Below are positions 1 through 64,000 of a stretch of DNA of 64,000 nucleotides, piece by piece. Below the pieces are notes generated by a model. That model ran no database searches, was not told where the DNA came from, and saw only the letters and a list, made by a program, of their open reading frames with translations. How positions within the stretch are numbered: position 1 is the first letter of the stretch; each line of letters starts with the position of its first letter. The position numbers and the translations under genes were made by a program. Source of the stretch: a virus; the IMG/VR virus record IMGVR_UViG_3300012665_001507; one strand, given 5' to 3'.

Positions 1-1
1 C

Positions 2-745
2 CCAACAACTGAAGAAACACCAAAAACTGAAGAAAGTGGAGGTAAATCAAACGTATTAGGTGGTACAACCAAATCGATTCAAAGGTCAACCGAAAAAAAT
101 GGTAACGGTGCCCCTAGTATTGTATTAAGTAGTGACTTCGCTGGTTTCAACTTTAAAGAAAATGATGTATCTTACGGTGGTAAAGGTAGTGCTGGGTTTA
201 CATCGGTTAGATGGGATGGTCTTAGAACACATGGTGTTATGATGGACTATACATCTGCAATGAATGGACCTAATATAACCGCTTTCTATGGTTTCTTAGG
301 TAAAAAAAGAATTGATTTGATATCATTGACTGGTTCTTTTGGTTTTAGTGGTTTAGGTTCTAAATACGCTACATTGGCTTTTGGTCAAATGTGGAGTCTT
401 AAAAAACCTAAAAACATGAAAATCATTTATATGTTAACCGCTTCTGCTGGTGAAGTATATAAAGAAAGATTTATAGGTACTGCTGTTATTGCTGGTATGA
501 TGTATGATTGGAAAGTAGCGAAAAGACTTGATATTAAATTTACCAACTTATTTATATATGCACCATTTGTAAGTTATTATGATGATGTTGTATTGAAATC
601 ACCTTATGTTATCATGCCTTTGATAGGTACAAATATAGGGATTACCAAAAAATTCAAATTAAATATGAATTTTGGTACTACTTATGCAATTAATAAAAAC
701 GTGATGAATTTCACATTTATGCTTGGAACACGTATTGGATTATAA
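2..745 (+). CDS. 5'-truncated secreted/outer-membrane beta-rich protein
   Basis: Frame is open from base 2 (PTTEETPKTEE...) through the listed 239..745 ORF; alternating hydrophobic beta-strand pattern ending in ...GTRIGL. Confidence 0.6.
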   Translation, partial: PTTEETPKTEESGGKSNVLGGTTKSIQRSTEKNGNGAPSIVLSSDFAGFNFKENDVSYGGKGSAGFTSVRWDGLRTHGVMMDYTSAMNGPNITAFYGFLGKKRIDLISLTGSFGFSGLGSKYATLAFGQMWSLKKPKNMKIIYMLTASAGEVYKERFIGTAVIAGMMYDWKVAKRLDIKFTNLFIYAPFVSYYDDVVLKSPYVIMPLIGTNIGITKKFKLNMNFGTTYAINKNVMNFTFMLGTRIGL

Positions 746-746
746 T

Positions 747-1724
747 ATGAAAAAGATATTTATTTTATTAACTTTATTGTTAGCGTTTATTAGCTATTCT
801 CAGAACTTCTTATATTCTGGTTATATCTATAATTCTAACTCTGTTGGGTTATCTAATATTCCAGTTAAGATTTATAAAAGAACAACACCTGTCATGACAG
901 GGTTTACTTCTCAGAATAATTTTAACGGACATTCATATTATCGCTCAACAGGTTCTATGACATGGACCGATGCTAGACAAGCCTGTTTAAATATGGGTGG
1001 TCACTTAGTCACATCAACCACTTTAGCAGAAAATAATTTTCTATTTAGTCTTTGGCCAAATGGTTGGATAGGGCTAACAGATGAGGTGAATGAAGGAACA
1101 TGGAGATGGGTAACTAATGAACCATTTACTTGGTCTAACTGGAATGGTGGTGAACCTAATAATTCTGGTAATGAAGATTATATTCAATTTGTTGGTGGTG
1201 GTAAATGGAATGATTTACCTAATGCTTCTTTACCATATGTATTGGAGTTTGAATATGTTGTTACTTACACGGCATGGTCATTGGAAACGACTGTTTATAC
1301 TGACGCTACTGGTAAATACACTATTTCTTTACCAACTAATCCTTCAATAGAACGTTATATTGAAATATCAACTCTGACTATGCCTACATTAACTACTGTA
1401 GATGCTAAATCACCACAAAGTGTGATTCTTAATCCAACAACAATCAATTCAAAAAAATATTACCTAGGTGATGTAAACAATGATGGGAGAATAAACGTTG
1501 CTGACTCATATTACATATATGCTAGAATGAATGGTAAATTTACATCATGGGCTAACCCATTACCAGTTTATCGTTTGTTCACATCTTCAGAATGGACTGT
1601 GATTAATCTAGGTACTAGTGACTATAGGTTAAGTTATCCTGGGACACAGATAAAAACAATAACATCCCCAGTTAGTGGTAGTAGTACTAACTTCTACTTG
1701 TTAAGAACTGGTTTTTCAAATTAA
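747..1724 (+). CDS. Secreted C-type lectin domain protein with dockerin/EF-hand-like motif
   Basis: Signal peptide MKKIFILL from ATG 747; C-type lectin motifs WIGL, W..GEPNN, WND; GDVNNDGRINVAD Ca-binding loop. Confidence 0.75.
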   Translation: MKKIFILLTLLLAFISYSQNFLYSGYIYNSNSVGLSNIPVKIYKRTTPVMTGFTSQNNFNGHSYYRSTGSMTWTDARQACLNMGGHLVTSTTLAENNFLFSLWPNGWIGLTDEVNEGTWRWVTNEPFTWSNWNGGEPNNSGNEDYIQFVGGGKWNDLPNASLPYVLEFEYVVTYTAWSLETTVYTDATGKYTISLPTNPSIERYIEISTLTMPTLTTVDAKSPQSVILNPTTINSKKYYLGDVNNDGRINVADSYYIYARMNGKFTSWANPLPVYRLFTSSEWTVINLGTSDYRLSYPGTQIKTITSPVSGSSTNFYLLRTGFSN

Positions 1725-1730
1725 AACAAC

Positions 1731-2183
1731 ATGAAATTATTATTATCATTACTTCTACTTTTACCTATCATGGTTTCAGCACAATCAGAAATCAAAGTAG
1801 ACACTGTATACTCTACAGCAAAAGCTAAACAATTATCTGAAAAAGCAATCATTTTTGGTATCAAACAAATCGCTGAAGATGTTTTATCATCTAAATATGA
1901 TATCAATTACACTACTGGTGAAGCCATCAAAGTAGAAGTTTATTATTTCGGCACACCAAAAACTAGTCTTAGAATTATGGGTATTGAAAAAACCAACATG
2001 TACACCCAAGTAGGTGTTAGAATGTATTATAAAGGTGCCAAGTATGAAGGTATCGGTGAATCAGACGTAGAAATTAGAGCAGTAATGATTGAATTAATCG
2101 AAGGTACGTTGCCTTTCAATAAAACAGTTGTTGCATCAGCAATCAAAAAAGCAATGGAAGCATGCGTAAATACTATGCCTTAA
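1731..2183 (+). CDS. Hypothetical secreted protein
   Basis: ORF with N-terminal signal peptide. Confidence 0.6.
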   Translation: MKLLLSLLLLLPIMVSAQSEIKVDTVYSTAKAKQLSEKAIIFGIKQIAEDVLSSKYDINYTTGEAIKVEVYYFGTPKTSLRIMGIEKTNMYTQVGVRMYYKGAKYEGIGESDVEIRAVMIELIEGTLPFNKTVVASAIKKAMEACVNTMP

Positions 2184-2611
2184 TTTTACTTTTATTATCA
2201 TTCAATAGTTTTGGTCAAATAAAGATTGATGATGTTGGTGATGGATGGAAAACCAAAGTAGATTCAGCACTTGTGCTGATTAAAACAATCGACCCAGATG
2301 CTTATCAAATAGTTTTGGACCACTGTAACCATATTACTTATTGGATGAACAAGTTCTCATCAACACAAGACCCATCGACTATTCTTATTGCCACCAAAGA
2401 CATGAAATTATCAGTAAACAATATAGCGTGTGTTATAGTTCACGAATCCTATCATTTAAGATACCGTCATTTTGGTGTTATTATGGGTGAAAATGATGAA
2501 GAATACATGTGTTACAGATATGAGTATAGGTTCATACTAAAAATACCCAACGTAGAGCCATGGTTAATTGAACACGCTATCACTAACATGAGAAGATATA
2601 AAACAGAATAA
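2162..2611 (+). CDS. Secreted putative zincin-like metallopeptidase
   Basis: Signal peptide; HESYH (HExxH) motif followed by a downstream EE. Confidence 0.5.
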   Translation: MRKYYALILLLLSFNSFGQIKIDDVGDGWKTKVDSALVLIKTIDPDAYQIVLDHCNHITYWMNKFSSTQDPSTILIATKDMKLSVNNIACVIVHESYHLRYRHFGVIMGENDEEYMCYRYEYRFILKIPNVEPWLIEHAITNMRRYKTE

Positions 2612-2636
2612 AAAAGGAGAGCAATGCTCTCCTTTA
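2610..2636. terminator. Bidirectional intrinsic terminator
   Basis: AAAGGAGAGC-AAT-GCTCTCCTTT hairpin between convergent genes. Confidence 0.7.
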
Positions 2637-3155
2637 TTGTATAAAACCTTTTTTGATTAGTTCGTGAATATAGATGCTGTGAACAATGTTTTTCTCATTG
2701 GCATAACCAACAGACATGTGCATCCCAAAGTATGGTCTACCTAAGCCTAATTCGTTTCTGATACCTTGTAAACCATTTCTTTCATCATGTGGAATATTCA
2801 ACCACCATGTTCTATCATCGGTTTTTGGATTTAGGTCCAATACGATTTCAATTTCTTTACCATCCCATCGGTTCTTTACCTCTTCCCACGTATTTAAGGC
2901 TTCCTCTTCGCTTATTTCACCGTTCTTGGTCAAATCCCTCATGCTATCATTTATAAACGAAATATGGGCCCCTCTGATTGGTTTATTAAGTACTAGGCTA
3001 TATCTACGCATAATGAACCACGCATAGTATTCACAAATATCCCCGTCCAAGAGCACCATGGCTATTTTTTTCCACGATGATTGCCCTTGATGTTTTTTAG
3101 TCTTGTCTTCTGGTTCGAACTCAATCTTACCAGTAAGTGTTATTCTGTCTTTCAT
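2634..3155 (-). CDS. 2H phosphoesterase-like protein
   Basis: Two HxS motifs (AHISF, MHMSV) about 80 aa apart. Confidence 0.55.
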   Translation of the reverse strand: MKDRITLTGKIEFEPEDKTKKHQGQSSWKKIAMVLLDGDICEYYAWFIMRRYSLVLNKPIRGAHISFINDSMRDLTKNGEISEEEALNTWEEVKNRWDGKEIEIVLDLNPKTDDRTWWLNIPHDERNGLQGIRNELGLGRPYFGMHMSVGYANEKNIVHSIYIHELIKKGFIQ

Positions 3156-3181
3156 TATGATAAAATTTACGATTATAAATT

Positions 3182-3904
3182 TTACGCCAACTTAAGATTT
3201 CGTAAATAATCTCTAAGAAATGCATTCTTAGGGCCACCTATTTTTTCTTCCCAAGCAGCATAGTTCTTATTGTTCTCAGCTTCCCATTGAGAGAATTGTT
3301 TCTCAGTAGGTTTTTTATTCATTGGCCATGGGTATGGTGTCCCAACAAAGTCTGGATAAACCGTTCTATTAAATACTCTTTCATCAACCAAGAACACAAA
3401 CGCTGTCAATTGGTCACCCAAGTCTGGTTCGTGGAACTCTTGTAGAATAACTCCGTTATCACGAAGTGTATTCATGTGTTGGTTTAAACTACCAAGTCTT
3501 TCTGGATTGTTGTTGGTTGTACCACCATTCAAGATGATAAACGTTTTGTCTTTGTCGGCCCATTTCTTGTAAACTTCAAAATGTGGCGGCAACCCATCAG
3601 CTGTTCTACCATAGTCAACCACAGCGTGTCCAAATTGGATACCTTGTTGAATAGGACTCAAATTATAAGGTACAAGACCATACATTCTGTATTCCAAGAA
3701 CATCATTGTTTTACGAGGCATTGAATTAGGTTTAACCTTGCACAACGCAATACGTCTGTAAAATTCTTTTACATCGATTTTTTCTTCGTAATAAGCTTCT
3801 TCATAGAAACTCCATTCTGTATCCCATGAAGAGATATCTAATATACGCATGTTTGCATCTAAGCACCATTCGTATCCACTTTTTTTTATATCACCAGCTG
3901 TCAT
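3182..3904 (-). CDS. Peptidyl-tRNA hydrolase type 2-like protein with N-terminal extension
   Basis: QGIQFGHAV and FHEPDLGDQLTA motifs, similar to the second Pth2-like gene at 24430 (QSAHAA, FREPDLNNEITA). Confidence 0.6.
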   Translation of the reverse strand: MTAGDIKKSGYEWCLDANMRILDISSWDTEWSFYEEAYYEEKIDVKEFYRRIALCKVKPNSMPRKTMMFLEYRMYGLVPYNLSPIQQGIQFGHAVVDYGRTADGLPPHFEVYKKWADKDKTFIILNGGTTNNNPERLGSLNQHMNTLRDNGVILQEFHEPDLGDQLTAFVFLVDERVFNRTVYPDFVGTPYPWPMNKKPTEKQFSQWEAENNKNYAAWEEKIGGPKNAFLRDYLRNLKLA

Positions 3905-4094
3905 AATCTGTTATGTCTTTTTCTATTGTATTGTCATCCCACTTAATGATAACTTTTACGTTAACACCAATTCCTGTGTAGCTAAAACAATATGTTACTT
4001 TATACTTAACGTCTTCACCATATAAAACCTTTATAGCTTTAATTGCTTCAGTTAAACGTTCTTCTTCTTTTTCGTTTAATTCAAACTTTGTCAT
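3891..4094 (-). CDS. Hypothetical protein
   Basis: ORF overlapping both neighbours in an operon-like arrangement. Confidence 0.6.
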   Translation of the reverse strand: MTKFELNEKEEERLTEAIKAIKVLYGEDVKYKVTYCFSYTGIGVNVKVIIKWDDNTIEKDITDYDSW

Positions 4095-5401
4095 TAGTTT
4101 CCAATCTCAATTAAATGTGATACAGTACATTGCTCTGGTTTGTAGACAATGAACTCATTGTTTCTAAGGTCAGCACCACCTTTGGCAAATACACTATCAT
4201 AACCATCTTTTTTCAATACGTTGTCCGATAATTTGTAACAACTTGAATCATGGTGTAATATTTCTTTTTGGTTACCCAAGTGAACATCAAACAATGCCAA
4301 GAAAGCTTTGTTATCACCACCATGTGCCCAATAAGAACCTCTCAATGATGAGTAACCGATAGATTTCTGTGCCTTGTCAGCAAAGTAGATACCATCACCA
4401 AACATCGAACCAGTATGAACTGCACCAGAAGGTCTGATAAGTAATCCAGTTTGTAAGATATTAAACCAGTTCTCGTTTCTTGAACCATGCCAGTAAAGAC
4501 GTTTCTTCTTAACACTAGCTTTCTCTAAGTTCTTGTCAAATTTAACTTGTGTCTTGTTGTTAACAACCTTATACACTTTTTTCATTTGATTTACGTTAGG
4601 TCCCATCAATTTCTTGATAAGGTCTAGTGTTTCGATGTCATTCTCAACTTCAATACTTAAACCCATTTGGTCTAGGATAGTTACTTCTTCAACTTCTTCT
4701 TCAACACCATTGGCTTCAGCTTCTGCTGCTTTTTTGGCGGCATCTTTTTGTTGTTTGATAAGTTCTACCTGTCCAGCCATTGTATCCAAAGCACTTTGCT
4801 CCGAACCAATTATTCTTTGAGCATTCTCCAAATCAGTATCCGAATTAACGTCACCAATCAAATGACTTTTAACGTTATCCATTCTTCTTGGGATAATAGT
4901 GTATAGTTTAAGTAACATATCATTGACATGTTTCTTATCCACACCCAACACCAACAAACTACTAATAGCGTTGATAACATCTTGAGCCGCATTTACTTGT
5001 TGCTCAGATACAGCTTCCTGTGTTACCTTATAATTTCTTTGGATTGATTTGTTAGCAAAAGACATCAACTCATCAACAAGTTTTCTAACAATCTCATCTT
5101 TGATACTATCAACTTTGTTGTTGACTGGTTTAGATTCATCCACAACTGGTTCAGCCAATAAATCAGTCACATCAGTGTAACCTTTTTTGTTAGAGGTTTT
5201 TTCTCTAACAATTTTATCCCATTCACGACTGCTTTTATAAACTGTCGTCATGTTTTTACCGACACGACCATATTCGCATTTGATTCTACCATCAGAAAGT
5301 TCTTCCATGATGTAGACCTTGTTACTATTGTCTGTCATTCCGTTATCTACAGATACGTGAATAAGTTTAGCGTATCTTAAACCATTTTCTTTTACTATCA
5401 T
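4094..5401 (-). CDS. PARP-family ADP-ribosyltransferase (WGR-like, regulatory and catalytic domains)
   Basis: YGRVG...KKGY WGR-like N-terminus; YTIIP regulatory motif; catalytic H-Y-E triad in HGSR, GDGIYFA, NEFIVY. Confidence 0.85.
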   Translation of the reverse strand: MIVKENGLRYAKLIHVSVDNGMTDNSNKVYIMEELSDGRIKCEYGRVGKNMTTVYKSSREWDKIVREKTSNKKGYTDVTDLLAEPVVDESKPVNNKVDSIKDEIVRKLVDELMSFANKSIQRNYKVTQEAVSEQQVNAAQDVINAISSLLVLGVDKKHVNDMLLKLYTIIPRRMDNVKSHLIGDVNSDTDLENAQRIIGSEQSALDTMAGQVELIKQQKDAAKKAAEAEANGVEEEVEEVTILDQMGLSIEVENDIETLDLIKKLMGPNVNQMKKVYKVVNNKTQVKFDKNLEKASVKKKRLYWHGSRNENWFNILQTGLLIRPSGAVHTGSMFGDGIYFADKAQKSIGYSSLRGSYWAHGGDNKAFLALFDVHLGNQKEILHHDSSCYKLSDNVLKKDGYDSVFAKGGADLRNNEFIVYKPEQCTVSHLIEIGN

Positions 5402-5418
5402 ACTTCCATAATTTTAAA

Positions 5419-5426
5419 CAAAGGTA
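5419..5426 (-). promoter_or_regulatory. Bacteroidota-type -7 promoter element TAnnTTTG (representative copy)
   Basis: TACCTTTG on minus strand; same motif at 8758, 11101, 11491, 17197, 20916, 23482, 24919, 27434, 28596, 35252, 36507, 57854 and others, and on plus at 17950 and 40953. Confidence 0.8.
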
Positions 5427-5454
5427 ATAAATAAATTTGAACTAACCAAATATT

Positions 5455-5547
5455 TTAAAACAATTTTTGGTCAATATCTTTTGGGAACATATCACATATG
5501 TGACGTTTCCACCATTTACTTAAAGCTAATTTGAGTTTTTTATACAT
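5455..5547 (-). CDS. Small ORF MYKKLKLALSKWWKRHICDMFPKDIDQKLF (30 aa)
   Basis: ATG abuts the upstream stop codon; below the ORF-track size cutoff. Confidence 0.45.
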   Translation of the reverse strand: MYKKLKLALSKWWKRHICDMFPKDIDQKLF

Positions 5548-5757
5548 TTACCACTTTTTTGTGACATCATCAAATAATGTCGGGTTTCCTGTAAGCCAGT
5601 TGTAGAATAAATCTTGCATCGCTGGTGGAACCATATGTCCATTAACGTAAACAACATCCATTACGATTTCGAGTTCTTGGCCAGCTGGAAGTGGCATATC
5701 TTTAGCCACTTCTGCCGCCTTTTTAAGTCTTAAGACTTTGTTTGTAATTTGTATCAT
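5548..5757 (-). CDS. Hypothetical protein
   Basis: ORF track, co-oriented with neighbours. Confidence 0.65.
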   Translation of the reverse strand: MIQITNKVLRLKKAAEVAKDMPLPAGQELEIVMDVVYVNGHMVPPAMQDLFYNWLTGNPTLFDDVTKKW

Positions 5758-5800
5758 ATTTTTATTTTAAATGTACAAATTATTTTAGGAAAATCAAGTC

Positions 5801-6841
5801 TTAAACCAATTTAAAAAACATATCTCTTACTTTTGCAGAGATGTATTTATTAACTTCTTTTGGTTCAATATTGTTCTCAACCATAGTATCCATTTCTTCT
5901 TTGATAACGTCATTAACCACCCATCTAATCACATCACCCAATTTCTTGGTATCGATAGGTTCTTGGTTAGGAAACGTATTTTCAATTGATTGGTTGAAAC
6001 GACTCTCAGTCACTGCATAGTCTACGAACTTTTGGATTGACTCCAATTTTTCAACGTCAACAGCAGCAAGTACTTTAACCTTGCTAGAAGAATGTTTTTC
6101 ACCTTTTACTTTGAATCTTTGAACAACACCCATGTATTCACAAGTCCACACAATACCTTCACCTACACCAGAGAAACCAAAAGCTTTGGCCACTGGACAT
6201 TCATCCTCAACTTCGATAGTCATATCGGACAATTGATTTTGAACCAATTGCGGCATGTTAAAATCGATATCAATTGTAAACGTTTTGAAGTTATCAATAT
6301 TGTAAATTTTCTTATCTGGTGCTTCCAAATAATGGTAACTAACCCAATATGCTGGGTTGTCTTTCAATTCTTCCTCTGTTTGAGTATGTGGTGTGATTTT
6401 AACACCAAAGATAAAGTAAGATTTTTCTAGGTTAGTAATACCAACACCTTTTTGGATGTTACCACCACACCATTCACCATAGATACTAACAGTGTTTGTT
6501 GTTAAATCTAAACCAGTTTCAGATTTTACTTGATTCATCAAATCAATAAACGTTTCTTTGTTTGCTTCAACAAAGAACGCAAAACCAGCGTTGTCTTTTT
6601 CTGGTGTGATAATGTTCTCACGAGATTGTGCCCAAAGACCTTCTACCTCATTGTAAGACACACCAGCATTAGTTCCATGTAATTTTACTGTCCCATGGAA
6701 CGTAAGTGTTGGTTTTTTAAGGCTAGGGTCATAAATTGCCTCACCATTTTCGTCCAAACCAACAAAATTGTATCGTCTATTAACATTAGAAACAACTGTT
6801 CTAAATTGTTCAATAGACGGGAATTTAATCATTTTTTTCAT
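5801..6841 (-). CDS. RNA ligase, Rnl2-like family
   Basis: Nucleotidyltransferase motifs KLHGTN, YGEW, GEGIV, FKVK. Confidence 0.8.
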   Translation of the reverse strand: MKKMIKFPSIEQFRTVVSNVNRRYNFVGLDENGEAIYDPSLKKPTLTFHGTVKLHGTNAGVSYNEVEGLWAQSRENIITPEKDNAGFAFFVEANKETFIDLMNQVKSETGLDLTTNTVSIYGEWCGGNIQKGVGITNLEKSYFIFGVKITPHTQTEEELKDNPAYWVSYHYLEAPDKKIYNIDNFKTFTIDIDFNMPQLVQNQLSDMTIEVEDECPVAKAFGFSGVGEGIVWTCEYMGVVQRFKVKGEKHSSSKVKVLAAVDVEKLESIQKFVDYAVTESRFNQSIENTFPNQEPIDTKKLGDVIRWVVNDVIKEEMDTMVENNIEPKEVNKYISAKVRDMFFKLV

Positions 6842-6845
6842 TGTC

Positions 6846-7319
6846 TTAAAAGTTAACCGAAATAAACGGTGTTATGTAATTTTTAGTGTCCCAGTTACTA
6901 AACGAAGCACCATATGTAAATCTATTGTGTGTATAACTTAAACCCAAACCTAATTCAGCAAAGTAATGGTCTGAGTTAAAATAAGCACCACCACCAGCAA
7001 TTAAGAAACCATTCAATCGGCCAATACTATAACTAGGTGAAAATTTAGCCTCAAACCAATAGTTATCTAAGTTATCACCATTTCTAAAGATTCCGTTGAA
7101 ATCACCACGTCCAAATAACGCAGAATAAGAAATGTTTTCATGAGTGTAACCTAATTCAATGCTAGGATATGAATTCGTTGCGAAATCACCTTGGCTAGTC
7201 GATAAACCTACGGAAACGAATAAGTTTCTAGGTGTTGCTGTTCTTGTTGAATCAATTGTTGTTTGTGCAGTTGCACTTAAGCTAATTAAAGCTACGAATA
7301 AAAATAATACTTTTTTCAT
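6846..7319 (-). CDS. Outer-membrane beta-barrel-like protein
   Basis: Signal peptide, amphipathic beta strands, C-terminal Phe. Confidence 0.55.
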   Translation of the reverse strand: MKKVLFLFVALISLSATAQTTIDSTRTATPRNLFVSVGLSTSQGDFATNSYPSIELGYTHENISYSALFGRGDFNGIFRNGDNLDNYWFEAKFSPSYSIGRLNGFLIAGGGAYFNSDHYFAELGLGLSYTHNRFTYGASFSNWDTKNYITPFISVNF

Positions 7320-7338
7320 TTTGTTTTTGTTTTTAAAA

Positions 7339-8736
7339 TTAAGATAAACCTAAAGCCGCATTTTGTATTTCAATACATTCTTCCAAAGAGTTGGCAACGC
7401 TCTTATCGTCTCTGAAGTGTTTAAACGCTGGATATAACAACGAATAAGCACCAGTATTATCAAACGAAAGACCAGAACATTTAACCTCGATGATTGTACC
7501 TAACAATGCATCTTGATTTTCAGTAATTTCTTTCATTAAATCTTCTTTCAATCCTTGTGGACGAGTTTTCAATAACCCACATGATGTTTCAGCGTTCAAT
7601 GAACTCACAACATTCTCATTCTTGGTTCCTTTGGTACCGTAATTAAAACCAGTAATCACCAAGTCCAAAGTCAACTCTAACTTCAATTTGATTTGCCACG
7701 TTGGTTTACCATCTTTCCACTCACCAGTCTGTGCTTTAAGGATAGTCCCTTCTTCACCACGACCTAACATATCTTTGAAGTGTTCCATCGCTTCTTCAAA
7801 CGTATTAACTTCTCTGTTTTCGATGATTGAAACCATAGCATTATCATTCTTGATAGTAGATAACGTTTCTGAAAGGTTTTTAAGCCTTACATTGTATGGT
7901 GTACTAGATTTAGTAGCATTATACTCATCAATAGTAATCATATCCCAAACAGTGTAACGGATTTTAGCCAAAGCAGCCTCAAAGCTACCATGCTTGTCTT
8001 CAAAAGTTAAGATTTTCTTGATGTTTTCTTCACTTGTTCTAGACTCACGTTTACCGCAGATATCAATGATTGATGCGATGATACCATTAGACTCATAACG
8101 AGGCACACCGTCCATTGTCAACTCACCATTAAGAACTACTTCGTTCAAATTAGCTAAGTCTTCAATCAACTTGGCACCAGTGATAATTGTTGGCTCACCT
8201 TGACGACTTTCCAAATAAACTTCACCGTTAACGATTGTTGCGTTGCAATAACGACCATCCATTTTAACTTGTGAATAACCTTTGGCACCTTTCTCAAACA
8301 ATTTACGTGCTTTCTTCTCATCAAACGATACAGCACCCATATAAGGTGTGTCTTCAATAAGGTTTTTGAATACTTTGTTCATGTTTGAAGTACCCATACC
8401 GATTTTACAATCTTTTTCAATGATACGTTCTAAGATATAAGCATCTTCTGGTTCAGTTATCGACAATAAATCAACCAAGTGAGCAACAGCAGCACTACCT
8501 GTAAGTGTTCTATCGCTAATCACTGATAACTCATCTAATGCTTCGTCCAATGATATTTTGTTTCTAGCATCAATGTATTCTGGTACTTGTTTGATGTAGA
8601 ATTTAACTCGTTTTGAATTGGCCAAGTACAATACACGTTTCAACAATTCATTGTCAGCGTATTTCCCTAAAATAACCATCTTTTGGTTTGTACCGCTTTC
8701 AGCAGCAATCTCGTCAAAAATTTCTTTGATTTTCAT
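7339..8736 (-). CDS. ATP-dependent DNA ligase
   Basis: KMDG, LNGEL, WD, EGTILK, KLK motifs plus OB-fold C-terminus; start placed at ATG 8736 downstream of the promoter at 8758. Confidence 0.9.
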   Translation of the reverse strand: MKIKEIFDEIAAESGTNQKMVILGKYADNELLKRVLYLANSKRVKFYIKQVPEYIDARNKISLDEALDELSVISDRTLTGSAAVAHLVDLLSITEPEDAYILERIIEKDCKIGMGTSNMNKVFKNLIEDTPYMGAVSFDEKKARKLFEKGAKGYSQVKMDGRYCNATIVNGEVYLESRQGEPTIITGAKLIEDLANLNEVVLNGELTMDGVPRYESNGIIASIIDICGKRESRTSEENIKKILTFEDKHGSFEAALAKIRYTVWDMITIDEYNATKSSTPYNVRLKNLSETLSTIKNDNAMVSIIENREVNTFEEAMEHFKDMLGRGEEGTILKAQTGEWKDGKPTWQIKLKLELTLDLVITGFNYGTKGTKNENVVSSLNAETSCGLLKTRPQGLKEDLMKEITENQDALLGTIIEVKCSGLSFDNTGAYSLLYPAFKHFRDDKSVANSLEECIEIQNAALGLS

Positions 8737-8770
8737 ATGTTTTTCGTTTTGTTGATACAAAGGTAATAAA

Positions 8771-9280
8771 TTAATTTGACTCTACCAAATTAATTTGCAA
8801 TAATTTATCTAAATGTTCCCACATTGGTCTACCGTGTGCTGGTGTATTCAAATACAACGCACCTTTAAACTCTTGATACTCTTTAGCATACATATCAATT
8901 TTACCACCATGTTCGATGTTGGCAATACGGTCAGCTAATTTAAGAATAATCGCATCTGGGTTACTAGCAGTTTTAGGAAGAGTTTTTTCTTTTTTCTCTC
9001 TTCTATTTCTACCCACTTCATCTGTAACACAATAAACCATTTCAGCAACTTCTGTGTTGAAGTGTCTGTTGATATCGTTGTAAGAGATACCATCATCTTC
9101 AATAGCATCGTGCAAGTAACCAGCAACAATGAATTTACCAGAGAATCCAAATCGTTTCAACACATCAACAACATCGTCTAAGTGTTTCTCGTATGGAAAA
9201 ATTTCATCATAAGATTGATTAGAATGTGCTTTAACACCTACCATTCTAGCTTCTTTGTAAGTTTTATCAGTATAATTCAT
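8771..9280 (-). CDS. HD-domain (RelA/SpoT-type) hydrolase
   Basis: PY..H, LHDAIED, VTD and KLADRIAN motifs. Confidence 0.8.
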   Translation of the reverse strand: MNYTDKTYKEARMVGVKAHSNQSYDEIFPYEKHLDDVVDVLKRFGFSGKFIVAGYLHDAIEDDGISYNDINRHFNTEVAEMVYCVTDEVGRNRREKKEKTLPKTASNPDAIILKLADRIANIEHGGKIDMYAKEYQEFKGALYLNTPAHGRPMWEHLDKLLQINLVESN

Positions 9281-9281
9281 A

Positions 9282-9680
9282 TTACTTTGTTTTTAAAAAT
9301 TCTTCTTCTTTTTCTTTTGCGTGCTCATCACATAATGTGTAAATCCAACCGTTGATTTTCTTAGATGAGGCGTTAACACCACATTCCTCACATGTTTCAT
9401 GCGATAGGTTTTCGTACTTGATGATAACATCATGTGCACCTTCTGGATAAGTTTCTACATAGAATCTCAAACCACCAAACTTCTCTTTACATTGAATTAG
9501 TCGTTTATCCCAACCCAAAGCGATTAGTTCTTCAATCATATCTTTGATTAAGTGTAACCAACCCTCACCAACACCGAAAGCTTTAGAACTTAATATTGGT
9601 CCTCGGTCTTCTCGGTATGTTCTATTTAAACCACCAATACTGGCCAAATAAACATTCATTTCTTCATACGTCATTACCAA
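9282..9680 (-). CDS. Conserved phage protein (KEKFGGLRFY motif, CxxC)
   Basis: KEKFGGLRFY and C-terminal CEECG...C..H zinc-binding motif. Confidence 0.65.
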   Translation of the reverse strand: MVMTYEEMNVYLASIGGLNRTYREDRGPILSSKAFGVGEGWLHLIKDMIEELIALGWDKRLIQCKEKFGGLRFYVETYPEGAHDVIIKYENLSHETCEECGVNASSKKINGWIYTLCDEHAKEKEEEFLKTK

Positions 9681-9919
9681 CTAATTGTTAAATAACTACC
9701 TTCACGTTGGTCGTTAGATTGTTCAACCTTAAAACCTCTTTTATTTAAGTCTTTCACAACCAAAGCATCAGCATAGATACCAACACTACACGCCATTTGA
9801 TTTGCTTTTACAGCACGTTCAATTGCGTCTAAACAAGTTTTAATTTGGTTGTTAATTTTTTCACCTAAAACACTTTCAGCTGTTTTTCTAGCCCAGTCGG
9901 CAGTAATTTCTTCTTTCAT
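9674..9919 (-). CDS. Hypothetical protein
   Basis: Likely start MKEEIT at ATG 9919 after an A-rich leader. Confidence 0.55.
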   Translation of the reverse strand: MKEEITADWARKTAESVLGEKINNQIKTCLDAIERAVKANQMACSVGIYADALVVKDLNKRGFKVEQSNDQREGSYLTISW

Positions 9920-9956
9920 TTGTTTTGTTTTTAAAAGTAATCCTTTAACCTGTGGA

Positions 9957-11081
9957 TTAAAGGATTTTATACAATAATTTGTCATCGTAGTTTAACAAGA
10001 ATTCTTCCACAGAAGTAACCTTGTATTGACCTAAACCAAAATATAACCCAGTGAAGTTTTCAACCTTGTGTGTTTTACACACTTCAAAAACTGCGATAGC
10101 ATATTTTTTTTGTTCTTCTTTGGTTATGTTTTTTGCTCTACGAACTTTCAATTCATCCCATACCATATTTAACTTTGCAGTCAATAAGTCGTAGTTTGCT
10201 TTTAGCTTTAACAATTCTTCTTTTCTTTCTGGGAAAGTTGAAGCGAATTCTTCTATCTCGTTTGTTTTTACGATAGTAAGGATATTGTGTTCAGCCGTTT
10301 TACCTTTCAAGTGGTGAACAGCCAAGTATGCTGGGTTTTTAATTTTAACACGGTTAAAATCAGCATCCACAACAACATAACCTTCTTCTGACCATGGCAT
10401 ACCTTCAAATGTACGTAACAAAGCACCTACATCTTTAGCATTCAAATCAAATTTTTTTACCAATGGCAAACCTAATGATATCGCAACCATTTCTAAGTCT
10501 TTACCAGACAACTCAACAAGTGTTTCTCTGTTTCTAACTGTAAGGATAGTAGCAGATGATTCACCATGTGGTTTTACCACTATATTATATGGAGTAGTTA
10601 ACTCGAACACATATATATGGTTTTTATCTAGTAAGCAGTCGTTGAAACCGTACTTGTTATTAACAGTATCCCAGAATAAGTCATCGAATGTGGTACCCAT
10701 TTTATTGTTTACCTCACCTTCACCTTCCGCTGTACCTGTAGTACCAGCAAACCACGTGTTTTTATTCCAGTCCCAATACACTTGTATAAGAGTACCGTCT
10801 AATTTCTCTAAAACACTAGCAGTGTTCCAATCGATTTTAGCAGCATTCCCCTCTTGCGAGTTAAAAAACTTTCTAAAAGCCAATGACATTACCTTCCAAG
10901 TACCTTTTTCAAGTACTAGACCTCTACAATCTTGCATTTCTGGTAACGCCATAAGTGTTGGTGACACCAATTGGTCATACTTCAACAAGATTTTATCTTC
11001 ATACTCTCTTGTTTTCAATTTAAAATCAGAAATTGCTTTATCGATTCCGTGTTTTGCTATGTAATTTTGTATTGCTAACAT
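9957..11081 (-). CDS. RNA ligase, T4 Rnl1-like family
   Basis: CRGLV, KFFN, EKLDG, FEL, EGYVV and VKIK motifs. Confidence 0.8.
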   Translation of the reverse strand: MLAIQNYIAKHGIDKAISDFKLKTREYEDKILLKYDQLVSPTLMALPEMQDCRGLVLEKGTWKVMSLAFRKFFNSQEGNAAKIDWNTASVLEKLDGTLIQVYWDWNKNTWFAGTTGTAEGEGEVNNKMGTTFDDLFWDTVNNKYGFNDCLLDKNHIYVFELTTPYNIVVKPHGESSATILTVRNRETLVELSGKDLEMVAISLGLPLVKKFDLNAKDVGALLRTFEGMPWSEEGYVVVDADFNRVKIKNPAYLAVHHLKGKTAEHNILTIVKTNEIEEFASTFPERKEELLKLKANYDLLTAKLNMVWDELKVRRAKNITKEEQKKYAIAVFEVCKTHKVENFTGLYFGLGQYKVTSVEEFLLNYDDKLLYKIL

Positions 11082-11132
11082 AATTTTATTATTTTAAAGA
11101 CAAAGGTAATGATAAAAATTTGATTTACCAAA

Positions 11133-11477
11133 TTATTCTTCGTTTTCTTCGTCTTTTCTGTTGTCTTTTCTTAATTTTTTAAGTTTTTCGATTAAATCAT
11201 CGTAACTTTCTTCCTCGGCTTTACCTTTTATAATCTGAAAGGCTGGTGAATTGTGTTGTTCCATGTTATCTAACATCTTTTTAGCCGAAAACATACCTAC
11301 CAACTCACTAAATTTGAAGATGTCATCATCTTCCAGTACTATACCACCCAAAAAAATGAGGATAGTACCCATAAGTGCCACACCATTATCTTTTACTTCA
11401 TCACCCTCTTGCATCAACGCTTGACCCATTTGGACGAATTTAGCACTTAAATCTAATCTTTTATCTAAATTTTTCAT
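11133..11477 (-). CDS. Hypothetical protein
   Basis: ORF with its own TAnnTTTG promoter at 11491. Confidence 0.6.
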   Translation of the reverse strand: MKNLDKRLDLSAKFVQMGQALMQEGDEVKDNGVALMGTILIFLGGIVLEDDDIFKFSELVGMFSAKKMLDNMEQHNSPAFQIIKGKAEEESYDDLIEKLKKLRKDNRKDEENEE

Positions 11478-11605
11478 ATAGTATTTTTTACAAAGGTACT
11501 AATTTATTCGCTTATATGCAACATAAAACAATATTTTATTTTTTTTACTATAAAAAATAAATTTTAGTCTTTACTTTCATATTTATAGTTAAATGATTTA
11601 CTACT

Positions 11606-11854
11606 ATGTTCAGAAAAAAAATTTTAATTAGCCCGCAAGTTTACACTTATGAAACCGATAAGAGTGATAAACTAGCATTAATATCATCTGATAACCCATT
11701 CTTGGGTAGTGGTGGTGTAACGATTTCTGGTGGCGGTGGAAACACTGGCGGTGGAACTAACAATAATAACAATAACAATAACAACTTCAGTTACATCCTA
11801 TTGGAAAATGGTTTCTACCTTTTGCAAGAAGATGGTTCTAAAATCTACGTTTAA
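11606..11854 (+). CDS. Small virion-associated protein with Gly/Asn linker
   Basis: Poly-G/poly-N linker, C-terminal ILLENGFYLLQEDG motif, TATTTATA upstream, precedes the fibre gene. Confidence 0.55.
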   Translation: MFRKKILISPQVYTYETDKSDKLALISSDNPFLGSGGVTISGGGGNTGGGTNNNNNNNNNFSYILLENGFYLLQEDGSKIYV

Positions 11855-11855
11855 A

Positions 11856-14800
11856 ATGGCAGACAAGAAAATTAGTCAGTTACCTTCGGGTCAACTATTA
11901 CCACAAACAATCTTTCCGATTGTCACAAATGGTACAACATCACAAACCACATATGGAGGTTTGTTAAATACAATAACAAGCGATTTAGTTGTAGGTGCTG
12001 CATTTACAGGTGGTACTTATGATAATAATACAGGTGTAATCACTTTCAATAATTTAAGTGGTGGTACTGTTGGTGTGTCTGGATTCTTTACTCCAGCTGA
12101 TGATATTACTGTAACAGGTGGTACATACGACAACAACACTGGTATTACAACATTCACTGATAACATGGGTCACACGTTTACTGTGGCTGGATATTATACT
12201 GGATATACTGCACCAATTGATGTGTTTGTAACTGGTGGTACTTATGACAATGTAACAGGTATTACAACATTCACCAACAACACAGGTGGAATATTTGATG
12301 TAACTGGATATTTTACAGCTGCTAATGATATGACCGTAACTGGTGGTACTTATGATAATGTAACTGGTATTGCAACGTTTACTGATAACATGGGTAACAC
12401 ATTCAACGTATCTGGGTTCTTTACACCAGCTGATGATGTAACAGTAACTGGTGGTACATATGACAATGTAACAGGAATCACAACGTTTACTGACAATATG
12501 GGTAATACATTCAACGTAAGTGGATATTTTACACAAGCTGATGATATTACTGTAACTGGTGGTACATATAGTGATGTAACAGGTATCGCTACATTCACGG
12601 ACAACACGGATGCGACATTTGACGTAACTGGTTTCTTTAAAACCGCTGACGATATTTTTGTTTCTGGTATGACTTTCAACCAAGGAAACTTTGACTTAAC
12701 AGTTGAAAGAAATGATGGAACTAACTTTACTGAAAGTTTAGCTATATTAGCAACTGATATGACCGTAACTGGTGGTACATACGATATCGTAACAGGTACT
12801 GCTACATTTACAACAAACTCTGGTAACACATTTGATGTAACTGGTTTCGTGTCTGGTTATACTGATACTTCTGTTTCTGGTGGTACATATGATTCCAACA
12901 CAGGTATTATTACATTTAGTGACACAACAGGTGGTACTTTTAATGTAACTGGATTATTTACACCAGCTGATGATGTATTTGTAACAGGCGGTACTTATAA
13001 TAATGGTGTTACAACATTCAGAAATAATGTAGGTAACACATTTACAGTATCTGGATTTTATACGGGTGCTACTATGACAAATGGTGCTGTTTCTGCTAGC
13101 AATTCACAACCATACCCAGTATTAACTTACGATATTAATGCTACTCTTGGTACTAGTGGTGGTAACGGTAGAGTTAGATTACCAGAGAATGCTCCAATTG
13201 GTAAATTAGTTGTTATAAGAAATAATATGAACGTTCTTACTATTGAGGCGTTTGATGGTCAACCAAAAATTTCTAATTACCAAAGTAATGGTAATACTAG
13301 TGCTGTTGGTGTTATAGCTTACGAAACTAAACACTTTATTTCTTTAGGTGGTGGATATTGGTATTCAGTTGCTGTTCAAGGTGAATCAACACAATTTAAT
13401 GGAACACCGATAAATGTTGCAAATCAGTTCTTAATTAATGAAACAGCAACTAACAGTACAACGACAGTTCTTTCAACTGCTCAATTAAATTCAACATATC
13501 CTACGTTACCAGTTGGTTTTAAACTTTACTGTGCTAACATTGCTAGTGGTGGTAGAGTTTATATTAAAACAACTTACAATACTTGGACTAGTCTTCCATT
13601 GGTACCTACAACTTATACAGGTGCAACTAGTGGTTTAGACACATACGTAACAGGTGGTACTTACAATTCTGGTACTGCAACATTCACTAACAACACAGGT
13701 GGTACATTCAATGTAACTGGTTTTGCTACTGGTGGTGGTTCTGGTAGCGATTCATATTGGGTATCTGGAAATACTTCGACTGACCTTAAAAGAATTGGTT
13801 TTGGTAACATAGCTTCTGGAGGTTATTCAGCATCTTTTGGTTCTTCAACAGAAGCAACTGGTGAAATGTCAGCAGCGTTTAACTACGCAACAAAAGCTAC
13901 TGGTTATGCCGCTAACGCATTTGGTTATGCTACATCAGCAGCAACTAATTACGCTTTCTCTGAAGGTCAATACACTGTAGCATCTGGTCAATCAGCTCAC
14001 GCTGAAGGTCAAGCTACAAGAGCTTTAGGTGTTTATTCACACGCTGAAGGTTACCAAACATTATCTAATGGGTCAGCATCACATGCTGAAGGTTATGTTA
14101 CGTCTGCAACAACACAAGGTGCACACTCTGAAGGTACGTTAACAAAAGCGACTGGTCTTTCATCTCACGCTGAAGGTGTGTCAACTAAAGCGGTTGGTGC
14201 TTATTCACACGCTGAAGGTAACACAACAACAGCTAATGGTGAAGCTGCACATGCTGAAGGTAAGGAGACTATTGCTAACGGAACTTATTCACACGCTGAA
14301 GGTTATTTGACAAACGCATTTCAAATGTACTCACATGCTGAAGGTGTTGAGACACAAGCAAATGGTATGGGTTCACACACTGAAGGTTATCAAACAGTTA
14401 CTGATGGGGATTATTCACATGTTGAGGGGATTTATTCATATGCTCAAGGAAATTACTCTCACGCTGAAGGTACATCAACAATAGCTCAAGGTACTAACTC
14501 ACACGCTGAAGGAAATGGGGCACAAGCTTTAGGTGTTACTAGTCACGCTGAAGGTAACCAAACAACTGCTGAAGGTATGTATTCACATGCTGAAGGTGAC
14601 CAAACACTTGCGTCTGGACAAACATCACACGCTGAAGGTATGCTTACAATAGCTCAAGGTGCTTATTCACACGCTGAAGGTTATCAATCACAAGCGATTG
14701 GTTCTACGTCACATGCTGAAGGTAATCAAACATACGCTAATGGTCAATTCTCACACGCTGAAGGTTATAATACAACAACGTGGGGTCAACAATCACACGC

Positions 14801-16217
14801 TGAAGGTAGACAATCAATTGCATCTGGTTTAACATCACATGCTGAAGGTCACCAAACATCAGCCACAACGAGTTATACTCACTCTGAAGGATATAAAACA
14901 CTTGCATCTGGTATTGCATCACATGCTCAAGGTACTGGTACAACAGCTAGTGGTAATTATTCTCACGCTGAAGGTTTAAGTACGATAGCGTCTGGTGATA
15001 CGAGTCACGCAGAAGGTTCTGGTACTCAAGCTAATGGTATTATATCACATGCTGAAGGTGGTGGTACACGTGCTAATGGTGCTTATTCACATGCTGAAGG
15101 TTTCCAAACCATAGCGTCTGGAGTTCGCTCACATGCTGAAGGTAGTCAAACAACAGCTAGTGGTTCTGCTTCTCATACTGAAGGTGCTGGTACAGTAGCT
15201 AGTGGTGAAACCGCACATGCTGAAGGTAATTACACACAAGCTTTTGGCCAATATTCTCACGCTGAAGGTAATAATGCTAAAGCACATGCTGAATCATCTC
15301 ACGCTGAAGGTCATTACACGCTTGCTAGTAATTTTGCATCACACGCTGAAGGTTCTGGTACAATAGCTTCTGGTAATATTTCTCACGCTGAAGGTGAATA
15401 TACAAGAGCAACTGGTGGTTATTCACACGCTGAAGGTTGGACTACGTCTGCAACATCACAATATACTCACTCTGAGGGTTATGTAACTCTTGCTAGTGGA
15501 AATGCTTCACATGCTGAAGGGGTTGAAACAAGAGCTACTGGTGATGCTTCACATGCTGAAGGTGAGGCTTCAATAGCTTCTGGTATTAATTCTCATGCTG
15601 AAGGTAATGCTTCAACAGCTTCTGGTATTAATTCTCATGCTGAAGGTTGGTTGTCACAAGCTACTGGTTCAACATCACACGCTGAAGGTTACTCAACAAA
15701 AGCATATGGTCCTTATTCACATGCTGAAGGTTATATTACAGTTGCAACTGGACAAAATGCTCACGCTGAAGGTCAAGAAACATCAGCAACAACATATAAC
15801 ACTCACGCTGAAGGTATCGGGACACTTGCATCTGCTAATAGTGCTCACGCTGAAGGTAATGGAACAATTGCATCTGGTATTGATTCACACTCACAAAACA
15901 GATATACAACAGCATCTGGATTCTTTTCACACGCTGGTGGTTCTGCTTCAACAGCATCTGGTATTGCGTCATTCGTTCACTCTGTTGGTTCAACAGTAAG
16001 TGGTGATAGAAGTGCTGTGTTAGGTGGTTCTGGATTTACTGCAACTGCTGCTGACACGGTATACGTACCAAACTTAGTTATCAAGAAAGTATCTGCTGTA
16101 CCTACAAGTTCAGCTGACGCAATCGGTGAAGCTGGTTCTGTTACATGGGATGCTAACTACTTCTATTGGAGAACTCAATCTGATGGATGGTTAAGAGTAT
16201 CTGGTTCAACATTCTAA
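11856..16217 (+). CDS. Tail fibre/adhesin with TGGTY repeats and SHAEG (YadA-head-like) repeats
   Basis: Start MADKKISQLP at ATG 11856; tandem ~36-aa VTGGTYDN..GI.TFT repeats, then many 14-aa SHAEG repeats. Confidence 0.75.
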   Translation: MADKKISQLPSGQLLPQTIFPIVTNGTTSQTTYGGLLNTITSDLVVGAAFTGGTYDNNTGVITFNNLSGGTVGVSGFFTPADDITVTGGTYDNNTGITTFTDNMGHTFTVAGYYTGYTAPIDVFVTGGTYDNVTGITTFTNNTGGIFDVTGYFTAANDMTVTGGTYDNVTGIATFTDNMGNTFNVSGFFTPADDVTVTGGTYDNVTGITTFTDNMGNTFNVSGYFTQADDITVTGGTYSDVTGIATFTDNTDATFDVTGFFKTADDIFVSGMTFNQGNFDLTVERNDGTNFTESLAILATDMTVTGGTYDIVTGTATFTTNSGNTFDVTGFVSGYTDTSVSGGTYDSNTGIITFSDTTGGTFNVTGLFTPADDVFVTGGTYNNGVTTFRNNVGNTFTVSGFYTGATMTNGAVSASNSQPYPVLTYDINATLGTSGGNGRVRLPENAPIGKLVVIRNNMNVLTIEAFDGQPKISNYQSNGNTSAVGVIAYETKHFISLGGGYWYSVAVQGESTQFNGTPINVANQFLINETATNSTTTVLSTAQLNSTYPTLPVGFKLYCANIASGGRVYIKTTYNTWTSLPLVPTTYTGATSGLDTYVTGGTYNSGTATFTNNTGGTFNVTGFATGGGSGSDSYWVSGNTSTDLKRIGFGNIASGGYSASFGSSTEATGEMSAAFNYATKATGYAANAFGYATSAATNYAFSEGQYTVASGQSAHAEGQATRALGVYSHAEGYQTLSNGSASHAEGYVTSATTQGAHSEGTLTKATGLSSHAEGVSTKAVGAYSHAEGNTTTANGEAAHAEGKETIANGTYSHAEGYLTNAFQMYSHAEGVETQANGMGSHTEGYQTVTDGDYSHVEGIYSYAQGNYSHAEGTSTIAQGTNSHAEGNGAQALGVTSHAEGNQTTAEGMYSHAEGDQTLASGQTSHAEGMLTIAQGAYSHAEGYQSQAIGSTSHAEGNQTYANGQFSHAEGYNTTTWGQQSHAEGRQSIASGLTSHAEGHQTSATTSYTHSEGYKTLASGIASHAQGTGTTASGNYSHAEGLSTIASGDTSHAEGSGTQANGIISHAEGGGTRANGAYSHAEGFQTIASGVRSHAEGSQTTASGSASHTEGAGTVASGETAHAEGNYTQAFGQYSHAEGNNAKAHAESSHAEGHYTLASNFASHAEGSGTIASGNISHAEGEYTRATGGYSHAEGWTTSATSQYTHSEGYVTLASGNASHAEGVETRATGDASHAEGEASIASGINSHAEGNASTASGINSHAEGWLSQATGSTSHAEGYSTKAYGPYSHAEGYITVATGQNAHAEGQETSATTYNTHAEGIGTLASANSAHAEGNGTIASGIDSHSQNRYTTASGFFSHAGGSASTASGIASFVHSVGSTVSGDRSAVLGGSGFTATAADTVYVPNLVIKKVSAVPTSSADAIGEAGSVTWDANYFYWRTQSDGWLRVSGSTF
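13990..15860 (+). repeat. 42-bp-period coding repeat (CAYGCTGAAGGT = HAEG)
   Basis: Recurring tcacacgctgaaggt every 42 nt with variable intervening codons, all in frame. Confidence 0.85.
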
Positions 16218-16241
16218 TGAACTAAACACATATAAAATATT

Positions 16242-16266
16242 AAAGGGGTCTTATGACCCCTTTTTT
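16242..16266. terminator. Bidirectional intrinsic terminator
   Basis: AAGGGGTC-TTAT-GACCCCTT followed by a T-run, between convergent genes. Confidence 0.75.
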
Positions 16267-17192
16267 ATTTCTGTAACTTTTCCACTTATATTAAATGGTT
16301 TTACTTTTCTCCATTTGGTAATATCATTGCTCATCACAGCTTTACCACCATTTGGGTTAATCGCTATTGTGATATGTGGGATATCATTATTAGATGGATA
16401 CCCTTCAACTCTAACAGCCATGGCCATATCTGATAAACCTAATTCGGTAACAGTAAGCGTTACATCTTTACCCAAATCTTCTTGGTTTGGAACTGGTTTA
16501 CCAAATGCAATAGTCATGTGGTGTGCGATTACATCCCAACCTTGTGGAACTTCATCTTCTACTCTAGATAACAATGATGTTCTAGAACCACCATCCAATA
16601 CCACAGCAGAATATAAAACATCTGATGTATTGTACATATCTTTTGCTGCCATTACACTAGCAACCGTTAAAGGTCCTTGACCTGTGTGACTAGCTATCAT
16701 TGATTCGATTTTATCCAATGGAACACCGTGTGTGTTTCTTTTAGCTAATTCTTGTGCAGATAACCCACCAGTACCAATATCTTCAAAATTGATGTTCTTA
16801 TCGTCCAACCCCATTTCCAACGCAGCCTTAACAGCAGCTTTAGCTTCACTTTGTTTGATGTTCGTGTTATCTAGAATAACTGGAGACACACCAGACTTCA
16901 ATGAGTTGATAAGATTTTTAAGATTGGTTGAATGTGCTTTAGACAAAGGACTAAAGTCTTTAGATGCAATCATCTTTTCGAAGAATTCATTGTAATCACC
17001 TTGTGCTTCGATTACATCATCAGTTGAATGGATAACACCGTTGGTGCCAGCCAATTGTTTGGCTTTGGTAGACTTCCCCGAACCAGGAATTCCACGCATA
17101 ACTATAAGCACTTGGTTTGGTCTAGATATTGCGACCCCAAGTGAATTTTTCATTATACCTTCTCTAAGTATTTCTTTGATTGTTGTTTTCAT
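16251..17192 (-). CDS. Polynucleotide kinase (P-loop) fused to 2H cyclic phosphodiesterase; RNA end-healing enzyme
   Basis: GIPGSGKS Walker A, DNTN, RNTHGVP; C-terminal HMT and HIT 2H motifs. Confidence 0.8.
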   Translation of the reverse strand: MKTTIKEILREGIMKNSLGVAISRPNQVLIVMRGIPGSGKSTKAKQLAGTNGVIHSTDDVIEAQGDYNEFFEKMIASKDFSPLSKAHSTNLKNLINSLKSGVSPVILDNTNIKQSEAKAAVKAALEMGLDDKNINFEDIGTGGLSAQELAKRNTHGVPLDKIESMIASHTGQGPLTVASVMAAKDMYNTSDVLYSAVVLDGGSRTSLLSRVEDEVPQGWDVIAHHMTIAFGKPVPNQEDLGKDVTLTVTELGLSDMAMAVRVEGYPSNNDIPHITIAINPNGGKAVMSNDITKWRKVKPFNISGKVTEIKKGS

Positions 17193-17230
17193 ACAGCAAA
17201 GGTACGAAAACTTTTTTAATTATACAAATT

Positions 17231-17902
17231 TTATGAATAATATGTTTGGTAAACATCGTTGGTTAAACCGAAGTCAATTAGAACGATATCATCTTGACCA
17301 CCTCTTTGTACAATTCCGTAACTATTAAGTCTACCGAAGTCACCAGCGGGTGCGTCAATGTTTTGCATAAATTCAGCAATAGAACCAACAAACTCATTTT
17401 CATCAAGCCTAGCTTTTACTTCTGGGTCCATACTAAACATTGGTTTTTTACCACGGTTGACTTCGTTGAAGTTTCTTAAGTACATATTTAATTCTTCAAT
17501 AGTACAATCAGCAAGTCTTTGGAAGTCTTTCTTACTTACTTTTCTAGCCAATTCCATTTCAACCCATAAATCATCTGGATGATACATAAACGTATGTGCT
17601 AAGATTGAACCGAAATAAGAATCTTGACCCCATTGGATTTCAACTTCATTTTGTGCAAGTCCTTTTTGGTTCTTTGCCAATTTAAGTACTTTGGTGTCGT
17701 CTACCATATAAACAATACGTGCTGAACCAGAAGAAATTCTTTTAAGATGTTCTTCACAGTATCTAACTCTTTCAGCAAATTTCGTAAGTGTTTTAAAATG
17801 GTCCATATCAAATGTTGTAGGGTAATCCTCATCGACCATCATATTCTCTAGTAAATCAAAAGTCATTGTTTCAGATAACTTCTTTTTGATAAAATCTTTC
17901 AT
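17231..17902 (-). CDS. Protein-kinase-like fold protein
   Basis: SSGSARIVY glycine loop, VLKLA lysine, NEVE, D...N, LIDFG. Confidence 0.6.
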   Translation of the reverse strand: MKDFIKKKLSETMTFDLLENMMVDEDYPTTFDMDHFKTLTKFAERVRYCEEHLKRISSGSARIVYMVDDTKVLKLAKNQKGLAQNEVEIQWGQDSYFGSILAHTFMYHPDDLWVEMELARKVSKKDFQRLADCTIEELNMYLRNFNEVNRGKKPMFSMDPEVKARLDENEFVGSIAEFMQNIDAPAGDFGRLNSYGIVQRGGQDDIVLIDFGLTNDVYQTYYS

Positions 17903-17961
17903 TGTATTGTTTTATTATAAATATCCTTGATTTATTAAAAACACTTTGCTATATTTGTCCT

Positions 17962-18936
17962 ATGAACATACTAATTACTGGAGGAATGGGATTCATTGGT
18001 TCTCACCTCGTTAAACACATGGTTGAAAAATACCCTAACTATCGTATCATAAATTACGACAAACTAACATATGCTAGTAACCCTAGATTTTTGCGTTCAC
18101 TAGATGATTACCCAAACTACCATTTTGTTATGGGTGACATATGTAATAATTCACAATTGGAAGACACATTCGCAAAATATAAAATAACACACGTTATACA
18201 CTTGGCGGCTGAATCACATGTAGATAACTCTATCTTTGACCCTTCAGCTTTCATCCAAACAAACATTGTTGGAACAGCTAACCTATTAACTATGTGTAGA
18301 AACAGATGGAGAGGCGATAACCATAAATTTTACCACATTTCAACTGATGAGGTTTATGGTTCTTTAGGTAGTGAAGGTTACTTTACCGAAGATACACCTT
18401 ATGACCCTAGAAGTCCTTATTCAGCGTCAAAAGCTAGTTCTGACCACTTGGTTCGAGCATATTTCCACACATATGGTTTCCCAGCAGTTATTTCAAACTG
18501 TTCAAATAACTATGGACCAAACCAACATAACGAAAAATTAATTCCTTTGACTATTCAACGAATCAAAGACCAAAAAGAAATTCCTGTTTACGGTGATGGA
18601 TTAAATGTTAGAGATTGGTTATATGTTGAAGACCATGTGTCTGCAATCGATACAATCTTCCATACTGGAGTAAATGGTGAAACATATAACATTGGCGGCA
18701 ATAACGAATCCACCAACATCAATTTGGTTAATAAACTATGTGATTTGATGGATTCCAAACTGGGTCGTGAACAAGGAACGTCACGAGGTTTGATTAGTTA
18801 CGTTAAAGATAGGTTAGGTCATGATAGGAGATATGCGATTGATTCATCCAAGCTAACCCAAGAACTTGGATGGGAACCTAAAACCGAATTTGAATTAGGG
18901 TTATCCAATACGATTGATTGGTATCTTAACGTCTAG
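17962..18936 (+). CDS. rfbB: dTDP-glucose 4,6-dehydratase
   Basis: GGMGFIG, DKLTYA, HLAAESHVD, STDEVYG, YSASK, GHDRRY; start ATG 17962. Confidence 0.95.
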   Translation: MNILITGGMGFIGSHLVKHMVEKYPNYRIINYDKLTYASNPRFLRSLDDYPNYHFVMGDICNNSQLEDTFAKYKITHVIHLAAESHVDNSIFDPSAFIQTNIVGTANLLTMCRNRWRGDNHKFYHISTDEVYGSLGSEGYFTEDTPYDPRSPYSASKASSDHLVRAYFHTYGFPAVISNCSNNYGPNQHNEKLIPLTIQRIKDQKEIPVYGDGLNVRDWLYVEDHVSAIDTIFHTGVNGETYNIGGNNESTNINLVNKLCDLMDSKLGREQGTSRGLISYVKDRLGHDRRYAIDSSKLTQELGWEPKTEFELGLSNTIDWYLNV

Positions 18937-19021
18937 CGGAGAGTGTGGGATTCGAACCCACGGGCCCCTTTCGAGGCCACGGTTTAGCAAACCGCTCCAT
19001 TAACCACTCTGGCAACTCTCC
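18937..19021 (-). tRNA. tRNA-Ser(GCT)
   Basis: Cloverleaf with long variable arm, loop TT-GCT-AA, G73. Confidence 0.93.
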
Positions 19022-19026
19022 AATTG

Positions 19027-19099
19027 TACCCCTACAGGGATTCGAACCCCGATACTGGCCTTAGAAGGGCCATGTCCTATCCAGTTGAACGATAGAGGC
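19027..19099 (-). tRNA. tRNA-Arg(TCT)
   Basis: Cloverleaf, loop CT-TCT-AA. Confidence 0.93.
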
Positions 19100-19110
19100 A
19101 TATTATGTTG

Positions 19111-19183
19111 TGACCCTACAGGGATTCGAACCCCGATTCTAGCATTCGTAGTGCTAAGTCCTATCCAGTTGAACGATAGGGCC
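19111..19183 (-). tRNA. tRNA-Arg(ACG)
   Basis: Cloverleaf, loop CT-ACG-AA; D and T arms shared with the neighbouring Arg(TCT). Confidence 0.93.
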
Positions 19184-19275
19184 AAATTATTGCGACACTT
19201 TGTCGTGATAATTGTCGCAATTTTATCTTTTTTCTTCTTTCTCGCCATAATCACGACATTTTGGCGAGATTCGAG

Positions 19276-19349
19276 TAGCGATAACTGGACTCGAACCAGT
19301 GTCTCTGCCTTATGAGAGCAGCGTAAGAAACCAACTCTACCATATCGCC
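19276..19349 (-). tRNA. tRNA-Met(CAT), elongator type
   Basis: Cloverleaf, loop CT-CAT-AA, GGCG acceptor with paired 1:72. Confidence 0.85.
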
Positions 19350-19354
19350 ATTTC

Positions 19355-19507
19355 TTATCTTTTAAAAATAATTTTATTCCGTTCAATCGCTTTCTTAATC
19401 CTTTCAACCTCTTCTTTACTCGGATTGGTATTAACCGAATAAGTTATCCCCATTTTATCCATGTAATCATAAAGACGTTGCATGTCAGCTTCACTTGTCT
19501 TTTTCAT
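19355..19507 (-). CDS. Small ORF within the tRNA array (50 aa, MKKTSEADMQRLYDYMDKMG...)
   Basis: Fills the spacer between two tRNAs exactly; A-rich leader. Confidence 0.55.
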   Translation of the reverse strand: MKKTSEADMQRLYDYMDKMGITYSVNTNPSKEEVERIKKAIERNKIIFKR

Positions 19508-19521
19508 TTTATTTATTTTTG

Positions 19522-19595
19522 CGGGGCCGCTGGGATTCGAACCCAGGTAAATGGATTAACAGTCCACCGTATTAGACCGCTGCTACGACAGCCCC
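19522..19595 (-). tRNA. tRNA-Asn(GTT), divergent body
   Basis: Cloverleaf, loop CT-GTT-AA, G73, short variable loop. Confidence 0.85.
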
Positions 19596-19602
19596 TTGTT
19601 TG

Positions 19603-19674
19603 CTCTTCGGGGGAATTTCGAAATCCCGACCTAACGGTTAACAGCCGTTTGCTCTGCCTCTGAGCTACCGAAGA
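19603..19674 (-). tRNA. tRNA-Asn(GTT)
   Basis: Cloverleaf, loop CT-GTT-AA, G73. Confidence 0.9.
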
Positions 19675-19679
19675 ATATT

Positions 19680-19756
19680 TGGTGGTCCATCTAGGATTCG
19701 AACCTAGGACCTTCTCGTTATGAGCGAGCTGCTCTAACCAACTGAGCTAAAAGACC
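19680..19756 (-). tRNA. tRNA(CAT), probably Ile2 (lysidine type), encoded CCA
   Basis: Cloverleaf, loop CT-CAT-AA, Ile-like D arm TAGCTCAGTTGGTTAGAGC, ends ACCA. Confidence 0.8.
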
Positions 19757-19818
19757 AAATATCTGTTATACTTGGCCAAAACTCGTTAAAAAAGTGAGTT
19801 TTGGCCGCTTATAAATTG

Positions 19819-19892
19819 TAGGCAACACGAGAGTCGAACTCGTAACCTCTTCGGTATCAGCGAAGTGCTCTAACCAGTTGAGCTAGCTGCCT
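19819..19892 (-). tRNA. tRNA-Ile(GAT)
   Basis: Cloverleaf, loop CT-GAT-AC. Confidence 0.92.
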
Positions 19893-19904
19893 ATGTTGGA
19901 AACC

Positions 19905-20099
19905 CTAAGATTTCCATTGTGTTTTTCTGTTGTGTTTCCACGTTCTAAATTCTCTCCATTTATGGTTTTCAATGTTTCCATGATTCCATGTCCACCCTTC
20001 TTCATAATATGGTGGGTACAATTCCAATAAGAGAATTCGTCTGTAATCTTTTGAGCAAGTTGCTTTTTTAAATTTTGCTCTGCTTACGTTTACACTCAT
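19905..20099 (-). CDS. Small basic protein (..RTWKHNRKTQWK)
   Basis: ORF track; inside the tRNA array; preceded by a 9-codon uORF. Confidence 0.6.
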   Translation of the reverse strand: MSVNVSRAKFKKATCSKDYRRILLLELYPPYYEEGWTWNHGNIENHKWREFRTWKHNRKTQWKS

Positions 20100-20127
20100 A
20101 ACTTCGTAGTCTATTGTTTAGTAGACC

Positions 20128-20154
20128 TCAAAGCATATCAAATTCTTTTTTCAT
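20128..20154 (-). promoter_or_regulatory. uORF MKKEFDML ending CTT-TGA, followed by a hairpin
   Basis: ATG AAA AAA GAA TTT GAT ATG CTT TGA, then GGTCTA..TAGACT stem ending 8 nt before the next ATG. Confidence 0.45.
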
Positions 20155-20167
20155 AACACTAATTTTG

Positions 20168-20238
20168 CACACCCACTAGGATTCGAACCTAGAACAACGG
20201 TTTTGGAGACCGTGATGATACCATTTCACCATGGATGT
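20168..20238 (-). tRNA. tRNA-Trp(CCA)
   Basis: Cloverleaf, loop CT-CCA-AA, G73. Confidence 0.92.
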
Positions 20239-20244
20239 ATTTTG

Positions 20245-20316
20245 GGTGTTAGGACGGTACCGAGCCGTCTTCTTTGGCTTCACAAACCAACACTTCACCT
20301 TAAAGCTTCAAACACC
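20245..20316 (-). tRNA. tRNA-His(GTG), divergent
   Basis: G-1:C73, loop TT-GTG-AA, atypical T loop CTCGGTA. Confidence 0.8.
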
Positions 20317-20325
20317 ATATACTAG

Positions 20326-20400
20326 GGTGGAAGATGGGTCTCGAACCCACGACCTTCTGAACCACAATCAGACGCTCTAACCAACTGAGCTACAACCACC
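20326..20400 (-). tRNA. tRNA-His(GTG)
   Basis: G-1:C73, loop TT-GTG-GT, canonical arms. Confidence 0.92.
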
Positions 20401-20409
20401 ATTTATTTG

Positions 20410-20499
20410 CGGAGAGAGTGGGACTCGAACCCACACATCCTTTTACAAACCCTCGGTTTTCAAGACCGCTGCCGCTAGGCCAACTCGGCTTACCTCTCC
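20410..20499 (-). tRNA. tRNA-Ser(TGA)
   Basis: Long variable arm, loop CT-TGA-AA, G73. Confidence 0.9.
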
Positions 20500-20675
20500 G
20501 TATTATTTTTAATCTGTACAAAAACGACAGTGAAACCACCCTCTTTTTGAAATTTCAATTCACCTTGATACCCGCTGGCATCTGCAATCTTTCTGTACTT
20601 GTCGACAATCAAGTCGAAATTCTTTGCTAGGTCTAAGTTTTTTTCTTGCCCTAACTTTCTTACCAATTCTCCCAT
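20490..20675 (-). CDS. Hypothetical protein, first gene after the attenuator
   Basis: 61-aa ORF whose stop overlaps the 5' end of tRNA-Ser(TGA). Confidence 0.5.
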   Translation of the reverse strand: MGELVRKLGQEKNLDLAKNFDLIVDKYRKIADASGYQGELKFQKEGGFTVVFVQIKNNTER

Positions 20676-20681
20676 AGTCGT

Positions 20682-20719
20682 AAAATAAAAAACCCGACTA
20701 AGTTTTCACTTGTCGGGTT
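20682..20719 (-). terminator. Attenuator terminator upstream of the tRNA array
   Basis: AACCCGAC-AAGTGAAAACTTA-GTCGGGTT followed by TTTTATTTT; its 5' arm is also complementary to TGTCGGGT in the leader ORF. Confidence 0.85.
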
Positions 20720-20749
20720 AATGTTATTTGTTGTTATCTTTTGAGTTGT

Positions 20750-20848
20750 TTAGAACTCAGTGATATCACAATTAGACATACCCGACACATGGTGACTATT
20801 GCGTCTCCAATTCGAAATCGAAATCATATGTATGTTAATTGTTCTCAT
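20750..20848 (-). CDS. Leader (attenuator) peptide MRTINIHMISISNWRRNSHHVSGMSNCDITEF
   Basis: 32-codon ORF between the promoter (20916-20923) and the terminator; codons match the downstream tRNA set. Confidence 0.8.
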   Translation of the reverse strand: MRTINIHMISISNWRRNSHHVSGMSNCDITEF

Positions 20849-20991
20849 TTTGTTTTTCTTTGTTTGAGCATTGTGCTCGTTGTTAATAAATATACTCCTA
20901 TTTCTAAAAGTTATACAAAGGTACTATCTTTTTTAATAAAAAGCAAGCTTTTTTGTAAATATTTTTATTTTATTTTATAAATGTTTGATTA

Positions 20992-21444
20992 TCAGACAAA
21001 TTTTTCAGCCGTAACATAGACATATTCTGTCTCACCAACCAACTCTCTACGTTTTAACCAATCTTTTAGATTACCCAAAGCTCTAAATTGTTGACCCCAG
21101 ATATAATCATAACCTAGTGTTCTAGGGTAATCTTTCATTTGGTTTCCGTATCCTTGTCCTCTTAATGATTTATCGACACATAGTAAAATACCTTCAACAC
21201 CTTTTAAGTTTTTGTAATCTTTAGCGGAAACCATGTAATTTATTTGGTTACCGCCAAATATGTAAGCACCCATGATATTGTTTTCTTCATCAACCAATAG
21301 TATTGATTCATCCCAATTAACATTTGCCAAATATCTCATGTATTGGTAAAAATTGGTTACATCCATTACGTGCTCAAAGAATTGATGAGTGTAATCTAAA
21401 ACTTCAGTTACTTTATTCTGCGGTATCCCTTGTATAATCTTCAT
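20992..21444 (-). CDS. GNAT-family acetyltransferase
   Basis: VDKSLRGQGYG acetyl-CoA binding motif. Confidence 0.7.
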   Translation of the reverse strand: MKIIQGIPQNKVTEVLDYTHQFFEHVMDVTNFYQYMRYLANVNWDESILLVDEENNIMGAYIFGGNQINYMVSAKDYKNLKGVEGILLCVDKSLRGQGYGNQMKDYPRTLGYDYIWGQQFRALGNLKDWLKRRELVGETEYVYVTAEKFV

Positions 21445-21907
21445 TTACTAATATTTCAAAAAATTGATAATCTCTCGGCATCCAAATATGGTTAAGTTGT
21501 TGAATGTCATATTTAATAACACCTAACCATGGGTCAAGTATATCAAAAACATCACCAACATATCCGTTGGCTATAATCCAGTGAGGTACACCTTGCGTGA
21601 TTGTTCTAATGATTGGAATGTTACCAGCATCGATAACTTGTTTTAACAAATCAAACGGTCTTTTTTGGTGAATGTACTCGATGTATTTCATCTTAACAGC
21701 ATCCATACCCTTTTGCATCCTGTCTGGTGGTGTTCCGACAATCCAATCGGTACCACAAGCTTCAGCAATAGTTTCAACGGTATCAGCTATATCAATATCA
21801 AACGGTAAATCGTTTGGGTGATTCAAGATATATCTTAAGGCCATGTAGATACATGTTGGCCCACATGTGTTACCTGTTGGTTGCTGTTCGTAATTAATAG
21901 TTATCAT
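21413..21907 (-). CDS. Peptidase C39-like cysteine protease
   Basis: QQ...TCGPTC, PHWI, ILDPW; start MITINYEQ at 21907. Confidence 0.75.
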   Translation of the reverse strand: MITINYEQQPTGNTCGPTCIYMALRYILNHPNDLPFDIDIADTVETIAEACGTDWIVGTPPDRMQKGMDAVKMKYIEYIHQKRPFDLLKQVIDAGNIPIIRTITQGVPHWIIANGYVGDVFDILDPWLGVIKYDIQQLNHIWMPRDYQFFEILVNEDYTRDTAE

Positions 21908-22268
21908 CTGATTCCTCATCATCAAACTCGTCATCGTAGTCATCTTCAAACTCGTCATCATAATCATCTTCTTCACCGATTACTTCTGCTAAGAAACCTT
22001 CGCTAACAAAAACACCAAATTCATTGTTGAATATGCGTTTAATCATTTTAGTTTCTTCTGTTGAGATTTCCTTGAATTCGATTCTGTTTAATAAATCTTC
22101 TCCACTGGTGTATTCTAATTCGTCTTCACCTACATTGTAGACAAACGGCCAATTAATGCTACTAGCCATTTCTTCATAGGTTTCAACATCTTTGTCTGTC
22201 ATAACAACAAACCCATTGATTTCGATTTCATCAATCGTATCACTAAAGATTGCCAAATATTTTGCCAT
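21894..22268 (-). CDS. Acidic hypothetical protein
   Basis: ORF with D/E-rich C-terminus. Confidence 0.65.
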   Translation of the reverse strand: MAKYLAIFSDTIDEIEINGFVVMTDKDVETYEEMASSINWPFVYNVGEDELEYTSGEDLLNRIEFKEISTEETKMIKRIFNNEFGVFVSEGFLAEVIGEEDDYDDEFEDDYDDEFDDEESDDNY

Positions 22269-22319
22269 AATATAATTTTATAAGAATAAATATAATACAA
22301 TCACAATTGTAAATCAAGT

Positions 22320-23477
22320 TTATCCTAATAATTTTTTAAAATTATCAGTTTCAACCTTTTGAATTGCTTGACCTAGTTCTGGTCCTGGTTTTAGATTCAT
22401 CTTATCCATTAACTCTGGCCCAGAAACACTCAATTGGAATTGAATGAACGCATCTAACAATTTAGAATCTAACCCAACAATCTTACCGAATGTTTTCATC
22501 TGTTCTGGTGTAACACCAGCATTCTTTTGTGCTCTTTTAAGCAAGACAGCAGTTTCTGGTGATAATTTAATTAAACCAATCAAAAAACTAATTGCTTTAA
22601 CCTCATCCGCTGAGTATTTCAAGTTATTCAATTCTTTTCTCAAAGATTCAATGTTGTTTCTTTTCAATATGTTTGCAATAACAATGATTGGGTCGTTATT
22701 TTCAACAAAGTCTTTATCAACAGCTAAACCATTGAACACCCAGTCAAACAATCCGTAACCATCAATCATCTGTAAGAAATTCTTAACCGACTTAGCAGAA
22801 GCAATACCTTTCAAAAACTCATCTCTAATACGTTCACCAGAAATACCTTTAAGGCTAGCATCCTTCTTCAACGCAGCATCGGTTGCTGGGTCTAATTGAC
22901 TACCAAACCTACCAGCAAAACGAATCGCTCTAAGGATACGAAGTCTATCTTCACCAAACCTATCTTCTGGAGAACCAACTGTTTTAACAACCCCATTTTT
23001 AAGGTCATTAACACCGCCAACAAGGTCAACAATTTCTTTTGTGTCAATATCGTAGAACAAAGCATTGATGGTTAAGTCACGTCTTTTAACGTCACCTTCA
23101 ATGTTTGTAAATGATACAGCATCTGGTCTTCTACCACCAGATAAGTCTTCACGAAACGTTGCAATCTCGTATTCGCCTTGGTCGGTGAATACATTGATTA
23201 CACCAAATGCTTTACCAGTAGGAAGAGTTCTTAGATTAGCTTTGGCCATCATTTCTTCTACCTTGTCTGGAACAGCGTCAGTAGCTAAGTCGTAGTCTTT
23301 TGGGTTTTTACCCAATAAAGCATCACGAACAGCACCACCAACAACATACAACTTGTATCCGTTTTTCTTGAACACTTGTTGGATTTGTTGAATGTCGCTA
23401 GGAATAGGGATATCCATACGGATTCTTTCTTCCATCATTAGTCCTTCTCTTAGTATTTGTTTAATTTCGTTTTTCAT
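22320..23477 (-). CDS. cca: CCA-adding enzyme / tRNA nucleotidyltransferase (class II)
   Basis: VGGAVRD, DYD, RRDLTINA, EDRLRILRAIRF, ERIRDE motifs. Confidence 0.9.
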   Translation of the reverse strand: MKNEIKQILREGLMMEERIRMDIPIPSDIQQIQQVFKKNGYKLYVVGGAVRDALLGKNPKDYDLATDAVPDKVEEMMAKANLRTLPTGKAFGVINVFTDQGEYEIATFREDLSGGRRPDAVSFTNIEGDVKRRDLTINALFYDIDTKEIVDLVGGVNDLKNGVVKTVGSPEDRFGEDRLRILRAIRFAGRFGSQLDPATDAALKKDASLKGISGERIRDEFLKGIASAKSVKNFLQMIDGYGLFDWVFNGLAVDKDFVENNDPIIVIANILKRNNIESLRKELNNLKYSADEVKAISFLIGLIKLSPETAVLLKRAQKNAGVTPEQMKTFGKIVGLDSKLLDAFIQFQLSVSGPELMDKMNLKPGPELGQAIQKVETDNFKKLLG

Positions 23478-23550
23478 AGTACAAAGGTATTAAAAATATT
23501 TGACATATCCAAATATAATAATAAATACTTTATTAAATAAAAAAGGGGTA

Positions 23551-23973
23551 TTAAACCCCTTCTTTACTTAACTTCAATCTATTGATTAAAGTTTCATTAT
23601 AATCTCTAATTTCTTTCCAACCCATTGGTGGTTTTGGTAATTGACTCACCGCTTCTACCAAAACATCAGCCATCCATTGAGTTTTCTTTTTAAGTTTTAC
23701 AGATTTCATTTCTCTATTCAAGAATAAAGAGTGTTTTATCCAACACTTAGCGTTAGGGTCATCGTAACGACCAATTTCCACGTTTCTATCAATAGCTTTA
23801 GGTTCTAAATTTTCATCTAACCAGATTGAGAACCAAATTTTCTCACCATCCATTGTCGTAGTTTCAACTACTCTTAAAAATTTATCATTTTTTTCACCAG
23901 AAACGAATACGTGTTGTGATGTTTTTGTTAAATATGTGTTCAATTCTTGTTGAACTTGTTCTTTTGTTTTCAT
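23551..23973 (-). CDS. Hypothetical protein downstream of the RAPP mini-ORF
   Basis: ORF track. Confidence 0.65.
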   Translation of the reverse strand: MKTKEQVQQELNTYLTKTSQHVFVSGEKNDKFLRVVETTTMDGEKIWFSIWLDENLEPKAIDRNVEIGRYDDPNAKCWIKHSLFLNREMKSVKLKKKTQWMADVLVEAVSQLPKPPMGWKEIRDYNETLINRLKLSKEGV

Positions 23974-24057
23974 TTTGTCTATGTTTTAAGTTTATTTTTA
24001 TAATTTTTGTTGTAGTTGGACATTTTATGTGTCCAAGTGTCCAAGTATTAAATAAAC

Positions 24058-24087
24058 TTAAGGCGGTGCTCTGAGAATCTACATCAT
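24058..24087 (-). promoter_or_regulatory. Mini-ORF M-M-amber-I-L-R-A-P-P-stop
   Basis: ATG ATG TAG ATT CTC AGA GCA CCG CCT TAA. Confidence 0.6.
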
Positions 24088-24116
24088 GATTTCTTTGTTT
24101 TAGTTATTGTTATTAG

Positions 24117-24186
24117 AGGTGGGGGAAGGATTCGAACCTACATACCCATTCTTGCGGAATGGTACCTACCATTTGGTTACCCCACC
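24117..24186 (-). tRNA. Atypical tRNA-Cys(GCA)-like
   Basis: GGTGGGG/CCCCACC acceptor, U73, loop CC-GCA-AG (C33 instead of U33), T-stem mismatch. Confidence 0.65.
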
Positions 24187-24191
24187 TTGTA

Positions 24192-24437
24192 TCAAGGATA
24201 AATCCTTGCTATGTTATTTATGATTTCTAATTTGGCCTTGAATTTAATCGAACCCTTGGTGCTTGGATTGTCTGGTGTTTCTTTGGTTGAAAAGCCAATA
24301 CCAGAATCCATATCTACATGGTCAACATAGTATGTTTCACCCTTGACTTTGATTACCCACATTGGAATGTTGGTATCTTGCAAGTGCATCTTGTTGAAAT
24401 GGAAAATAATCTCGGTTCTTTTATCGATTTTAAGCAT
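24192..24437 (-). CDS. Hypothetical protein
   Basis: Overlaps the Pth2 stop (translational coupling). Confidence 0.65.
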   Translation of the reverse strand: MLKIDKRTEIIFHFNKMHLQDTNIPMWVIKVKGETYYVDHVDMDSGIGFSTKETPDNPSTKGSIKFKAKLEIINNIARIYP

Positions 24438-24780
24438 GACATACCTCCTTTCCTAGTAACGGACAAGAACTTGTCAACTTTCTAGCTCTATCGCTAGGTT
24501 CAAATGCTACTGCTGTGATTTCGTTGTTCAAGTCTGGTTCACGAAATAACGTGTACTTGATACCAGACACAAGAGCTTTGCTAATCAATTTGATTAACGC
24601 TTCTTCGTCAGCGACAGTCAGTAATGCTAAATAGTTTGAATTTTTTTGCCATTGTGTAGCTTCCTGTGGATGCTCATGTTGAAAATCAATGGCTGCGTGT
24701 GCAGATTGCACCGCTTGTGTAGAAATTTGTAGGTCACGTCTTGTGACAACTCTTAATTTTTGATTGTTAATCTATTTCAT
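24430..24780 (-). CDS. Peptidyl-tRNA hydrolase type 2 with in-frame TAG at codon 3
   Basis: ATG AAA TAG ATT... continues in frame to KLRVVTRRDL...AVQSAHAA (the Pth2 N-terminal signature) and FREPDL...TAVA. Confidence 0.75.
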
Positions 24781-24835
24781 CGTTTTTGTTTTTATATAAA
24801 TATATTACTTTAATTTAAAAAGTCAAATCTTTTTG

Positions 24836-24907
24836 TGATTCTAATGGGATTCGAACCCATGCCTAATGGTTTTAGAGGCCATCGTACTGCCGTTATACTA
24901 TAGAACC
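24836..24907 (-). tRNA. Amber suppressor tRNA (anticodon CTA)
   Basis: GGTTCTA/TAGAATC acceptor, GTAT/GTAC D stem, ATGGC-CTCTAAA-ACCAT anticodon arm, ATGGG-TTCGAAT-CCCAT T arm; own promoter at 24919. Confidence 0.88.
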
Positions 24908-24957
24908 TTATTATGATACAAAGGTACCACAACTTTTTTTAAAAAGCAAGTTTTTTT

Positions 24958-25476
24958 CTAATTTTTTTTCAAAAATTTTCCTAACCTCACCACTTTTTCT
25001 TTAAATTCCTCAAATGTACCATTGTTTTCAATAATAATATCAGCACATGTTTTATCAATATTGAATGAAGAAGCATCTTCCAACGGTAACCTACCAGAAC
25101 CATCCACCCAAATGATTATATCAAACAACCCTTGGTTGATACACTCTAATATCTCACCTCTATCACGCATCCCAACATAACAATCAGCCATCTCAAGGAT
25201 TCCTTTTGCTAATCTAGCTCTATCTTCCTTGTTGTAGTCGCAAATAGCTTCATACCATTCTTGTCTGTGATTAACTCGGTCTTCAAAGCACTCAACTGAG
25301 TTTTGATACCCGTACTTATCTTTCAATAAATCATAAAGAAAAATATCAGCCGCAGCTTGTGATGAGGAAACAAACGTTAACCCAAATTCTTCATTCATGA
25401 TTTCAGCTAATGAATCCTTACCATGTCTCGCATGACCGATAATTAGCATTTTCTTAAAATTGCTTTCTAATCCCAT
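24958..25476 (-). CDS. Deoxynucleoside monophosphate kinase-like P-loop protein
   Basis: GHARHGKD Walker A; DIIIENNG C-terminal motif. Confidence 0.65.
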   Translation of the reverse strand: MGLESNFKKMLIIGHARHGKDSLAEIMNEEFGLTFVSSSQAAADIFLYDLLKDKYGYQNSVECFEDRVNHRQEWYEAICDYNKEDRARLAKGILEMADCYVGMRDRGEILECINQGLFDIIIWVDGSGRLPLEDASSFNIDKTCADIIIENNGTFEEFKEKVVRLGKFLKKN

Positions 25477-25724
25477 TCTTCTAATGTTTTATCTCTGTTT
25501 TCAATTACACATCTTAATGCTAGTTCAATATCACAATGATAATTTAAGATTTGACCTTCTATTATCATGCATGTATTAACACCCAATGCTGTGTAAAACT
25601 TTTCTTTGTCAATATCAAACTTCTCCAAAATGTCATTGGTTTCGCTACCCAAAAACCCATGTTTGTGTTTTGTTGGGTACGTGTCGATAAATTCAGTTAA
25701 ATTCTCTGATGTTAACTTATCCAT
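25467..25724 (-). CDS. Hypothetical protein
   Basis: ORF track, coupled to neighbours. Confidence 0.6.
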   Translation of the reverse strand: MDKLTSENLTEFIDTYPTKHKHGFLGSETNDILEKFDIDKEKFYTALGVNTCMIIEGQILNYHCDIELALRCVIENRDKTLEEWD

Positions 25725-25999
25725 TACTTTGCGTATATGTCGGAACTTTCGTTGGTAATTTTATCCCTAACAACATCACGGTCCATTAACTCATCAGCCA
25801 ACGTGTCGTAAATTTCACTGTTGGTTGATTTCATTTCCCATGCGTTTTCTTCAATATAATCAATCATTTCTTCTTTGTCCATACCAGCTAATTCTGGATA
25901 ATCTTCAACATTGATTTCTAATGATTCTCTAAATAAAGAGGTTTCGTAATACTCAGTAGCACCTACTGTAATCGTCTTTGGTGTTTCGTTTTCTGCCAT
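25724..25999 (-). CDS. Acidic hypothetical protein
   Basis: ORF track; promoter at about 26014. Confidence 0.6.
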   Translation of the reverse strand: MAENETPKTITVGATEYYETSLFRESLEINVEDYPELAGMDKEEMIDYIEENAWEMKSTNSEIYDTLADELMDRDVVRDKITNESSDIYAK

Positions 26000-26036
26000 A
26001 GTCTTTTTTTATACAAAGATACTATTTTATTTTCGA

Positions 26037-26714
26037 TTATGCAAGTAATTCTAATTTTCCTCGTAAGATATCTTTCAAACTGGCTGTTTTATTGGTAAGG
26101 TGGTCAACAACAACACCATCTTTTACTCGATATGTTCTACGTTTGTCACTTCTATCACCCTTACCAATTTGTTCACGTCTTTCTTCAACCTCTTCAGAAG
26201 TATGACCTGTACGATAAAATTCATTTACACGTCTTTTAAGCTCTTTTAAAGCATCTTCTTTGTTCTTGTGTTGATTCCTTCCATCTCGAACTACTTTGAG
26301 CCCTGTAGCCACGTGTGTAACCACCACACAAGAATCTGTGGTGTTCTTATGTTGACCACCATTCCCAGTTCCTCTGGTTGTTTCCAAACGATATTCACTA
26401 GGATGTAATTCTACTTCCTTGTACTCGTTTTCCTCTAAAATTGCTACAGTAATTGAACTGGTATGAACTCTACCCTTTCTTTCGGTTGGTGGGACTCTTT
26501 GCCACCTGTGGTTTCCCACTTCGTTGCTAAAGACTTCTTTTACATTCTTGCCTGTTAGTCAGATACTAACAAACCCTAACCTATCTTCGGTTATCAGTCA
26601 GTCGATGTTATTGTTTTTCGCTGTTTTGATGTAAATGTCTCGCATTTCACAAACCAACAGCTTCGCATCGGTTCCACCCTCTGCATCACGGATTTCTAAT
26701 AAGATTTTTCCCAT
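26037..26714 (-). CDS. Class I release factor, RF1-like, lacking domain 1, with two in-frame TGA
   Basis: MGKILLEIRDAEGG...; TGA at codons 39 and 52; GNHRWQRVPPTE..GRVHTS (PxT), GGQ, RNQHKNK, RTY. Confidence 0.85.
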
Positions 26715-26742
26715 TGGTTTTGTTTTTTGTTTTTGTTATAAT

Positions 26743-26769
26743 AAAAAACCCCATATCGCTATGAGGTTT
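26743..26769 (-). terminator. Intrinsic terminator closing the ncRNA operon
   Basis: AAACCTCATA-GCGA-TATGGGGTTTTTT; near-identical copy at 41408-41434. Confidence 0.7.
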
Positions 26770-26777
26770 AATGATTT

Positions 26778-26833
26778 CAGAATAGCATGTTTTTTCCTAT
26801 ATAAAGTTGTTAAATTGCTGTAACTATTCTTTT
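26778..26833 (-). ncRNA. CWGCAA stem-closed ncRNA-like element A
   Basis: AAAGAATAG-TTACAGCAA...CTATTCTG; ends base-pair. Confidence 0.6.
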
Positions 26834-26836
26834 TTG

Positions 26837-26908
26837 TAGCGGATGATGGACTCGAACCACCGACCTCAAGGTTATGAGCCTTGCGAGCTACCTCTGCTCT
26901 AATCCGCA
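26837..26908 (-). tRNA. tRNA-Met(CAT), initiator-like
   Basis: TGCGGAT/ATCCGCT acceptor with 1:72 mismatch, AGAGCAG..GGTAGCTCG D arm, loop CT-CAT-AA. Confidence 0.85.
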
Positions 26909-26915
26909 ATGTTAG

Positions 26916-26986
26916 ACTACTATAAAGGACTCGAACCTTTTACCCTCACCCCCATGGATGCCGCACTTCCCTCATGCTTATAGTAA
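26916..26986 (-). ncRNA. tRNA-like element without a canonical anticodon loop
   Basis: TTACTAT/ATAGTAG acceptor, GCAT/GTGC D stem, AAAGG-TTCGAGT-CCTTT T arm, aberrant anticodon arm. Confidence 0.6.
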
Positions 26987-26996
26987 TATTGTTGAC

Positions 26997-27058
26997 CAGA
27001 ATCTATTGTTGTTTTCTGTTTTTCTGATAGAGTTTTTCAATTGCTGAAAAGATTCTTT
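26997..27058 (-). ncRNA. CWGCAA stem-closed ncRNA-like element B
   Basis: AAAGAATCT-TTTCAGCAA...AGATTCTG. Confidence 0.6.
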
Positions 27059-27071
27059 AGTCAATTTGTTT

Positions 27072-27131
27072 TGGAACTGTCCAGACTTACAACTCTGCCT
27101 TTCGGCTGTCCAAGTTAAATGCCCTGTTCCA
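27072..27131 (-). ncRNA. Hairpin with two GGACA internal loops and a GAAA tetraloop
   Basis: TGGAAC..GTTCCA outer stem, GCC-GAAA-GGC cap. Confidence 0.55.
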
Positions 27132-27144
27132 TAATATCTTATCT

Positions 27145-27379
27145 CAAGATGGTTTTTTGTGTTTTTCATCCCAGCGGATTAACCCTTTTTACGTCTTCGG
27201 CTTTGCTTTGGCGAGAGTCTACTTTACTTCGACTACATCCTACTCGCACCTTTTGGGGTGGTCTGACGTTTGTTTGTTTTTTATACTGGTTAAACTTCCA
27301 TTTACCATGAAGAGCGATACTATCACTGTTCTTTTTTGGTTCTCATAGTTGTGTCTGTTTGGTTGCAGAACCCATCTTT
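27145..27379 (-). ncRNA. CWGCAA stem-closed ncRNA-like element C (long insert)
   Basis: AAAGATGG-GTTCTGCAA ...about 210 nt... CCATCTTG; first element after the promoter at 27434. Confidence 0.55.
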
Positions 27380-27482
27380 CTAGATAATGTTTTTTTTTTA
27401 ATAAAATTAAGAACGTTTTAAAATAAATATACACAAAGGTACGAATTTTTTATGTCCGTGTCAAGTTTTTTTGCAATTATTT

Positions 27483-27677
27483 TTATTTTTTTTTCACTTG
27501 GTCACGATAATCGACCAAAAACCCAATAAAAACGATGATATTCATCCCAAAAGATAATACGATTTCTGTGATGTCTTCATATATATTCATAGATAAATGT
27601 ACATGACCAACCACCCAAAATGGTATTGCCAAGTTTTGAGAAACCCATATTAATAAATACTTTAAAAAATGTAACAT
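27483..27677 (-). CDS. Small membrane protein
   Basis: Two hydrophobic segments. Confidence 0.55.
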   Translation of the reverse strand: MLHFLKYLLIWVSQNLAIPFWVVGHVHLSMNIYEDITEIVLSFGMNIIVFIGFLVDYRDQVKKK

Positions 27678-27683
27678 AAGTTA

Positions 27684-27896
27684 TTAATCAATAATTGTAA
27701 TTTTTTCTTTTTCTTCAACGACAACAAACACTTCTTGTTTTTATTTGTTTGAATTTTCAATGTTAAGAACAACATAATATTTTTCATCAAACAAAATGTA
27801 TTCATCCCTACTAGGGATAACTTCCATTTTAACATTTCTTTTTATCGGAATCCATTTACTATCTAAAATGGATATACTATATTTCTTTTTAAACAT
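27684..27896 (-). pseudogene. 70-codon ORF with internal TAA (or a 51-aa ORF)
   Basis: MFKKKYSISILDSKW...LNIENSNK*KQEVFVVVEEKEKITIID*; promoter at 27900. Confidence 0.4.
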
Positions 27897-27972
27897 AATC
27901 AAATATACGAATTAATTTCATTTAATCAAGTATTTATTATAAAAATAACACACAAATTAAAACTTAGAAAAC

Positions 27973-28041
27973 ATGGGATGCGGATGCGGAAAACCAAGAC
28001 CAGGAGTAGGTGGAGTGCCAACAACACCCCCAAGTAAATAA
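27973..28041 (+). CDS. 22-aa peptide MGCGCGKPRPGVGGVPTTPPSK
   Basis: Own TATTTAT motif upstream (about 27932), A-rich leader, terminator at 28059-28082. Confidence 0.6.
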   Translation: MGCGCGKPRPGVGGVPTTPPSK

Positions 28042-28058
28042 TACTCCTCAAAAAATTA

Positions 28059-28082
28059 AAGGACCTTTCGGGGTCCTTTTTT
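28059..28082 (+). terminator. Intrinsic terminator
   Basis: AAGGACCT-TTCG-GGGTCCTT followed by a T-run. Confidence 0.75.
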
Positions 28083-28169
28083 ATTTTAAACAAAAAACCC
28101 TCAACAAAGCGACTTGTCAAGGGTTGTAATTTCTACCCCAAAGGCGGGCTGGGGAGAATCAATGGTGAG

Positions 28170-28521
28170 TGGAGATAAGGGGAATCGAACCCCTGTGTTG
28201 AACATTCTTCAAAAGCTTTCTACATGTTTAGGTCATAGTTTGTGAAACTATCCGAAATTTTGCAACATTTACGGCTACTTGCTCTCCTAGTAGAGTACTA
28301 CCATCAATGGACTACCATTATTTAGTGGTTTACCACCATTTGCAATAATTAGGCTACTGCTACCTCTCCAGCGAAACTACATGTAGCTTCAGTAAGGAAA
28401 TTTTCTGATACGATAAAATCGTTGTCAATTCATTGTTTTAATAGACAGATTAAAGTGCTTCCAATCTAGCACTACATGCTTACAGTTTACGACTATATTC
28501 AGTCAATACCGTGGTATCCCC
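28170..28521 (-). ncRNA. ssrA: tmRNA
   Basis: 5' GGGGATA..TTGAC; 3' CAGGGGTTCGATTCCCCTTATCTCCA with G3:U70; internal ORF DNDFIVSENFLTEATCSFAGEVAVA* (28349-28426). Confidence 0.9.
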
Positions 28522-28637
28522 ATAAAATTAAAGAACTTGTGATTTATAAATATGTGAGTTCCGATTAAAAAACTCACATATCTTAAATCTTTCTACAAAG
28601 GTACGAACATTTTTTGCAAAATGCAAGCACTTTTGAA

Positions 28638-29360
28638 TTATTTTTTTGTTTTTGTTGTAATAATTCCATCAACAATACCGTAAGCCAAAGCTTCTTCAGC
28701 ATCTAACCATAAATCACGGCTAGCATCTTCCATAACTTGTTTTGGGTCTTTGTCAGTATATTGACCTAACAATCCAAATAACTTATCGTTATATTTCTCA
28801 CCTTCGGCAATTGAACGTCTAATGTCTTGAATGTTACCAGAAGCACCTGTTGATACTTGGTGTAACATAACTCTAGAGTTTGGTAACATGTAACGCTTAC
28901 CTTTGGTTCCAGCACCTAATAGGATACTACCCATACTTGCCGCCATACCTGTGTTGATAGTTACGATATCAGATGAGATGTAGTTCATTACGTCAACGAT
29001 TGATAACCCAGATTTAACTGAACCACCTGGACTGTCTACGTGAAGTGTGATATCTCTTACTTCTAAATTATCCATAAACATCAACTGTGCTTGCACCACT
29101 GTACTCATTCTATCGTTAACTGGACCAGCTAACCAAATGATTCTATCCATCATCAATCGAGAGAAGATATCCATTTGCGTTACACGCATTTCTCTTTCTT
29201 CCAAGATGTAAGGTGTCAAAGAAGCGTTAGCTCCTTGAAACGTTGACATAACGCTTGGGTTATATATTGAGTTTTGTAATCGTTCCCAATTAGCAAACTC
29301 ATATTCTGTAACACCAATATGTTTCGTGGCGTATTCTTTAAATTCGTTTGTGTAATTCAT
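28638..29360 (-). CDS. clpP: ATP-dependent Clp protease proteolytic subunit
   Basis: DIFSRLMMDRII, SPGGSV, AASMGS, MLHQ, RDLWL. Confidence 0.95.
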   Translation of the reverse strand: MNYTNEFKEYATKHIGVTEYEFANWERLQNSIYNPSVMSTFQGANASLTPYILEEREMRVTQMDIFSRLMMDRIIWLAGPVNDRMSTVVQAQLMFMDNLEVRDITLHVDSPGGSVKSGLSIVDVMNYISSDIVTINTGMAASMGSILLGAGTKGKRYMLPNSRVMLHQVSTGASGNIQDIRRSIAEGEKYNDKLFGLLGQYTDKDPKQVMEDASRDLWLDAEEALAYGIVDGIITTKTKK

Positions 29361-29373
29361 ATTTTTGTTTTTG

Positions 29374-29796
29374 TTAATTTAATTCTTCTGATTCTAAGAT
29401 TAAATGAATTGGTGTCATCGGCCCAACAAAACCACCAGCAATGTTGTAATCGAAATATTCTAACGCCATCAAGTATTTTGCTGATTCAATAGTTTCACCT
29501 TCAAATAACTCAGATTCATCTACTTCCATGTCATTCATTAACACTTTAAGTATTTTGGTTGTATCGTAAACAACAACACCCTCAAATGTTGGTCTATCCC
29601 AAGAATCGTATTTATCCTCATCTTCTTCAAAGGAATCATAAAATTCTTCACCTAACTTAATGTCCATTTCACCATTTGTGTCGTAAACAACAAGGGGGCC
29701 AAAATCAGTTCTTTTGGCCAACCCTATAATTGCTTCGTCTAAGTCATTCCATAAAATGGCATTAGGACTTAAACTTGCTACTTCATCCCTAGTCAT
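29374..29796 (-). CDS. Conserved phage hypothetical protein
   Basis: LDEAIIG...ALEYFDYNIAGGFVG..TP motif. Confidence 0.6.
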   Translation of the reverse strand: MTRDEVASLSPNAILWNDLDEAIIGLAKRTDFGPLVVYDTNGEMDIKLGEEFYDSFEEDEDKYDSWDRPTFEGVVVYDTTKILKVLMNDMEVDESELFEGETIESAKYLMALEYFDYNIAGGFVGPMTPIHLILESEELN

Positions 29797-30230
29797 TACT
29801 TGGTGATAGCAGCTACTTCATCCTCTTCTTGCTTTTCAGCATTATAAAGAGTTGTGATTGATTCTCTCAACACATTCCATTTATCAAATGTGTGTTTAGC
29901 TAAGATTCCACTAAACGTAACAACGTCTGGTTTGCTAATAACGATTCTGTCTTTTTCACCATCAAAATGAATACTTGATAATGATTCTTCAGCAACGATT
30001 GTTCTTTGCTCGTCAGTCAATTGGTCGAAAATCTTTTCGTTCAAAACAATGATGATATCATCACCAGTTCTGTACTTTAATAATTCGTTAGCTTTGTTAA
30101 CTTTAAAAATCTCTCTCGCTTTGTTGTTGGTTAAGATTGTAATGTTAACGAAATTAGATAACCCAGCTTGTTCAATCAACTGGTTATACAAATCTTGAGT
30201 TTCCTCAAACGGTTCTTCGTACTTTGCCAT
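29796..30230 (-). CDS. Hypothetical protein
   Basis: ORF track; promoter at about 30266. Confidence 0.65.
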   Translation of the reverse strand: MAKYEEPFEETQDLYNQLIEQAGLSNFVNITILTNNKAREIFKVNKANELLKYRTGDDIIIVLNEKIFDQLTDEQRTIVAEESLSSIHFDGEKDRIVISKPDVVTFSGILAKHTFDKWNVLRESITTLYNAEKQEEDEVAAITK

Positions 30231-30300
30231 TTTTCTTTTGTTTATTTATATTTGTTATGATTTATACAAAGGTACTATTTTATTTCTCTAGATGCAACCC

Positions 30301-30564
30301 CTAAAGGAAAAAATTTACCAAATCTTTGTTTTCTTCAATTATTTTATCTATGATTGGTCTAAGGTTTTTGATTATTTTAGACCTAATCGCCTCATCTTTG
30401 AAATACCAGTCACATTTTACTTCATCCCAATACCAAGTAACAACACGATTCTCATCTTTGCGATAATCCCAATATTCTTCAGTCTTAGATTCTAAGACCA
30501 TATTTTTCATCATGTCGTTTATGTGTTCCCTAAGAACATTTTCTAACTCATCCTTCGGTATCAC
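30301..30564 (-). CDS. Hypothetical protein
   Basis: Overlaps the dnaJ end. Confidence 0.5.
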
Positions 30565-31591
30565 CGTTTATTTTTTCTTTTAGGTTGATTACCGCCTCTT
30601 TAACGCTATCTGATGGGTTTTTCGGTATATCTACTCCCAAAGTAACAATAACGTCTCCACGGCTCTCTTTTCCGTATAATTTGATACCTTTGAATGGTAC
30701 TCTTAAGTTAGAACCAACATCACTACCTTCTGGAACACTCATTCTAATCTTACCACCTTCAATTGTATCGATTTCAATCTTATCCCCTAACACCAATTGA
30801 TGATAGTTTACTTTAAGGTTGAGTTTTAAGTCAGCACCACTTCTAACATATGTTTTGTGAGGCAACTCCATAATTTTAATATGTAAATCACCTTCAATAC
30901 CAGATTTAACGCCATGACCTTTACCATTCATAACGAAGGCCATGCCTTCTTGAACACCAGCTGGTATCTCAACTTCAATAGTTTCCTCAACATTTTTTAA
31001 CCCTTTACCACCACATGATTTACATGCAGTTGTATATTTTTTACCAGTTGCATCACACGATGTACACGCAGATTGTTGTTGAACGTAACCCATAGGTGTT
31101 TGGAATACTTGCGTTCTCACACCAGTACCATTACAATCTGAACAATCGTGGGTGTCTGTACCACCGTGACTACCGCAGTCGACACAACCAATATTTCTAG
31201 TATATTTGTATGTTTTTTTAACACCAGTAAAGATTTCCTCTAAAGTTAATTTAAGAATTAAACTCATGTTGCTACCCACTCTAACACTAGGTTGTTGAGT
31301 TTGTCTGCCGAACATATGACCAAATTGTTCATATATGTCTTGCATGTTTCTACCACCAAAACCATTATTATCACCACCGTGACCAAATCTATCATATTTT
31401 GCTTTCTTGTCAGCATCAGATAGGTATTCATAAGCTTCAGATATCTCTTTAAATTTATTTTCAGCTTCTTTATCACCTTGGTTTTTGTCTGGATGGAACT
31501 CTTTTGCTAATTTTCGATAAGCTTTTTTAATTTCATCTGGTTGTGCACCTTTTTGTACACCCAAAACTTCGTAATAATCTCTTTTGCTCAT
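30548..31591 (-). CDS. dnaJ: DnaJ chaperone
   Basis: [13 protein letters not shown] region, four CxxCxxxG zinc repeats. Confidence 0.95.
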
Positions 31592-31649
31592 AATAAGTCT
31601 TTATTTTTATACAAAAGTACGTAAATTAATCCAATAAAACAAATTTTTA

Positions 31650-32309
31650 TTGGAATATCGAGTAATTTTATTATCTAACGGTGTTTTTAAGAAGACTTTA
31701 CATAAGTCTAAAACACCACAGACAGCTTTTCTTAACTATCACAAGATTAAAGAAGAGAATAACGTGTTATACCCCAAAAAATTTATAAATAGCCTAGGTA
31801 TAAAACCAGTTAAATATCAAATTTGTGTTACTAAAACAACAGAAGAAGGTGATACATTTAGAATACTTAGGGATGATTATGGTAAACTATACACAGAAAA
31901 ACCAATAGGTGATTGGACAATATTAGATTCTGATAGTTATCAATTAGAAGAAACGTTTTACATATACAAATATGAGGTTAAAGATGGTCAAAGACCTAAC
32001 ATAACTGAAGTGGTAAAAAGACTTATGGTAAATGCTCACGCTAAAAAATCAGTGAAACAAATCATAGTCGTTTATAACAAACTGATAATCTATAATGAGG
32101 AACAGTTTGATATGGTACTATGTAAGAACTTAGAAGACGCACAAAGATTACACCACACACTAGCCAAGATTGCAAAGAAACAAAAGATTAAAAGTCTTAT
32201 GTTTATGGGTACCGCATCTCCAGCAACCATAAGTAGAATGTATGATATGATACACGAAGAAACTGGTTGGCCTTATATTAAAATAAGAAGGACCAGTACA
32301 CGTCCGTAG
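31650..32309 (+). CDS. Hypothetical protein
   Basis: 219-aa ORF, TTG start. Confidence 0.6.
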   Translation: MEYRVILLSNGVFKKTLHKSKTPQTAFLNYHKIKEENNVLYPKKFINSLGIKPVKYQICVTKTTEEGDTFRILRDDYGKLYTEKPIGDWTILDSDSYQLEETFYIYKYEVKDGQRPNITEVVKRLMVNAHAKKSVKQIIVVYNKLIIYNEEQFDMVLCKNLEDAQRLHHTLAKIAKKQKIKSLMFMGTASPATISRMYDMIHEETGWPYIKIRRTSTRP

Positions 32310-32324
32310 TACCAGTCCTTATTT

Positions 32325-32516
32325 TTATTTGAAAAGTCCTTCTAGTTTCCCAACCAAAACAGCAATCCTTGCATTGTTTCGATTAATAACCTCTTGAAGG
32401 TGTTGTGGAATATTAGTTACATATTCTGATTTAATTTTAGAGTTCTCTCTCTGTAGCATATCGCTTTCTCTAACACATTCGTCATAGATAATAGCTTTTT
32501 GGTTATTGTCCATCAT
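32325..32516 (-). CDS. Hypothetical protein
   Basis: ORF track. Confidence 0.55.
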   Translation of the reverse strand: MMDNNQKAIIYDECVRESDMLQRENSKIKSEYVTNIPQHLQEVINRNNARIAVLVGKLEGLFK

Positions 32517-32880
32517 TTAAAAAATTTTCTATTTTTATTAAACCATCAAACCCAGATTGATTTTTGCTGGATAAAACAATTTCATTATTGTTTAGGTTTT
32601 CATCAAATACTATTTTGTAATGTGCTAGATATTTGTTTTTGCCTTTTGTTCTATAAAATAACATGTGTTGAAGCATTGAATCGTGAACTAGCGGATGAGC
32701 CGTAATTGTGTCAAATTCAATAACTGTTTCTTGAAACGCTGTAGCTATTTTATTTCTCAACATATTGACCATAGTCAATAATGTAGAATTCCAATCAAAT
32801 TGTGCGGTATATGAGTCTAATGTTGGCCATGATTCTTTCCAACCTAGATAATCCCATGTCAATGCAATTTTTGTATTCAT
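32503..32880 (-). CDS. Hypothetical protein
   Basis: ORF track, coupled. Confidence 0.55.
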   Translation of the reverse strand: MNTKIALTWDYLGWKESWPTLDSYTAQFDWNSTLLTMVNMLRNKIATAFQETVIEFDTITAHPLVHDSMLQHMLFYRTKGKNKYLAHYKIVFDENLNNNEIVLSSKNQSGFDGLIKIENFLNDGQ

Positions 32881-33233
32881 TAGTCACAGTTGCATTTACC
32901 ATCTGGGTTTTCACCGCAATCACATGGTTTTACTTCTTCACCTATCTCGATATCTTCATCTGCGACATCGATGTCTAGTCCTACTGCAAAACTTTCTTTG
33001 ATTTCTTCAACCATCTTATTGATTTTTTCCATGTCAGCTTCTGCTACGACAAGTGGATTGATGCACTCAATTCTTTCCTCACCTTTGGTTGGTAAGAAGA
33101 ATGCTAAAGCGTTAGCGTTTTTATGAGCTAACAAATTGTTTACCGATTCAGCGAATGGCTGAATAATTTCTGGCATTTTCATCATATCTGCATCCAAGTA
33201 GAATACGATGATTAGTGGATAACTTTCTTTCAT
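32880..33233 (-). CDS. Hypothetical protein with Cys-rich C-terminus
   Basis: Ends CDCGENPDGKCNCD. Confidence 0.6.
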   Translation of the reverse strand: MKESYPLIIVFYLDADMMKMPEIIQPFAESVNNLLAHKNANALAFFLPTKGEERIECINPLVVAEADMEKINKMVEEIKESFAVGLDIDVADEDIEIGEEVKPCDCGENPDGKCNCD

Positions 33234-33238
33234 TTGTT

Positions 33239-33478
33239 TTATTTATTATATGTTGTTATTTCTTCAATGATTTCATTTAATACGGAGTTGTTCAATGGTG
33301 TAGCTATTTCTAAAAGAAGCATATTTACTCTTTCTTTTTTAGCTTGATTACCAATTTCATTAAAACATTGGGTATTGATTCCATCAACTGTTACATATAT
33401 TAAATACTCACTAATGTAGTTTTTTCCCCTTTTTCGACTATAAAATCGGTCAATTTCTTTTACTATGATTTTTTGCAT
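33239..33478 (-). CDS. Hypothetical protein
   Basis: Likely start MQKIIVK. Confidence 0.45.
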   Translation of the reverse strand: MQKIIVKEIDRFYSRKRGKNYISEYLIYVTVDGINTQCFNEIGNQAKKERVNMLLLEIATPLNNSVLNEIIEEITTYNK

Positions 33479-33571
33479 TGTTTGAATTTTCACAACAATA
33501 CCCAAAAATTTTAAACATGTAAAGTCTATAAACAAAAAAAACCTCATAAAGAGGTTTTTTATACTAATTCA

Positions 33572-33706
33572 CAAGATGCGGGGGCATTTACTTCAAACCC
33601 TGTTAGAAGGTTTGCACATTAAAAAAAAATTGTTAGAGGTCGTGCACACCTACGTTGTCTATGTAGCTAATTGAATTTTTGTAGTTTGCTTGCTGCATAC
33701 ACCTTT
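33572..33706 (-). ncRNA. CWGCAA stem-closed ncRNA-like element D
   Basis: AAAGGTGT-ATGCAGCAA...GCATCTTG; directly downstream of the TROVE/vWA gene, followed by a terminator at 33534-33560. Confidence 0.6.
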
Positions 33707-33758
33707 TAGCCGAATTAGTATTAGATAAGTTGCGGGGCAGTTTCCCACCCCACCCTTA

Positions 33759-35210
33759 TTAAACCGTTACTACAGAGTAACGTTCAGAGTCGATAACTGA
33801 CATCATCATTGAGATTGGTGTCATGTCTTTACCACCTAACAAGTTAGTAAGTAAAGCTGGGCTGAACCCAGATACCAAAGCAGTACCATTCGTATCGAAG
33901 TGAACTGGTTTGTTGTTATCGCCCCTAGATTGGATGTTCCAATATACGATGTTAGGCATTTTGTACCCAGCATCTTCGTACATTGTACGAATCATCTCTT
34001 GAGCAGTTGGATTCCAAGCACTAGTGCTACGGTAACCGTTAGTTGCCGAATTGAATTCCATATCTGACAAGATAAGAATCATCGTTGGCATCTCATCCTC
34101 AGAAACATTCGAAGCTTTTGCTTTTGACAACACAAGCTTGAATACTGCCTCTAAGTTTGTAGACATCGCCCAATCAGCTCTCGCTAATTGATTGTATCTC
34201 TCGTTCAACGAACCCTTAAGGATTTGAAGAGTTGGAGATTCAGAGAACGTTACGAAAGCGTCTTGGAATGGACCAACGTTTCTTTCAGAGATGTATAACC
34301 CCAAAGAGATTGCTACATCCATACAAGTTACGTTAGCGTTTCCACCCGCAGCGGTTTCCATTGACCCCGAAACGTCAACAACTGGAAGTACTCTTTCCGC
34401 ACTACCTTCCATAAAGTTAGGTAAAGCATCCCATTGTACATTAGCACCTTTGGTATTACCTTGTTTAAGGTTTTTCACGATGTCGTATGGGTACACCGCA
34501 CCAGCGTTAATTTTAGCTTCCCCTTTCTCAACCGAAGTTAAGTAAGATTGGAAACGTTCCAAGTCATTCTTTGAGAACGCTTTCATCAAGTCACTCATTG
34601 CTTTTGAAGGCAATTTAGAGTACTCAATTTTAGACCACTCTTTAGCACACATCAATTGCTCAACGGTGTTAGAGTTTTCAGCTAACAATTTACGGTACTC
34701 TTTTGGAGTTAACCCTAAATGTTTTCTCAAAGCAGTTGCCCATCTTTTCTTTTCACGGTTTTCTACGTTTGGACGTGGCATCCATTTAGCACAAAGACCA
34801 TCTTTGTTATTCAAAGCTGTAGCGATTAACGCCAAAGCATCAGACTCCAAAGCTGTCCCAACAAGCACTAACAAGTCATCCCAACGACCAAACTCATTAA
34901 TCAAGTGCAAGTTTTTACGTAACGTTTCCGTTCTGTTTTCAGCTAAGTATTCGATGATATCACGGAAAACTTTACGTTCCCCAGCACCACCTCTTACGTC
35001 ACGTGCCCAGAATAAAAGACGCATCGCAGTCAACGTATCTTCACTAAATGCTTTGGTGAAAACGTTGATTAAACGTTGTTTGTCTTGACCTCTCATAGCC
35101 CCAATCTGGAAGAATAAATCAACACAGTGGTTCAATGAAGAAGAATTAGTAGACATTCCGTTTTCAGTTAACGAATTTTTTGTTTGCATAGCATTTAATA
35201 ATGTACTCAT
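33759..35210 (-). CDS. DUF2828-like TROVE/Ro60-related protein with vWA domain
   Basis: TENG, RDVRGGAGER, GRWDDL, AKWMPR helical region; DVSGSM MIDAS, SDMEF, YWN, SGFS. Confidence 0.8.
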   Translation of the reverse strand: MSTLLNAMQTKNSLTENGMSTNSSSLNHCVDLFFQIGAMRGQDKQRLINVFTKAFSEDTLTAMRLLFWARDVRGGAGERKVFRDIIEYLAENRTETLRKNLHLINEFGRWDDLLVLVGTALESDALALIATALNNKDGLCAKWMPRPNVENREKKRWATALRKHLGLTPKEYRKLLAENSNTVEQLMCAKEWSKIEYSKLPSKAMSDLMKAFSKNDLERFQSYLTSVEKGEAKINAGAVYPYDIVKNLKQGNTKGANVQWDALPNFMEGSAERVLPVVDVSGSMETAAGGNANVTCMDVAISLGLYISERNVGPFQDAFVTFSESPTLQILKGSLNERYNQLARADWAMSTNLEAVFKLVLSKAKASNVSEDEMPTMILILSDMEFNSATNGYRSTSAWNPTAQEMIRTMYEDAGYKMPNIVYWNIQSRGDNNKPVHFDTNGTALVSGFSPALLTNLLGGKDMTPISMMMSVIDSERYSVVTV

Positions 35211-35312
35211 GATTAATGATTTTAGAATTTTAGTTATTTATTTAAGTGGTACAAAGGTACGAACTTAATTCTCGTTTTGCAAGTTTTTTTTAAACTTTTT
35301 TTAAAATATTTT

Positions 35313-35837
35313 TTAAATCTTTGTCAACCAAGCAATTACAGTGTTTGTCGTGTTTTGAATATTGTGAAACTCAGCTTGAGATATCGCAGCATCTGAAACA
35401 AAATAAAAACCAACCTGTGCACTATAATGACTACCACCAAATGGTTGGAAGTAATACAAAGAAAGTGTTTTGTTTGTTGAAGCAACACCAGCTGTTAATT
35501 GATACGGTCTGACCGCCCCATTGTTTAATGTGTAGTTGTTATTTGACACAAAACGAATAGTATCGTTAGGGTATGATGTAGAAAAAGCGGTAACCACTTT
35601 TGTCAGAACCCATGTTGTACCAACCAATTCGTTGCTAGTAGGTGTTGTACCCCAGTTAGGTAATGTACCACCATTTCCGTATTGGTCTTGCCAATTTGTT
35701 GTATCAGTAACTGGTGGTGTCCCAGGACCGTAATTACCAGGTGTTATCTCATCTTTACTACAACTAGTAATTAACATTGCTAATAACACAAATAGTATGG
35801 CAACAATAGCCCATCTTTTAAAATTAGAATTTTCCAT
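35313..35837 (-). CDS. Lipoprotein
   Basis: Signal peptide with ITSC lipobox, then SKDE; LVGTTW lipocalin-like motif. Confidence 0.65.
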   Translation of the reverse strand: MENSNFKRWAIVAILFVLLAMLITSCSKDEITPGNYGPGTPPVTDTTNWQDQYGNGGTLPNWGTTPTSNELVGTTWVLTKVVTAFSTSYPNDTIRFVSNNNYTLNNGAVRPYQLTAGVASTNKTLSLYYFQPFGGSHYSAQVGFYFVSDAAISQAEFHNIQNTTNTVIAWLTKI

Positions 35838-35887
35838 TTTTATTAATTTAGATTACAAAGGTAGTAAATGTTTTTGTAACTACCAAA

Positions 35888-36502
35888 TTATTTTACAAAA
35901 TTTCTAATATATTTTGTTCTATGGTATCTATTGGCCCCGATTTCTTTAAGTGCAGCAATATGGTCTGGTGTCAAATAACCTTTGTTGCCTTCCCAATTAT
36001 ACTTCGGAAATTTTTCACCCAACTTGGTCATATACTCATCACGTCTAACCTTAGCAACAATAGCAGCTGCTGCTATACATGTATACGTATCATCACCTTT
36101 AGGTACTAGCGTCATCATGTGGTCATACTTTTCTTCATCAGAGTATGTTTCCCATGCAACACCATCAACAAGGATGTGTTGTGGTTTAACATTTAATTCT
36201 GCCAAACATTTATACATTGTTTTGTATGTTGCTTTATCGATACCCATTTCATTGATATCACCGACAGACCCAGCATTGCATGAAACACTAATAGCGTTAT
36301 CCATTATTAGTTTGTACGCTTCATCTCTTTGTTTTGGTGAAAGTTTTTTTGAATCTCTGATAAGTGGTGACTTAAAACCTTTCGGCATAATAACAGCAGC
36401 CGTTACTACAGGACCAGCACCACAGCCTCGTCCAACCTCATCTAACCCAGCAACAAATTCAAAGTCACCGTAATCTTCTAATATTTTTTTCTCTTTTGCC
36501 AT
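35888..36502 (-). CDS. rnhB: Ribonuclease HII
   Basis: GLDEVGRG, DSKKL, VDG, KGD, AAIVAKVRRD, NKGY. Confidence 0.95.
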   Translation of the reverse strand: MAKEKKILEDYGDFEFVAGLDEVGRGCGAGPVVTAAVIMPKGFKSPLIRDSKKLSPKQRDEAYKLIMDNAISVSCNAGSVGDINEMGIDKATYKTMYKCLAELNVKPQHILVDGVAWETYSDEEKYDHMMTLVPKGDDTYTCIAAAAIVAKVRRDEYMTKLGEKFPKYNWEGNKGYLTPDHIAALKEIGANRYHRTKYIRNFVK

Positions 36503-36529
36503 ATCACAAAGGTACTAAAAATATTTTAA

Positions 36530-36757
36530 TTATACAACTGCTTTGATTAGTTTAACGATAATACCACCAATTGCGATTTCAAATTCATCGTTAGGTATAA
36601 ACTCCACAGTCATTGGGTTGAACATGTGAAAGATTTCTTCGTTTAAATTGATATGGTCAGCTTCTAAAAGCTCATAAGTTAAGGTTAACCCAGTTTTATA
36701 TATTGTTTCATCATTTACTATTGATGTAACGGTTGTGATTAAGTCTTCGTATTTCAT
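36530..36757 (-). CDS. Hypothetical protein
   Basis: ORF track. Confidence 0.55.
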   Translation of the reverse strand: MKYEDLITTVTSIVNDETIYKTGLTLTYELLEADHINLNEEIFHMFNPMTVEFIPNDEFEIAIGGIIVKLIKAVV

Positions 36758-36975
36758 TAGAATTTAGTAAATATTTTTTTTAAACCTAACATGAAGCGTT
36801 CACCCCATGTTTTTTTAATTATTTTTGCTTTACCTGGATTCTTTTTAATTTCTTGACCCAAACCACTTTTTAATTCATTAATGAATTGGTTTTTCTTAAG
36901 TGCTGTTTTGTATTTTTCAACAAGCATATCTTTTTCTGCTTGAGTTGATTCTCTACTAATCATTTTTTCATTCAT
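36757..36975 (-). CDS. Hypothetical protein
   Basis: ORF track. Confidence 0.55.
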   Translation of the reverse strand: MNEKMISRESTQAEKDMLVEKYKTALKKNQFINELKSGLGQEIKKNPGKAKIIKKTWGERFMLGLKKIFTKF

Positions 36976-37048
36976 AATAAAACTTTTTTTAAATATAGTT
37001 GTTTTTAATCAATATGTAAACACTTTTGTCTTTGTATCTATAGGTAAA

Positions 37049-37240
37049 TTATTTAATAATGTTCTTCTTGTTAGAATTTTTAACAAAATCAAGTTCGTCA
37101 GTAAATGACCAAAGTTTATCACCCTTTTTTCTTTTGTAATAAACGTCAGAACCACCAATATCTCGTAATTGATATTGATACTCTGTTGTTTTACCCTCAG
37201 ACAATAAATAAACCAACCTTTCTCTTATAAATTCTTTCAT
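37049..37240 (-). CDS. Small protein with MKEFIRE..LLSE leader
   Basis: TATTTAT upstream; shared N-terminal motif. Confidence 0.5.
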   Translation of the reverse strand: MKEFIRERLVYLLSEGKTTEYQYQLRDIGGSDVYYKRKKGDKLWSFTDELDFVKNSNKKNIIK

Positions 37241-37306
37241 CAACAATTATTTCTATATAAATATTGACTAATACTATTAGAATCACTATATTTGAAACAA
37301 AAACAT

Positions 37307-37648
37307 ATGACAACACTTATTTTTATCTTAATTTGCTATGGTGCCTGTAATAATTTGATTTACGGGTCCATTTTTGAAGGCTGGCGAAATCGTCTAGCAA
37401 AATTTGGAACTGGAGGTTACAGTTTCCATAAATTATTTACATGTTTCATGTGCTTAGGCACTTGGATGGGATTTGCTGTCTCGGCAATCATGTCCTATTT
37501 CGGATATGCACATTTAACACCAATTGGTTCAATCGGTGTTGAAAACGTATATTTGATAGTTTTCTTAAACGGGTTATTAGCAACTGGAGGTGTATGGTTA
37601 ATCCATACTGTACAGGAAGCGTTTGAACGAGCTTTTACTGAAAAGTAA
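37307..37648 (+). CDS. Membrane protein (DUF1360-like)
   Basis: TM segments; LFTCFMCLGTW CxxC motif. Confidence 0.6.
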   Translation: MTTLIFILICYGACNNLIYGSIFEGWRNRLAKFGTGGYSFHKLFTCFMCLGTWMGFAVSAIMSYFGYAHLTPIGSIGVENVYLIVFLNGLLATGGVWLIHTVQEAFERAFTEK

Positions 37649-37698
37649 TACAAACACCCACAAAAAATAAAAGAGCTCCTATATGGGGCTCTTTTTAT

Positions 37699-38457
37699 TT
37701 AAAATCCTTTTGAATCTATGCATTTATCGCACGCTTCATCTGGGCCGCAATCACAATCGGTATCGTATGATTCACTTAACACCATCTCTGGTTTCCTTTT
37801 TGGTGGTAACTCAACCTTGTTCTGCACTTTGGCTGGAACTGTAGGTTTTCGTCCATTGCGAATCGCTTTCATGTTTCGTTCAGCTCTAGCTTCTTCTTCT
37901 AGAATTTCACGTTCTTCTTCTGTAAGTTCAATTGGGTTACCATTCTCATCTAAGTATTGGGATGGATTGGTTAAATTCCCTTGTTGGCTAGGAACGGTTT
38001 CTTCGATTATTTCTTCCTCGAATGTTTCCGTTACTGGTATTGGCGATATTTCATCAATTTCCATATCAATATCAAAATCGTTTATGTTACCAACCAATTC
38101 TTCTTCAGCAAACGTAAATTTAAGTCGAGTTAATTTAGCTAAAGTATTTTTTTTAAACACTTCTTTTAATTCATTTACTTTTACACGTAAAAGTTCATGT
38201 TTTTTCTCTCGTTCTAAATTCAATTTGATTACTTTATCAACATAGGTTAATAAGTCATCTAAACCAATGTTTGGTGATTCACTGAATAACATATAGTAAT
38301 TCATAGTTTCATCACCTTTGGCCATTTTTACGTTATTATCAGCTGGAACTGACCAACCTTCTTTAAATACAGCATCAACTACTGGCGTACCCTCTACGTA
38401 TCGAATTCCAATTACGTATGGTTGAAGTGAGTCTAATGTTTTTTGTATGTTTGACAT
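37699..38457 (-). CDS. Hypothetical protein with Cys-rich tail
   Basis: Ends CDCGPDEACDKC. Confidence 0.65.
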   Translation of the reverse strand: MSNIQKTLDSLQPYVIGIRYVEGTPVVDAVFKEGWSVPADNNVKMAKGDETMNYYMLFSESPNIGLDDLLTYVDKVIKLNLEREKKHELLRVKVNELKEVFKKNTLAKLTRLKFTFAEEELVGNINDFDIDMEIDEISPIPVTETFEEEIIEETVPSQQGNLTNPSQYLDENGNPIELTEEEREILEEEARAERNMKAIRNGRKPTVPAKVQNKVELPPKRKPEMVLSESYDTDCDCGPDEACDKCIDSKGF

Positions 38458-38462
38458 AGGTT

Positions 38463-38675
38463 TTATAGTTTAATACCAGTGAAGATTACTGTTAAAATAT
38501 ACGCCACAGATATACCCAATAAAACCAATGATGTATTTCGTAATCTATATTTAGTTGGTTCCTCTTCTACCGATGGGAACAACGATTGAATAAAATAATA
38601 TGTATGTCTAATTGTGTTAAGACACGCCATAAATAAAAACATTATTAATATTTTATTAAGTATAACTGTTAGCAT
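38463..38675 (-). CDS. Small two-TM membrane protein (holin candidate)
   Basis: Two hydrophobic helices, near lysis genes. Confidence 0.45.
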   Translation of the reverse strand: MLTVILNKILIMFLFMACLNTIRHTYYFIQSLFPSVEEEPTKYRLRNTSLVLLGISVAYILTVIFTGIKL

Positions 38676-38686
38676 ATTTTTAGTTA

Positions 38687-38863
38687 TTAAGCTTCTTTAT
38701 TTTTAGCAGAAACTTCTAATCTCATAGCTTGAGCTAAAGTTCTAACTTCTTGTAACGTTTTTCTAACTCTTACGCCAGCAGCTTTGTTACCTTTTTCGTA
38801 AAATTTTGTTACATCCTCTTCCATTGAAGCGATAAGTGTTTTTAAATCATTAAAATTTTCCAT
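38687..38863 (-). CDS. Histone H1-like (Hc1 family) nucleoid protein, 58 aa
   Basis: MENFNDLKTLIASMEEDVTKFYEKGNKAAGVRVRKTLQEVRTLAQAMRLEV; KGNKAAGxRxRK signature; missed by the ORF track. Confidence 0.75.
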   Translation of the reverse strand: MENFNDLKTLIASMEEDVTKFYEKGNKAAGVRVRKTLQEVRTLAQAMRLEVSAKNKEA

Positions 38864-38864
38864 T

Positions 38865-39098
38865 TTAGTTTTCTTTTTTGTTTTCGTTATTTTCGTTATT
38901 GTTTACTGAAACCATTGAATTGAATTTTTCAATGTTGGTTTCTATAGCGGATAATTGACCCACTAATTGTCTAATTCTGTATGATTTACTTTCGATATCA
39001 TCATCAGAAGCAATTACTCTTTCTAAGTCATCCTCGATTTTTAATTTCTCGGTTGACCAATCTAAAAGTACTACGTTAAAAAGTCTTTGTGTATTCAT
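38865..39098 (-). CDS. Coiled-coil hypothetical protein
   Basis: ORF track. Confidence 0.55.
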   Translation of the reverse strand: MNTQRLFNVVLLDWSTEKLKIEDDLERVIASDDDIESKSYRIRQLVGQLSAIETNIEKFNSMVSVNNNENNENKKEN

Positions 39099-39149
39099 AA
39101 GGCAATATTACACAATTATTTCTGAAAATAAATAGTTAAACCTAAAATT

Positions 39150-39623
39150 TTATGCAAATTTCAAGGATTTTTCAAAAATAGTGTAAATTTCGATAAGGGT
39201 ATCAACGTCTGAGTTCGTTTTTGTTTTGGTGAAGTCGAATATGTCTGACCATATTCTAAGTATCCCTTTATCTGTGTAATCGAATGGTTTTTTTTCTTTA
39301 TATGAATAGAAAACCTCAAGTGTAAACTCTAAAAAGTAGTTGTACAACTTGGGGTTTTCAATATTGATACCTTCTTTGGCAAAATTATCAACGGTTTTTC
39401 CCCAACACCACTGAAAGTGGTTGAATTGAGCATCGTAGTCCGTAACCTCATCCCCTAAGTATGTGTCAAAGACACGCATTAGAAGTGATTGCACAAAATC
39501 ACTATAAAGCTCACATTTTTCGAACTTTATATTATTTGCTGCAAACAATACTGACACACTCTCTTTACTCATAGGGCTGTTGATATATGCTAAGAAACTT
39601 GTTCTATCATATTTGTTATTCAT
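39150..39623 (-). CDS. Hypothetical protein
   Basis: ORF track. Confidence 0.65.
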   Translation of the reverse strand: MNNKYDRTSFLAYINSPMSKESVSVLFAANNIKFEKCELYSDFVQSLLMRVFDTYLGDEVTDYDAQFNHFQWCWGKTVDNFAKEGINIENPKLYNYFLEFTLEVFYSYKEKKPFDYTDKGILRIWSDIFDFTKTKTNSDVDTLIEIYTIFEKSLKFA

Positions 39624-39670
39624 ATTGTTTATTTTAATTTAATATAAGTCTTAAATTAAAAAAATAAATG

Positions 39671-40258
39671 TTAAACTAAGTCAGATGACTCAATTAATGT
39701 ATAAGTAAAAGATTTACCGTGTATTGCAGCCGCTTTACGACAGATACTCATAAATTCTTCAAAGTCAGCAGATTTTTTAAACACTTGACATCCTTCTGAC
39801 CAGTTTTCAACATATGTTGAATCAGCACCAGCTTTGTGAATGTTAATACCAAAGATACCTTCTTGGATTTTAGACTCATCATAAGTCATGTCTTTGTTAG
39901 CGTCTCTATAAACTTTAACATTTTTAGCTTGTTTAAGTGCCTCATATTTTCCTTGGTGCAAACCTAAAGTGTGTGAACCTCTATATTGTCCTTCTACTAA
40001 TCTAGCAACACCAGCTGCATTATGGTATTCTTTAACACCTTTTGTTCCTGGGTCTGTTGTACATGCCCATGTTTTGAATTTCCATTCACCGTTCTCTTTG
40101 TACGATACTGTCATGTGGTCGTCAAAAACATTTGTTACTTTATTTCCAGTTGATGAGTTTCTAACACCTACGATGTTCACATCAAAATCTTTAGCTCCTT
40201 CGAACCAAGCATATCCTTTAGCTTTTACAGCTTTTTCTATTTGTTCTCTTGTATACAT
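39671..40258 (-). CDS. Putative peptidoglycan peptidase (YkuD/L,D-transpeptidase-like)
   Basis: GINIH...WSEGCQV His/Cys motif; adjacent to the endolysin. Confidence 0.55.
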   Translation of the reverse strand: MYTREQIEKAVKAKGYAWFEGAKDFDVNIVGVRNSSTGNKVTNVFDDHMTVSYKENGEWKFKTWACTTDPGTKGVKEYHNAAGVARLVEGQYRGSHTLGLHQGKYEALKQAKNVKVYRDANKDMTYDESKIQEGIFGINIHKAGADSTYVENWSEGCQVFKKSADFEEFMSICRKAAAIHGKSFTYTLIESSDLV

Positions 40259-40260
40259 AA

Positions 40261-40875
40261 TTAAGCAGTTAACCATCCGTAATATTTTTTTGTTTTAGCC
40301 ATTCTATCGTCTAAACCATGTGTTCCACCATTGATTCTTTTTGTAAGAGCCAAGATAGATGCATCGTTTACACCTTTGTCACAGATATCCCAAAGTTTAT
40401 TTTTATCGAAGAAGAACACAGCCGATTCAAAAGCTAATTCATTAGCAACCAAATCTGGGTTTGTCATAACTTCTGGTTTTTTTAAGTATTCAGAAAAAGC
40501 TTTATAATTTGCTTTACCTGTTAATTGAAGAGCACCTCTTCCACGGAAAACCCATCCTTCTTTTGAAGCCTCGTTACCGTTACCCATTCTGTCTGCATAA
40601 ACTCTAGATGCAATTTTCTCTGGGTTTCTAGCATAAGACTCCTCCAAGTTACCAGGAAAATATTTTCCAAAGATACCTTGCAATCCTTGTGCTGAATAAT
40701 TTAAGTTTTCTGAAAATGCTTTAAAGTCACCAGTTTCGTGTGCTGTTTGAGCAAAGAAGTGTGCTGCTCTTTCTGGTGTCATTTTGTAGAATTCCATCGC
40801 TTTTTTAAGCGTTCCTGGTCCAAAGGCTCCATCTGCCGTTGCACCAATTTTTTCTTGTAGTTTTTTTAAGCTCAT
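40261..40875 (-). CDS. GH19 (chitinase-like) endolysin with PG-binding N-terminus
   Basis: ADGAFGPGT; FFAQTAHET, ENLNYS, RGRGALQLTG..NY, INGG. Confidence 0.9.
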   Translation of the reverse strand: MSLKKLQEKIGATADGAFGPGTLKKAMEFYKMTPERAAHFFAQTAHETGDFKAFSENLNYSAQGLQGIFGKYFPGNLEESYARNPEKIASRVYADRMGNGNEASKEGWVFRGRGALQLTGKANYKAFSEYLKKPEVMTNPDLVANELAFESAVFFFDKNKLWDICDKGVNDASILALTKRINGGTHGLDDRMAKTKKYYGWLTA

Positions 40876-40976
40876 AATTTCATGTTTATTAATAAATATC
40901 TTTATACCGATAAAAATGTTAAAAAAAGTTTGGATGTTTGGAATAAATTACCTACCTTTGTTAAAAAATAATATAC

Positions 40977-41408
40977 ATGGTTGCATTACTTAAAATTGAA
41001 AATCTAGCATGTGCTAGTTTATATTTTGATGTCTTAGAAGACTTTAGAGATTTACATGAGATTGATATGAGTGATTTTATGCTTGTGAAAGAAAGTCCAT
41101 GTACCAAGTATGAGTACTTGTATGTCTTCTTACCCAATCACCAAATAAATGATTTTGTAAAACTAATCAAAGAGTATGATATTGAGCTATACATGGATGT
41201 TGATTTTACCGAAGATTTGTTAAACATTATCTTAACAAATAAAGTAGAGGTTTTTAAAAAACAATTTGTGTTGGATTACAATATTGAGTTTGATGAGCTA
41301 CTAGATATTTTCTACGAGGAAAATGTAACTGTTGATATGGTTCTGGATAAAGCTAACGATTTAGGTTTTGAGTCTTTGACCAAAAGAGACTATGATGTAT
41401 TAAAATAA
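40977..41408 (+). CDS. Hypothetical protein
   Basis: TACCTTTG promoter at 40953. Confidence 0.6.
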   Translation: MVALLKIENLACASLYFDVLEDFRDLHEIDMSDFMLVKESPCTKYEYLYVFLPNHQINDFVKLIKEYDIELYMDVDFTEDLLNIILTNKVEVFKKQFVLDYNIEFDELLDIFYEENVTVDMVLDKANDLGFESLTKRDYDVLK

Positions 41409-41454
41409 AAAAACCCCATATTGCTATGAGGTTTTAGTATTTGTTTAGTTTTTA

Positions 41455-41772
41455 TTAAGATTGAGTTATGTTAGATTTAACATTGTAACCCATTGCTCTT
41501 TTTACTTCGTTTTTTAAACTATTTGCAGAACCTACTTCGATTCCTTTTGCTTTGATGAACTCATTTGCCTTTGCGATAACTTCATTTCCCTTTGCTGTTT
41601 TTTCTTCGCTTTGTGGCATTGCTTTAACTGCATCAATCATTTCTTTGTTATCTCTCATAAAGATTGCATCATAGCTTCTAAATACGTCACCGAATCCTTC
41701 TTCTACTTCTTCAGAATATACTGGCTGAGTTTTTAACTTCTCTTCTCTATCTTCTGGAGCAACTTGCTTCAT
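41455..41772 (-). CDS. Hypothetical protein or -1 frame extension of the upstream gene
   Basis: Frame stays open back through the A10 run at 41805-41814. Confidence 0.55.
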   Translation of the reverse strand: MKQVAPEDREEKLKTQPVYSEEVEEGFGDVFRSYDAIFMRDNKEMIDAVKAMPQSEEKTAKGNEVIAKANEFIKAKGIEVGSANSLKNEVKRAMGYNVKSNITQS

Positions 41773-41795
41773 TACATTATCGTCACCGTAGCCTT

Positions 41796-44114
41796 CTAGT
41801 TTACTTTTTTTTTTGACGGCATTGAATTAACAGCCGCACTAGTTGAAACACCGTGTTCGTCACCGTATTCATCCAAGTTACCATCATCGTCCATTCTATC
41901 CATAAGAGTTTCCAAATATTTAGCTGGATTCATTTTTGCCATTTCTTTATCTTCCAACGGAACTGGAACTGGTTTTGGTCCACCACCAACGATAAAGTAT
42001 TCACCTGTTGATTGACTAACCATAAGTCTAGGACCCGCTTTAGCTACTGGTGCAGATGGAACAACAATATCGTCTTCATCATCTTCGTCATCAACGCTAG
42101 GGATATCTGAAGTTATTTCGTCATCAGCTGGTTCAGCGTCAACATCTTCATCTTCATCGTCAGATTTGTTATAATCATCTTCATAATCTTCTTCGTCTTC
42201 TTCTTCCTTAACCATTTCTTCTTTTTCTTCCATGTAGTTTTCATTGATTGGTGCGAAGAAAACACCGTTTAAAGTAACACCTTCAGCAACCACTTCTTTG
42301 TCATCTTCTGCTTCTTCTTCTTTAGCTTCAGTTTTAACTTTAGCTTTAGATTCAGTACCCATATGTACATGTTTTTTAGCTTCAGCAGCATGAGGAACAT
42401 TTACATCTTCCCAGTGACCGTTTGCAGCTTTGGTTCCTTCGATATTTCCAGATTTAGAAACTTCTTTAACCATTCCTTCTTCTTCAGTTTCTTCTTCGTA
42501 CATACCTTCTTTAACTGTTTCCTCTTCCTCTTCTTCTTTATACATACCTTCTTCGTACATACTCTCTTTCATTGTTACATGTTTAGTAGCTTCTGGAGCT
42601 TTTTTCTTAACCTCTTCAAAGTTTCCAGTTTTTGGTGCTGGAGCTTTTGTTCCTTTTTCAGTCGATACCGAACCTTCAATATCTTTTTTAGCTTCAGCAG
42701 CATATGATACAGCGTCATCTAAATCACCTTCTTTAGCAGCTGGTGCTTGTGCTTTATCTTTAGATACAGAACCTTGTACATGTTTAGTAGCTTCTGGAGC
42801 TTTTTTAGTTACATCTTCAAAGTTTCCAGTTTTAGCCTTAGCACTTTCAATGTCTTCACCTTCTAAAAGGGTTTTAGTTTTATTCCAGATATCTCCAAAT
42901 GCAACATTCTCATCAAGTCTCGCAAGTCCTTTTACAGTACCTAAAGTATCTTGTGATTTGTAACCCATAAGGTGTTTCATTTTTTGCATATCTTCGTTAA
43001 GCATAGTTTTATCAGAAGCCAAAAGAACTACAGCTTTACCTTCGTTCAAATTACCTTCCCAACGAACTTTACATGAAACTGAACCATCAGTCATTTCAAA
43101 TTCTTTATTGTCTACTTTATAACTTTCTGGGATTAACGTTAAAGCATGACCCAATTTTTGTGTTAGATTAACACCTTCAAATGGTTTATCGCCATTTTTG
43201 TTAAACTTTAATCTTTTCATCGTTTCTTTTATTTGTGGTTTATTATTGTCATTGTTTTCAAACATACCCATATCTTTCATGGCTTGTTTTTCTAATTTAT
43301 TAGCTAATGATTTAGCAGATTTAATTGCCATTTCAAAGTTACCTTTTTCTAACAACGAAGCAACTTTATTGATACCGTTACCATATTCCATACTATCTGG
43401 AAAATCAGATACCATACCTGTTTCACTTACTTTATTAACTAATTTAACAGCTGTTTCATTTGCACCTATCTTGGCAACCAAATTTGTTAAGTTATCTCTT
43501 AATTTATCAGAAATACCTTCATTAACAGGTTTTGCGTTTACACTTTCATTGGTTGAATATGCTGAATGAACTCTGGCTGGTTTGAAGCCTTTAGGTAAGA
43601 TTTCAATATCTCCACCAAAACTTAATATTTTATCAGTTTGGTCTTTTCTTTTCTTTGCAGAAGCTTCAGCATTTTTAAGTCTTTCTTTTCCAAAATCATC
43701 AGAAGAAACACCTTCCATCGCTTCAGCGTTACCCATATCTTTACCGCCTTTGTTACCCATTCTAGTGCTACCTTCTAAAGATTCTTTTGCTCTATCACTG
43801 AATTGTTTACCAACTGGTCTATCGTATTCAATCGATTCTTGACCATTCATGATTTCCATTTGGTTGTGGTACTCTAGTTCTCCGTCTTCGTAGTTGAATT
43901 TGTTTTGAGCCATCTTAGACATATCTTTGTCTTTTTTGACATCTTTGTCGTATGCTGTCAAATCTTTTTCAATAGCTTTAACACCAGCTTTGTTTTGCTC
44001 ACCAGATTTCTTATTCACAGCGTTAGTAACAGTGATACCAGGAGTATTAGCTGTTTCTTTTGCTTCAGATAAGAATCTTTCAGATAAGTGTTGTTTAATT
44101 ATATTTTTGTCCAT
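41796..44114 (-). CDS. Large acidic, repeat-containing putative internal virion/scaffold protein
   Basis: Repeats KTGNFE.V.KKAPEATKHV; many hydrophobic-x-E sites; TATTTAT upstream. Confidence 0.6.
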   Translation of the reverse strand: MDKNIIKQHLSERFLSEAKETANTPGITVTNAVNKKSGEQNKAGVKAIEKDLTAYDKDVKKDKDMSKMAQNKFNYEDGELEYHNQMEIMNGQESIEYDRPVGKQFSDRAKESLEGSTRMGNKGGKDMGNAEAMEGVSSDDFGKERLKNAEASAKKRKDQTDKILSFGGDIEILPKGFKPARVHSAYSTNESVNAKPVNEGISDKLRDNLTNLVAKIGANETAVKLVNKVSETGMVSDFPDSMEYGNGINKVASLLEKGNFEMAIKSAKSLANKLEKQAMKDMGMFENNDNNKPQIKETMKRLKFNKNGDKPFEGVNLTQKLGHALTLIPESYKVDNKEFEMTDGSVSCKVRWEGNLNEGKAVVLLASDKTMLNEDMQKMKHLMGYKSQDTLGTVKGLARLDENVAFGDIWNKTKTLLEGEDIESAKAKTGNFEDVTKKAPEATKHVQGSVSKDKAQAPAAKEGDLDDAVSYAAEAKKDIEGSVSTEKGTKAPAPKTGNFEEVKKKAPEATKHVTMKESMYEEGMYKEEEEEETVKEGMYEEETEEEGMVKEVSKSGNIEGTKAANGHWEDVNVPHAAEAKKHVHMGTESKAKVKTEAKEEEAEDDKEVVAEGVTLNGVFFAPINENYMEEKEEMVKEEEDEEDYEDDYNKSDDEDEDVDAEPADDEITSDIPSVDDEDDEDDIVVPSAPVAKAGPRLMVSQSTGEYFIVGGGPKPVPVPLEDKEMAKMNPAKYLETLMDRMDDDGNLDEYGDEHGVSTSAAVNSMPSKKKVN

Positions 44115-44158
44115 CTTTTATGATTTTATTATAAATATCTTAGTTTTTGGTAAAGTTG

Positions 44159-46198
44159 TTAACCTTTAGCGTTTTTTGCTGTAATTATAGCTTTTACTTC
44201 ATCAATTGTTTTACCAGTTTTTTTAGCAACAGCTTCGTATATTTTGTTTTCACCTAATGATGGGGCATTTACGTTACCTTTTGTTTTTTTAAGCTTAACA
44301 ACATTGTCAACCGCACCAGCACTACAACCAGTACCAGCTGGTTTGTTATTCATTTTAACACAATCGTTAAAATCAACAAATGCACCACCAGCCCATTGTG
44401 TTTTTGTTTGAGCTTTTGTTTTTGGGTTATTTTTACCTAAGTCCATTGTTAAACCACCAGGAGTATCGTATTGGAAATTACCAGCACTGGCAACATCCAT
44501 AGTTTCATTTAAACTAGGAACATACCAATTGTTACTATCAGATGAGTTAATACCATTTTTATCTAAAAATCTTTTAGTTACTATTTTAAAGTCAGAAGTT
44601 TTATTTTCTGGAAAGTTGTCATTCAAATCCATTTTAACATAGTATTTGATACTTTCGTTATCAACGCCTGTATAGTCCCAACCGTCAACTATCTTACCAT
44701 TATTTTTCATAATAGCAAAATGAGTGTAACCAGCACCCAAATCAGAGTCTTCTTTTACCACTGGAACATTAGGCATAGTTTTTTTAACTATTGCTGAGTC
44801 AGCACCATTTGCACTTAATGATGGTGTGTATTGACCACCAACCGATGCGGTATTAGTACCACCCATTCCACCAGCAGACATTTCATCAACACCACCAAAC
44901 ATATTGAACTGTCCAACTGGTTTTTTTGGTTCTGGTGCTGAAACTGGTTCTGGCATATTTTTAAGTTTCATTTGTTTTTCAGCATTTTTAGAATTCAATC
45001 TATTTTGTGCGTCTCTTCTTTTGAAATATTCATCTTCGTATTTTTGTGAATCAGCTCTTCTTTGTGCAATAACGGCTTTAATTCTAGACATCTTTTCGTC
45101 TTCAGTTTCGTTTTCATTAAGACCACCTAACGTTTTAGTAACCATAGGGTCTTTGTCGTACATTTCCAAAAAGTCTTGTCTTAATTCGTTGTCAATTTTA
45201 ACCAAGTCAAAATCACCGCTTTCCCAAGCATCTAATCCTTCACCCACTTTAAGACCAGAAATATTGTCATTGATGTAGTCAGTTAATACTTCATCATCAA
45301 TATCCCAATCATCACTATAATCTACATCATAACCACCTTCACCGTCTGGATAGGTATCGATTACTTCTCTGTCAACATAGTCTAAAAATTCATTTCTATC
45401 AATACCATCATAATAAAAAGCATACATAGTACCGTCTTCACCTTTAATGAAAGCAAATTCACCATTATAACCCATCACTTGTAATTTAGGGTTTTTGATA
45501 TGTGTACCTTTACTATATTGTGGGTCTGCTTGATTAGCTGGGTGGTCTGGATGGTTATCAAACCAGTCACCTTCTTCAAGTCCATTTTTAGGTGTTTTAT
45601 CATTTCCAAGCATAGCTCTTAATTCTTCTTCAACAGCATTGATTGCTTTCTCTGCCGAACCCAAAGATTTACATAATTCATAACCACCATCTTTTTTAAC
45701 TACTAATTTACTAGCACATAAAGCATCACAGATATCATCATACGTCAAATCATTTTCAGCCCAGAATGGAGAAAACTCATCTGATTTACGATAAAGGTAT
45801 TTAATTAAATCAATGGTTTCTTTTTTTAATTGGTCTTCACCCTCTTTTAAAGAATATTTTTTAAATTCTGTATCAACTCTTTTTAAACCACCTTTTACTT
45901 TAGGTTCTTGTTCTTCGTTGATATTGTGCATTTTTCTAAACACTTCGTAGTCGTAAACTAAATCTTGACCGAAAGCATACACACCAATGTCTTTTTTACC
46001 ACTAGGGTAAATAGCCCAAACATATTGGTATTTATTATTACCTAACATGAATGGTTCTTCACCAGACATATCTTTGTAGTATTCAACATAGGGTGCGTTA
46101 TTTTCACCCACATTTTCTTTGATTAAACCAGAAGCAAAAATTCTATTATATTGTTCTTTGGTTATTTTCAACTTGCCTTTATTTGAATTATTATTCAT
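44159..46198 (-). CDS. Putative internal virion polyprotein-like protein
   Basis: Modules separated by LxE/IxE sites (LIKE, INEE, LKEG, LEEG, LNE). Confidence 0.5.
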   Translation of the reverse strand: MNNNSNKGKLKITKEQYNRIFASGLIKENVGENNAPYVEYYKDMSGEEPFMLGNNKYQYVWAIYPSGKKDIGVYAFGQDLVYDYEVFRKMHNINEEQEPKVKGGLKRVDTEFKKYSLKEGEDQLKKETIDLIKYLYRKSDEFSPFWAENDLTYDDICDALCASKLVVKKDGGYELCKSLGSAEKAINAVEEELRAMLGNDKTPKNGLEEGDWFDNHPDHPANQADPQYSKGTHIKNPKLQVMGYNGEFAFIKGEDGTMYAFYYDGIDRNEFLDYVDREVIDTYPDGEGGYDVDYSDDWDIDDEVLTDYINDNISGLKVGEGLDAWESGDFDLVKIDNELRQDFLEMYDKDPMVTKTLGGLNENETEDEKMSRIKAVIAQRRADSQKYEDEYFKRRDAQNRLNSKNAEKQMKLKNMPEPVSAPEPKKPVGQFNMFGGVDEMSAGGMGGTNTASVGGQYTPSLSANGADSAIVKKTMPNVPVVKEDSDLGAGYTHFAIMKNNGKIVDGWDYTGVDNESIKYYVKMDLNDNFPENKTSDFKIVTKRFLDKNGINSSDSNNWYVPSLNETMDVASAGNFQYDTPGGLTMDLGKNNPKTKAQTKTQWAGGAFVDFNDCVKMNNKPAGTGCSAGAVDNVVKLKKTKGNVNAPSLGENKIYEAVAKKTGKTIDEVKAIITAKNAKG

Positions 46199-46201
46199 AG
46201 T

Positions 46202-46453
46202 TTAGTTTGTTTTGTTACTTAAATTATCTCTCCAAAAACTCTTTTTGGTCCAAAGAGCTTTAAATAATTGAGTCAACACATTTTTAGTGATTTCAACTAC
46301 CTTATCTTCAAGTTCTTTTTCGTTTTTAAGCCTATCTTTAACTATCTTCTCAACCTTTGTTTTAAAGGCATCACTATCCATATAGACTTTAATTTCTTTG
46401 GATACCTCAACCTTACTAAGGTTTTCGTTAATTTTTTTGTTGCTTTCGGCCAT
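46202..46453 (-). CDS. Hypothetical protein
   Basis: ORF track. Confidence 0.55.
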   Translation of the reverse strand: MAESNKKINENLSKVEVSKEIKVYMDSDAFKTKVEKIVKDRLKNEKELEDKVVEITKNVLTQLFKALWTKKSFWRDNLSNKTN

Positions 46454-46531
46454 TATGATGTTTTTATTATAAATATTAAGAATAACAAAAAAAGCCCTAT
46501 TACAGGCTTTTATTTATTGTGTTATAAATAC

Positions 46532-47170
46532 TTATTTGATGTCAATGTCATATGGGGTAATTATAACCCTATAATTATACATCTCGTTATCTGGATTACC
46601 ATAACTCATAGTTTCACAGTCAATTCTTGTAATACAACAACTTTTTAACACAAAACGTTTACACGAAATGTTTTTTGCATCTAATTGTTCAACTACCATG
46701 TCAAATTTACCATATTCTTTGAACATTGAATGAATCAAAGGTAATTTAGGGTTCTTCACAGAATCAACCATTTTTAGTTCTAAGTCACTAGTGTGGAATT
46801 CAATTCTACCCCATTTTTTTGTGACCGACATAATTGGTAATTTAATATCAGTAACTAGATATGGTTCAATTTTAAGTTCTTCTGGAAAAATAACCAAAAA
46901 TCTATGTTTTAATATTGGTTCAAAGTTTTGAGGAACGTTATAAAAATCTTCTTTTTTCCATATACCCAATAATGGGTTTGGTTCACCCGTCAATTCTTCG
47001 TATAATGGATTTGGTTCACCCGTATTAGGGTCAAACAACGGAACATCTTTTTTAATTGCTGGGCGTGGTGGTGGTGGTGCTTGTCTACCTTTACCATCAC
47101 TTTTCTTTACGTTGCTTTTTGTTTTACCTTCTTTTATTGGTGAAGGTTTAATAGGAAACTCTTTTTTCAT
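46532..47170 (-). CDS. Tail-tube-like protein with Pro-rich N-terminus
   Basis: FEPILKHRFLV and C-terminal beta pattern resembling tube proteins. Confidence 0.4.
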   Translation of the reverse strand: MKKEFPIKPSPIKEGKTKSNVKKSDGKGRQAPPPPRPAIKKDVPLFDPNTGEPNPLYEELTGEPNPLLGIWKKEDFYNVPQNFEPILKHRFLVIFPEELKIEPYLVTDIKLPIMSVTKKWGRIEFHTSDLELKMVDSVKNPKLPLIHSMFKEYGKFDMVVEQLDAKNISCKRFVLKSCCITRIDCETMSYGNPDNEMYNYRVIITPYDIDIK

Positions 47171-47172
47171 AA

Positions 47173-47631
47173 TTATAATAATAAAACTAATATTGGAAGA
47201 ACAATAGCACCAACAAAACCTAATGTTTTAAGTCTTTTTTGTTTTCTAATTTCTTTCTTTTGGTCTTCAATTGTGTTATTTAAGATAGCAACTTCTTCAT
47301 CTTTATTCGCTATCATTTTTTCTAAATTAATAACCTGTTGTGCTTGGTTATCGCTTTTTTGTTGCATCGCTTTAATTTGTGATACTTGTAAGTCGATTGT
47401 ATTTTGTTGTAATCCATCTCTTAACATGTAAACATTGACAAGGCTGTCAACAATTTTTTTATCCAATACATCAGCCAATAATTTTTTAGCGTCTTTGATT
47501 TGGAATTGTACTAGTGTATCACCTTGTGCGGTAACCACTGTTGTAACTCTAGGTTTACTCTTCGAGATAGTCTGCGAAAGCGTTGGCAACACCGTTAGCA
47601 GACAAACCATTAACGTAAGTAGGTACTTCAT
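47173..47631 (-). CDS. Membrane-anchored coiled-coil protein (spanin-like)
   Basis: Signal peptide, coiled coil, C-terminal TM. Confidence 0.45.
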   Translation of the reverse strand: MKYLLTLMVCLLTVLPTLSQTISKSKPRVTTVVTAQGDTLVQFQIKDAKKLLADVLDKKIVDSLVNVYMLRDGLQQNTIDLQVSQIKAMQQKSDNQAQQVINLEKMIANKDEEVAILNNTIEDQKKEIRKQKRLKTLGFVGAIVLPILVLLL

Positions 47632-47914
47632 TTCTTTTCTTTTTTAAGTCGTTTAATTGTGATTGTGTTTGAGAAAGTTTTCTATTATTCTCAGTAATTT
47701 GTTTTTCTATACCGACAATAAAAGCATCTAATTTAATGTTTTCAGATTTTAAGCTGTCGTTCTTAGAAGCTAAAGCTTCGTTCTCTTTGTGTAACTCATC
47801 AATTTGTTTTTGATAGTCACTAGGGTCATTTTTTTGATATGCAAAAACAGCAATCACTAAAAGTATCCCTAAAATAATAATAAAAATTGACTTGATGTCT
47901 AATACTTTTTTCAT
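47555..47914 (-). CDS. N-terminal TM coiled-coil protein (i-spanin-like)
   Basis: TM then coiled coil; overlaps the next gene. Confidence 0.45.
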   Translation of the reverse strand: MKKVLDIKSIFIIILGILLVIAVFAYQKNDPSDYQKQIDELHKENEALASKNDSLKSENIKLDAFIVGIEKQITENNRKLSQTQSQLNDLKKKRNEVPTYVNGLSANGVANAFADYLEE

Positions 47915-48402
47915 TAGTTTTCTTTTGGTCTATATTCGTTAGGTAATTTTTTTGACCACTCAAGTCTAAAGTTTTCATAGTATCCTTTTAACTTTTGTAG
48001 CAAAACACTGATATTGTCATTCAGTTCAATATCGTTCATACTAGTTTCAACATCACCAGCAGCTAAAGACATTTTAAAGGTAATACCAGTACCTTCTGAT
48101 TCTTTATACTCCATTACACCATCAATGATTACATTTTCATCTGTTGGGAAAATCTTAAAGCTAGTTATTTTAATTCTAGGGCTAACGGTGTCTCTTAATT
48201 TTTGTAATTCATCATTGAATACCGCATCACCAGCAACTGGTGTAATAACGTCATTAGCCTCATTTGGGTCAACCATATCATCAGTAATTGGTTCTTTGGC
48301 TACTTCTTCTTCTTCATTTTCTTTTAAAAGTGGTTTAAAACCACCTCTCATGATGTCCATCATTCTTTTGGTCATATCATGTTCGTTGATACTTTCTTTC
48401 AT
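47914..48402 (-). CDS. Hypothetical protein
   Basis: ORF track. Confidence 0.6.
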   Translation of the reverse strand: MKESINEHDMTKRMMDIMRGGFKPLLKENEEEEVAKEPITDDMVDPNEANDVITPVAGDAVFNDELQKLRDTVSPRIKITSFKIFPTDENVIIDGVMEYKESEGTGITFKMSLAAGDVETSMNDIELNDNISVLLQKLKGYYENFRLEWSKKLPNEYRPKEN

Positions 48403-49007
48403 ATTTCTTCTAGTTTATTTTTAAATTCACCACAGTCCCATGATGGGTTTAAATCTGTATAATGTTTTTCAATGTTACTCTTATAAATCACACCTTGAAA
48501 ATTTGATAACGATTCGACTTTTGTATTGTGACCGATAGCTTCAAGCGGTATGTAAAATTCATCACATAAATTTTTAACTAGCTCTAAGGCTGAATTAAAT
48601 TGTGCTTGCGTATGCGGTGCCCAATAACGATAGTTTCTCCATCTTTTATCAAAAACTTCATTTGGTTTATTATAAATATCGCCAATCCATGTAATGAACT
48701 GATTTTTTTCCTCATCTTTTATTAACCACCCATCATTCTCTAAAAGTATAACAATTGATTTGGTATCTTGCTCCAATCTACCGAAAAATTTAGAATGATG
48801 TTTAGGTTCAAAATGCTTATAAATAACACCAGCCGCATCTATAGTAAATGCAGCTGTTTTTTTATAATTGCCATTGTGCCTGTTTTGCCAACCAATGAAA
48901 TGTTGCATGTCATGATTGAAGGTACTTGCTAAAACTATTTGAGTTTTGATACACTCTATTGGCACATAATTGTTTTCATTTAAAACATAGTCTTCATTAA
49001 TATTCAT
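48399..49007 (-). CDS. N-acetylmuramoyl-L-alanine amidase-like protein (possibly degenerate)
   Basis: QIVL, AFTID..G.IY, SIVI.LEN, AQ..S..EL, TDLNP layout of Amidase_2; zinc ligands not clearly retained. Confidence 0.5.
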   Translation of the reverse strand: MNINEDYVLNENNYVPIECIKTQIVLASTFNHDMQHFIGWQNRHNGNYKKTAAFTIDAAGVIYKHFEPKHHSKFFGRLEQDTKSIVILLENDGWLIKDEEKNQFITWIGDIYNKPNEVFDKRWRNYRYWAPHTQAQFNSALELVKNLCDEFYIPLEAIGHNTKVESLSNFQGVIYKSNIEKHYTDLNPSWDCGEFKNKLEEI

Positions 49008-50272
49008 TAATCACGTCTAAAAATAACTTTGTTATTGTCACCGTCTTTAACAATTTTGTTTGAACCAATTCGTTCCACCATATTGTTAGATTTTGGTTCT
49101 GGCACTTTAACAGAAAAACCTCTGTTACCTTCTTTGATTTCTTTGATATCTTCTAACTCAATTTTACCCTTGGCGATAACTGGTTCTTTTTTAGGAGTGA
49201 TTTTTTCTTGTTTTACTCCCTCATTTACTCCCTCATTTACTCCCTCATTTGCACCCTCATTTGCAGCATCACTTACAGCATCACTTACAACATCACTTAC
49301 AGCATCATCTTTTAATTCTTCGACAATATTTTTTAATAGTTCTTTTGTCGTATCTTTTTTAGAAGATAATTTAGATGCCGTTTCAGTTACCTTGTTTTTA
49401 AGATGACTCAACCATTTTTTATCTCTAACTCTTTTAGTTTTTGGTGTTTCAACAATATGTACTTCTTCTTCCACGCTATTACCAGTTTCTAACATAAAAA
49501 CCTTATTTGTTATAAGAATCAACGCAACAGCTAATGGGTCAAAGACAAAGATTAATAACAATATCATATAATTAACCACATTGGCCATAGGAACACCTGT
49601 AAGCTCAGATATATACTTCAACGGACCAACTTCACCAGCAACATCACTACTAGCTTTCATTTCTAACCCTTTTACATTATATGCACTAATTGAATCGGAC
49701 AACACAGAATTTTTAGCGTTTAATTCATCAATATCTAAAGTTAATTTTTGAATCTCTGAGTTAGCACTAGCAATATCACCTCTCACGCTATTTCTAGCTC
49801 TATTAGATGTTGAGCCATCTAAACGTGATTCTTGATTTGTTCTAAGGTTAGATAATTGGTCTAAACGTTTTGTTTTAGTATCTATGATTTTTTGATTATC
49901 AGCAACACTTTTTTCAAACACAGCTTTTTTACCATCCAAAACACCTAATTCTCCTTCGTGTATTTCTAACTTATTCGCTGTTTTTTGATATGCATTTGAA
50001 AGGAATCCGTAAATACCAGCTGATGTAATCAACATAAGGACACCAACACTAACCGTTAAGTATATTCTAAGACCTTTGGCTAATTTATGCCAATATGTGT
50101 GTAACGCTGTTGTTGTAACAATCTTACCTAGTTCTAGAATAGATGCCATTATGATAACAGCAGTACTAGCACCCGCAAATAACTGACTAAGACCCCACAC
50201 TGAAAAGTATGCAGCACATCCAGCAACTGATAGGGCCAAAATTAACATTATGTATCTAAGCTTAAATTTCAT
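49007..50272 (-). CDS. Multi-TM coiled-coil membrane protein
   Basis: Three N-terminal TMs, coiled coil, FDPLAV TM; 12-bp repeats encoding VSDA and NEGV. Confidence 0.65.
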   Translation of the reverse strand: MKFKLRYIMLILALSVAGCAAYFSVWGLSQLFAGASTAVIIMASILELGKIVTTTALHTYWHKLAKGLRIYLTVSVGVLMLITSAGIYGFLSNAYQKTANKLEIHEGELGVLDGKKAVFEKSVADNQKIIDTKTKRLDQLSNLRTNQESRLDGSTSNRARNSVRGDIASANSEIQKLTLDIDELNAKNSVLSDSISAYNVKGLEMKASSDVAGEVGPLKYISELTGVPMANVVNYMILLLIFVFDPLAVALILITNKVFMLETGNSVEEEVHIVETPKTKRVRDKKWLSHLKNKVTETASKLSSKKDTTKELLKNIVEELKDDAVSDVVSDAVSDAANEGANEGVNEGVNEGVKQEKITPKKEPVIAKGKIELEDIKEIKEGNRGFSVKVPEPKSNNMVERIGSNKIVKDGDNNKVIFRRD

Positions 50273-50333
50273 ATTTCTTTGTTTTTACTATAAATATCCT
50301 TATGACAAAAAAAGGGTCCTAAAACCCTTTTCT

Positions 50334-51164
50334 TTATTCATTCATTAACATTTGTAAACCTTGTGCGTTATGTCTTAACTTACGGATAGCCTTTTCTTTG
50401 ATTTGACGGATTCTTTCTTTTGTTAACCCATACTTCTCACCAATTGCCTCCAACGTCATTGACTCACATTCTGTATCAATCCCGAAATAACTTTCAATTA
50501 TCATTCGCTCCCTATTATCCAAGATTGCTAATGTTTTAGTTAATTCGTCTTTTATTTTTTCCGTTATTTCTAGTTCATCAACATCGATTGTTTCTCCTGG
50601 AATTAATTCGATTAATTCATCACCATCTTCATTGATTAACTGATTTAAAGAAATTGCTTTAGGAAAACTTAAAGTTGCAGCGATTTGAGTTTCACCTCTT
50701 AAAATCTCACCAAAAACTGGCTCTCTTTCATTATCGTTTTCGAATCTAGAAATCTCTTTATTCATTTTTGTTATCTTGTTGATAACGTTGGCTGGTAATC
50801 TAACAACCCTAGCGTTATCATTTAGACCTTGTATAATGGATTGTTTAATCCACCAAACAGCATATGAGATAAACCTAAAACCTCTGTTGTGGTCAAATCT
50901 ACTCGCTGCTTTAATTAAACCATAATTACCCTCACTAATCAAGTCGCATAACGGTAAACCTTGGTTTTGATATTCTTTTGCAATTGAAACGACAAACTTT
51001 AAATTTGCGTTTACTAATTCTTCGGTGGCTTTAGAGTCACCCTCTTTGATTCTTTTTGCTAAATTAACTTCCTCTTCTGGAGTTAATAATACTGATTTTC
51101 TTACTTCCTTAAAATATTTTGCGATGCTATCATCTGTTTCAAAATTTGTAAATTTTTTGTTCAT
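50334..51164 (-). CDS. Sigma-70 family factor (RpoD/SigA-like, no region 1.1)
   Basis: ANLKFVVSIAK, DLISEGN.GL, RFISYAVWWI, TLEAIG..LTKERIRQI. Confidence 0.93.
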   Translation of the reverse strand: MNKKFTNFETDDSIAKYFKEVRKSVLLTPEEEVNLAKRIKEGDSKATEELVNANLKFVVSIAKEYQNQGLPLCDLISEGNYGLIKAASRFDHNRGFRFISYAVWWIKQSIIQGLNDNARVVRLPANVINKITKMNKEISRFENDNEREPVFGEILRGETQIAATLSFPKAISLNQLINEDGDELIELIPGETIDVDELEITEKIKDELTKTLAILDNRERMIIESYFGIDTECESMTLEAIGEKYGLTKERIRQIKEKAIRKLRHNAQGLQMLMNE

Positions 51165-51252
51165 TAAACTGTTTCATTTTACTCTTCTTTTGTTATGTTT
51201 CAACAATACAAATATACGACAAAAAGCCAATAAAGTCAAGACTTTTCGGCAT

Positions 51253-51786
51253 TTATTTTGCCAATAAAGGCAATATTTTTTTGTCGTAATCAGTCATATT
51301 TTCTAAACCATTATCCATAATTTGGTTTATCAAATCTTCCTTTTCTTTTTTAGTCATTGTCTCAATTTCAGACTCGCTGATTACCACTTCCTCTTTTTTA
51401 ATTTCATTTTCAATAACAGCGTCTTCAATTTCTGCTGTGTTATGAGGATGTGGTTGAGAAACCAATGCTTTTAAAAACTCAATTGTTTTTGTGTCAAGTT
51501 CATTATCGGTAGTTTGTTTAACAAACCCGAACAAACCTTCATGAACCTCTTTTTTGGTAATTAAATAACCAGAGCTCTTTGGGTCCAAATCGAACACCAT
51601 GAAGCTTCTATTGTTTAATGTAAACCATGCTGATATTTCTTTAATATCAACAAAAGAAGTAAACGTACCAATGATTATCCCTTTAGCATCCAATATGTTA
51701 GGTTTAGAATCGCTAATTTTTTCGATTTCTTTAACCGCACCATTGGTGTCTCCCATAATAATCACACAATAATTCTTAAATTTCAT
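51253..51786 (-). CDS. Hypothetical protein
   Basis: ORF track; promoter at 51803. Confidence 0.65.
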   Translation of the reverse strand: MKFKNYCVIIMGDTNGAVKEIEKISDSKPNILDAKGIIIGTFTSFVDIKEISAWFTLNNRSFMVFDLDPKSSGYLITKKEVHEGLFGFVKQTTDNELDTKTIEFLKALVSQPHPHNTAEIEDAVIENEIKKEEVVISESEIETMTKKEKEDLINQIMDNGLENMTDYDKKILPLLAK

Positions 51787-51833
51787 ATATTGTTATTTTA
51801 CACAAAGATACGAATTTTATCTTGTAGTTGCAA

Positions 51834-54203
51834 CTATTTGATAGTTATTTTAGACATATTGTCTTTTTTCACAACAGTAATCATGTTATCACCCCAATCT
51901 TTTACCAAGTCGTTATGGGTAATAAAGAAAACAATTTCGTACATATCTTTTATCTTATCAAAGAGTGTTTTCAGTTTTTCTAAGTTTTCTGGTGCTACTT
52001 TACCTAGAACTTCGTCAAATGTGATAAAGTTTGGCATCGGTAACGTAGATAATTTACCTAACACCGCTCTAAGTGCAAGACTGGCAGCTGTCTTTTCAAA
52101 ACCAGACCCAGACTTTAACAATTTAGAAACCTCATCTTTTACAATCAAAAACTGAACATCATTCTTATCATTCATAAATATCTCGATATCGAAATCTACA
52201 ACGTCTTCTAACAATCTTTGTGCTTCAGAATTGATAATTGGTAGCACTGAACGCAAAACAAGTTTACTAATACCTTTCTTCCCAACCAATTCAATATAGA
52301 TTTTAAAGATTTTATCAATCTCTTCTTCTTTCTTGATGGTCTCAATTAATTTAGTCTTAGTAACAATACTTGTTCTATGTGATTGAATATCTGTCTGTAC
52401 TCTTTGTGTATGTGTAAGAGTTTGTTCTTTTGTATGCTCACAAACAGCCAATTTTGTTTTTATGTTGATGACTTCAATCTCAACTTTTTTGTTAAATTCG
52501 ATGGCATCCAGATTAAGCTGGTATTTTTTAAGGTCGTTTTTCTTAGCTATTACGTCATTTCGTAATGAACCCATTTCAACATCCATTCTATCAACACTTA
52601 ACTCTAATTTGTTTTTGTTATCTACTTGTGTTTTGTTTTCGTTTAAAACTGTCAATTCAGCAGACAACGATTTCAACACCTTATCAATACCCAATACTTC
52701 TTGTCTTAATTTTTCAATATCCAACTCATGTTTAGCAATATGTGCTGAGTTATCAACATCGTCTAATTTTCTATTACACGATTGACAAATACCACCAGCA
52801 ATCAAACCAGAGACAACTTTTTCAAGTCTAGTAACTTCTGCTTCTTTTAACGCTTTGTTTGTTGTGTTTGTATTAAACTCTTTGGTCAAGGCCAAGTGTT
52901 TATCTTCATCAAAATCGGTTTCACCGATTGCAACTATTTTAACTTTTAACCCAGCAACATTCTCTTTAAGTTCAACACCTTTCTCAATTAGTTTAGCAAC
53001 CTCACCTTCCAATTTTTCTGGGTTTAACTCAGAAATAGTCACATCAATCTTTTCCTTGCTGTTGATATAAGCATCTTTGCTATCAGTAAGTGTTTGGATT
53101 TCAGTCTTAGTATCTTCTAACTTTTGTTTTAATTCAACCTCCAACTCTTCACTTAAAATAATTTTATCGTTGTGGTCGTCAATTTCTTCACTTAAAGTAA
53201 TAACATCGTACTCATTAGATTTTTTCTTTCTAGCGAATTCATTATACATTTCCCTAGCAGCTTTTTCTTTAAGTTCTAGAATTTCTAGACCAATAAGTCT
53301 TGTAAGTACTTTTCCAGATTCAGTAGTTGTCAAACCGATAAGGTCATCCAAGTTTTTCTCTGTTGCAAGCACCAACATCTCAAAATCCTTCTCACTGCCT
53401 ATGGTTTCTTTAAGTTTTTTTGTTGTTTGGGTAGCGTCTTCTTCGTTTAGTTCTTCTTCTTCACCATCTGGAAGTATTCGATAATAATTAACCTTGTTGG
53501 TAACTGTCCAACCACCATCTTTTTTTGCCGAACGTCTCATTTTACGCTCAATAATAGTTTCTTCACCTTCAATATCAATCATACCACGTACTACCAACTC
53601 GTTTTTATCACTATATGTGTTAAAAATTTGTTCATTGGTATCTGTTTTGGTTGTATTACCATGTAGTAAAAACTTAATAGCATCAATTGTAAGTGTAGTT
53701 TTACCACCTTGATTAGCTGGAATAGAGTTTACAACTGTTAAACCTTTCATTTTACTGAAAGGAACATAATTACTCTCCCCAAATGATAAGAAATTATCAA
53801 TCATAATCCATTTGATGGACCAACTTCTATGAGCAGCTTGTGTTAAATCAACATTTAATTCACCGTTTACCTTATCATCTAACGCAACGATACGATTAAA
53901 GTCAACATTCTTACTCTCTCTAGTAATTAGTTCCTTCATAAGGGCTCTTTGATAGTTAACATCCATGATGTTTTCTATACCAGCACCTGTAATCTCAATT
54001 GCATCACCACTAGCATTAAATCTAACAGGTCTATAAACAATGGTGATGTTATTTTTTTGAACACCATACTTGCTAGCAATTTGATTCCTAATCTTATTCT
54101 TAGCTTCTTTGCTGTAGTTATGTGGTTGGTCATCCCAATATACCTTAACTTTAGAGTATGGGGATATTAATGTACTATTTGCGGTATCTGTATTATTCGC
54201 CAT
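51834..54203 (-). CDS. SbcC/Rad50 (gp46-like) ATPase
   Basis: NFLSF, NQGGKTT Walker A, CQSC zinc hook, SGFEK signature, FDE Walker B, ITH. Confidence 0.9.
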   Translation of the reverse strand: MANNTDTANSTLISPYSKVKVYWDDQPHNYSKEAKNKIRNQIASKYGVQKNNITIVYRPVRFNASGDAIEITGAGIENIMDVNYQRALMKELITRESKNVDFNRIVALDDKVNGELNVDLTQAAHRSWSIKWIMIDNFLSFGESNYVPFSKMKGLTVVNSIPANQGGKTTLTIDAIKFLLHGNTTKTDTNEQIFNTYSDKNELVVRGMIDIEGEETIIERKMRRSAKKDGGWTVTNKVNYYRILPDGEEEELNEEDATQTTKKLKETIGSEKDFEMLVLATEKNLDDLIGLTTTESGKVLTRLIGLEILELKEKAAREMYNEFARKKKSNEYDVITLSEEIDDHNDKIILSEELEVELKQKLEDTKTEIQTLTDSKDAYINSKEKIDVTISELNPEKLEGEVAKLIEKGVELKENVAGLKVKIVAIGETDFDEDKHLALTKEFNTNTTNKALKEAEVTRLEKVVSGLIAGGICQSCNRKLDDVDNSAHIAKHELDIEKLRQEVLGIDKVLKSLSAELTVLNENKTQVDNKNKLELSVDRMDVEMGSLRNDVIAKKNDLKKYQLNLDAIEFNKKVEIEVINIKTKLAVCEHTKEQTLTHTQRVQTDIQSHRTSIVTKTKLIETIKKEEEIDKIFKIYIELVGKKGISKLVLRSVLPIINSEAQRLLEDVVDFDIEIFMNDKNDVQFLIVKDEVSKLLKSGSGFEKTAASLALRAVLGKLSTLPMPNFITFDEVLGKVAPENLEKLKTLFDKIKDMYEIVFFITHNDLVKDWGDNMITVVKKDNMSKITIK

Positions 54204-54630
54204 AAATGTCGGTTTTCTTTTTCTTTTTTTCTTCTTCTAATTCTTTTTGGACAGCTTTTAACTGGTCACCAAATTTTGCTAATTCTTTTGATGAAGTTAT
54301 ATGACGTTCTTCGTGAGTTTTATTTAACCCTTCCAATCTTTCAATCTCATCAGTTAATTTCTTCGTGTGTGAATCGTCAGTGATATAAACTTCTTTTTCA
54401 ATTGTTACCTCAACAATTTTTTCAACAACCTTTTCCACCTCAACTGGTACTTCGACTACTTTTTCAACAATCTTTTCCACAATCTTCTCAGCAATAGCTG
54501 GTGTTGACCCAAATTTTTCAACGGTAAAACCTTGCTTAACTAGTTTTACTGTAAACTCATCAATATTAGTTATATTGTTAAGCCTACAGTAATCCCAGAT
54601 TTCGTTTTTAAGTTGTTGGGGTAGCTCCAT
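54193..54630 (-). CDS. Hypothetical protein with VEKIVE repeats
   Basis: ORF track. Confidence 0.6.
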   Translation of the reverse strand: MELPQQLKNEIWDYCRLNNITNIDEFTVKLVKQGFTVEKFGSTPAIAEKIVEKIVEKVVEVPVEVEKVVEKIVEVTIEKEVYITDDSHTKKLTDEIERLEGLNKTHEERHITSSKELAKFGDQLKAVQKELEEEKKKKKTDIYGE

Positions 54631-54847
54631 CTAATTTGTCGTTTACGTCTTCTTGTGTTTGGTGGAAGAAACATACTTCTCTACCGTGTTCGTCCACATA
54701 CAATGCTATTATTGGTTTATCTAAGCGATAAACTAAACTGTTCTCATCTTCTGGGTCCAAAAGACCCACTTCACCGTTTACAATGCTATATCCATCCATA
54801 GAATCTGGGATATTAGCAATAAATTCTTTTAATTCTCCTAATGTCAT
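54608..54847 (-). CDS. Hypothetical protein
   Basis: ORF track, coupled. Confidence 0.55.
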   Translation of the reverse strand: MTLGELKEFIANIPDSMDGYSIVNGEVGLLDPEDENSLVYRLDKPIIALYVDEHGREVCFFHQTQEDVNDKLDGATPTT

Positions 54848-55656
54848 AAGTTTGTTATTTGTTCTGTTCCGTTTTCAATATCTTCAATCGATTTGATTTT
54901 GAATTGATAATACGGAAACTTATTGTCAACATCGTGTTCAGTATATGTTTTGGTTGGTATATCCCATAATAAGAACCCATGTTTTGTTATGTTTTCACCA
55001 AAGTTTTGTTGAATCAATGATGATGGATAGGCAATCAAAATACCCTTGTGGTTGAATACTTGTCTTTTGTGGATATCACCTAACATCACAATATCACATC
55101 CTTCGAATATCTCTAATCCAGCACCGTGGTCAATCTCATAACCAATATCTGTTTTAGCGTTAACTACTGGAGCGTGGAATAAACCAATATAAGTTTTATC
55201 ATCACCGAATTGTAATCTAGCCGATTCAATATCTGGTCTCTCGTTTTCTTCAAAAATTGAATAAACACACCAGACAACATCACCATCCAAGTAACATTTA
55301 GATTCTTTGAAGTAATTGATTTCTTGGTCTGGCAAGAACTGAACCATCGGACTAATACTATCCATACGGTCTTTATTGTTTTCTAACAAATCGTGATTAC
55401 CAGCAATCATGATGACTGGTGCGATTTTTTCTAGTTCTCTTAAGAACCAAGTACCAAGCATCAACTGCTCGTTAGAGATAACAATCTTTTGATGAACAAG
55501 GTCACCAGCAATCACTATTCTAATTTCTTCTCGTTTGTATTCAGTTAACAATTCAGTCAAATCACTTATTAGCGTTTTGAACACATCTCTGTATTCATCA
55601 TGCATCCTAAACGTTCTAATGTGAATGTCAGCTAAATGGACTATTTTCTTTACCAT
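54844..55656 (-). CDS. SbcD/Mre11 (gp47-like) nuclease
   Basis: DIH, GDLVH, GNHD, FH, GDIH metallophosphoesterase motifs. Confidence 0.9.
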   Translation of the reverse strand: MVKKIVHLADIHIRTFRMHDEYRDVFKTLISDLTELLTEYKREEIRIVIAGDLVHQKIVISNEQLMLGTWFLRELEKIAPVIMIAGNHDLLENNKDRMDSISPMVQFLPDQEINYFKESKCYLDGDVVWCVYSIFEENERPDIESARLQFGDDKTYIGLFHAPVVNAKTDIGYEIDHGAGLEIFEGCDIVMLGDIHKRQVFNHKGILIAYPSSLIQQNFGENITKHGFLLWDIPTKTYTEHDVDNKFPYYQFKIKSIEDIENGTEQITNL

Positions 55657-55659
55657 TGA

Positions 55660-56442
55660 TTATGCGTTTTTCATTAAGTTATAGTGGTGCATCTCAATAA
55701 GCTTTTTAGCTTCATGTTTAAGATACATTATTTGAATCTTTTCAAAAGTCTTTTTCTCTTTATCCCAATATCCAATACAGATTTGTCTACACTTGCGACC
55801 AGGAAACTCCAACTCGTACATATACGCATACACACTTAACTGAAGAGTATAGATTGACCATTGACATGATTGTAGATGGTCAAATGGTTTAAATAACGTT
55901 TCATAACCATATGGGTTAAAAAAATTAAACTCTCTATTTGTTTTCCAATCCCATACATCAAAATAAACATCGTCTATATCAATGATAAGGTCGGACATAC
56001 CAGCCAATTCGTATTGCTCAGCGAACAATATACGTTCTGGCCACATTGCCATACCCTCATCAATTTTTAGTGCGTTAAATCCATCGATTACGCATTGTTC
56101 AAATTCACCTTCTTCATTGTCTTCTGGGTAATACCATTTGTTTGCCAATAAATAACGTTCAACAATATCGTGTACCTTGGTACCGTAGATATTTGCTTCA
56201 TCATTTAGCATTTGCCAAAAATCAAGTATTTGTTGCTGTGTTAAACCGATATAACGTTCTTGTTTAACATTGTCCAGTTGTTTTGTTATCGCCAAAGAAA
56301 CAGCTTCAGAATCAAAGTGGGGTTCAATAGAACTAAGGGTCGTAGTAACCGACTTGTATGTTTTACCAGTAACCCTATGATGATACTTATGTTCAATGGG
56401 TTCTAAGAAAACTGGGCCTTCCCATAATTTTGCTTTGCTCAT
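55660..56442 (-). CDS. PD-(D/E)xK exonuclease (Cas4/RecB-like)
   Basis: SVTT, GTKVH..E, AGMSD, DWKT, QLSVY; start MSKAK at 56442. Confidence 0.8.
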   Translation of the reverse strand: MSKAKLWEGPVFLEPIEHKYHHRVTGKTYKSVTTTLSSIEPHFDSEAVSLAITKQLDNVKQERYIGLTQQQILDFWQMLNDEANIYGTKVHDIVERYLLANKWYYPEDNEEGEFEQCVIDGFNALKIDEGMAMWPERILFAEQYELAGMSDLIIDIDDVYFDVWDWKTNREFNFFNPYGYETLFKPFDHLQSCQWSIYTLQLSVYAYMYELEFPGRKCRQICIGYWDKEKKTFEKIQIMYLKHEAKKLIEMHHYNLMKNA

Positions 56443-56509
56443 ATTTCTTTTTCTTACAAAGATACGAAATTTTATTCTATGTTGCAAGTATTTATATTAA
56501 AAGAATATA

Positions 56510-56896
56510 ATGAAAGAGTTTATCCAAAAACAGTTTAGAAAATTAATACTGGAATCCGAAAACGAAAAGATTGATACCTCTAAAATCAAAATTAAAAAAC
56601 AAGTGGTAAATAACTTGTTAGTTTTTACACCTTTTTATGATGGTGAAAGAATGGGTGCGTTTAGACTTAGACCATTTGGTAACGACTATAAAATTTTTGG
56701 TGTTGTTCTTAATGATAGATTCAAAGGACAAGGTATTGGTAAAGGAATGTATCGATACATTATCAAAACAATAGGTAAAGAAGGTAAAAAATTATATTCT
56801 GATGATAAACAATCACAAGACGCACAAAATGTGTGGAATAGTTTAGTTAGAAACGGCTTCGCAACACCTACTGATACTGGATACGTATCAATTTAG
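56510..56896 (+). CDS. GNAT-family acetyltransferase with MKEFI..LILE leader
   Basis: FKGQGIGKGMY, A..VW..L; TATTTATA upstream. Confidence 0.7.
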   Translation: MKEFIQKQFRKLILESENEKIDTSKIKIKKQVVNNLLVFTPFYDGERMGAFRLRPFGNDYKIFGVVLNDRFKGQGIGKGMYRYIIKTIGKEGKKLYSDDKQSQDAQNVWNSLVRNGFATPTDTGYVSI

Positions 56897-57849
56897 TAGA
56901 TATCCTTATCTTCTGGTTTAAAAGCACCCATAAGAAGCTTTGTAATACCTTTGTTACCTAATTTTTCATATATTTTAGACGGGTCATACCCCTCTGGTGG
57001 TCTCACTAATTTGATTCTACCTCTCAGATTACCAAAATTCAATTGTTTGTAAAGACTTTTAGCATCTTCCCACGCATCATCATCCAAAACAATCACAATA
57101 AAGCCAGCAGCTTTGTCATGTAATAATTCTAAAAGGTTATTTGAAAGGATTTTACCTAACAATGGGATAGAATTTGGTGTTACTATATGGTCAGTTGCAC
57201 CTTCCACTAAATAAACCGTTGCATCTAAGTTTAACCTACCCTCATTAAATATAATTTCTTGTTTCTCAGCATCTGGGTTTAGATATTTTAGCTTCGTGTA
57301 TTCTTTATCGAACCACCTAGCAATAAAATAATTCAATTCACCTTCCGAATCATAGGATGGGATAATTATTCTATTAAAAAATTTACCTTTATATGTGTAA
57401 CCAATATCAAATTCATCTATAATACCATCAGTGATACCTCTAGTTTTTAAATAATTTAACGCTAAATTTGCTTTGTAGTCTTTTTCAGTGCAATCTGAAA
57501 GTCTTTTATACCCTTCTGGTAAAGTTAATATTACTCGCTCACGTTCTCTATCAGTAATAAACTCAGCATCTGGTTTTACCAATAAGTAATCTCGTATATT
57601 TTTAGGGGTTGCGTATTTTTTAAGGAGTTTCATGACTGGCCCATGCATGCGATTTGTTTCATGGCATGACCAACATTTATACTTATTCATTTGGTAGTTA
57701 ATCTCTAAGTTACCCTTACCATCACCATCTACCAAACCTTTTTCAGCAGAGCATGCTGGACAATCAAATGCGATTTGCCCAGTATCCTCATTATGTTTTC
57801 TAGCATCACCCAAAAAACTTTCCAATATGTTAACTAATAACATTGCCAT
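56893..57849 (-). CDS. DNA primase
   Basis: CPAC..CWSC zinc finger, RIIIP, KYLN, VEGATD, LDDD TOPRIM. Confidence 0.9.
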   Translation of the reverse strand: MAMLLVNILESFLGDARKHNEDTGQIAFDCPACSAEKGLVDGDGKGNLEINYQMNKYKCWSCHETNRMHGPVMKLLKKYATPKNIRDYLLVKPDAEFITDRERERVILTLPEGYKRLSDCTEKDYKANLALNYLKTRGITDGIIDEFDIGYTYKGKFFNRIIIPSYDSEGELNYFIARWFDKEYTKLKYLNPDAEKQEIIFNEGRLNLDATVYLVEGATDHIVTPNSIPLLGKILSNNLLELLHDKAAGFIVIVLDDDAWEDAKSLYKQLNFGNLRGRIKLVRPPEGYDPSKIYEKLGNKGITKLLMGAFKPEDKDIY

Positions 57850-57866
57850 TCGACAAAGGTACGAAA

Positions 57867-58130
57867 TTAATTCTGATTTTCCAAATAAATTTTAGAAATA
57901 TAGTTTTCAATGATTAATTTGGTAATCCTTTCTTTTTTGAGATGGAATTTGGTGTCGTTGAGATATTTCTTACGAATGGTCTTATAAGTATGAAGAATAG
58001 CTGTATCACGTAGATTGTAAGTCATATCAACACCATACTCTAAATTGTATTCTGACAATTTAATTTCTACGTAGTATTTGATGTAGTTTAATAACTCATC
58101 ATTGGTGTTGTCGATATCTATGCTTTCCAT
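57867..58130 (-). CDS. Hypothetical protein
   Basis: ORF track. Confidence 0.5.
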   Translation of the reverse strand: MESIDIDNTNDELLNYIKYYVEIKLSEYNLEYGVDMTYNLRDTAILHTYKTIRKKYLNDTKFHLKKERITKLIIENYISKIYLENQN

Positions 58131-58765
58131 GCTTCAATCTTGTTCATATAACCACGTGCAGCGGTATAAGCATCAGATGTGTCAAAAGTTTCTTTCTTTA
58201 ATTTGTTGTTTTTGTCATAGAACCAACTAACTTGTGGTTCTAACTCAGCAACTTTTTCCCAAAGAACATATTTCTTATCAACATCAAAAGGAAAATCACC
58301 AAACAACACAGGAACGTTCTTAGCGATTTGTTTTTCTAATAGAGGTGTTCCATCCTTTTTTGTTTTTCTAATAGCCATAAGCTCTGGAAATGCATATTTA
58401 CGTGCATCGTAAGATGAGATGAATTCTGGTACAATCCCCAAAGTATCATAAACAGATTTTGAAATCATTCCATTGAATCTTAATAACGTTGCGATTGTAT
58501 AAACGTTGTTTGATTGAAGAAGTGGTTCTTCAATTACAACTCTGGTAATACCAAAATCACTATAGTGTGAAAGGAATTCGTTTTCAAAGATTTCAACTTT
58601 TTTAAACAATTCTTCCATTTTATTATCTGGTTTTGGTTTTACTTTAGGTGATACGTGGTGCAACAATTTAAGCTCACCTTTATGTCCTAAGTCTTCAAAT
58701 AATGCAATACCTATAGTAGATGTTGATACATCTAACGCCAATAAAAATTCTGGTTCTTTTGTCAT
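58118..58765 (-). CDS. RuvC-like Holliday junction resolvase
   Basis: LALDVSTSTIG, VVIEE, D.SDA. Confidence 0.8.
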   Translation of the reverse strand: MTKEPEFLLALDVSTSTIGIALFEDLGHKGELKLLHHVSPKVKPKPDNKMEELFKKVEIFENEFLSHYSDFGITRVVIEEPLLQSNNVYTIATLLRFNGMISKSVYDTLGIVPEFISSYDARKYAFPELMAIRKTKKDGTPLLEKQIAKNVPVLFGDFPFDVDKKYVLWEKVAELEPQVSWFYDKNNKLKKETFDTSDAYTAARGYMNKIEAWKA

Positions 58766-58813
58766 AATACTTTTTTTATTATTAATTTAAGTTATTACTT
58801 AAAAAAATAAAGC

Positions 58814-60016
58814 TTAAAGTGTGATTTTTATTCCTAACGCCAAAAATTCATTAACATTTTTAGTAATGTGTCTATCAGTTTTAGCAACAGCAATAAGGTT
58901 ACCACTATCATCAAATAACCCAACTTCACTGATTCTAGGTATATCACCAATATCAAATGTTGGGTTTGTTGTTGAACCGAATTCACCTCTATCAGCAATA
59001 CATGTAACGCTTTGGTAAACGTTTGTTGAAACACTGTTAAACATTACAGTTGTAGCTGTTGATGCTGATTGAACAAAATTATTAACGATTGTTGGGTCGG
59101 TAATTACGGCAAACCCTTTATCTAAATAAACCATACCAACTAGTGTATCAGCAGTAACAGCTAAGTTAGAATTTGTTTGAAAATTATATGTTTGTTTATG
59201 ATTTAACGAGAATGGTTTTTCAGTATTATAACCAGTAGCCCAACTCAAAGATGCGTCACCACCATTTGGTCTCATAATATCATCAGAAACCAAAGCAGCA
59301 ATATTCTCACCAAATTGATTTGTTTGAAGTGCATTATCAGCAATCAAAGTATCTAATGTCATTAATGTATTATTACCACCCAAATATGTTGAATACATAG
59401 TGTACGTACCAGCAGATGTAGGTAATTCAAGTTTAAATGTTTTACCATCAATACACTCACCATAGTTAGCGTTATTGATTGCAATCACAAGAATTTTTGT
59501 TGCACTAAGTGCACTCAAAGCAGTGTCAGAGTAACCACCGTTTGTGTATGTAACACCAGTATATCTTGTGTCGTCATTTGTGTTTAAAGGTAAACCAAAA
59601 GAATAATACAAATTAACCAAATTGTCAGTTGTTACGTCATTTCTATTAATCAATGATTTTGTCAAACTAGCTCCACTAACTGTAACCATACCATTAGGGA
59701 TAATTTCAGATAAAATATTAATTGATTGTGAAGAAACAGGTTTTGTCAACACACCGCTAGAATTTACAATAAGCATAGTTTTCATACCAACAGATTGTGT
59801 TGTACTGTTACTAATTGTAGAATTAGGACCAATATCACCACCAACCCCAGGAATCTCTCCCGTAGCTAGTGTTAGGTTGGTATAGTAATTAGCATCAGAA
59901 TCACCAAGACTAAAAGTTTTGATTAATGCGTTATTGGTAGACACCATTTTTTGTCTACCTAGTGGAGTTAACTTAGCCGTTAACGTAAGTGTCGTTGCAG
60001 TGTTATTGTATCCCAT
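58814..60016 (-). CDS. Virion structural protein (baseplate/tail-associated)
   Basis: LTPLGR N-terminus and ISEVGLFD..GNLIAVAK C-terminus, paralogous to the next gene. Confidence 0.6.
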   Translation of the reverse strand: MGYNNTATTLTLTAKLTPLGRQKMVSTNNALIKTFSLGDSDANYYTNLTLATGEIPGVGGDIGPNSTISNSTTQSVGMKTMLIVNSSGVLTKPVSSQSINILSEIIPNGMVTVSGASLTKSLINRNDVTTDNLVNLYYSFGLPLNTNDDTRYTGVTYTNGGYSDTALSALSATKILVIAINNANYGECIDGKTFKLELPTSAGTYTMYSTYLGGNNTLMTLDTLIADNALQTNQFGENIAALVSDDIMRPNGGDASLSWATGYNTEKPFSLNHKQTYNFQTNSNLAVTADTLVGMVYLDKGFAVITDPTIVNNFVQSASTATTVMFNSVSTNVYQSVTCIADRGEFGSTTNPTFDIGDIPRISEVGLFDDSGNLIAVAKTDRHITKNVNEFLALGIKITL

Positions 60017-62151
60017 TAGAAGTCCATTGATAATTCAAGCATTATTGTGTTTCCACCAGCTAAAGGAACTGGGTTAGATAATTTACCAATACATACTAGG
60101 TTTCTATCTGTATCGTAAATACCTACCTCAGTAATTTTGATATTTGGTGGGTTTGTTGACATATCTTTGCTTCTAGTCGGGTTAGTAGTTGCATTGAACT
60201 GACTAGCGTTAACTCTAATATCAAAGATTGTTTTGTATATTGTCGCACCGATGAATGTTGTTAAATTCCCGTAGAAGAATCTTTCATCACCGAATTGTAA
60301 TTGTTCTGGTTGTGTGTTGGCTGGTAAATTCAACGCTGCAATAATACTAAATGTAGTTGCTGAATTATCTTTTAATTTATCAATGATAAAACCAGTCGTT
60401 GTTGGTGTTTGACCTTCTAATAATTTAGGGTCAATTGTTTCACCAGCACCACCAGTAATCGCTGTGGTTGTAAAGTCAAAAGCTTTCCATGCTCCTGGGT
60501 CTGGGCGGTCAGTTGGGTCTTGCACCATTTGATAAACCAATTTGAATTTATCGGCATAGAAACCATAACCATCATAACCAGATTCTAATTTACGCATGTA
60601 AGGTAATAAATCTGTTTCGTTGATTCTAAACGCAACATCTTTTGCAGCCGATGTATTGTTTGTTATTTTGATATATTCTTGACAAGACATAGATGTCGTT
60701 AAACCAGTACCTGTTGTGTTTTCTAAAATGTATGTTAAATACATTGTATCATTAATAGCCAACACCCCAGTAGACGTACCACCAGTTGGTGCTTGTAATG
60801 TTGCACCCAATTCTGGAAGTGTCCAGTTTCTATTTGATTTGTAAGACGTTGCCGCAACAATTTCGTCATCATGAATAACACACGTTTTTAATTGTGGGTA
60901 AATTCTACCAACAACTTTAGGTGTTGATGCCGCAGCAATCAAAGTTGGGTCCTCAATTAAATCAATATATTCAATATCACTGTTGGTTATTACTTGTGTT
61001 GCACCTGTAGCTATGAATGTCATACCCATAGATGTTCCACTACCCGTAGTACCAGAGTATCTATGGTACATTAAATCTGGCATATATAAACTTAAATATT
61101 TACCAGATGCTGAATCAGTGTAGAAAAACTCACCATATAAGTTAGAAATAGTATTATTTGTGTAGTGAATAATAGAAATAGATTTAACTACTTCGTCTGG
61201 ATAGCTCATACCTGGCCCGTTACAATTAAATGTAAGTGTTTCACCAGTTGATTGACAAAGATATTCTAAGTAAGGATTTTTAGTACCTAAGTATCTATAA
61301 GAACCAAACTTGGTATAATTTTCATATAAGTTAGTAGTTGATAACCCAGTGATACCAGCAATGTCTTCACACCACACATTGTTCATGTTCCAAACTGGAA
61401 CATCATGACATGTAATGTTTACATTCGAGTCAAAAGATAAAGTACCAGAATCCCAATAAGCAGTGGTTGTTCCAGTAGAGATTGTTTCATAAACCTCACC
61501 ACCTCTGTAAACAATAACTTGGGTTGATGCAGTTTGAGAATGCAAGTTAGGTAAATTTCTATCAACCGTTACGTAACCAGCACCAGTTGCTTGAACCTTA
61601 AACCAAAGATTTGGAAGTGCTCTACTGTTTTCATTATTTACAATATTACCAACAGTGTCGTTTGCTAATTTAATTAACATAACATCACCAACATGAATAT
61701 CGGTAGTTGTAATAGCAAAGCTAGTCCCACCAGTAAATACTGAATTTGATACGTTAGTAAAATATGGTGTATACGTTGACCCCGTAAGTGTTGTGAACGT
61801 TGAACCAGAACGTTGAAAGAAACCTCTTTCGTCAGCTTCATTATTTACAATAGCTTTAACAACGTTTAACACTGAACCATTTACCGCTTGAAATGGGTCA
61901 CTAGCACCGTTAGGTGTTATGAATGTTTTGATGTTTGGTTGTCTATCGAATGGTCTAAACACAGCACTAGTTGCTGATAATGTTACGTCAGTAGGGTTTG
62001 CGTCCACAATAGCTTCTCTATTGTAGTTAATTTCAGAATCACCAATCGCCCAATAGTTAAAATTTAATTTACCTTGTGCTAATTGTTCTCTACCTTTTTG
62101 TGTTAACTTTATGCTAACAAACGGACTTGTGCTTTTAATTATGTAACTCAT
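60016..62151 (-). CDS. Virion structural protein (baseplate/tail-associated)
   Basis: KLTQKGR N-terminus and ITEVGIYD..NLVCIGK C-terminus. Confidence 0.6.
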   Translation of the reverse strand: MSYIIKSTSPFVSIKLTQKGREQLAQGKLNFNYWAIGDSEINYNREAIVDANPTDVTLSATSAVFRPFDRQPNIKTFITPNGASDPFQAVNGSVLNVVKAIVNNEADERGFFQRSGSTFTTLTGSTYTPYFTNVSNSVFTGGTSFAITTTDIHVGDVMLIKLANDTVGNIVNNENSRALPNLWFKVQATGAGYVTVDRNLPNLHSQTASTQVIVYRGGEVYETISTGTTTAYWDSGTLSFDSNVNITCHDVPVWNMNNVWCEDIAGITGLSTTNLYENYTKFGSYRYLGTKNPYLEYLCQSTGETLTFNCNGPGMSYPDEVVKSISIIHYTNNTISNLYGEFFYTDSASGKYLSLYMPDLMYHRYSGTTGSGTSMGMTFIATGATQVITNSDIEYIDLIEDPTLIAAASTPKVVGRIYPQLKTCVIHDDEIVAATSYKSNRNWTLPELGATLQAPTGGTSTGVLAINDTMYLTYILENTTGTGLTTSMSCQEYIKITNNTSAAKDVAFRINETDLLPYMRKLESGYDGYGFYADKFKLVYQMVQDPTDRPDPGAWKAFDFTTTAITGGAGETIDPKLLEGQTPTTTGFIIDKLKDNSATTFSIIAALNLPANTQPEQLQFGDERFFYGNLTTFIGATIYKTIFDIRVNASQFNATTNPTRSKDMSTNPPNIKITEVGIYDTDRNLVCIGKLSNPVPLAGGNTIMLELSMDF

Positions 62152-62207
62152 ATTTTATAAATATCTTTTTCTTTATTTTAGTTATAAATATCTAATAGTA
62201 AATAATA

Positions 62208-63638
62208 TTAATACGAATTTATCGAATTACTTTGGATTACTACTGGAATAATTTCACTATATGATGTGCTGTTAAGGTTATCACCACAAATAGTTGTATA
62301 ATTTTTTTCATTTCTCACTCTATAGTATAGTGTCGTACCAACTGTTCCGCTGGCAACAAAACCTAAATTATAAAAACTAACACCAACTTCATAATCAGTG
62401 GTACCACTAAAATATAATGAACTAAAGGTGTCACCAGTTGAAACTTCTAACGCAAAATAACCATTTTTAGCGGTTGGTGTTTCAGCTATACTCCACGTCA
62501 CTATTGGTGTGCTTGTGTTTAACCCCATTGCAGAACCAGTTCTAGGGAAATAAACTATTGTAATAATATCACCAACCATCAACATACCTTCAAGAATAAG
62601 TCTTTTAGGGTTAGATATTGATTGGAAAAAATCGATATTATTTGCCAAAGTAGCACCATTCAACATTACAATAACACTAGCACCATCTTGTGGTGTAACT
62701 GAAGCATAAATCTCATACTTGTCAGTTGTTGTGTTATAATAAACTTCATTAGAGCCTTGGCCATCTGTAGCACCACTAACTATTGGCGAATTAACATTTA
62801 AGTTATCACTAACCATATTATAACCACCACCAGTTGAGTAGATAACAGTGATAATATCATCTGAGAACGTTTCACCACTCAAGAATACTACGTTACCAAC
62901 AAATGAATAATCTTGATTCAAAGCCAAAACCAAACCATTTAACGTAACAACAAAATCACCAATAACACCATTTTGGATGTTGAAGGTGGTTTGACCATTT
63001 GTAGGTATTATTACTTGTTGTCTTAATTGACCTATTTGAGCTAAGTTGCTATTATTTTGTGTTAACACAGGAATCTCAGCTTGTTTCATTGCAATGAAAT
63101 AATAATCAAATTCTTTGTCGTAAATACCATATTCTGTACCAGAAATAAATGTTGATGTATCAACAGTTTTGTTTAATTTACCCAAGAAATCAGTACACAC
63201 ACCAAAAGAATAGTATGGTTTAATTATGTATTCACCATCAAGAGTTAATCCACTAGATGGGACATATTGTGTTGTTATGTTGGTGGCACTAAATGTTGAA
63301 TAATCCAACGTTTCTGATTTATATACAGGCGTTGAGCTAAAACCACTAAATATATCTGAATATTTATAAACCTCAAATTTAAACAGTGCACTGGTATCTA
63401 TAAAAGACCTAGTGTTTGCTGTGAAATCAAAAGTTAACGGAATATTTTGTGTATTGGCAGAAATAATATAAGACGTACCGCTAGTTGAACCAGTGCAATC
63501 TATTTTAGACGCACCACTAAGTGAATATTGTGGACTTTCAAAAATACAAATATCTGAACTCATATTGACGTTCAGAATATCTTTGTTTCTTACAGCACCA
63601 TTTTCATTTTGAATATATATTGGTTCTTGATATCTCAT
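62208..63638 (-). CDS. Virion structural protein with V.LNG repeats
   Basis: Two V.LNG..L....D beta repeats; T/S/G-rich. Confidence 0.55.
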   Translation of the reverse strand: MRYQEPIYIQNENGAVRNKDILNVNMSSDICIFESPQYSLSGASKIDCTGSTSGTSYIISANTQNIPLTFDFTANTRSFIDTSALFKFEVYKYSDIFSGFSSTPVYKSETLDYSTFSATNITTQYVPSSGLTLDGEYIIKPYYSFGVCTDFLGKLNKTVDTSTFISGTEYGIYDKEFDYYFIAMKQAEIPVLTQNNSNLAQIGQLRQQVIIPTNGQTTFNIQNGVIGDFVVTLNGLVLALNQDYSFVGNVVFLSGETFSDDIITVIYSTGGGYNMVSDNLNVNSPIVSGATDGQGSNEVYYNTTTDKYEIYASVTPQDGASVIVMLNGATLANNIDFFQSISNPKRLILEGMLMVGDIITIVYFPRTGSAMGLNTSTPIVTWSIAETPTAKNGYFALEVSTGDTFSSLYFSGTTDYEVGVSFYNLGFVASGTVGTTLYYRVRNEKNYTTICGDNLNSTSYSEIIPVVIQSNSINSY

Positions 63639-63880
63639 TAGTAATTTATTTCTAGTGTAACCATTGTTTTATTATAACTATCCTTTAACCCAAAAGATTG
63701 TGGAATAATCAAAGCAGCGGTTTCTTCTGCTCTTGTTAAGTTTTGTAAATACCCAACAAAACCATTCAAGTTAATGTAGTCTTCTCGTTGTATTTCACCC
63801 GTAATATTAGAAATGTAACGAATATCGTCTATGACATTCGTTAACACCTCACCTTGTATATTTTTTATAAATTGTGTCAT
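63638..63880 (-). CDS. Hypothetical protein
   Basis: ORF track, coupled. Confidence 0.55.
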   Translation of the reverse strand: MTQFIKNIQGEVLTNVIDDIRYISNITGEIQREDYINLNGFVGYLQNLTRAEETAALIIPQSFGLKDSYNKTMVTLEINY

Positions 63881-63884
63881 AACA

Positions 63885-64000
63885 TTATGGTTTTCTAAAG
63901 ACTGCTCTACCAGCTTTTAATAAATAAAGACCACCAGATGGCATAGATGTATCAGCATCAGCTTGAGCATCATTATCATATGGACCGTATGTTTTAATAC
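63885..64000 (-). CDS. 3' end of a gene truncated by the window edge
   Basis: ...IKTYGPYDNDAQADADTSMPSGGLYLLKAGRAVFRKP*. Confidence 0.55.
   Translation of the reverse strand, partial: IKTYGPYDNDAQADADTSMPSGGLYLLKAGRAVFRKP

Follow-up and report, generated by a model that had tools for sequence, protein, structure and literature searches.

How does a jumbo phage decide when to transcribe a block of 12 tRNA genes? The question arose from the window, a stretch of 64,000 nucleotides from IMG/VR virus record IMGVR_UViG_3300012665_001507. To answer it, we first sought to define the anatomy of the locus, then asked whether leader and tRNA block match each other among related phages, and finally modelled how a ribosome might influence the folding of the transcript. 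Our analysis suggests that the block lies behind a short leader gene, which is written in the seven amino acids that these tRNAs carry and is linked to a switchable transcription stop, so that the phage probably makes these tRNAs only when ribosomes read those codons slowly. We found no description of such control for tRNA genes in the literature that we could search, which left out most subscription papers.

Anatomy of the leader and the tRNA block

All elements lie on the minus strand. A Bacteroidota-type -7 promoter element (TAnnTTTG), TACCTTTG, is located at 20923-20916, with a TTG-type -33 element near 20946. Its function is inferred from resemblance to the Bacteroidetes sigma consensus. 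The motif lies within 130 nt upstream of 50/54, 11/12, 18/18 and 11/11 leaders of the four families A to D (see below; the leader studied here belongs to family A). No further copy is found on the minus strand between 20916 and 17204, so the array has no internal promoter of this type. A second motif, ATATTTAT (20886-20893), occurs in 15 copies on the minus strand against 3 on the plus strand, many of them just upstream of gene starts, and upstream of 41/54 family-A leaders. We infer that it is a candidate second, phage-specific promoter element.

The promoter is followed by a 32-codon leader ORF (20848-20750) with an A-rich start context and no Shine-Dalgarno sequence. An intact ORF of 29-33 codons is present in 57 distinct homologues. 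The antiterminator core TGTCGGGT (20787-20780, codons 21-23) is complementary to 20718-20711 in the 5' arm of the terminator, and this pairing extends through 20754 against the spacer 20747-20720. The intrinsic terminator consists of a hairpin (20719-20691) followed by a T-run, together spanning 20719-20686. A simple terminator scan missed this hairpin because of a bulge. However, folding recovers it, and the region has a z-score of -4.2 against shuffles. Across the aligned homologues, all 7 stem pairs show changes on both sides and 93.6% of cells are paired, which 0/500 shuffles reach.

The sequence-only reading, which proposed a promoter, leader, antiterminator, terminator and 12 tRNAs in the geometry of trp/his-type attenuation, is thus confirmed as an observation, albeit with corrections. 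First, a conserved 61-aa ORF (20675-20490) lies between the terminator and the first tRNA. It has 113 relatives without a credible name and no significant Pfam hit and no PHROG hit. Its model (pLDDT 81) predicts a small alpha/beta fold, for which the best match (Z 5.0) was non-specific. The ORF is present in most family-A cassettes (terminator-to-tRNA gap about 190 nt). Second, a competing helix had been overlooked: region 1 (20839-20827, codons 4-8) pairs with 20786-20771, within codons 21-27, as a predicted protector (anti-antiterminator) helix.

The 12 tRNA genes lie between 20499 and 18936. tRNA-Ser(TGA), two tRNA-His(GTG) and tRNA-Trp(CCA) occupy 20499-20167 and are followed by a 64-aa ORF of unknown function (20099-19905) without Pfam or PHROG hit. 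tRNA-Ile(GAT), a CAT tRNA of Ile2 type (19756-19680) and two tRNA-Asn(GTT) occupy 19892-19521, followed by a 50-aa ORF of unknown function (19507-19355) without significant family hit. A CAT tRNA of elongator-Met type, tRNA-Arg(ACG), tRNA-Arg(TCT) and tRNA-Ser(GCT) complete the array (19349-18936), which ends against a convergent sugar-dehydratase gene. The assignment of the two CAT tRNAs to Ile2 (19756) and elongator Met (19349) is an inference from the likeness of their acceptor stems to E. coli ileX and metT. Notably, initiator-like Met and amber-suppressor tRNAs, on which elongation stalling cannot report, lie outside the cassettes. An Rfam search yielded only tRNAs, and no hit to a T-box or other cis-element was obtained over 20680-20930 up to E = 5.

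Matching of leader codons to tRNA blocks

The sequence-only reading noted that 18 of the 19 codons at positions 2-20 are read by tRNAs of the array. Judged against the codon usage of the phage itself, the probability of at least 18 of 19 is 3e-10 to 4e-9. However, codons 2-6 resemble the starts of the leaders of the other tRNA operons and codon 20 is not conserved, so the informative block comprises about codons 7-19 (20830-20792), reading His, Met, Ile, Ser, Ile, Ser, Asn, Trp, Arg, Arg, Asn, Ser and His. Codons 7-18 encode only the seven amino acids of the array, and of 1047 ATG-started 20-codon frames in the window only 1, the leader itself, scores 12/12 at these positions. Over the 57 leaders, Ser codon 12 switches between TCG, AGT and AGC, and Arg codon 16 between CGT, CGC and CGA. 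In loci found without using the leader, 6 of 6 substitutions stay within the seven amino acids. Moreover, rare codons are kept in the sensor (TCG is 6% of Ser codons, CGC 1% of Arg codons), and codon choice matters for attenuator sensitivity (PMC1183508).

Near-complete relatives carry four such cassettes that split all 20 amino acids (7+3+4+6), each leader matching its own tRNA block. The B, C and D leaders were found de novo upstream of tRNA blocks in five large relatives, four of them 100% complete. The in-set fraction at codons 7-18 was 1.00 (rounded), 0.78, 0.90 and 0.99 for A to D against backgrounds of 0.28, 0.16, 0.25 and 0.32, with off-diagonal values of 0-0.12, and 389/399, 66/68, 112/127 and 93/94 tRNAs were in set. 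It should be noted that the search patterns fixed part of the A, C and D leader sequence and that related phages are not independent samples. The other three cassettes are not in this window, but the contig of a close relative (61-aa ORF 95% identical) carries A, C and D. The cultured Cellulophaga phages phi38:1 and Calle_1, and a 634-kb phage, group the amino acids differently and their leaders match again: phi38:1 and Calle_1 have three blocks (phi38:1 scores 11/12, 12/12 and 11/12), and LR745206 scores 12/12. One B cassette that lacks tRNA-Val also lacks Val at codons 6-20.

The match holds per amino acid and for the main anticodons, rather than for exactly the tRNAs controlled as initially proposed. 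Extra anticodons in some relatives (Arg-CCT, Ser-GGA, Tyr-GTA) have no matching leader codon, and isoacceptor-level co-variation within family A was not found. A few loci keep the leader after losing most or all tRNAs, and one keeps tRNAs with no leader found. Searches of the leader against cultured phages by tblastn and blastn gave nothing relevant, so no cultured member of this jumbo lineage was found. In a scan of 185,579 prokaryote genomes, two hits were chance matches without leader or terminator context and one was a phage-type cassette in a MAG, probably misbinned; no chromosomal copy was found with this search pattern.

Covariation and modelled switching of the leader RNA

We next asked whether the antiterminator changes together with the terminator arm. 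In family A, own pairing was stronger than cross pairing (-12.7 against -9.4 kcal/mol; n=44, p<1e-4), as was also observed in B, C and D. Across 13 terminator types, the complementary run was 5.4 against 3.9, although type-level covariation in family D was not significant with only 3 types. We counted 40 two-sided changes, a value reached by 0/500 shuffles, and slid registers scored lower. As the MAFFT alignment misregisters some rows by one base, this count is probably conservative. The geometry is likewise fixed, with the best duplex at codons 20-24 and a stop-to-terminator gap of 20-37 nt. The protector helix is present in the MFE structure, 84.5% of cells are paired, and its duplex energy in family A is -10.9 against -4.3 kcal/mol for shuffles, but it shows little covariation and is predicted and conserved in families A and D only, being weak in B and absent in C.

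To model the effect of a stalled ribosome, the leader was folded with ribosome-masked segments. Terminator-arm capture was 0.67-0.88 for stalls at codons 4-16 in all four families and fell to 0.14 or less by codon 22. For the leader of the window, capture of 1.00 fell to 0.13 at codon 20, i.e., modelled read-through is ON for stalls at codons 4-18 and OFF from codon 20, an interval that coincides with the codon block. At full-length equilibrium the terminator still wins for many stall positions, so the switch must be kinetic. Without a ribosome, the antiterminator state is more stable at intermediate transcript length (-32.7 against -25.2 kcal/mol, with a barrier of about 11), so the untranslated outcome is uncertain.

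A proposed feedback attenuator for tRNA genes

Taken together, our data support ribosome-coupled attenuation of the trp/his type, applied to tRNA genes as product feedback, to which we assign a probability of about 0.87; translation, pausing, coupling, termination and read-through are inferred from sequence and models. In this reading, host RNA polymerase starts at the Bacteroidota-type promoter and a ribosome follows along the leader. If charged tRNAs for Ser, His, Trp, Ile, Met, Asn and Arg are plentiful, the ribosome passes codon ~19 and covers the antiterminator core, which can pair with region 1 behind it; the terminator then forms and the tRNAs are not transcribed. If any of these tRNAs is scarce, the ribosome waits at codons up to ~18 and covers region 1. 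The core then pairs with the terminator 5' arm before the 3' arm is made, and polymerase reads into the 61-aa gene and the 12 tRNAs, whose products relieve the stall. The device would act as an OR gate over about ten tRNA species, although several tRNAs are probed by a single codon, which limits sensitivity.

Two purposes are possible for such an attenuator, and neither is more than tentative. The first, given by the sequence-only reading, is an inducible counter-defence that replaces tRNAs cut by host anticodon nucleases. Phage tRNAs rescue phages from retron-Eco7 and PrrC (PMC11555353) and are proposed to evade tRNases (PMC10264068). One to three codons per tRNA suits detection of near-total loss, and making more tRNA cures tRNA loss but not amino-acid starvation. 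Moreover, RNA-repair-type genes (CCA-adding enzyme, kinase-phosphodiesterase) lie nearby. However, coverage of all 20 amino acids, in groupings that differ between phage lineages, fits the second purpose equally well, namely general supply control that tops up and balances the tRNA pool as host tRNAs decay, are diluted or are out-demanded during infection. The same design sits before a valyl-tRNA-synthetase-like gene with a Val-rich leader in LR745206, and a bacterial tRNA array is induced by translational stress (PMC8421152, PMC10272220). Against this speaks that few codons per tRNA give poor sensitivity to modest shortages, an argument drawn from PMC1183508.

It is unlikely that the leader senses general translation slow-down (antibiotics, ribosome damage), as ermC-type or topAI-type leaders do. 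While any stall at codons 4-18 gives the modelled ON structure, this does not explain why each of eight different leaders scores highest on its own block, at 10-12 of 12, or why substitutions stay in set. Least likely, the ORF is not functionally translated and the region is a structured leader or plain terminator controlled by a protein, possibly the 61-aa protein, or not at all: although codons 4-8 are also constrained by base-pairing, synonymous and two-base Ser switches keep the amino acid, the frame is intact in all 57 homologues (albeit detection required an open frame), and the B-D cassettes mostly have a tRNA directly after the terminator and no such protein.

In the attenuators of amino-acid operons (E. 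coli/Salmonella trpL, hisL, pheL, leuL; PMC1183508), a short leader ORF with cognate codons is likewise followed by antiterminator and terminator helices, with a protector helix that here is only predicted and not in all families, and the position of the stalled ribosome decides read-through. Here, the controlled genes are tRNAs and small ORFs of unknown function rather than biosynthetic enzymes, seven amino acids and about ten anticodons are interleaved with 1-3 codons each instead of a run, and parallel cassettes in phages cover the whole code. His leaders before Bacillus hisS paralogues (PMC2965389) also feed back from charged-tRNA level onto the translation machinery, but with a single amino acid and a protein target. 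T-box riboswitches use a terminator/antiterminator switch that responds to tRNA status, but bind tRNA directly and need no translation. The Anabaena trn operon, a mobile 26-tRNA L-array, is silent until translational stress (PMC8421152, PMC10272220); it is controlled at initiation by the TrcR repressor and is not codon-specific, and PMC8421152 does not mention attenuation or a leader. The tRNA-rich region of T5-like phages offsets host tRNA-cleaving defences (PMC11555353), which is attributed to a strong promoter without mention of attenuation or a leader.

Tentatively, the cassettes may represent a widespread and apparently unpublished phage control system, in which tRNA genes are sorted into a few operons, each gated by a translated codon sampler, so that together they monitor decoding of all 20 amino acids and switch on only the block in short supply. 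It would be an inducible answer to host tRNA-cleaving immunity. In our main reading, the built-in sensor shows what the phage monitors, namely the decoding speed of specific codon sets, and each cassette is a reporter of which tRNAs run short in an infected cell, when, and in which host. Cultured phage-host pairs exist, such as Cellulophaga baltica with phi38:1, already profiled by RNA-seq (PMC5335546). The system extends attenuation from enzyme operons to feedback on tRNA genes, offers compact multi-input tRNA-shortage sensors for finding tRNA-targeting defence systems, and gives a reason why phage tRNA genes are grouped as they are.

Anatomy and genomic context of the leader region

To verify the architecture proposed upstream of the tRNA array, we first re-examined the promoter element (20923-20916), the leader ORF (20848-20750), the antiterminator core (20787-20780), the terminator (20719-20686) and the 12 tRNAs (20499 to 18936), which were all found at the positions assigned by the sequence-only reading. 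The leader region folds better than all 200 shuffled sequences (z = -4.2). Moreover, the match between leader codons and tRNAs is not a chance event: against the codon usage of the phage itself, the probability of at least 18 of 19 matches is 3e-10 to 4e-9, and only 1 of 1047 ATG-started frames in the window reaches 12/12 at codons 7-18. A search of Rfam returned nothing for the leader. Three elements had been missed by the sequence-only reading, i.e., a conserved 61-aa ORF between the terminator and the first tRNA, a helix between codons 4-8 and codons 21-27, and a second upstream motif at 20893-20886. This ATATTTAT motif occurs at 15 sites on the minus strand (e.g. 62191, 50297, 44138, 40899, 22293, 20893 and 17924), many of them 20-45 nt upstream of gene starts, with a strong strand bias, and is a candidate phage-specific promoter.

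The window is part of an uncultured jumbo phage, whose relatives reach 200-370 kb. A Bacteroidota host is inferred from the TAnnTTTG promoter element and from A-rich starts without a Shine-Dalgarno sequence, both of which are presumably characteristic of that phylum. No further promoter of this type is present inside the array. Two hairpins lie in the spacer between tRNA-Met and tRNA-Arg(ACG) (19190-19270), and a nucleotide-sugar dehydratase gene (17902-18936, plus strand) converges on the array, its stop codon abutting the 3' end of tRNA-Ser(GCT) with no spacer. The three CAT tRNAs resemble E. coli Ile2 (19756), elongator Met (19349) and initiator Met (26908, outside the array). Notably, the initiator-like tRNA-Met at 26908-26836 is preceded by a promoter and a non-coding, apparently structured stretch (about 26900-27440, minus strand).

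The window also carries a CCA-adding enzyme, a kinase-phosphodiesterase and a release-factor-like gene. The latter (26037-26713, minus strand) was identified by a PHROG RF-1 domain hit, and its upstream frame from about 26713 is interrupted by two in-frame TGA codons near 26600 and 26560, possibly reflecting stop-codon autoregulation. At 24430-24907 (minus strand), an amber-suppressor-type tRNA (CTA) lies directly upstream of a Pth2-like ORF, whose start at 24780 has an in-frame TAG at codon 3. A gene that is tmRNA-like by its ends, as read by eye, is located at about 28165-28521 (minus strand), although it was not reported by ARAGORN.

Conservation of the leaders and their match to tRNA blocks

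Next, we searched viral and metagenome sequences and obtained 57 distinct full-length leaders of this family (termed A). All are open frames of 29-33 codons followed 20-35 nt later by a terminator, and nearly all are followed by the same tRNA set, as 389 of 399 tRNAs are Ser, His, Trp, Ile, Met, Asn or Arg. Codons 7-19 are nearly fixed, while codons after 20 vary freely. Ser-12 switches between TCG and AGY, which needs two base changes and points to selection on the amino acid. As the search patterns fixed part of this block, we relied mainly on loci found through the 61-aa ORF, in which all six distinct substitutions at codons 4-19 stay within the seven amino acids. Exceptions exist, however: two loci (L038 and L003) keep the leader with most or all tRNAs gone, and at one locus (L021) tRNAs are present but no leader was found. 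A complete family-A cassette was also found on a 20-kb contig (CAUYTX010000233.1) that is assigned to a Gammaproteobacteria MAG but is probably a misbinned phage contig.

Five large relatives carry 17-65 tRNA matches in several clusters. Scanning these clusters without any leader pattern revealed a short ORF and a terminator before each further main block. Leader B precedes Cys, Val and Leu, leader C precedes Phe, Glu, Asp and Ala, and leader D precedes Pro, Lys, Gly, Gln, Tyr and Thr, which together with A yields 7+3+4+6 = 20 amino acids. At codons 7-18 the in-set fractions of A, B, C and D are 1.00, 0.78, 0.90 and 0.99 against backgrounds of 0.28, 0.16, 0.25 and 0.32, respectively, with cross-set values of 0-0.12. 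Codons 2-6 are not specific, since 41-52% of them fall in set A even in leaders B and C; the 18 of 19 matches counted by the sequence-only reading thus overstate the informative part. Initiator-like Met, the amber suppressor and a second Cys lie outside the cassettes. One B cassette without tRNA-Val (L052) also has no Val at codons 6-20. In contrast, extra anticodons such as Arg-CCT, Ser-GGA or Tyr-GTA in some A arrays have no matching leader codon, so the match is by amino acid and main anticodon. Relatives (L041, L044, L046, L047 and L057) moreover encode A34-anticodon tRNAs that are unusual in bacteria (Leu-AAG, Gly-ACC), and some arrays carry Ile-TAT or a TCA-anticodon tRNA.

The cultured Cellulophaga phages phi38:1 and Calle_1 (KC821614.1, MT732432.1) have three blocks, i.e., Lys/Ile/Gly/Met/Asp/Thr/Val/Arg (plus a probable Ala tRNA read by eye), Tyr/Ser/Asn/Trp/Phe/Cys, and Pro/Glu/Gln/His/Leu/Arg. 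Each block has its own leader and terminator, although the leaders are not annotated as such in the records. In phi38:1 the leaders score 11, 12 and 11 of 12 on their own set, and each has an antiterminator duplex. The 634-kb phage LR745206 has a leader scoring 12/12 before an Asn/Arg/Leu/Val/Ile/Thr/Met block. In addition, a 16-codon Val-rich leader, an antiterminator and a terminator lie directly before a valyl-tRNA-synthetase-like ORF in this phage (5915-6150 of the LR745206.1 locus L055). These different groupings with matching leaders are the strongest evidence that codon content is selected to match the tRNAs.

Covariation and modelled folding of the RNA switch

The terminator stem shows two-sided changes at all 7 pairs, and the leader segment at codons 21-24 tracks those changes. 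Each leader pairs better with its own terminator arm than with others (-12.7 against -9.4 kcal/mol, n = 44, p < 1e-4), and likewise in B, C and D. This still holds when sequences are collapsed to 13 terminator types. On the plain MAFFT alignment we counted 40 two-sided changes, a number reached by no shuffle, while slid registers scored lower. Relatedness is only partly controlled in these tests.

To model the influence of a stalled ribosome, we folded the transcript with the ribosome footprint masked and the 3' end placed in the terminator loop. In all four families, the 5' arm is captured by the leader for stalls at codons 4-18 and released by codons 20-22. The ON window therefore matches the codon block. 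However, at full-length equilibrium the terminator still dominates for many stall positions, and without a ribosome the outcome depends on whether the early 1:2 helix persists (barrier about 11 kcal/mol). The switch must be kinetic, as modelled for trp and his (PMC1183508).

Relation to known attenuators and inferred mechanism

In this reading, the element works like the trp/his/thr/ilv attenuators and shows the defining features that could be assessed from sequence, except that the protector helix is inconclusive. It is not a member of the biosynthetic-operon families, because it controls tRNA genes, and it is not a T-box. The nearest regulated tRNA array, the Anabaena trn operon, uses a repressor (PMC8421152, PMC10272220). 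We found no attenuator of tRNA genes in the literature searched, which did not include most subscription papers, and the 2026 jumbo-phage review does not mention attenuation.

Taken together, the observation is real, and judging from anatomy, codon matching, covariation and modelled folds, it most likely (probability of about 0.87) represents ribosome-coupled attenuation with product feedback, in which translation, coupling and regulation are inferred without expression data. The mechanism is of a known kind, while tRNA genes are, as far as the literature searched shows, a new class of target. The device senses usable charged tRNA and cannot tell cleavage from starvation, dilution or missing modification. 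The presence of one to three codons per tRNA suggests that it detects severe loss, which fits host anticodon nucleases (PMC11555353, PMC10264068), whereas the coverage of the whole code fits general homeostasis equally well, and we consider the two purposes about equally likely. In either case, slow decoding of any of about ten tRNA species would let polymerase read into the genes for those tRNAs.

Follow-up and report, generated by a model that had tools for sequence, protein, structure and literature searches.

On the minus strand of the 64-kb window (the whole stretch of DNA that was analysed), positions 24087-24058 read ATG ATG TAG ATT CTC AGA GCA CCG CCT TAA. This locus raises the question of whether a reading frame this short, with an amber codon in frame, is a translated leader and, if it is, what it would sense and which gene it would control. 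An earlier note on this DNA had read the frame as MM*ILRAPP, had placed it in the same transcription direction as the suppressor tRNA, and had likened its layout to that of a Pth2-like gene. The exact codons, the shared minus-strand direction of the leader and tRNA-CUA, and the start of the Pth2-like gene all agree with that description (Table 1). The leader ATG lies 28 nt from the 3' end of a tRNA-Cys gene and the leader is separated by 84 nt from a downstream gene of 140 aa.

Table 1. Coordinates of the features at the leader locus (positions in the 64-kb window).
Feature	Position	Strand	Basis
tRNA, anticodon CUA (amber suppressor)	24835..24907	(-)	ARAGORN; Rfam tRNA 63.4 bits
Pth2-like gene, start ATG AAA TAG ATT	24430..24780	(-)	Pfam PF01981, E 2.5e-08 with TAG read through
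81-aa gene, ATG overlapping the Pth2 end (ATGCTTAA)	24192..24437, overlap 24430-24437	(-)	
tRNA-Cys(GCA), C not U at position 33	24116..24186	(-)	ARAGORN; 47.9 bits
Leader mini-ORF, M-M-UAG-I-L-R-A-P-P-stop	24058..24087	(-)	sequence; frame kept in 22/22 loci
Leader codons, beginning	ATG 24087-24085, ATG 24084-24082, TAG 24081-24079, ATT 24078-24076, then CTC	(-)	
Leader codons, end	AGA 24072-24070, GCA, CCG 24066-24064, CCT 24063-24061, TAA 24060-24058	(-)	
RAPP codons of the leader	24072-24061	(-)	
Outer stem, 5' arm	24047..24061	(-)	MFE pair list; covariation
Inner repeat module	24016..24044	(-)	TTGGACA 24044-24038, TTGGACA 24036-24030, TGTCCAA 24022-24016
Outer stem, 3' arm	23986..24004, core AATAAACTTAA 23996-23986	(-)	MFE pair list, relatives' folds
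140-aa gene, presumed regulated, N-terminus MKTxEQ...TKTSxHLF	23551..23973	(-)	ORF list

The neighbourhood is the translation module of a jumbo-phage-like genome with 34% GC. This module contains 15 tRNAs, a CCA-adding enzyme, an RF1-like gene, and a tmRNA. The tmRNA gene (28167-28500, minus strand; Rfam RF00023, 47 bits) is cut at its 5' end by the search range. The RF1-like gene (26037-26714, minus strand) encodes the PPT and GGQ motifs without domain 1. Its frame is broken by TGA at 26600-26598 and again at 26561-26559, and this gene is a pseudogene or else a second one that is gated by stop codons. A megablast search of the region against GenBank phages gave no match. The genome uses the standard code. 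Open reading frames called with table 11 are long and tightly packed, TAG terminates 10 of the 78 open reading frames of the window, and when TAG was read as Gln only Pth2 and a few gene ends in the window became longer. Several ordinary genes on the minus strand (24958-25476, 25467-25724, 41796-44114, and 58118-58765) end in TAG followed by A, as in the gated UAGs, so that an active suppressor would lengthen their products by a few residues.

Motif counts within the window say little about the leader. ATGNNNTAGAT occurs five times compared with 2.95 expected, which is not above chance, and TTGGACA occurs nine times compared with 12.5 expected and is not enriched. The RAPP of the leader is the only R[AG]PP, RAGP or RAPG in the six frames of the 64 kb. 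A search of the window with model R1 for a second copy of the element returned only noise (E 0.4-0.8). At the level of sequence, we would take the comparison with relatives, and not these counts, as the decisive evidence for the leader. Related loci were gathered with the neighbouring 81-aa and Pth2 proteins (67 plus 14 viral and 80 metagenome loci) and come mostly from phage contigs of 200-385 kb. For the key test, loci were located solely through the N-terminus of the downstream protein family (M..TKTSxHLF), yielding 22 distinct upstream regions, and a region was scored positive when it contained a mini-ORF in which 5-7 codons follow an in-frame TAG and Pro is among the last three residues. 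All 22 regions were positive. For random 170-nt windows the rate was 2%, and of the 59 gene upstream regions of the window a single one was positive, the leader locus itself. Because it is kept in 22/22 relatives against this low background, the leader is not a chance ORF. The earlier note had suggested looking for the amber mini-ORF in related phages, and there the design recurs with the alignment columns for ATG, TAG, and stop invariant. The TAG is codon 3 in 21 of the 22 leaders. At locus L129 (about 1540-1580) the UAG is instead at codon 5 or 7, in MNMRTK*IVSRGP-stop. As judged from these sequences, codon 3 appears to be strongly preferred for the UAG, yet not obligatory.

The related leaders encode MM*ILRAPP, MM*IIRAPP, MK*IIRAPP, MR*IARAPT, MN*ITRAPT, MR*IIRGPT, MT*IRGPT, and MM*IHKRGP. 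Further members are MS*VPRAP, MM*IARPPN, MM*IRPPT, MR*IIREPP, MK*IRRKPP, MK*IRKKPP, MK*ILNKPP, and MM*VFKPP. Their cores vary among RAPP, RAPT, RGPT, RGP-stop, RAP-stop, RPPN/T, REPP, and RKPP, with an R-x-P core in 19/22; three lineages, with KKPP, NKPP, and FKPP, are without the core Arg. In our tally, Arg is encoded by AGA (22), CGA (5), or CGT (1) and Pro by CCG (15), CCA (15), CCT (9), or CCC (1). Codon 4 is conserved as Ile or Val (ATT 16, ATA 6, GTN 3) and codon 2 is free (ATG, AAA, AGA, AAT, ACA, AGC, TAC, or CGT). The leader ORF is 27 or 30 nt long, changes in length in threes, and ends in TAA (19) or TGA (5), never in TAG in true members. A single tallied TAG final stop, at L051, was judged to be a chance hit. 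The synonymous changes at Arg and Pro, the lengths in threes, and the invariant ATG, TAG, and stop therefore point to selection on a product translated past the UAG, and the overall pattern would fit such a product rather than a nucleotide motif. There is no Shine-Dalgarno sequence before the leader, only an A-rich upstream region with a weak GAAA. A likeness of CACCGCCUUA to the 3' tail of 16S rRNA was dismissed since it follows from the Pro codons and the UAA, and the bases are mostly unpaired.

Of 15 related loci that were scanned, 13 have a tRNA-CUA gene no more than about 1 kb from the leader, and the other two are short fragments. A search among the tRNAs of the window for the parent of tRNA-CUA found no clear relative. 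Locus L013 has two tRNA-CUA copies around the leader (2495-2566 and 3329-3402). The tRNA-Cys(GCA), which always accompanies tRNA-CUA, has C at position 33 where U is near-universal (loop CCGCAAG). Two copies of it surround the leader at L014 (3261-3333 and 3553-3626), and at L010 and L011 (3261-3330) the tRNA at its place has a 6-nt anticodon loop for which ARAGORN gave the two-base anticodon 'ga'.

The leader is one of a few local reading frames with an amber codon near the start. An ATG-NNN-TAG-AT(T/A) start is common to Pth2 in all relatives, and in distant relatives the 81-aa gene has its own ATG-NNN-TAG-ATT start behind a strong AAGGAG. The amber-start motif in relatives gave 87 hits on the gene strand compared with 12 on the other strand. 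ATG-NNN-TAG-ATT was rejected as a genome-wide signal; its count in five whole relatives equalled that of a reversed-pattern control. Elsewhere in the relatives' genomes, 20 extra hits of ATGNNNTAGATT were inspected and were out of frame inside genes, indicating that the set of amber starts is small and local (Pth2, the 81-aa gene, and the leader). In the window the 81-aa gene is probably translationally coupled to the amber-gated Pth2, because its ATG overlaps the Pth2 end. The purine that follows UAG at these starts fits a context that favours amber suppression. The base 3' of UAG influences recognition by RF1 (PMC6412442). The cultured Rhizobium phage RHph_I1_18 (L189, MN988519.1) has an annotated tRNA(cta), an unannotated 81-aa homologue with an in-frame TAG (MSEFM*NES...), and a mini-ORF, ML*FKPP*, behind GAGGAG just upstream of EVB91_021; the coordinates of these features are 2460-2704, 2728-2805, and 3355-3381. 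Its leader was left out of the stem architecture described below because its fold differs.

The 140-aa family is linked to the leader in 22/22 loci. Pfam and PHROG searches with the 140-aa protein gave no hit, its AlphaFold2 model was weak (pLDDT 63.7) with no match by Foldseek, and the ESM Atlas contained only unnamed clusters. There is no Shine-Dalgarno sequence before this gene. Alignment of the family against viral contigs confirmed only close relatives, with confirmation by the first sequence only.

The MFE fold of the window and of every relative contains a long, A/U-rich stem that connects the end of the leader with the region before the downstream gene. In the window, the last base of the final Pro codon is the first of the 5' arm, which includes the TAA, and the 3' arm ends 12 nt before the downstream ATG. 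Across loci the stem is 11-15 bp long, the stop codon is paired or the 5' arm begins there in 19/22 MFE folds, the distance from the end of the 3' arm to the downstream ATG is 3-14 nt, and fold z-scores are -2.8 to -3.75. At L016 and L132 the 3' arm overlaps the downstream ATG, and at L023 it reaches an AGGAG Shine-Dalgarno sequence, whose UUAGG pairs with CCUAA. In these folds the Pro codons stay largely unpaired.

The two arms vary together. The change of the stop from TAA to TGA at L125 and L128 is matched by a change of the partner from U to C. Stem position +3 is G-C, U-A, A-U, or G-U among the leaders, and at position +7 A-U and U-A each occur in 10 leaders. With a plain MAFFT alignment, 74.8% of the cells of the 11-bp helix were paired, a value that 0/500 shuffles reached, and slid controls paired in 36-66%. 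RNAalifold found no structure in this plain alignment because the 3' arm is misaligned there, and the stem was then assessed by per-sequence folds, a hand-given structure, and a covariance model. In the alignment fitted to the covariance model (A3), which leans to structure and includes four noise rows, 81.8% of cells were paired compared with 66.8% in shuffles, slid controls gave 31-59%, both-sided changes occurred in 10/11 pairs, and there were 36 compensatory cells compared with 10.8 +/- 2.2 (0/500 shuffles). A duplex of the stop-codon segment with the -45..+6 segment of the next gene was more stable than 1000 dinucleotide shuffles at p<=0.05 in 11 of 12 loci (p 0.10 at L018); to combine these values across related sequences overstates their independence.

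The position of the stem was compared with the reach of a ribosome on the leader. Known toeprint positions put the edge of ribosome protection about 15-16 nt downstream from the first base in the P site. A ribosome that has codon 2 in its P site and the UAG in its A site would shield the RNA only to about 24069 and would not reach the stem. Once CCG or CCT occupies the P site, the shielded segment runs to 24051 or 24048 and takes in the whole 5' arm. In a partition-function simulation with a ribosome at the UAG, the unpaired fraction over positions -30..-1 of the downstream start was 0.53, no different from free RNA, and a ribosome at the last sense codon raised this to 0.87; this was so in all 22 leaders. 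Comparison among the leaders thus supports an outer stem that would be opened only by a ribosome past the UAG. The folds suggest that the stem masks downstream initiation, and this masking would be partial because most 3' arms stop 10-12 nt before the start codon.

The earlier note had sought the switch in the repeats that lie downstream of the leader and ahead of the 140-aa ORF. The two TTGGACA copies and the one TGTCCAA are where it had put them, and the second TTGGACA forms a 7-bp hairpin with TGTCCAA within the loop of the outer stem. The part of its claim that most likely does not stand is the alternative pairing as the main switch. Both direct copies compete for one partner, so the repeats alone make no switch, and the switch is most likely the outer stem that starts from the stop codon and encloses this hairpin. 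The relatives keep modules of two direct and one inverted repeat with altered heptamers, such as ATAGACA/TGTCTAT, and some have two consecutive modules. Heptamers of the form [T/A]T[G/A]GACA occur in modules in the leader loops of L005, L009, L013, L111, L117, and L124, and TTGGACA is also found at 27107-27113 (minus strand), within a structured-RNA region. The first copy retains a GGACA or AGACA core even where pairing is impossible, and the GGACA-type heptamers may be a protein-binding motif. A sigma-70 promoter was rejected as an explanation of the repeats for lack of good spacing, as was an intrinsic terminator for lack of a U-tract.

Our main reading, to which we assign a probability of about 0.6, is that the mini-ORF is a translated leader gated by UAG readthrough, in which a paused ribosome would open the stem and unmask the next gene. 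It is less certain that the pause would be a true RAPP-type arrest. From the observed sequence, its conservation, the codon-level pattern, the covariation of the stem, and the geometry, we infer translation, readthrough by tRNA-CUA, stalling, and the direction in which the downstream gene would respond. The leader peptide would report whether the UAG undergoes readthrough. Without suppression, ribosomes that start at ATG 24087 would stop at the UAG of codon 3 and leave the stem unreached. With the phage tRNA-CUA inserting an amino acid at the UAG, in its UAG-A context, I-L-R-A-P-P would be made and the ribosome would then pause or arrest at the R-A-P/P core or at Pro-Pro-stop. With its P site on CCG or CCT, it would cover 24061 to about 24048. 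These are the positions of the 5' arm, through which the leader stop codon would otherwise be paired with an A/U-rich stretch 12-30 nt ahead of the 140-aa gene. As long as the stem was kept open, this stretch would be free for initiation of the 140-aa gene. Under this proposal three consecutive genes would depend on one tRNA, because Pth2 has a UAG of its own at codon 3 and the 81-aa gene would be coupled to Pth2. The earlier note had likewise proposed that only ribosomes reading through the UAG reach RAPP and control the gene at 23551-23973. The invariant TAG, the R-x-P frame, the linkage to the downstream gene, the nearby tRNA-CUA, and the placement of the stem support this proposal, and what has to be changed in it is which structure switches.

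How far the pause resembles known arrest can be judged from published peptides. Ribosomes stall on RAPP, RGPP, RAGP, and RAPG cores when the P-site tRNA carries R-A-P and the A site holds the fourth residue, the core Arg is irreplaceable in ApcA, ApdA, and ApdP, replacement of the core Ala by Gly is fully permissive and by Pro, Asp, Ser, or Glu partly permissive, and a RAPP core by itself is insufficient (PMC12992588). RAPP, RGPP, RAPT, RGPT, and RAP* are among published RAPP-like cores, and RAPT, RGPT, and RAP-stop were found in uORFs that cluster with ApcA (PMC10987492). In ApdP, 5-6 residues before RAPP matter; six contribute and five set species specificity (PMC10951233). The phage leaders have only 5 residues available before R-A-P, and the nascent chain at the proposed arrest point is only 8 residues long. 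Since the KKPP, NKPP, and FKPP members have no Arg, strict RAPP-type arrest is not universal in the family.

These members without Arg agree with an alternative in which the leader is gated by the UAG without true nascent-chain arrest. A ribosome reaching the TAA would melt the stem in passing or during slow Pro-Pro-stop termination, and this transient coupling would activate the next gene. The placement of the stem relative to the stop codon, the most conserved feature, is what such coupling would use, and a C-terminal Pro is known to slow termination. Termination is also least efficient after poly-Pro (PMC6412442). However, simple coupling needs no R-x-P, and this core is kept in 19/22 leaders with synonymous AGA and CGA codons. 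We consider the alternative unlikely.

We think it quite unlikely that the leader acts on transcription or RNA fate in the manner of TnaC, with a parked ribosome blocking Rho loading or an RNase site that release at the UAG would expose. The ribosome would be parked directly beside the stop codon, as in tnaC, and the loop region has C-containing, G-poor stretches. A synthetic switch of this kind also works in this way: as cited in PMC6412442, Liu, Qi, Yanofsky and Arkin (2011) placed an amber codon in the tnaC leader, making downstream expression dependent on tRNA-CUA. The phage leader shares its Pro-stop end with TnaC and the proposed tRNA-CUA logic with the synthetic version. By contrast, TnaC acts via Rho and senses tryptophan, and its amber version is man-made, whereas the phage leader occurs in nature and its apparent point of action is initiation. 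The stem is not followed by an intrinsic terminator, and the covarying element pairs beside the downstream start, covering the ATG or the Shine-Dalgarno sequence at L016, L132, and L023; this pairing therefore points to initiation control.

An ORF that is untranslated would be harder still to reconcile with the data, and we regard it as improbable. Here the conserved bases would be an RNA or DNA element, such as a trailer or processing site of tRNA-Cys or a protein-binding site, and the frame would be incidental. The short distance from the tRNA (28 nt), the missing Shine-Dalgarno sequence, and the resemblance of the GGACA-type repeats to binding sites are compatible with this. However, variation at third positions and between AGA and CGA, lengths in threes, and invariant ATG, TAG, and stop are features of a coding sequence, the element remains in loci without tRNA-Cys (L016, L018, and L023), and the mostly unpaired Pro codons are not explained by the stem. 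It is very improbable that ATG-NNN-TAG is a two-codon minigene like lambda bar, acting by peptidyl-tRNA drop-off linked to Pth2 rather than by readthrough; two codons and a stop do lie beside a peptidyl-tRNA hydrolase gene, but beyond the TAG the relatives conserve a peptide-coding frame that has its own stop, and codon 2 varies freely so that no particular tRNA is targeted.

Compared with known systems, the leader that we propose resembles the RAPP-like arrest peptides (ApdA, ApdP, ApcA; SecM with RAGP; the RQH family; Streptomyces RAPP/RGPP uORFs), with which it shares R-[A/G]-P-x near the stop (PMC7897499, PMC10987492, PMC10951233, PMC12992588). It also shares with them a uORF directly before the regulated gene, an mRNA helix at the stall site that involves the downstream initiation region, and the variant cores RAPT, RGPT, and RAP-stop of the ApcA-cluster uORFs. 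In contrast, RAPP-like peptides are roughly 60-170 codons long and the phage leader only 9, which leaves no room for the signal peptide or membrane segment that they have. Thus, there would be no release by pulling force and the leaders would not monitor substrates. The phage leader also differs in that its motif is gated by an in-frame UAG, that it is encoded by a phage beside a suppressor tRNA, and that some members of its family have no Arg. We have filed the element as one that probably works like a RAPP-type arrest leader and is not a proven member of that family, because the core rules fit 19/22 leaders, there is no secretion signal, and three lineages break the Arg rule.

Other leaders share single aspects of the design. 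In the ermCL, ermBL, and cat/cmlA leaders, a ribosome stalled with a chain of 8-10 residues covers the arm of a helix that masks the initiation region of the next gene. The phage leader would have this chain length and this covered helix arm in common with these drug-sensing leaders; the input there is an antibiotic and here would be stop-codon readthrough. In prfB, which encodes RF2, an early in-frame stop senses termination efficiency through a +1 frameshift inside the gene. The early stop as a sensor would be shared, and prfB has neither a suppressor tRNA nor a leader. Code 15 phages likewise have a phage tRNA-CUA in a standard-code host, and readthrough has been proposed to time expression in them (bioRxiv 10.1101/2021.08.26.457843, PMC9523058). 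Unlike those phages, which have many, typically late, TAG genes, the genome described here is not recoded, and its in-frame TAG codons are confined to the beginnings of two or three small ORFs that neighbour the tRNA. The full-text literature that we searched covers RAPP peptides, phage recoding, and the synthetic UAG-in-leader switch, and describes no natural amber-gated leader.

We see about an even chance that this locus is a natural sensor of the state of the genetic code. It would be a 9-residue, UAG-gated, RAPP-type arrest peptide in a clade of standard-code jumbo phages, with the gene on only when the suppressor tRNA outcompetes release factor 1, and together with the UAGs of Pth2 and the 81-aa gene it would form a small suppressor-dependent regulon. 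If so, it would be the first natural leader-peptide switch known to us with readthrough as its input, such switches having previously been only synthetic (UAG in tnaC). It would also define a minimal stalling peptide of the RAPP type, with 8-9 residues shorter than any other of its kind, that could be useful for study of the core without a long nascent chain and as a compact readout of amber suppression. Gene callers overlook ORFs that contain amber codons, as with the unannotated 81-aa homologue of RHph_I1_18, and this cultured phage could serve as an experimental system. Many standard-code phages carry suppressor tRNAs with no evident purpose, and this locus offers conserved targets in the form of three small reading frames beside the tRNA. 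If the locus is such a sensor, the orphan suppressor tRNAs of non-recoded phages would gain a defined regulatory target.

What the first reader, a model, noticed from the sequence alone, without database searches (positions are those of the whole stretch)
24430..24926. Amber suppressor tRNA immediately upstream of a Pth2 gene that begins ATG-AAA-TAG
Seen: a tRNA with anticodon CTA (24836-24907, own promoter), and 55 nt downstream a Pth2 gene whose conserved N-terminus (KLRVVTRRDL..AVQSAHAA) is reachable from ATG 24780 only by reading through TAG at codon 3 (24772-24774). TAG is a normal stop for other genes here (e.g. 18936, 24958, 25467, 32309). Established: two-codon minigenes such as lambda bar cause peptidyl-tRNA drop-off, which Pth recycles. 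Inference: without suppression the locus is an fMet-Lys minigene; with suppressor or low RF1 it makes the hydrolase, so Pth output reports amber-termination status. The phage RF1-like factor would oppose this, forming a cross-wired UGA/UAG circuit in a standard-code phage.
Basis: partly seen in the sequence, partly recalled or inferred. Interest (0 to 1): 0.87.

Follow-up and report, generated by a model that had tools for sequence, protein, structure and literature searches.

The report
Amber-gated phage Pth2 gene with suppressor tRNA
A large freshwater phage that uses the normal genetic code carries its own UAG-reading tRNA 55 bases upstream of a small tRNA-hydrolase-like gene whose third codon is UAG; nearly all related phages keep this pairing, so the enzyme is probably made only when that tRNA overrides the stop.

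Summary
A well-formed tRNA(CUA) lies at 24836-24907 (-). It is followed 55 nt later by ATG-AAA-TAG-ATT, which opens a Pth2-fold gene (24430-24780).

The phage uses the standard code. The window and two complete relatives of 368 and 362 kb are about 90% coding under table 11. TAG ends 8-10% of their genes. No other gene in the window needs TAG read-through.

In 77 of 78 related phage loci (47-96% identity), TAG is the first in-frame stop, 0-8 codons before the conserved core. In 76 of these an ATG lies 1-4 codons upstream of it. The base after TAG is always a purine. A same-strand tRNA(CUA) lies within 3 kb in most loci. Cultured phages share the design: Tenacibaculum pT24, Mycobacterium cluster C, and Agrobacterium Atu_ph07, which has TGA and a reported UCA suppressor.

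A second amber-gated mini-ORF, MM-TAG-ILRAPP-stop (24058-24087), belongs to the same module.

Best reading: the tRNA gates synthesis of the hydrolase by suppressing the stop. Why it does so is inferred. The lambda-bar minigene idea and the RF cross-wiring idea are not supported by anything tested here.

This scan has reported the same design before on other DNA (56 notes, at least 50 genomes). I found no paper describing it.

The parts
24919..24926 (-). TACCTTTG, a -7-type promoter box 12 nt upstream of the tRNA(CUA) 5' end
   Evidence: The octamer occurs 20 times in the window against 3.45 expected; 0 of 100 shuffles reach 20. Sixteen copies are on the coding (-) strand. It fits the Bacteroidota TAnnTTTG promoter consensus (my own knowledge).
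24836..24907 (-). tRNA with anticodon CUA (amber suppressor candidate, elongator type, CCA not encoded)
   Evidence: ARAGORN. Rfam RF00005 63.4 bits. Across 17 homologues, 19 of 21 cloverleaf pairs show compensatory changes and the anticodon loop CUCUAAA is constant in 16 of them.
24799..24826 (-). Promoter-like element between the tRNA and the gene: TTGACT, 16 nt, TATATT, containing TATATTTAT
   Evidence: Consensus scan. The ATATTTAT motif recurs upstream of the ATG in most relatives. TATATTTAT occurs 4 times in the window, all on the - strand, which is not enriched overall.
24772..24780 (-). ATG-AAA-TAG: start codon, one sense codon and the in-frame amber codon that gates the gene
   Evidence: Sequence. 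In 77 of 78 relatives TAG is the first in-frame stop, 0-8 codons before the core; 76 have an ATG 1-4 codons upstream of it. The A-rich leader without a Shine-Dalgarno motif is the norm in this phage: 0 of 50 genes have such a motif.
24430..24780 (-). Pth2-like gene, 116 codons including the TAG, with stop TAA at 24430-24432
   Evidence: Pfam PF01981 34.6 bits. AlphaFold2 model pLDDT 94.9. Top Foldseek matches are archaeal Pth2 and human Bit1, TM 0.71-0.78.
24192..24437 (-). orf81, a highly conserved 81-aa protein of unknown fold whose ATG overlaps the Pth2-like stop by 8 nt
   Evidence: ORF list. Found directly behind the Pth2-like gene in 32 related loci. Mean column identity 69% with 24 invariant residues. 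No family or fold match.
24117..24186 (-). tRNA-Cys(GCA), a conserved neighbour of the module
   Evidence: ARAGORN. Rfam 47.9 bits. Present at the same place in most close relatives.
24058..24087 (-). Second amber-gated mini-ORF: ATG ATG TAG ATT CTC AGA GCA CCG CCT TAA (MM-amber-ILRAPP-stop)
   Evidence: Sequence. This is the only match in the 64 kb. The pattern M-x(0-4)-TAG-x(0-12)-PP-stop occurs in 34 of 82 related loci, always on the module's strand. Controls gave 1 match with TAA and 0 with TGA.
23551..23973 (-). orf140, the gene downstream of the PP-stop leader, possibly regulated by it
   Evidence: ORF list. It has homologues in 8 loci. The 141-nt leader region folds better than shuffles (z -2.3), and the 5' arm of the stem starts at the mini-ORF stop codon.

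Best explanation
This is a dedicated suppressor-and-target pair in a standard-code phage.

The phage tRNA(CUA) is transcribed from a common phage promoter box. It must then be matured and charged; CCA is not encoded, and a phage CCA-adding enzyme lies 1.4 kb away. The tRNA then decodes the UAG at codon 3 of the Pth2-like mRNA. Without it, the ribosome ends after fMet-Lys and no hydrolase is made. The overlapping orf81 may also fail to be translated.

The UAG sits in a disordered, length-variable N-terminal tail, so it acts as a gate and does not place a special residue. Its position 2-5 codons after the start and the purine that follows it are features expected to favour suppression over release-factor action.

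Shown here: the anatomy, the conservation, the standard code, the Pth2 fold and the soundness of the tRNA.

Inferred: that read-through happens; which amino acid is inserted; and the purpose. My preferred purpose is that hydrolase supply, and the output of a second amber-gated PP-stop leader, are tied to the level of active suppressor tRNA in the infected cell. This would be part of a phage translation-maintenance island that also holds tRNA genes, RNA ligases, a CCA-adding enzyme and an RF-like gene.
For: 1. TAG specificity. In 77 of 78 related loci (47-96% identity) TAG is the first in-frame stop, 0-8 codons before the core, although TAA makes up about 75-85% of stops in these genomes. 76 have an in-frame ATG 1-4 codons upstream of it. 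The number and identity of the flanking codons vary. When the loci are clustered at 60% identity, 16 of 17 clusters keep TAG.

2. Linkage. A same-strand tRNA(CUA) lies within 3 kb in most loci, and typically 50-200 nt upstream in the closest ones.

3. Distant cultured phages repeat the design. Tenacibaculum pT24 has ATG AAA TAG ATA plus a tRNA(CUA) 2.6 kb upstream. Mycobacterium phages Alice and ScoobyDoobyDoo have ATG/GTG-TAG-GTG with an annotated tRNA(cta) about 200-250 nt downstream. Agrobacterium phage Atu_ph07 has ATG, 5 codons, TGA, then a Pth2 core with no start codon in the 19 codons between. Its paper reports a UCA suppressor tRNA.

4. No alternative start. 75 of 77 loci have no ATG, GTG or TTG between the TAG and the core. 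In 20 of 77 the codon after TAG cannot initiate. GTG 24711 would remove strand beta-1 (residues 9-14) and the invariant R14 and D16.

5. Not genome-wide recoding. Coding density is 90% under table 11, TAG ends 8-10% of ORFs, and genes are not split at TAG.

6. Context. The base after the gating TAG is a purine in 77 of 77 loci. It is a purine after 48% of terminal TAGs, and at the first position of 70% of early codons.

7. The tRNA is under selection: 19 of 21 pairs show compensatory changes and it scores 63.4 bits.

8. A second conserved UAG target lies in the same module.
Against: - There is no direct evidence of read-through, of charging of the tRNA, or of the protein's N-terminus.
- In this window the codon after TAG is ATT, a rare but real bacterial start codon. 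In the mycobacteriophages it is GTG. In those particular phages a start after the TAG cannot be excluded.
- About 16 of 78 loci show no tRNA(CUA) within 3 kb. It may lie elsewhere or be missed.
- The relatives are related by descent, so the counts are not independent events.
- Ordinary genes ending in TAG show no extra back-up stops. If the suppressor is efficient, that cost is unexplained.
- The hydrolase activity is not shown. The canonical Gly-Lys loop of Pth2 is deleted in this family.
Confidence: 0.72

Rival explanations
1. Leader minigene with re-initiation. ATG-(1-4 codons)-TAG is a tiny upstream ORF. Ribosomes terminate at the TAG and restart on the adjacent codon (ATT here, GTG in mycobacteriophages), so the hydrolase is made without the suppressor. 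The tRNA next door serves other targets.
For: ATT follows the TAG in about two thirds of loci and GTG follows it in mycobacteriophages. Both can initiate. The leader is short and unstructured.
Against: Re-initiation would not require TAG, yet 77 of 78 loci have TAG in genomes where TAA is the usual stop. In 20 of 77 loci the next codon cannot initiate (GTA, GTT, ACG, ACT, AGC, AAC, GCT). The same TAG design recurs in a second mini-ORF of the module. In Atu_ph07 the stop changes to TGA together with a reported UCA suppressor.
Confidence: 0.1
2. The unsuppressed state is itself functional: the fMet-Lys minigene provokes peptidyl-tRNA drop-off as lambda bar does, and hydrolase output reports the balance between RF1 and suppressor, opposed by the phage RF-like factor.
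For: In form the leader is a two-codon minigene here. The gene product is Pth2-like. An RF1-type gene with in-frame TGAs lies 1.3 kb upstream.
Against: Leader length (2-5 sense codons) and the last sense codon are not conserved, so no specific peptidyl-tRNA is selected. No test of drop-off or of RF action was possible. The idea adds assumptions beyond simple gating.
Confidence: 0.1
3. Ordinary stop-codon recoding (code 15). The phage reads TAG as sense in a whole class of genes, and the Pth2-like gene is just one recoded gene.
For: Public gene callers translated many relatives with TAG as Q, giving N-termini of the form M-x-Q-I-N-N-Q. A phage tRNA(CUA) is present.
Against: The window and two complete relatives are about 90% coding under table 11. 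TAG ends 48-65 ORFs per genome. Same-frame neighbours split by TAG number 0-2, against 26-43 for TAA in the two complete genomes and 3 in the window. A code-15 tblastn test gave 20 TAG positions against 13 for the TGA control, which is noise. Only one further credible in-frame TAG was seen, in one relative.
Confidence: 0.03
4. Broken or shortened gene. The TAG is a nonsense mutation, and either a 93-aa product from GTG 24711 is made or nothing is made.
For: Some public gene calls are 93 aa from that GTG.
Against: The region between the TAG and the GTG is conserved and contains invariant R14 and D16 and strand beta-1. The TAG is retained down to 47% identity in the related loci and in phages whose Pth2-like proteins are 36-41% identical.
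Confidence: 0.02

Closest known systems
Stop-codon-recoded phages with their own suppressor tRNAs (TAG read as Gln, 'code 15'; crAss-like, Lak, Agate and others; bioRxiv 10.1101/2021.08.26.457843; PMC9523058)
   Same: A phage-encoded tRNA(CUA) overrides UAG in a standard-code host. In-frame stops are proposed to delay expression until the suppressor is present.
   Different: In those phages dozens of genes, mainly structural and lysis genes, carry in-frame TAGs and TAG is given up as a terminator. Here the genome is standard-code and TAG still ends 8-10% of genes. The conserved targets are one small hydrolase-like gene and one mini-ORF beside the tRNA, each with the stop at codon 3-6.
Orphan suppressor tRNAs of standard-code jumbo phages (Xanthomonas phage XacN1, PMC5852040; Agrobacterium phage Atu_ph07, PMC6102473)
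   Same: These are large phages with many tRNAs, a suppressor tRNA and a peptidyl-tRNA hydrolase gene.
   Different: The XacN1 authors read through stops at gene ends and state that they could not identify target genes. The Atu_ph07 authors point only to the many UGA stop codons as potential targets. Here the target is an in-frame stop at the start of the hydrolase-like gene. In Atu_ph07 I found the matching TGA design.
prfB (RF2) autoregulation through an early in-frame UGA
   Same: An in-frame stop early in a gene of the termination and rescue machinery makes output depend on how well that stop is read.
   Different: prfB needs a +1 frameshift and senses its own product. Here the frame is unchanged, the stop is UAG, a dedicated tRNA is supplied, and the product is not a release factor.
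Lambda bar minigenes and Pth
   Same: A two-codon ORF next to a topic involving peptidyl-tRNA hydrolase.
   Different: bar toxicity depends on particular codons and on a Pth-limited host. Here the leader's length and codons vary, and the conserved features are the TAG and the tRNA.
RAPP-like arrest-peptide leaders (PMC10987492)
   Same: The second mini-ORF ends in R-A-P-P followed by a stop, upstream of a gene and a foldable leader.
   Different: It is only 9 codons long, an amber codon at position 3 gates access to the motif, and stalling has not been tested.

Membership tests
tRNA (Rfam RF00005), elongator amber suppressor | Cloverleaf scored by the covariance model and supported by compensatory changes | tested here: met
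   63.4 bits against a gathering score of 29. 19 of 21 pairs show double changes across 17 homologues.
tRNA (Rfam RF00005), elongator amber suppressor | Anticodon CUA in a 7-nt loop with U33 and A37 | tested here: met
   The loop is CUCUAAA in the window and in 16 of the 17 aligned homologues.
tRNA (Rfam RF00005), elongator amber suppressor | Elongator and not initiator: position 1:72 paired, and no run of three G-C pairs at the base of the anticodon stem | tested here: met
   G1-C72 is paired. The anticodon stem is AUGGC/ACCAU with a C-A mismatch at its base. The criteria come from my own knowledge.
tRNA (Rfam RF00005), elongator amber suppressor | Is aminoacylated and suppresses UAG in vivo | not testable with these tools
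   Comparison with the phages' other tRNAs gave no clear parent isoacceptor. The inserted amino acid is unknown.
Pth2 peptidyl-tRNA hydrolase (Pfam PF01981) | Profile match above the curated cut-off | tested here: met
   34.6 bits against a cut-off of 23, E 2.5e-8. A family profile against PDB gave E 1.3e-10 to MJ0051.
Pth2 peptidyl-tRNA hydrolase (Pfam PF01981) | Pth2/Bit1 alpha-beta fold | tested here: met
   Model pLDDT 94.9. Foldseek TM 0.71-0.78 to 2zv3, 3erj, 1q7s and 1xty.
Pth2 peptidyl-tRNA hydrolase (Pfam PF01981) | Active-site Lys in the Gly-Lys loop and Asp of the D-A-G motif (residues recalled from work on archaeal Pth2) | tested here: inconclusive
   The acidic position is kept as invariant E81, and Q25 and H28 align with the canonical Q and H. 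The Gly-Lys loop is deleted in the whole phage family.
Pth2 peptidyl-tRNA hydrolase (Pfam PF01981) | Hydrolyses peptidyl-tRNA | not testable with these tools
   No assay was possible.
Code-15 (TAG-recoded) phages | Many genes with conserved in-frame TAG | tested here: not met
   One gene in the window, and at most one more in a relative.
Code-15 (TAG-recoded) phages | TAG abandoned as a terminator | tested here: not met
   TAG ends 12 of 89, 65 of 610 and 48 of 492 ORFs.
Lambda bar-type minigene | Conserved two-codon ORF with a particular last sense codon | tested here: not met
   The leader has 2-5 sense codons and the last codon varies.
Lambda bar-type minigene | Toxic through peptidyl-tRNA drop-off when Pth is limiting | not testable with these tools
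   No assay was possible.
RAPP-like arrest-peptide leader (for the mini-ORF 24058-24087) | C-terminal R-A-P-P-like motif | tested here: met
   ILRAPP-stop here. PP-stop follows an amber codon in 34 of 82 loci.
RAPP-like arrest-peptide leader (for the mini-ORF 24058-24087) | Stalls the ribosome and thereby controls the downstream gene | not testable with these tools
   The only evidence is a predicted leader fold with z -2.3.

The most novel reading that the evidence does not exclude
Suppressor tRNAs of standard-code large phages exist mainly to operate a small, self-contained translational switch. The switch consists of a suppressor tRNA, a Pth2-like gene and a Pro-Pro-stop leader, each target carrying the matching stop at codon 2-7. 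It measures how well the infected cell decodes that stop (suppressor against release factor) and sets the supply of a tRNA hydrolase and partner proteins accordingly. The switch is ancient and portable. It occurs in phages of Bacteroidota, Actinobacteria and Proteobacteria, and the stop codon and the anticodon change together (UAG with CUA, UGA with UCA).
Probability: 0.45. Interest if true: 0.85.

Novelty: new variant of a known kind. Interest (0 to 1): 0.78.

Why it matters
Suppressor tRNAs in standard-code jumbo phages have had no known target. The XacN1 paper says so explicitly (PMC5852040).

A conserved in-frame stop at the start of a neighbouring hydrolase-like gene gives these tRNAs a concrete job that can be tested. 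It would be a natural example of suppressor-gated gene expression, a design otherwise known from synthetic biology.

It also corrects annotation. Hundreds of database entries are truncated, or were translated under code 15 only because of this one codon.

Cultured phages that carry the design make the test practical: Tenacibaculum pT24, Mycobacterium smegmatis cluster C phages and Agrobacterium Atu_ph07.

Tried and rejected
- DNA search of the phage collection with 24100-25500 found nothing.
- No whole genome is held for the window, so two complete relatives were fetched in its place.
- A first test for recoding using six-frame segments was swamped by conservation in non-coding frames. It was replaced by the tests.
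- The search for related loci failed with the 33-sequence alignment. Single distant queries gave 0-3 loci. A 10-sequence alignment worked.
- tRNA identity: comparison with all tRNAs of the window and of two complete genomes showed no clear parent.
- No read-through-promoting RNA structure was found around the TAG (z -0.74).
- Back-up stops after terminal TAGs are no closer than after TAA.
- orf81 has no Pfam, PHROG, Atlas, Foldseek or VIA-align relative; the best Z was 3.9.
It was not pursued.
- RNA-library contigs from three studies cover the gene, and one bridges the tRNA and the gene with the TAG intact. Contigs cannot prove transcription, so this is not used as evidence.
- Locus LR745208 has a tRNA(UUA) beside a Pth2-like gene, but no start codon lies before its upstream TAA, so it was not counted.

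Full report
**What is there.** On the minus strand the window carries, in order:
- a TACCTTTG promoter box (24919-24926);
- a tRNA with anticodon CUA (24836-24907);
- a second promoter-like element (24799-24826);
- ATG AAA TAG ATT (24780-24769), opening a frame that runs to TAA at 24430-24432.

Rfam scores the tRNA at 63.4 bits against a gathering score of 29. With the TAG read as a residue, the 116-aa product matches Pfam PTH2 above the cut-off, from residue 8 onward. An AlphaFold2 model built on 33 relatives has pLDDT 94.9. Its best structural matches are archaeal Pth2 and human Bit1, with TM 0.71-0.78. Strand beta-1 is residues 9-14, and two of the eight family-invariant residues (R14, D16) lie before GTG 24711. 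The 93-aa ORF listed under table 11 therefore cannot be the functional product.

**The phage uses the standard code.** A greedy table-11 ORF map covers 90% of the window. TAA ends 70 ORFs, TAG 12 and TGA 7. The TAG-terminated genes include ones whose family matches run to the end of the profile, namely a GDP-mannose-dehydratase-like gene and an SbcC-like gene.

No whole genome is held for the window, so I fetched two complete relatives of 368,549 and 362,018 bp. Both are about 90% coding under table 11, and TAG ends 65 of 610 and 48 of 492 ORFs. Same-frame neighbours separated by a single TAG number 1 and 2, against 43 and 26 for TAA. A tblastn test under code 15 found 20 TAG positions inside alignments, against 13 for a TGA control under code 4. 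That is noise. No other gene in the window needs TAG read-through. This is not a code-15 phage.

**Conservation.** 24 close loci, and then 80 loci in all from IMG/VR, were examined. Of the 78 with a usable anchor:
- In 77, TAG is the first in-frame stop, 0-8 codons before the conserved K-L-x-V-V-x-R-x-D core.
- In 76, an in-frame ATG lies 1-4 codons upstream of the TAG.
- In 75 of the 77, no ATG, GTG or TTG lies between the TAG and the core.
- The sense codons before the TAG vary in number and identity.
- The codon after the TAG is ATT in about two thirds. In 20 loci it is a codon that cannot initiate: GTA, GTT, ACG, ACT, AGC, AAC or GCT.
- The base after the TAG is a purine in all 77. It is a purine after 48% of ordinary terminal TAGs, and at the first position of 70% of early codons.

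Clustering at 60% identity leaves 17 clusters, of which 16 have TAG. These counts share ancestry and are not independent events. Even so, retention of this one codon while its neighbours drift is hard to explain unless TAG itself is required. The one locus without a TAG (L115) has no suppressor tRNA nearby. About 100 of 120 public protein records for relatives start M-x(1-3)-Q-[IV], meaning they were called with TAG read as Q. The rest are truncated calls.

**Linkage to the tRNA.** A same-strand tRNA(CUA) lies within 3 kb in most loci, and 50-200 nt upstream in the closest ones. Across 17 homologues, 19 of 21 cloverleaf pairs show compensatory changes, and 16 of them keep the loop CUCUAAA unchanged. 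Position 1:72 is paired and the anticodon stem lacks the initiator's G-C run, so this is an elongator tRNA. CCA is not encoded. A CCA-adding enzyme gene lies at 22320-23477. The inserted amino acid could not be inferred.

**Distant and cultured carriers.**
- Tenacibaculum phage pT24 has ATG AAA TAG ATA before its Pth2-like domain, and a tRNA(CUA) 2.6 kb upstream.
- Mycobacterium cluster C phages have ATG TAG GTG (Alice) or GTG TAG GTG (ScoobyDoobyDoo). An annotated tRNA(cta) lies about 200-250 nt downstream of the gene annotated as peptidyl tRNA hydrolase. In these phages a start at the GTG cannot be excluded.
- In Agrobacterium phage Atu_ph07 a Pth2 homologue is preceded by ATG, five codons, TGA, and then 19 codons without a start. 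The deposited CDS is cut short. The phage's paper reports a single suppressor tRNA with anticodon UCA (PMC6102473). So the stop and the anticodon appear to change together.
- The XacN1 paper states that no target of its CUA suppressors could be found (PMC5852040).
- Four full-text searches found no description of this pairing.

**A second target.** A search for M-x(0-4)-TAG-x(0-12)-Pro-Pro-stop finds this one site in the 64 kb. It also finds 34 of 82 related loci, always on the module's strand. The controls gave 1 match with TAA and 0 with TGA. R-A-P-P-like endings are known ribosome-arrest motifs (PMC10987492). The leader downstream of the mini-ORF folds better than shuffles (z -2.3), and the 5' arm of the stem starts at the mini-ORF stop codon. 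A stalled ribosome could therefore open the A-rich region ahead of orf140. This step is inference.

**Other parts of the module.**
- orf81 (24192-24437) overlaps the Pth2-like stop by 8 nt. It follows the gene in 32 loci and is more conserved than the hydrolase itself. Its function and fold remain unknown.
- Genes in this phage lack Shine-Dalgarno motifs (0 of 50) and have A-rich leaders. The SD-less leader before ATG 24780 is therefore normal.
- TACCTTTG occurs 20 times against 3.45 expected. Together with the SD-less leaders, this points to a Bacteroidota host, which is inference.

**How it most likely works.** The tRNA must be made, matured and charged before the ribosome can pass codon 3. 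Until then each initiation yields a dipeptide. Once the suppressor is active, the Pth2-like protein is made, and probably the overlapping orf81 as well. The early position of the stop and the purine after it are the features that classical work on amber suppression associates with efficient read-through (my own knowledge).

The purpose is open. My preferred reading is that hydrolase supply is tied to suppressor activity. Suppression at the 8-10% of genes that end in TAG should create read-through and stalled ribosomes, and so more peptidyl-tRNA. A feedback loop in which the hydrolase acts on the suppressor itself is equally allowed by the data.

**Standing.** This scan has noted the same design on other DNA many times: 56 notes in at least 50 genomes, with follow-ups reaching the same reading. 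I reached my reading before seeing those notes. I re-tested their main claims here: conservation, cultured carriers, the Pro-Pro-stop leader, and one case of stop and anticodon changing together.

Noticed in passing
window 26037-26714 (-): An RF1-like gene without domain 1. It starts at ATG 26714 and carries two in-frame TGAs (26598-26600 and 26559-26561). Read with TGA as W, it matches Pfam PCRF (C-terminal half) and RF-1, with a PPT tripeptide where RF1 has P-x-T, and GGQ. The orthologue in one complete relative keeps one TGA. In the other relative the two halves are in different frames. ARAGORN finds no tRNA(UCA).
   Followed up: partly
window 3182-3904 (-): A second, 240-aa protein with a Pth2-like domain and an ordinary ATG start. 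It is conserved in both complete relatives (profile E 1.2e-8; PHROG 3668 'hydrolase'). The amber-gated copy is thus one of two paralogues.
   Followed up: partly
L039 (complete relative G1, genome position 239226): The orthologue of window gene 17231-17902 has an in-frame TAG at codon 6, reading MEEFK-TAG-LNSF where the window has MDHFK-T-LTKF. The alignment runs across it. It may be a further suppressor target or a nonsense mutation. The following base is T.
   Followed up: partly
window 5800-23500 and 33759-35210: A translation and tRNA-maintenance island surrounds the module: 12 tRNAs at 18936-20499, a CCA-adding enzyme, Rnl1-like and Rnl2-like RNA ligases, a kinase/CPD-like protein, DnaJ, and a 483-aa 'RNA-binding protein' (PHROG 850).
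   Followed up: partly
window, 20 sites (for example 20916-20923, 24919-24926, 27434-27441): The octamer TACCTTTG is about six-fold over-represented, mostly on the coding strand in intergenic DNA. It is probably the main promoter -7 box. Genes lack Shine-Dalgarno motifs. Both observations suggest a Bacteroidota host.
   Followed up: partly
L132 and L072 (LR745208): In two distant loci the suppressor tRNA beside the Pth2-like gene has anticodon UUA (ochre). L132 still has TAG in the gene. LR745208 has TAA upstream, but no start codon precedes it.
   Followed up: no
L068 402-481 and 769-848 (Tenacibaculum phage pT24): Two nearly identical 80-nt tRNA-like genes, annotated 'tRNA-Undet'. ARAGORN reads their anticodon as UAU.
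   Followed up: no

What the first reader, a model, noticed from the sequence alone, without database searches (positions are those of the whole stretch)
26037..26714. Domain-1-less RF1-like release factor gated by two in-frame UGA codons
Seen: the ORF track starts at 26519, but the frame extends to ATG 26714 (MGKILLEIRDAEGGTDAKLL, matching the RF domain-2 EIRxxxGG motif) across TGA at codon 39 (26598-26600) and codon 52 (26559-26561). Both sit in the same context, C-TGA-CT(G/A). PxT (PPT) and GGQ are intact. TGA is an ordinary stop elsewhere in this window (e.g. 3891, 20992, 24192, 30548), so this is not genome-wide recoding. Established: PxT marks UAA/UAG specificity, prfB is autoregulated through an internal UGA plus frameshift, and UGA-C is a leaky context. 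Inference: full-length factor is made only when UGA termination (host RF2) fails, giving a double read-through sensor, or autoregulation if this factor can also read UGA.
Basis: partly seen in the sequence, partly recalled or inferred. Interest (0 to 1): 0.88.

Follow-up and report, generated by a model that had tools for sequence, protein, structure and literature searches.

The report
Stop-codon-gated short phage release factor
A giant phage carries a shortened RF1-type translation-termination factor whose gene can be read in full only if the ribosome passes two internal UGA stop codons. About 100 related phage genes keep a stop codon or a prfB-style frameshift in the same short stretch, so this is a selected control device and not a broken gene.

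Summary
Window 26037-26714 (-) encodes a 225-codon RF1-like protein with PPT and GGQ motifs and no domain 1. It is interrupted by TGA at codons 39 and 52 and ends in TAA.

It is not a pseudogene, an assembly error or a changed genetic code:
- dN/dS before the first TGA (0.08-0.27) matches that after the second (0.08-0.17).
- The phage and three near-complete relatives use the standard code, with TGA ending 6-13% of genes.
- None of them has a tRNA with a UCA anticodon.

Of 112 related loci (40-96% identity), 99 carry a recoding event, nearly all within codons 37-54:
- 75 have in-frame TGA only.
- 7 also have an in-frame TAG.
- 17 have a +1 frameshift at CTT-TAG-C (16) or CTT-TGA-C (1), the bacterial prfB motif.

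The in-frame TGAs sit in weak-termination contexts. None of 118 is followed by T, against 49% of real TGA terminators. A following Leu is always CTN, although TTR makes up about 70% of Leu codons genome-wide.

Best reading: programmed double UGA read-through ties synthesis of the factor to poor termination. Whether host RF2 or the factor itself is sensed is open.

I found no published description. This scan has noted the same theme on other DNA (e1-3258985, e1-5362146, e1-5745608, e1-5617980).

The parts
26037..26714 (-). Full read-through reading frame of the short RF1-type release factor (225 codons, ATG to TAA)
   Evidence: The AF2 model has pLDDT 85 and TMq 0.92-0.93 to ribosome-bound RF1.
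26598..26600 (-). In-frame TGA no. 1 (codon 39), context GAC TGA CTG
   Evidence: TGA sits at the same aligned codon in 28 of the aligned relatives.
26559..26561 (-). In-frame TGA no. 2 (codon 52), context ATC TGA CTA
   Evidence: At this aligned codon, 53 relatives have TGA and 5 have TAG. In the frameshift forms it is the TGT/TGC that precedes CTT-TAG-C.
26553..26606 (-). Recoding hot zone, codons 37-54: a beta-hairpin of domain 2 (strands 38-45 and 48-55)
   Evidence: Almost all in-frame stops and shift sites of the 112 loci fall here. It aligns to E. coli RF2 residues 161-184, which include E167 and E170.
26667..26678 (-). GGTD (codons 13-16) at the tip of the codon-reading helix. The Asp is invariant in the family where the RF1 and RF2 sequences I compared have Glu.
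   Evidence: Alignments A1 and A2. Comparison with T. maritima RF1 and E. coli RF2.
26484..26492 (-). PPT tripeptide (RF1-type PxT) within WQRVPPTERKGRVHTS
   Evidence: The tripeptide is PPT in nearly all relatives and SPT in a few.
26352..26360 (-). GGQ peptidyl-tRNA hydrolysis motif
   Evidence: invariant in the family.
26037..26039 (-). True terminator TAA
   Evidence: In the six genes checked (the window and five huge-phage homologues), every terminator is TAA.
26746..26769 (-). Terminator-like hairpin plus T-run, 32 nt upstream of the ATG. It ends the upstream tRNA and structured-RNA unit.
26836..26908 (-). tRNA-Met(CAT) immediately upstream. It keeps this position relative to the release-factor gene in most close relatives.
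20167..20238 (-). Phage tRNA-Trp(CCA), the most likely near-cognate reader of UGA (candidate only). Its D-stem has U11-A24.
   Evidence: One tRNA-Trp(CCA) is present in each of G001, G002 and G004.
24835..24907 (-). Amber-suppressor tRNA (anticodon CTA), 1.1 kb downstream. It is context only, because it reads UAG and not UGA.
   Evidence: It keeps this position in many relatives.

Best explanation
The gene encodes a compact RF1-type class I release factor with domains 2-4 only. Its synthesis is gated by programmed read-through of two leaky UGA codons placed in a variable beta-hairpin early in the protein. Ribosomes normally stop at UGA-39 or UGA-52 and release a short peptide. When UGA termination is slow, a near-cognate tRNA decodes both codons and the full factor is made. 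That tRNA is most likely Trp-tRNA(CCA), which the phage also encodes. Two gates in series make the response steep. The output is extra termination capacity for UAA and UAG, which end about 90% of the phage's genes. This is the read-through counterpart of the prfB frameshift switch. Shown here: the stops are real, conserved, context-selected and flanked by sequence under purifying selection; the phage uses the standard code; no cognate tRNA exists; relatives use interchangeable devices at the same place. Inferred: the inserted residue, that host RF2 is the factor sensed, and the codon specificity of the product.
For: (1) The stops are conserved. Of 112 loci, 99 are recoded, and almost all stops or shift sites fall in codons 37-54. 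Only two odd stops occur in the other ~170 codons.
(2) Purifying selection acts on both sides of the stops: dN/dS is 0.08-0.27 for codons 1-38 and 0.08-0.17 for codons 53-225.
(3) The context is selected. After in-frame TGA the next base is A 62, C 55, G 1, T 0. After real TGA terminators it is T 66, A 46, G 12, C 10 (Fisher p about 1e-13 on distinct contexts). A following Leu is CTN in 24 of 24 distinct contexts, although TTR is 68-79% of Leu codons genome-wide. The base before TGA is weakly enriched for C.
(4) Relatives carry other devices at the same site: in-frame TAG, and TG[TC] CTT TAG C or CTT TGA C +1 shift sites that are conserved amid diverged flanks. These are termination-rate sensors by design, as in prfB (PMC12421855).
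(5) The code is standard. Under code 11, 86-92% of the DNA is coding, stop usage is TAA about 80%, TGA 6-13% and TAG 9-12%, and there are essentially no in-frame stops in about 400 conserved genes per genome.
(6) No UCA-anticodon tRNA was found in the window or in three near-complete relatives, even at relaxed thresholds.
(7) There is no conserved restart codon after the last stop (12 of 75 sequences have one, at scattered positions) and no conserved 3' RNA structure.
(8) In two clades TGA sits where Trp is expected: L133 at the W of HRW, and L161-L163 at the W of the bacterial KGW.
(9) The product is RF1-like. QRVPxTE..GRxHTS and GGQ are kept, and the model superposes on ribosome-bound RF1.
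Against: Nothing was measured experimentally. Two near-cognate read-throughs in series would normally give well under 1% full-length product, so either basal UGA termination in the unknown host is weak or an undetected helper exists. An RF1-type product does not close a feedback loop on UGA, whereas in prfB the in-frame stop always matches the factor's own specificity (PMC12421855). At codons 39, 44 and 52, relatives without TGA never have TGG; they have V/Y/C/A/L, E/D and C/E/K. So Trp is not indicated at these particular positions.
Confidence: 0.5

Rival explanations
1. Closed-loop autoregulation. The phage factor itself also recognises UGA (broadened or omnipotent specificity), so it terminates on its own mRNA when abundant, exactly as RF2 does on prfB. 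One gene then covers all three stop codons for the phage.
For: TGA and TAG are interchangeable at the same codon, and in the shift motif, among relatives that share the same PPT loop. Each phage carries only this one release-factor gene and no RF2-type copy. The family has an invariant Asp where the RF1 and RF2 sequences I compared have Glu in the codon-contacting GGxE tip. The recoding zone aligns with the RF2 hairpin where E167K and E170K broaden specificity (PMC7530605). A few members have SPT.
Against: All RF1-type recognition residues (Q..PxT..HTS) are kept. In this sample the frameshift forms use TAG in 16 of 17 cases, the mirror of prfB for an RF1-specific factor. The role of the Glu-to-Asp change is recalled from structural papers and was not tested.
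Confidence: 0.22
2. Timed switch. The UGAs are decoded efficiently at a set stage of infection by something not detected here, such as an unusual tRNA, a tRNA modification or a phage inhibitor of RF2. This would parallel the amber-gated genes served by the phage's CTA tRNA.
For: The same window has an amber-suppressor tRNA and a Pth2 gene with an early TAG (note e1-5878211). Odd tRNA-like genes occur nearby and in relatives.
Against: No UCA anticodon was found in three near-complete genomes. TGA still ends 6-13% of phage genes, so global suppression would be costly. Selection for a weak-termination context fits competition with a release factor better than it fits a dedicated decoder.
Confidence: 0.12
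3. Fixed attenuator. The stops only hold the yield of a potentially toxic factor at a very low constant level, and nothing is sensed.
For: RF overproduction is harmful in bacteria (PMC12421855). Two stops give strong damping.
Against: A weak promoter or start site would achieve the same. Repeated use of prfB-type shift sites at the same place in relatives points to a termination-responsive design.
Confidence: 0.08
4. Artefact or decay: a pseudogene, a sequencing error, genome-wide TGA reassignment (code 4 or 25), or two separately translated fragments.
For: The ORF caller sees only a 160-codon ORF.
Against: Independent assemblies agree. dN/dS is low upstream of the stops. The code is standard and TGA is used as a terminator. 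No restart codon is conserved.
Confidence: 0.03

Closest known systems
Bacterial prfB (RF2) autoregulatory +1 programmed frameshift (SD-like AGGGGG, 3 nt, CUU UGA C)
   Same: Both are release-factor genes interrupted early by an in-frame stop in a weak (C at +4) context, so that full-length synthesis rises when termination is slow. Relatives of the window gene carry the literal CUU-stop-C shift motif.
   Different: The window gene keeps its frame, so it needs read-through and not a shift. It has two stops, at codons 39 and 52 of a domain-1-less protein, where prfB has one at codon 26. There is no SD-like stimulator. The factor is RF1-type while the stop is UGA. In bacteria no programmed frameshift was found in prfA, and TAG never occurs in the prfB motif (PMC12421855), whereas 16 phage relatives use CUU-UAG-C.
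Programmed UGA read-through in RNA phage Qbeta (coat to A1 protein; recalled from textbooks, not re-read here)
   Same: A leaky UGA is decoded at low frequency by near-cognate Trp-tRNA, without a dedicated suppressor.
   Different: In Qbeta the read-through extends a complete protein to make a second product. Here the stops lie inside a single essential fold, and the terminated product is a 38- or 51-residue stub.
Code-change modules of stop-codon-recoded phages (suppressor tRNA, aaRS and RF1/RF2; Borges et al., bioRxiv 10.1101/2021.08.26.457843)
   Same: Both involve a phage-encoded class I release factor next to a suppressor tRNA within a translation module.
   Different: Those release-factor genes are reported to be written in the standard code without internal stops, and they serve a genome-wide late-gene recoding. 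This phage uses the standard code throughout, and the release-factor gene is the one that carries the stops.
PrfH (RF-H), the domain-1-less release-factor paralogue paired with RtcB
   Same: It also lacks the N-terminal domain 1 and keeps domains 2-4 with GGQ.
   Different: PrfH lacks the PxT or SPF tripeptide and sits in an operon with RtcB. The window protein scores 70 bits against a 167-bit cut-off, and its model fits PrfH much less well (TMq 0.66) than RF1 (0.92).

Membership tests
Class I release factor RF1 (prfA; NF001859, TIGR00019) | RF-1 (GGQ) domain and PCRF codon-recognition domain | tested here: met
   Pfam RF-1 1e-23 and PCRF 3e-16. GGQ is present at codons 119-121.
Class I release factor RF1 (prfA; NF001859, TIGR00019) | PxT tripeptide with flanking Q..E..GR.HTS recognition residues | tested here: met
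   WQRVPPTERKGRVHTS aligns with the RF1 QRVPVTE..GRIHTS.
Class I release factor RF1 (prfA; NF001859, TIGR00019) | Full length with N-terminal domain 1, scoring above the curated equivalog cut-off | tested here: not met
   200 bits against a 400-bit cut-off. Only profile positions 105-333 are matched, and only 7 codons are open upstream.
Class I release factor RF1 (prfA; NF001859, TIGR00019) | Peptide release at UAA and UAG but not UGA | not testable with these tools
   Needs an in vitro release assay.
prfB-type autoregulatory recoding | In-frame premature stop early in a release-factor gene, in a weak context | tested here: met
prfB-type autoregulatory recoding | CUU-stop-C slippery site with a +1 frame change | tested here: not met
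   The window gene stays in frame. The feature is met in 17 relatives.
prfB-type autoregulatory recoding | SD-like stimulator 3 nt upstream of the shift site | tested here: not met
   No purine-rich block lies upstream of either TGA or of the relatives' shift sites.
prfB-type autoregulatory recoding | The stop is cognate to the encoded factor | tested here: inconclusive
   A PPT loop predicts UAA/UAG, yet the stops are UGA. The factor's specificity is unmeasured.
Stop-codon reassignment (code 4 or 25) | TGA inside many genes at conserved Trp or Gly positions, rare use as a terminator, and a UCA tRNA | tested here: not met
Programmed stop-codon read-through | Conserved in-frame stop, coding constraint on both sides, leaky context | tested here: met
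Programmed stop-codon read-through | Demonstrated full-length product | not testable with these tools
PrfH (TIGR03072) | Score above the cut-off, no tripeptide, RtcB neighbour | tested here: not met
   70 bits against 167. PPT is present. The neighbours are tRNAs, tmRNA, ClpP and Pth2.
ArfB | GGQ domain with a C-terminal tail and no codon-recognition domain | tested here: not met
   22 bits against 100. The PCRF domain is present.

The most novel reading that the evidence does not exclude
The short phage factor may be a single, compact bacterial-type release factor that reads UGA as well as UAA and UAG. Its PPT loop, its invariant Asp in place of the canonical Glu, and the loss of domain 1 would all be part of this. 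Its gene would then be under closed-loop control by whichever stop codon sits in the hairpin. That hairpin corresponds to the RF2 region where E167K and E170K broaden specificity, so the residue inserted at UGA could itself tune what the factor recognises.
Probability: 0.15. Interest if true: 0.92.

Novelty: new variant of a known kind. Interest (0 to 1): 0.78.

Why it matters
Autoregulatory recoding of a release-factor gene has rested on one textbook case, prfB. A 2025 survey of 12,753 bacterial genomes found no such device in prfA and never found TAG in the prfB motif (PMC12421855).

This phage family shows that the principle is more general. An RF1-type gene is gated by one or two leaky UGAs, by UAG, or by CUU-UAG-C and CUU-UGA-C frameshifts, and lineages swap these devices within one 18-codon hairpin.

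That gives a natural comparison series for how read-through and frameshifting sense termination rates. It also yields a minimal domain-1-less release factor for structural and specificity work. Finally, it suggests that giant phages monitor and top up the termination capacity of the infected cell. For annotation, these genes are routinely truncated by gene callers.

Tried and rejected
- Genome-wide recoding: rejected from coding density under five codes, stop-codon usage, and cross-genome tblastn for in-frame stops in conserved genes. After keeping only the longest non-overlapping ORFs, almost nothing remained. A junction-spanning scan mostly picked up adjacent genes in the same frame and was not informative.
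- Dedicated UGA tRNA: not found with ARAGORN at default settings, with introns allowed, or at an 85% threshold, in the window or in three relatives. Rfam found only ordinary tRNAs and a tmRNA. The tRNA-like element at 26915-26986 is called Pro(GGG), and only at the relaxed threshold.
- The weak CTA tRNA call in G004 has a poor structure and I treat it as a false positive.
- Stimulatory RNA structure 3' of the stops: RNAalifold found no consensus over 51 sequences. The window's own local fold has a z-score of only about -2.3.
- Link between recoding type and presence of the amber-suppressor tRNA: none, because CTA tRNAs occur next to both read-through and frameshift forms.
- Link between the tripeptide and the stop type: none.
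- Upstream in-frame extensions in L092 and L098 are not domain 1. L092's is a zinc-finger/DUF723 gene in the same frame.
- The whole genome of the window is not held.
- The careful tree search did not finish in time, so only the quick tree was used. The number of independent switches between recoding types is therefore uncertain.

Full report
**1. What is in the window**

The minus-strand frame from ATG 26714 to TAA 26037 has 225 codons. It is interrupted by TGA at codon 39 (26598-26600, GAC TGA CTG) and at codon 52 (26559-26561, ATC TGA CTA). The ORF list reports only the 160-codon ORF that starts at GTG 26519.

Read through, the product matches Pfam PCRF (profile positions 101-194 only) and RF-1. 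Its best NCBIfam match is prfA, over profile positions 105-333 and far below the equivalog cut-off. RF2, PrfH and ArfB score much lower.

It aligns to T. maritima RF1 residues 87-314 and keeps QRVPxTE..GRxHTS (here PPT) and GGQ. An AlphaFold model built on 40 relatives has a mean pLDDT of 85. It superposes on ribosome-bound RF1 at TMq 0.92-0.93 and rmsd 1.5-1.8 Å, against 0.66 for PrfH.

Only 7 codons are open upstream of the ATG. Before them lie a terminator-like hairpin (26746-26769) and tRNA-Met (26836-26908), so no domain 1 can be encoded.

The gene sits in a translation and ribosome-rescue block:
- ClpP (28638-29360)
- tmRNA (28167-28521)
- an amber-suppressor tRNA (24835-24907)
- a Pth2 gene with an early TAG (24430-24771)
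- tRNA-Cys
- a 12-tRNA array (18936-20499)

**2. Not an error, a pseudogene or a different code**

- Contigs from independent samples at 96% identity (L006, L086) carry both TGAs.
- Among full-length gapless relatives, dN/dS is 0.08-0.27 for codons 1-38 and 0.08-0.17 for codons 53-225. The part before the first stop is therefore maintained as protein in this frame.
- Only 12 of 75 distinct sequences have any ATG, GTG or TTG within 15 codons after the last stop, and at scattered positions. A separately initiated C-terminal fragment is therefore not a conserved feature.
- ORFs of at least 100 codons cover 86% of the window under code 11, and freeing TGA adds little.
- I fetched three related genomes in full: G001 at 362 kb and G002 at 362 kb, both rated 100% complete, and G004 at 318 kb, rated 96%. 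They are 88-92% coding under code 11. Stop usage is TAA about 80%, TGA 6-13% and TAG 9-12%.
- After spurious antisense ORFs were removed, a cross-genome tblastn found essentially no in-frame stops in about 400 conserved genes per genome.
- No tRNA with a UCA anticodon exists in the window or in the three genomes, even at relaxed ARAGORN settings.
- Each phage has one release-factor gene and no RF2-type copy.

**3. The family pattern**

Homologues turned up in three places:
- five 595-735 kb phage genomes in GenBank
- 26 IMG/VR loci
- 80 of at least 566 metagenome hits

That makes 112 loci with the window, or 102 distinct sequences, at 40-96% identity. All lack domain 1 and nearly all have PPT. 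All have GGxD, where the RF1 and RF2 sequences I compared have GGxE.

Ninety-nine of the 112 are recoded:
- 41 have one in-frame TGA.
- 34 have two in-frame TGAs.
- 7 also have an in-frame TAG. In the L024 clade it replaces TGA at the window's codon 52.
- 17 have a +1 frameshift.
- 13 have none. These lie mostly in one clade, and some are partial hits.

The frameshift sites read TG[TC] CTT TAG C in 15 cases, GGA CTT TAG C at a different codon in L144, and TGT CTT TGA C in L030. The motif is invariant while the flanks have diverged to about 42% identity.

Apart from two singletons (L133 codon 71, L153 codon 182), every stop or shift lies in query codons 37-54. In the model these are the two strands of one beta-hairpin (38-45 and 48-55). 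On a quick tree the frameshift forms are interleaved with read-through forms in the window's own clade, but the branch supports do not force more than one origin.

**4. Selection on context**

The base after 118 in-frame TGAs is A (62), C (55), G (1) and never T. After 134 genuine TGA terminators in the same genomes it is T (66), A (46), G (12) and C (10).

Where the next residue is Leu, it is coded CTN in all 24 distinct contexts, mostly the rare CTG and CTA. Genome-wide, TTA and TTG make up 68-79% of Leu codons. The base before TGA is modestly enriched for C, and ATC is used for the preceding Ile more often than expected (p = 0.02).

No conserved RNA structure follows the stop. The signal is therefore a short local context of the kind known to weaken termination.

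**5. Which residue goes in?**

Relatives without TGA never have TGG at these codons. The residues vary: V/Y/C/A/L at 39, E/D at 44, and C/E/K/F at 52. These positions therefore tolerate many residues, unlike a code-4 pattern.

Two clades do place TGA where Trp is expected. L133 has it at the W of HRW, and L161-L163 have it at the position of the bacterial KGW tryptophan. This weakly favours Trp insertion by the CCA tRNA.

The phage's own tRNA-Trp has U11-A24 in the D-stem. From memory, that is the state of the E. coli Hirsh UGA suppressor, but it is also common in ordinary tRNAs, so I give it little weight.

**6. Mechanism**

The simplest account that fits all of this is a termination-sensitive gate. 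Full-length factor is made in proportion to the square of UGA read-through, so it is nearly off when UGA termination is efficient and rises steeply when it is not. The frameshift relatives are the same idea implemented as in prfB.

What is sensed remains open. On sequence the product is RF1-type, which predicts that host RF2 is the sensed factor (an open loop). Extra UAA and UAG capacity would still relieve RF2, because about 80% of phage genes end in TAA.

Several observations keep alive the alternative that the factor also reads UGA and regulates itself:
- TGA and TAG are interchangeable at one codon and in the shift motif.
- The phage carries only a single release-factor gene.
- The family has an invariant Glu-to-Asp change at the helix tip that contacts the stop codon.
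- The hot zone aligns with E. coli RF2 residues 161-184, which include E167 and E170. The E167K and E170K substitutions let RF2 read UAG and UGG (PMC7530605).

If the host is a Bacteroidota species, as the SD-less A-rich leaders and low TGA usage suggest, RF2-dependent termination may be intrinsically weak. PMC12421855 notes low prfB shift efficiency and 7% TGA stops in F. johnsoniae. That would make double read-through less improbable.

**7. Comparison with what is known**

- PMC12421855 states that programmed frameshifting has been shown for prfB but not prfA. It found no credible case in 12,753 genomes, and TAG never occurred in the prfB motif among 8,164 genomes.
- The phage recoding survey (bioRxiv 10.1101/2021.08.26.457843) reports phage RF1 and RF2 genes written in the standard code.
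- The huge-phage paper (PMC7162821) only lists RF1 and RF2 among translation genes.
- The release-factor evolution review (PMC6514570) does not mention phage factors.

I found no description of stop-gated phage release factors.

Earlier notes of this scan describe the same theme on other DNA: a UGA-gated short release factor in a temperate phage, CUU-UGA-C forms, and a tandem CUU-UAG-C/CUU-UGA-C form. My family survey agrees with them. It adds the hot-zone mapping, the context statistics, the whole-genome code and tRNA controls, and the mapping onto the RF2 specificity hairpin.

**8. Verdict**

I rate it a new variant of a known kind, with interest 0.78.

Noticed in passing
L016:2954-8017 (= G001, a 362-kb relative): A second, more window-like release-factor gene is split. 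Residues 1-~73, with both TGAs, lie at 2954-3163, and residues 119-225, starting at GGQ, lie at 7697-8017. Between them is a ~4.5 kb insert carrying a zinc-finger ORF, a complete paralogous release-factor gene with one TGA, and a 515-aa HATPase_c_3 protein. This looks like an island that disrupted the resident gene and brought its own copy.
   Followed up: partly
L144:~2180-2215: The CTT TAG C +1 shift motif occurs at a different codon (about residue 33-40) from the other 16 frameshift forms. This suggests an independent origin of the same device.
   Followed up: no
L133 (codon 71 of the family alignment): An extra in-frame TGA replaces the conserved Trp of HRWQRVPPT (CGC TGA ATA). It is the clearest hint that UGA is read as Trp in these genes.
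   Followed up: no
L021:2487-2563; G001:5320-5393: ARAGORN calls tRNAs with four-base anticodons (CCTA next to the release-factor gene in L021, AGAC in G001). CCTA would pair with UAGG, which makes it a possible quadruplet or frameshift-type decoder.
   Followed up: no
window 26915-26986 (-): A tRNA-like element lies directly upstream of tRNA-Met and the release-factor gene. It has an acceptor arm and a T arm but an aberrant middle. ARAGORN calls it Pro(GGG) only at a relaxed threshold, and its fold is no better than shuffled sequence.
   Followed up: partly
window 24430-24771 (-) and 24835-24907 (-): A Pth2-family gene matches Pfam only when an early TAG is read as sense. The amber-suppressor tRNA lies just upstream of it, and this arrangement is kept in many relatives.
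   Followed up: partly
G004 (318 kb, 96% complete); release-factor gene at 5310-5984: This clade has an in-frame TAG at the window's codon 52 (ATT TAG CTG), yet no credible CTA tRNA was found in the genome. The only candidate, at 290246-290326, folds poorly.
   Followed up: partly
L092:1521-2417: A treble-clef zinc-finger/DUF723 gene, possibly a homing endonuclease, runs in the same frame straight into the release-factor gene with no intervening stop.
   Followed up: no
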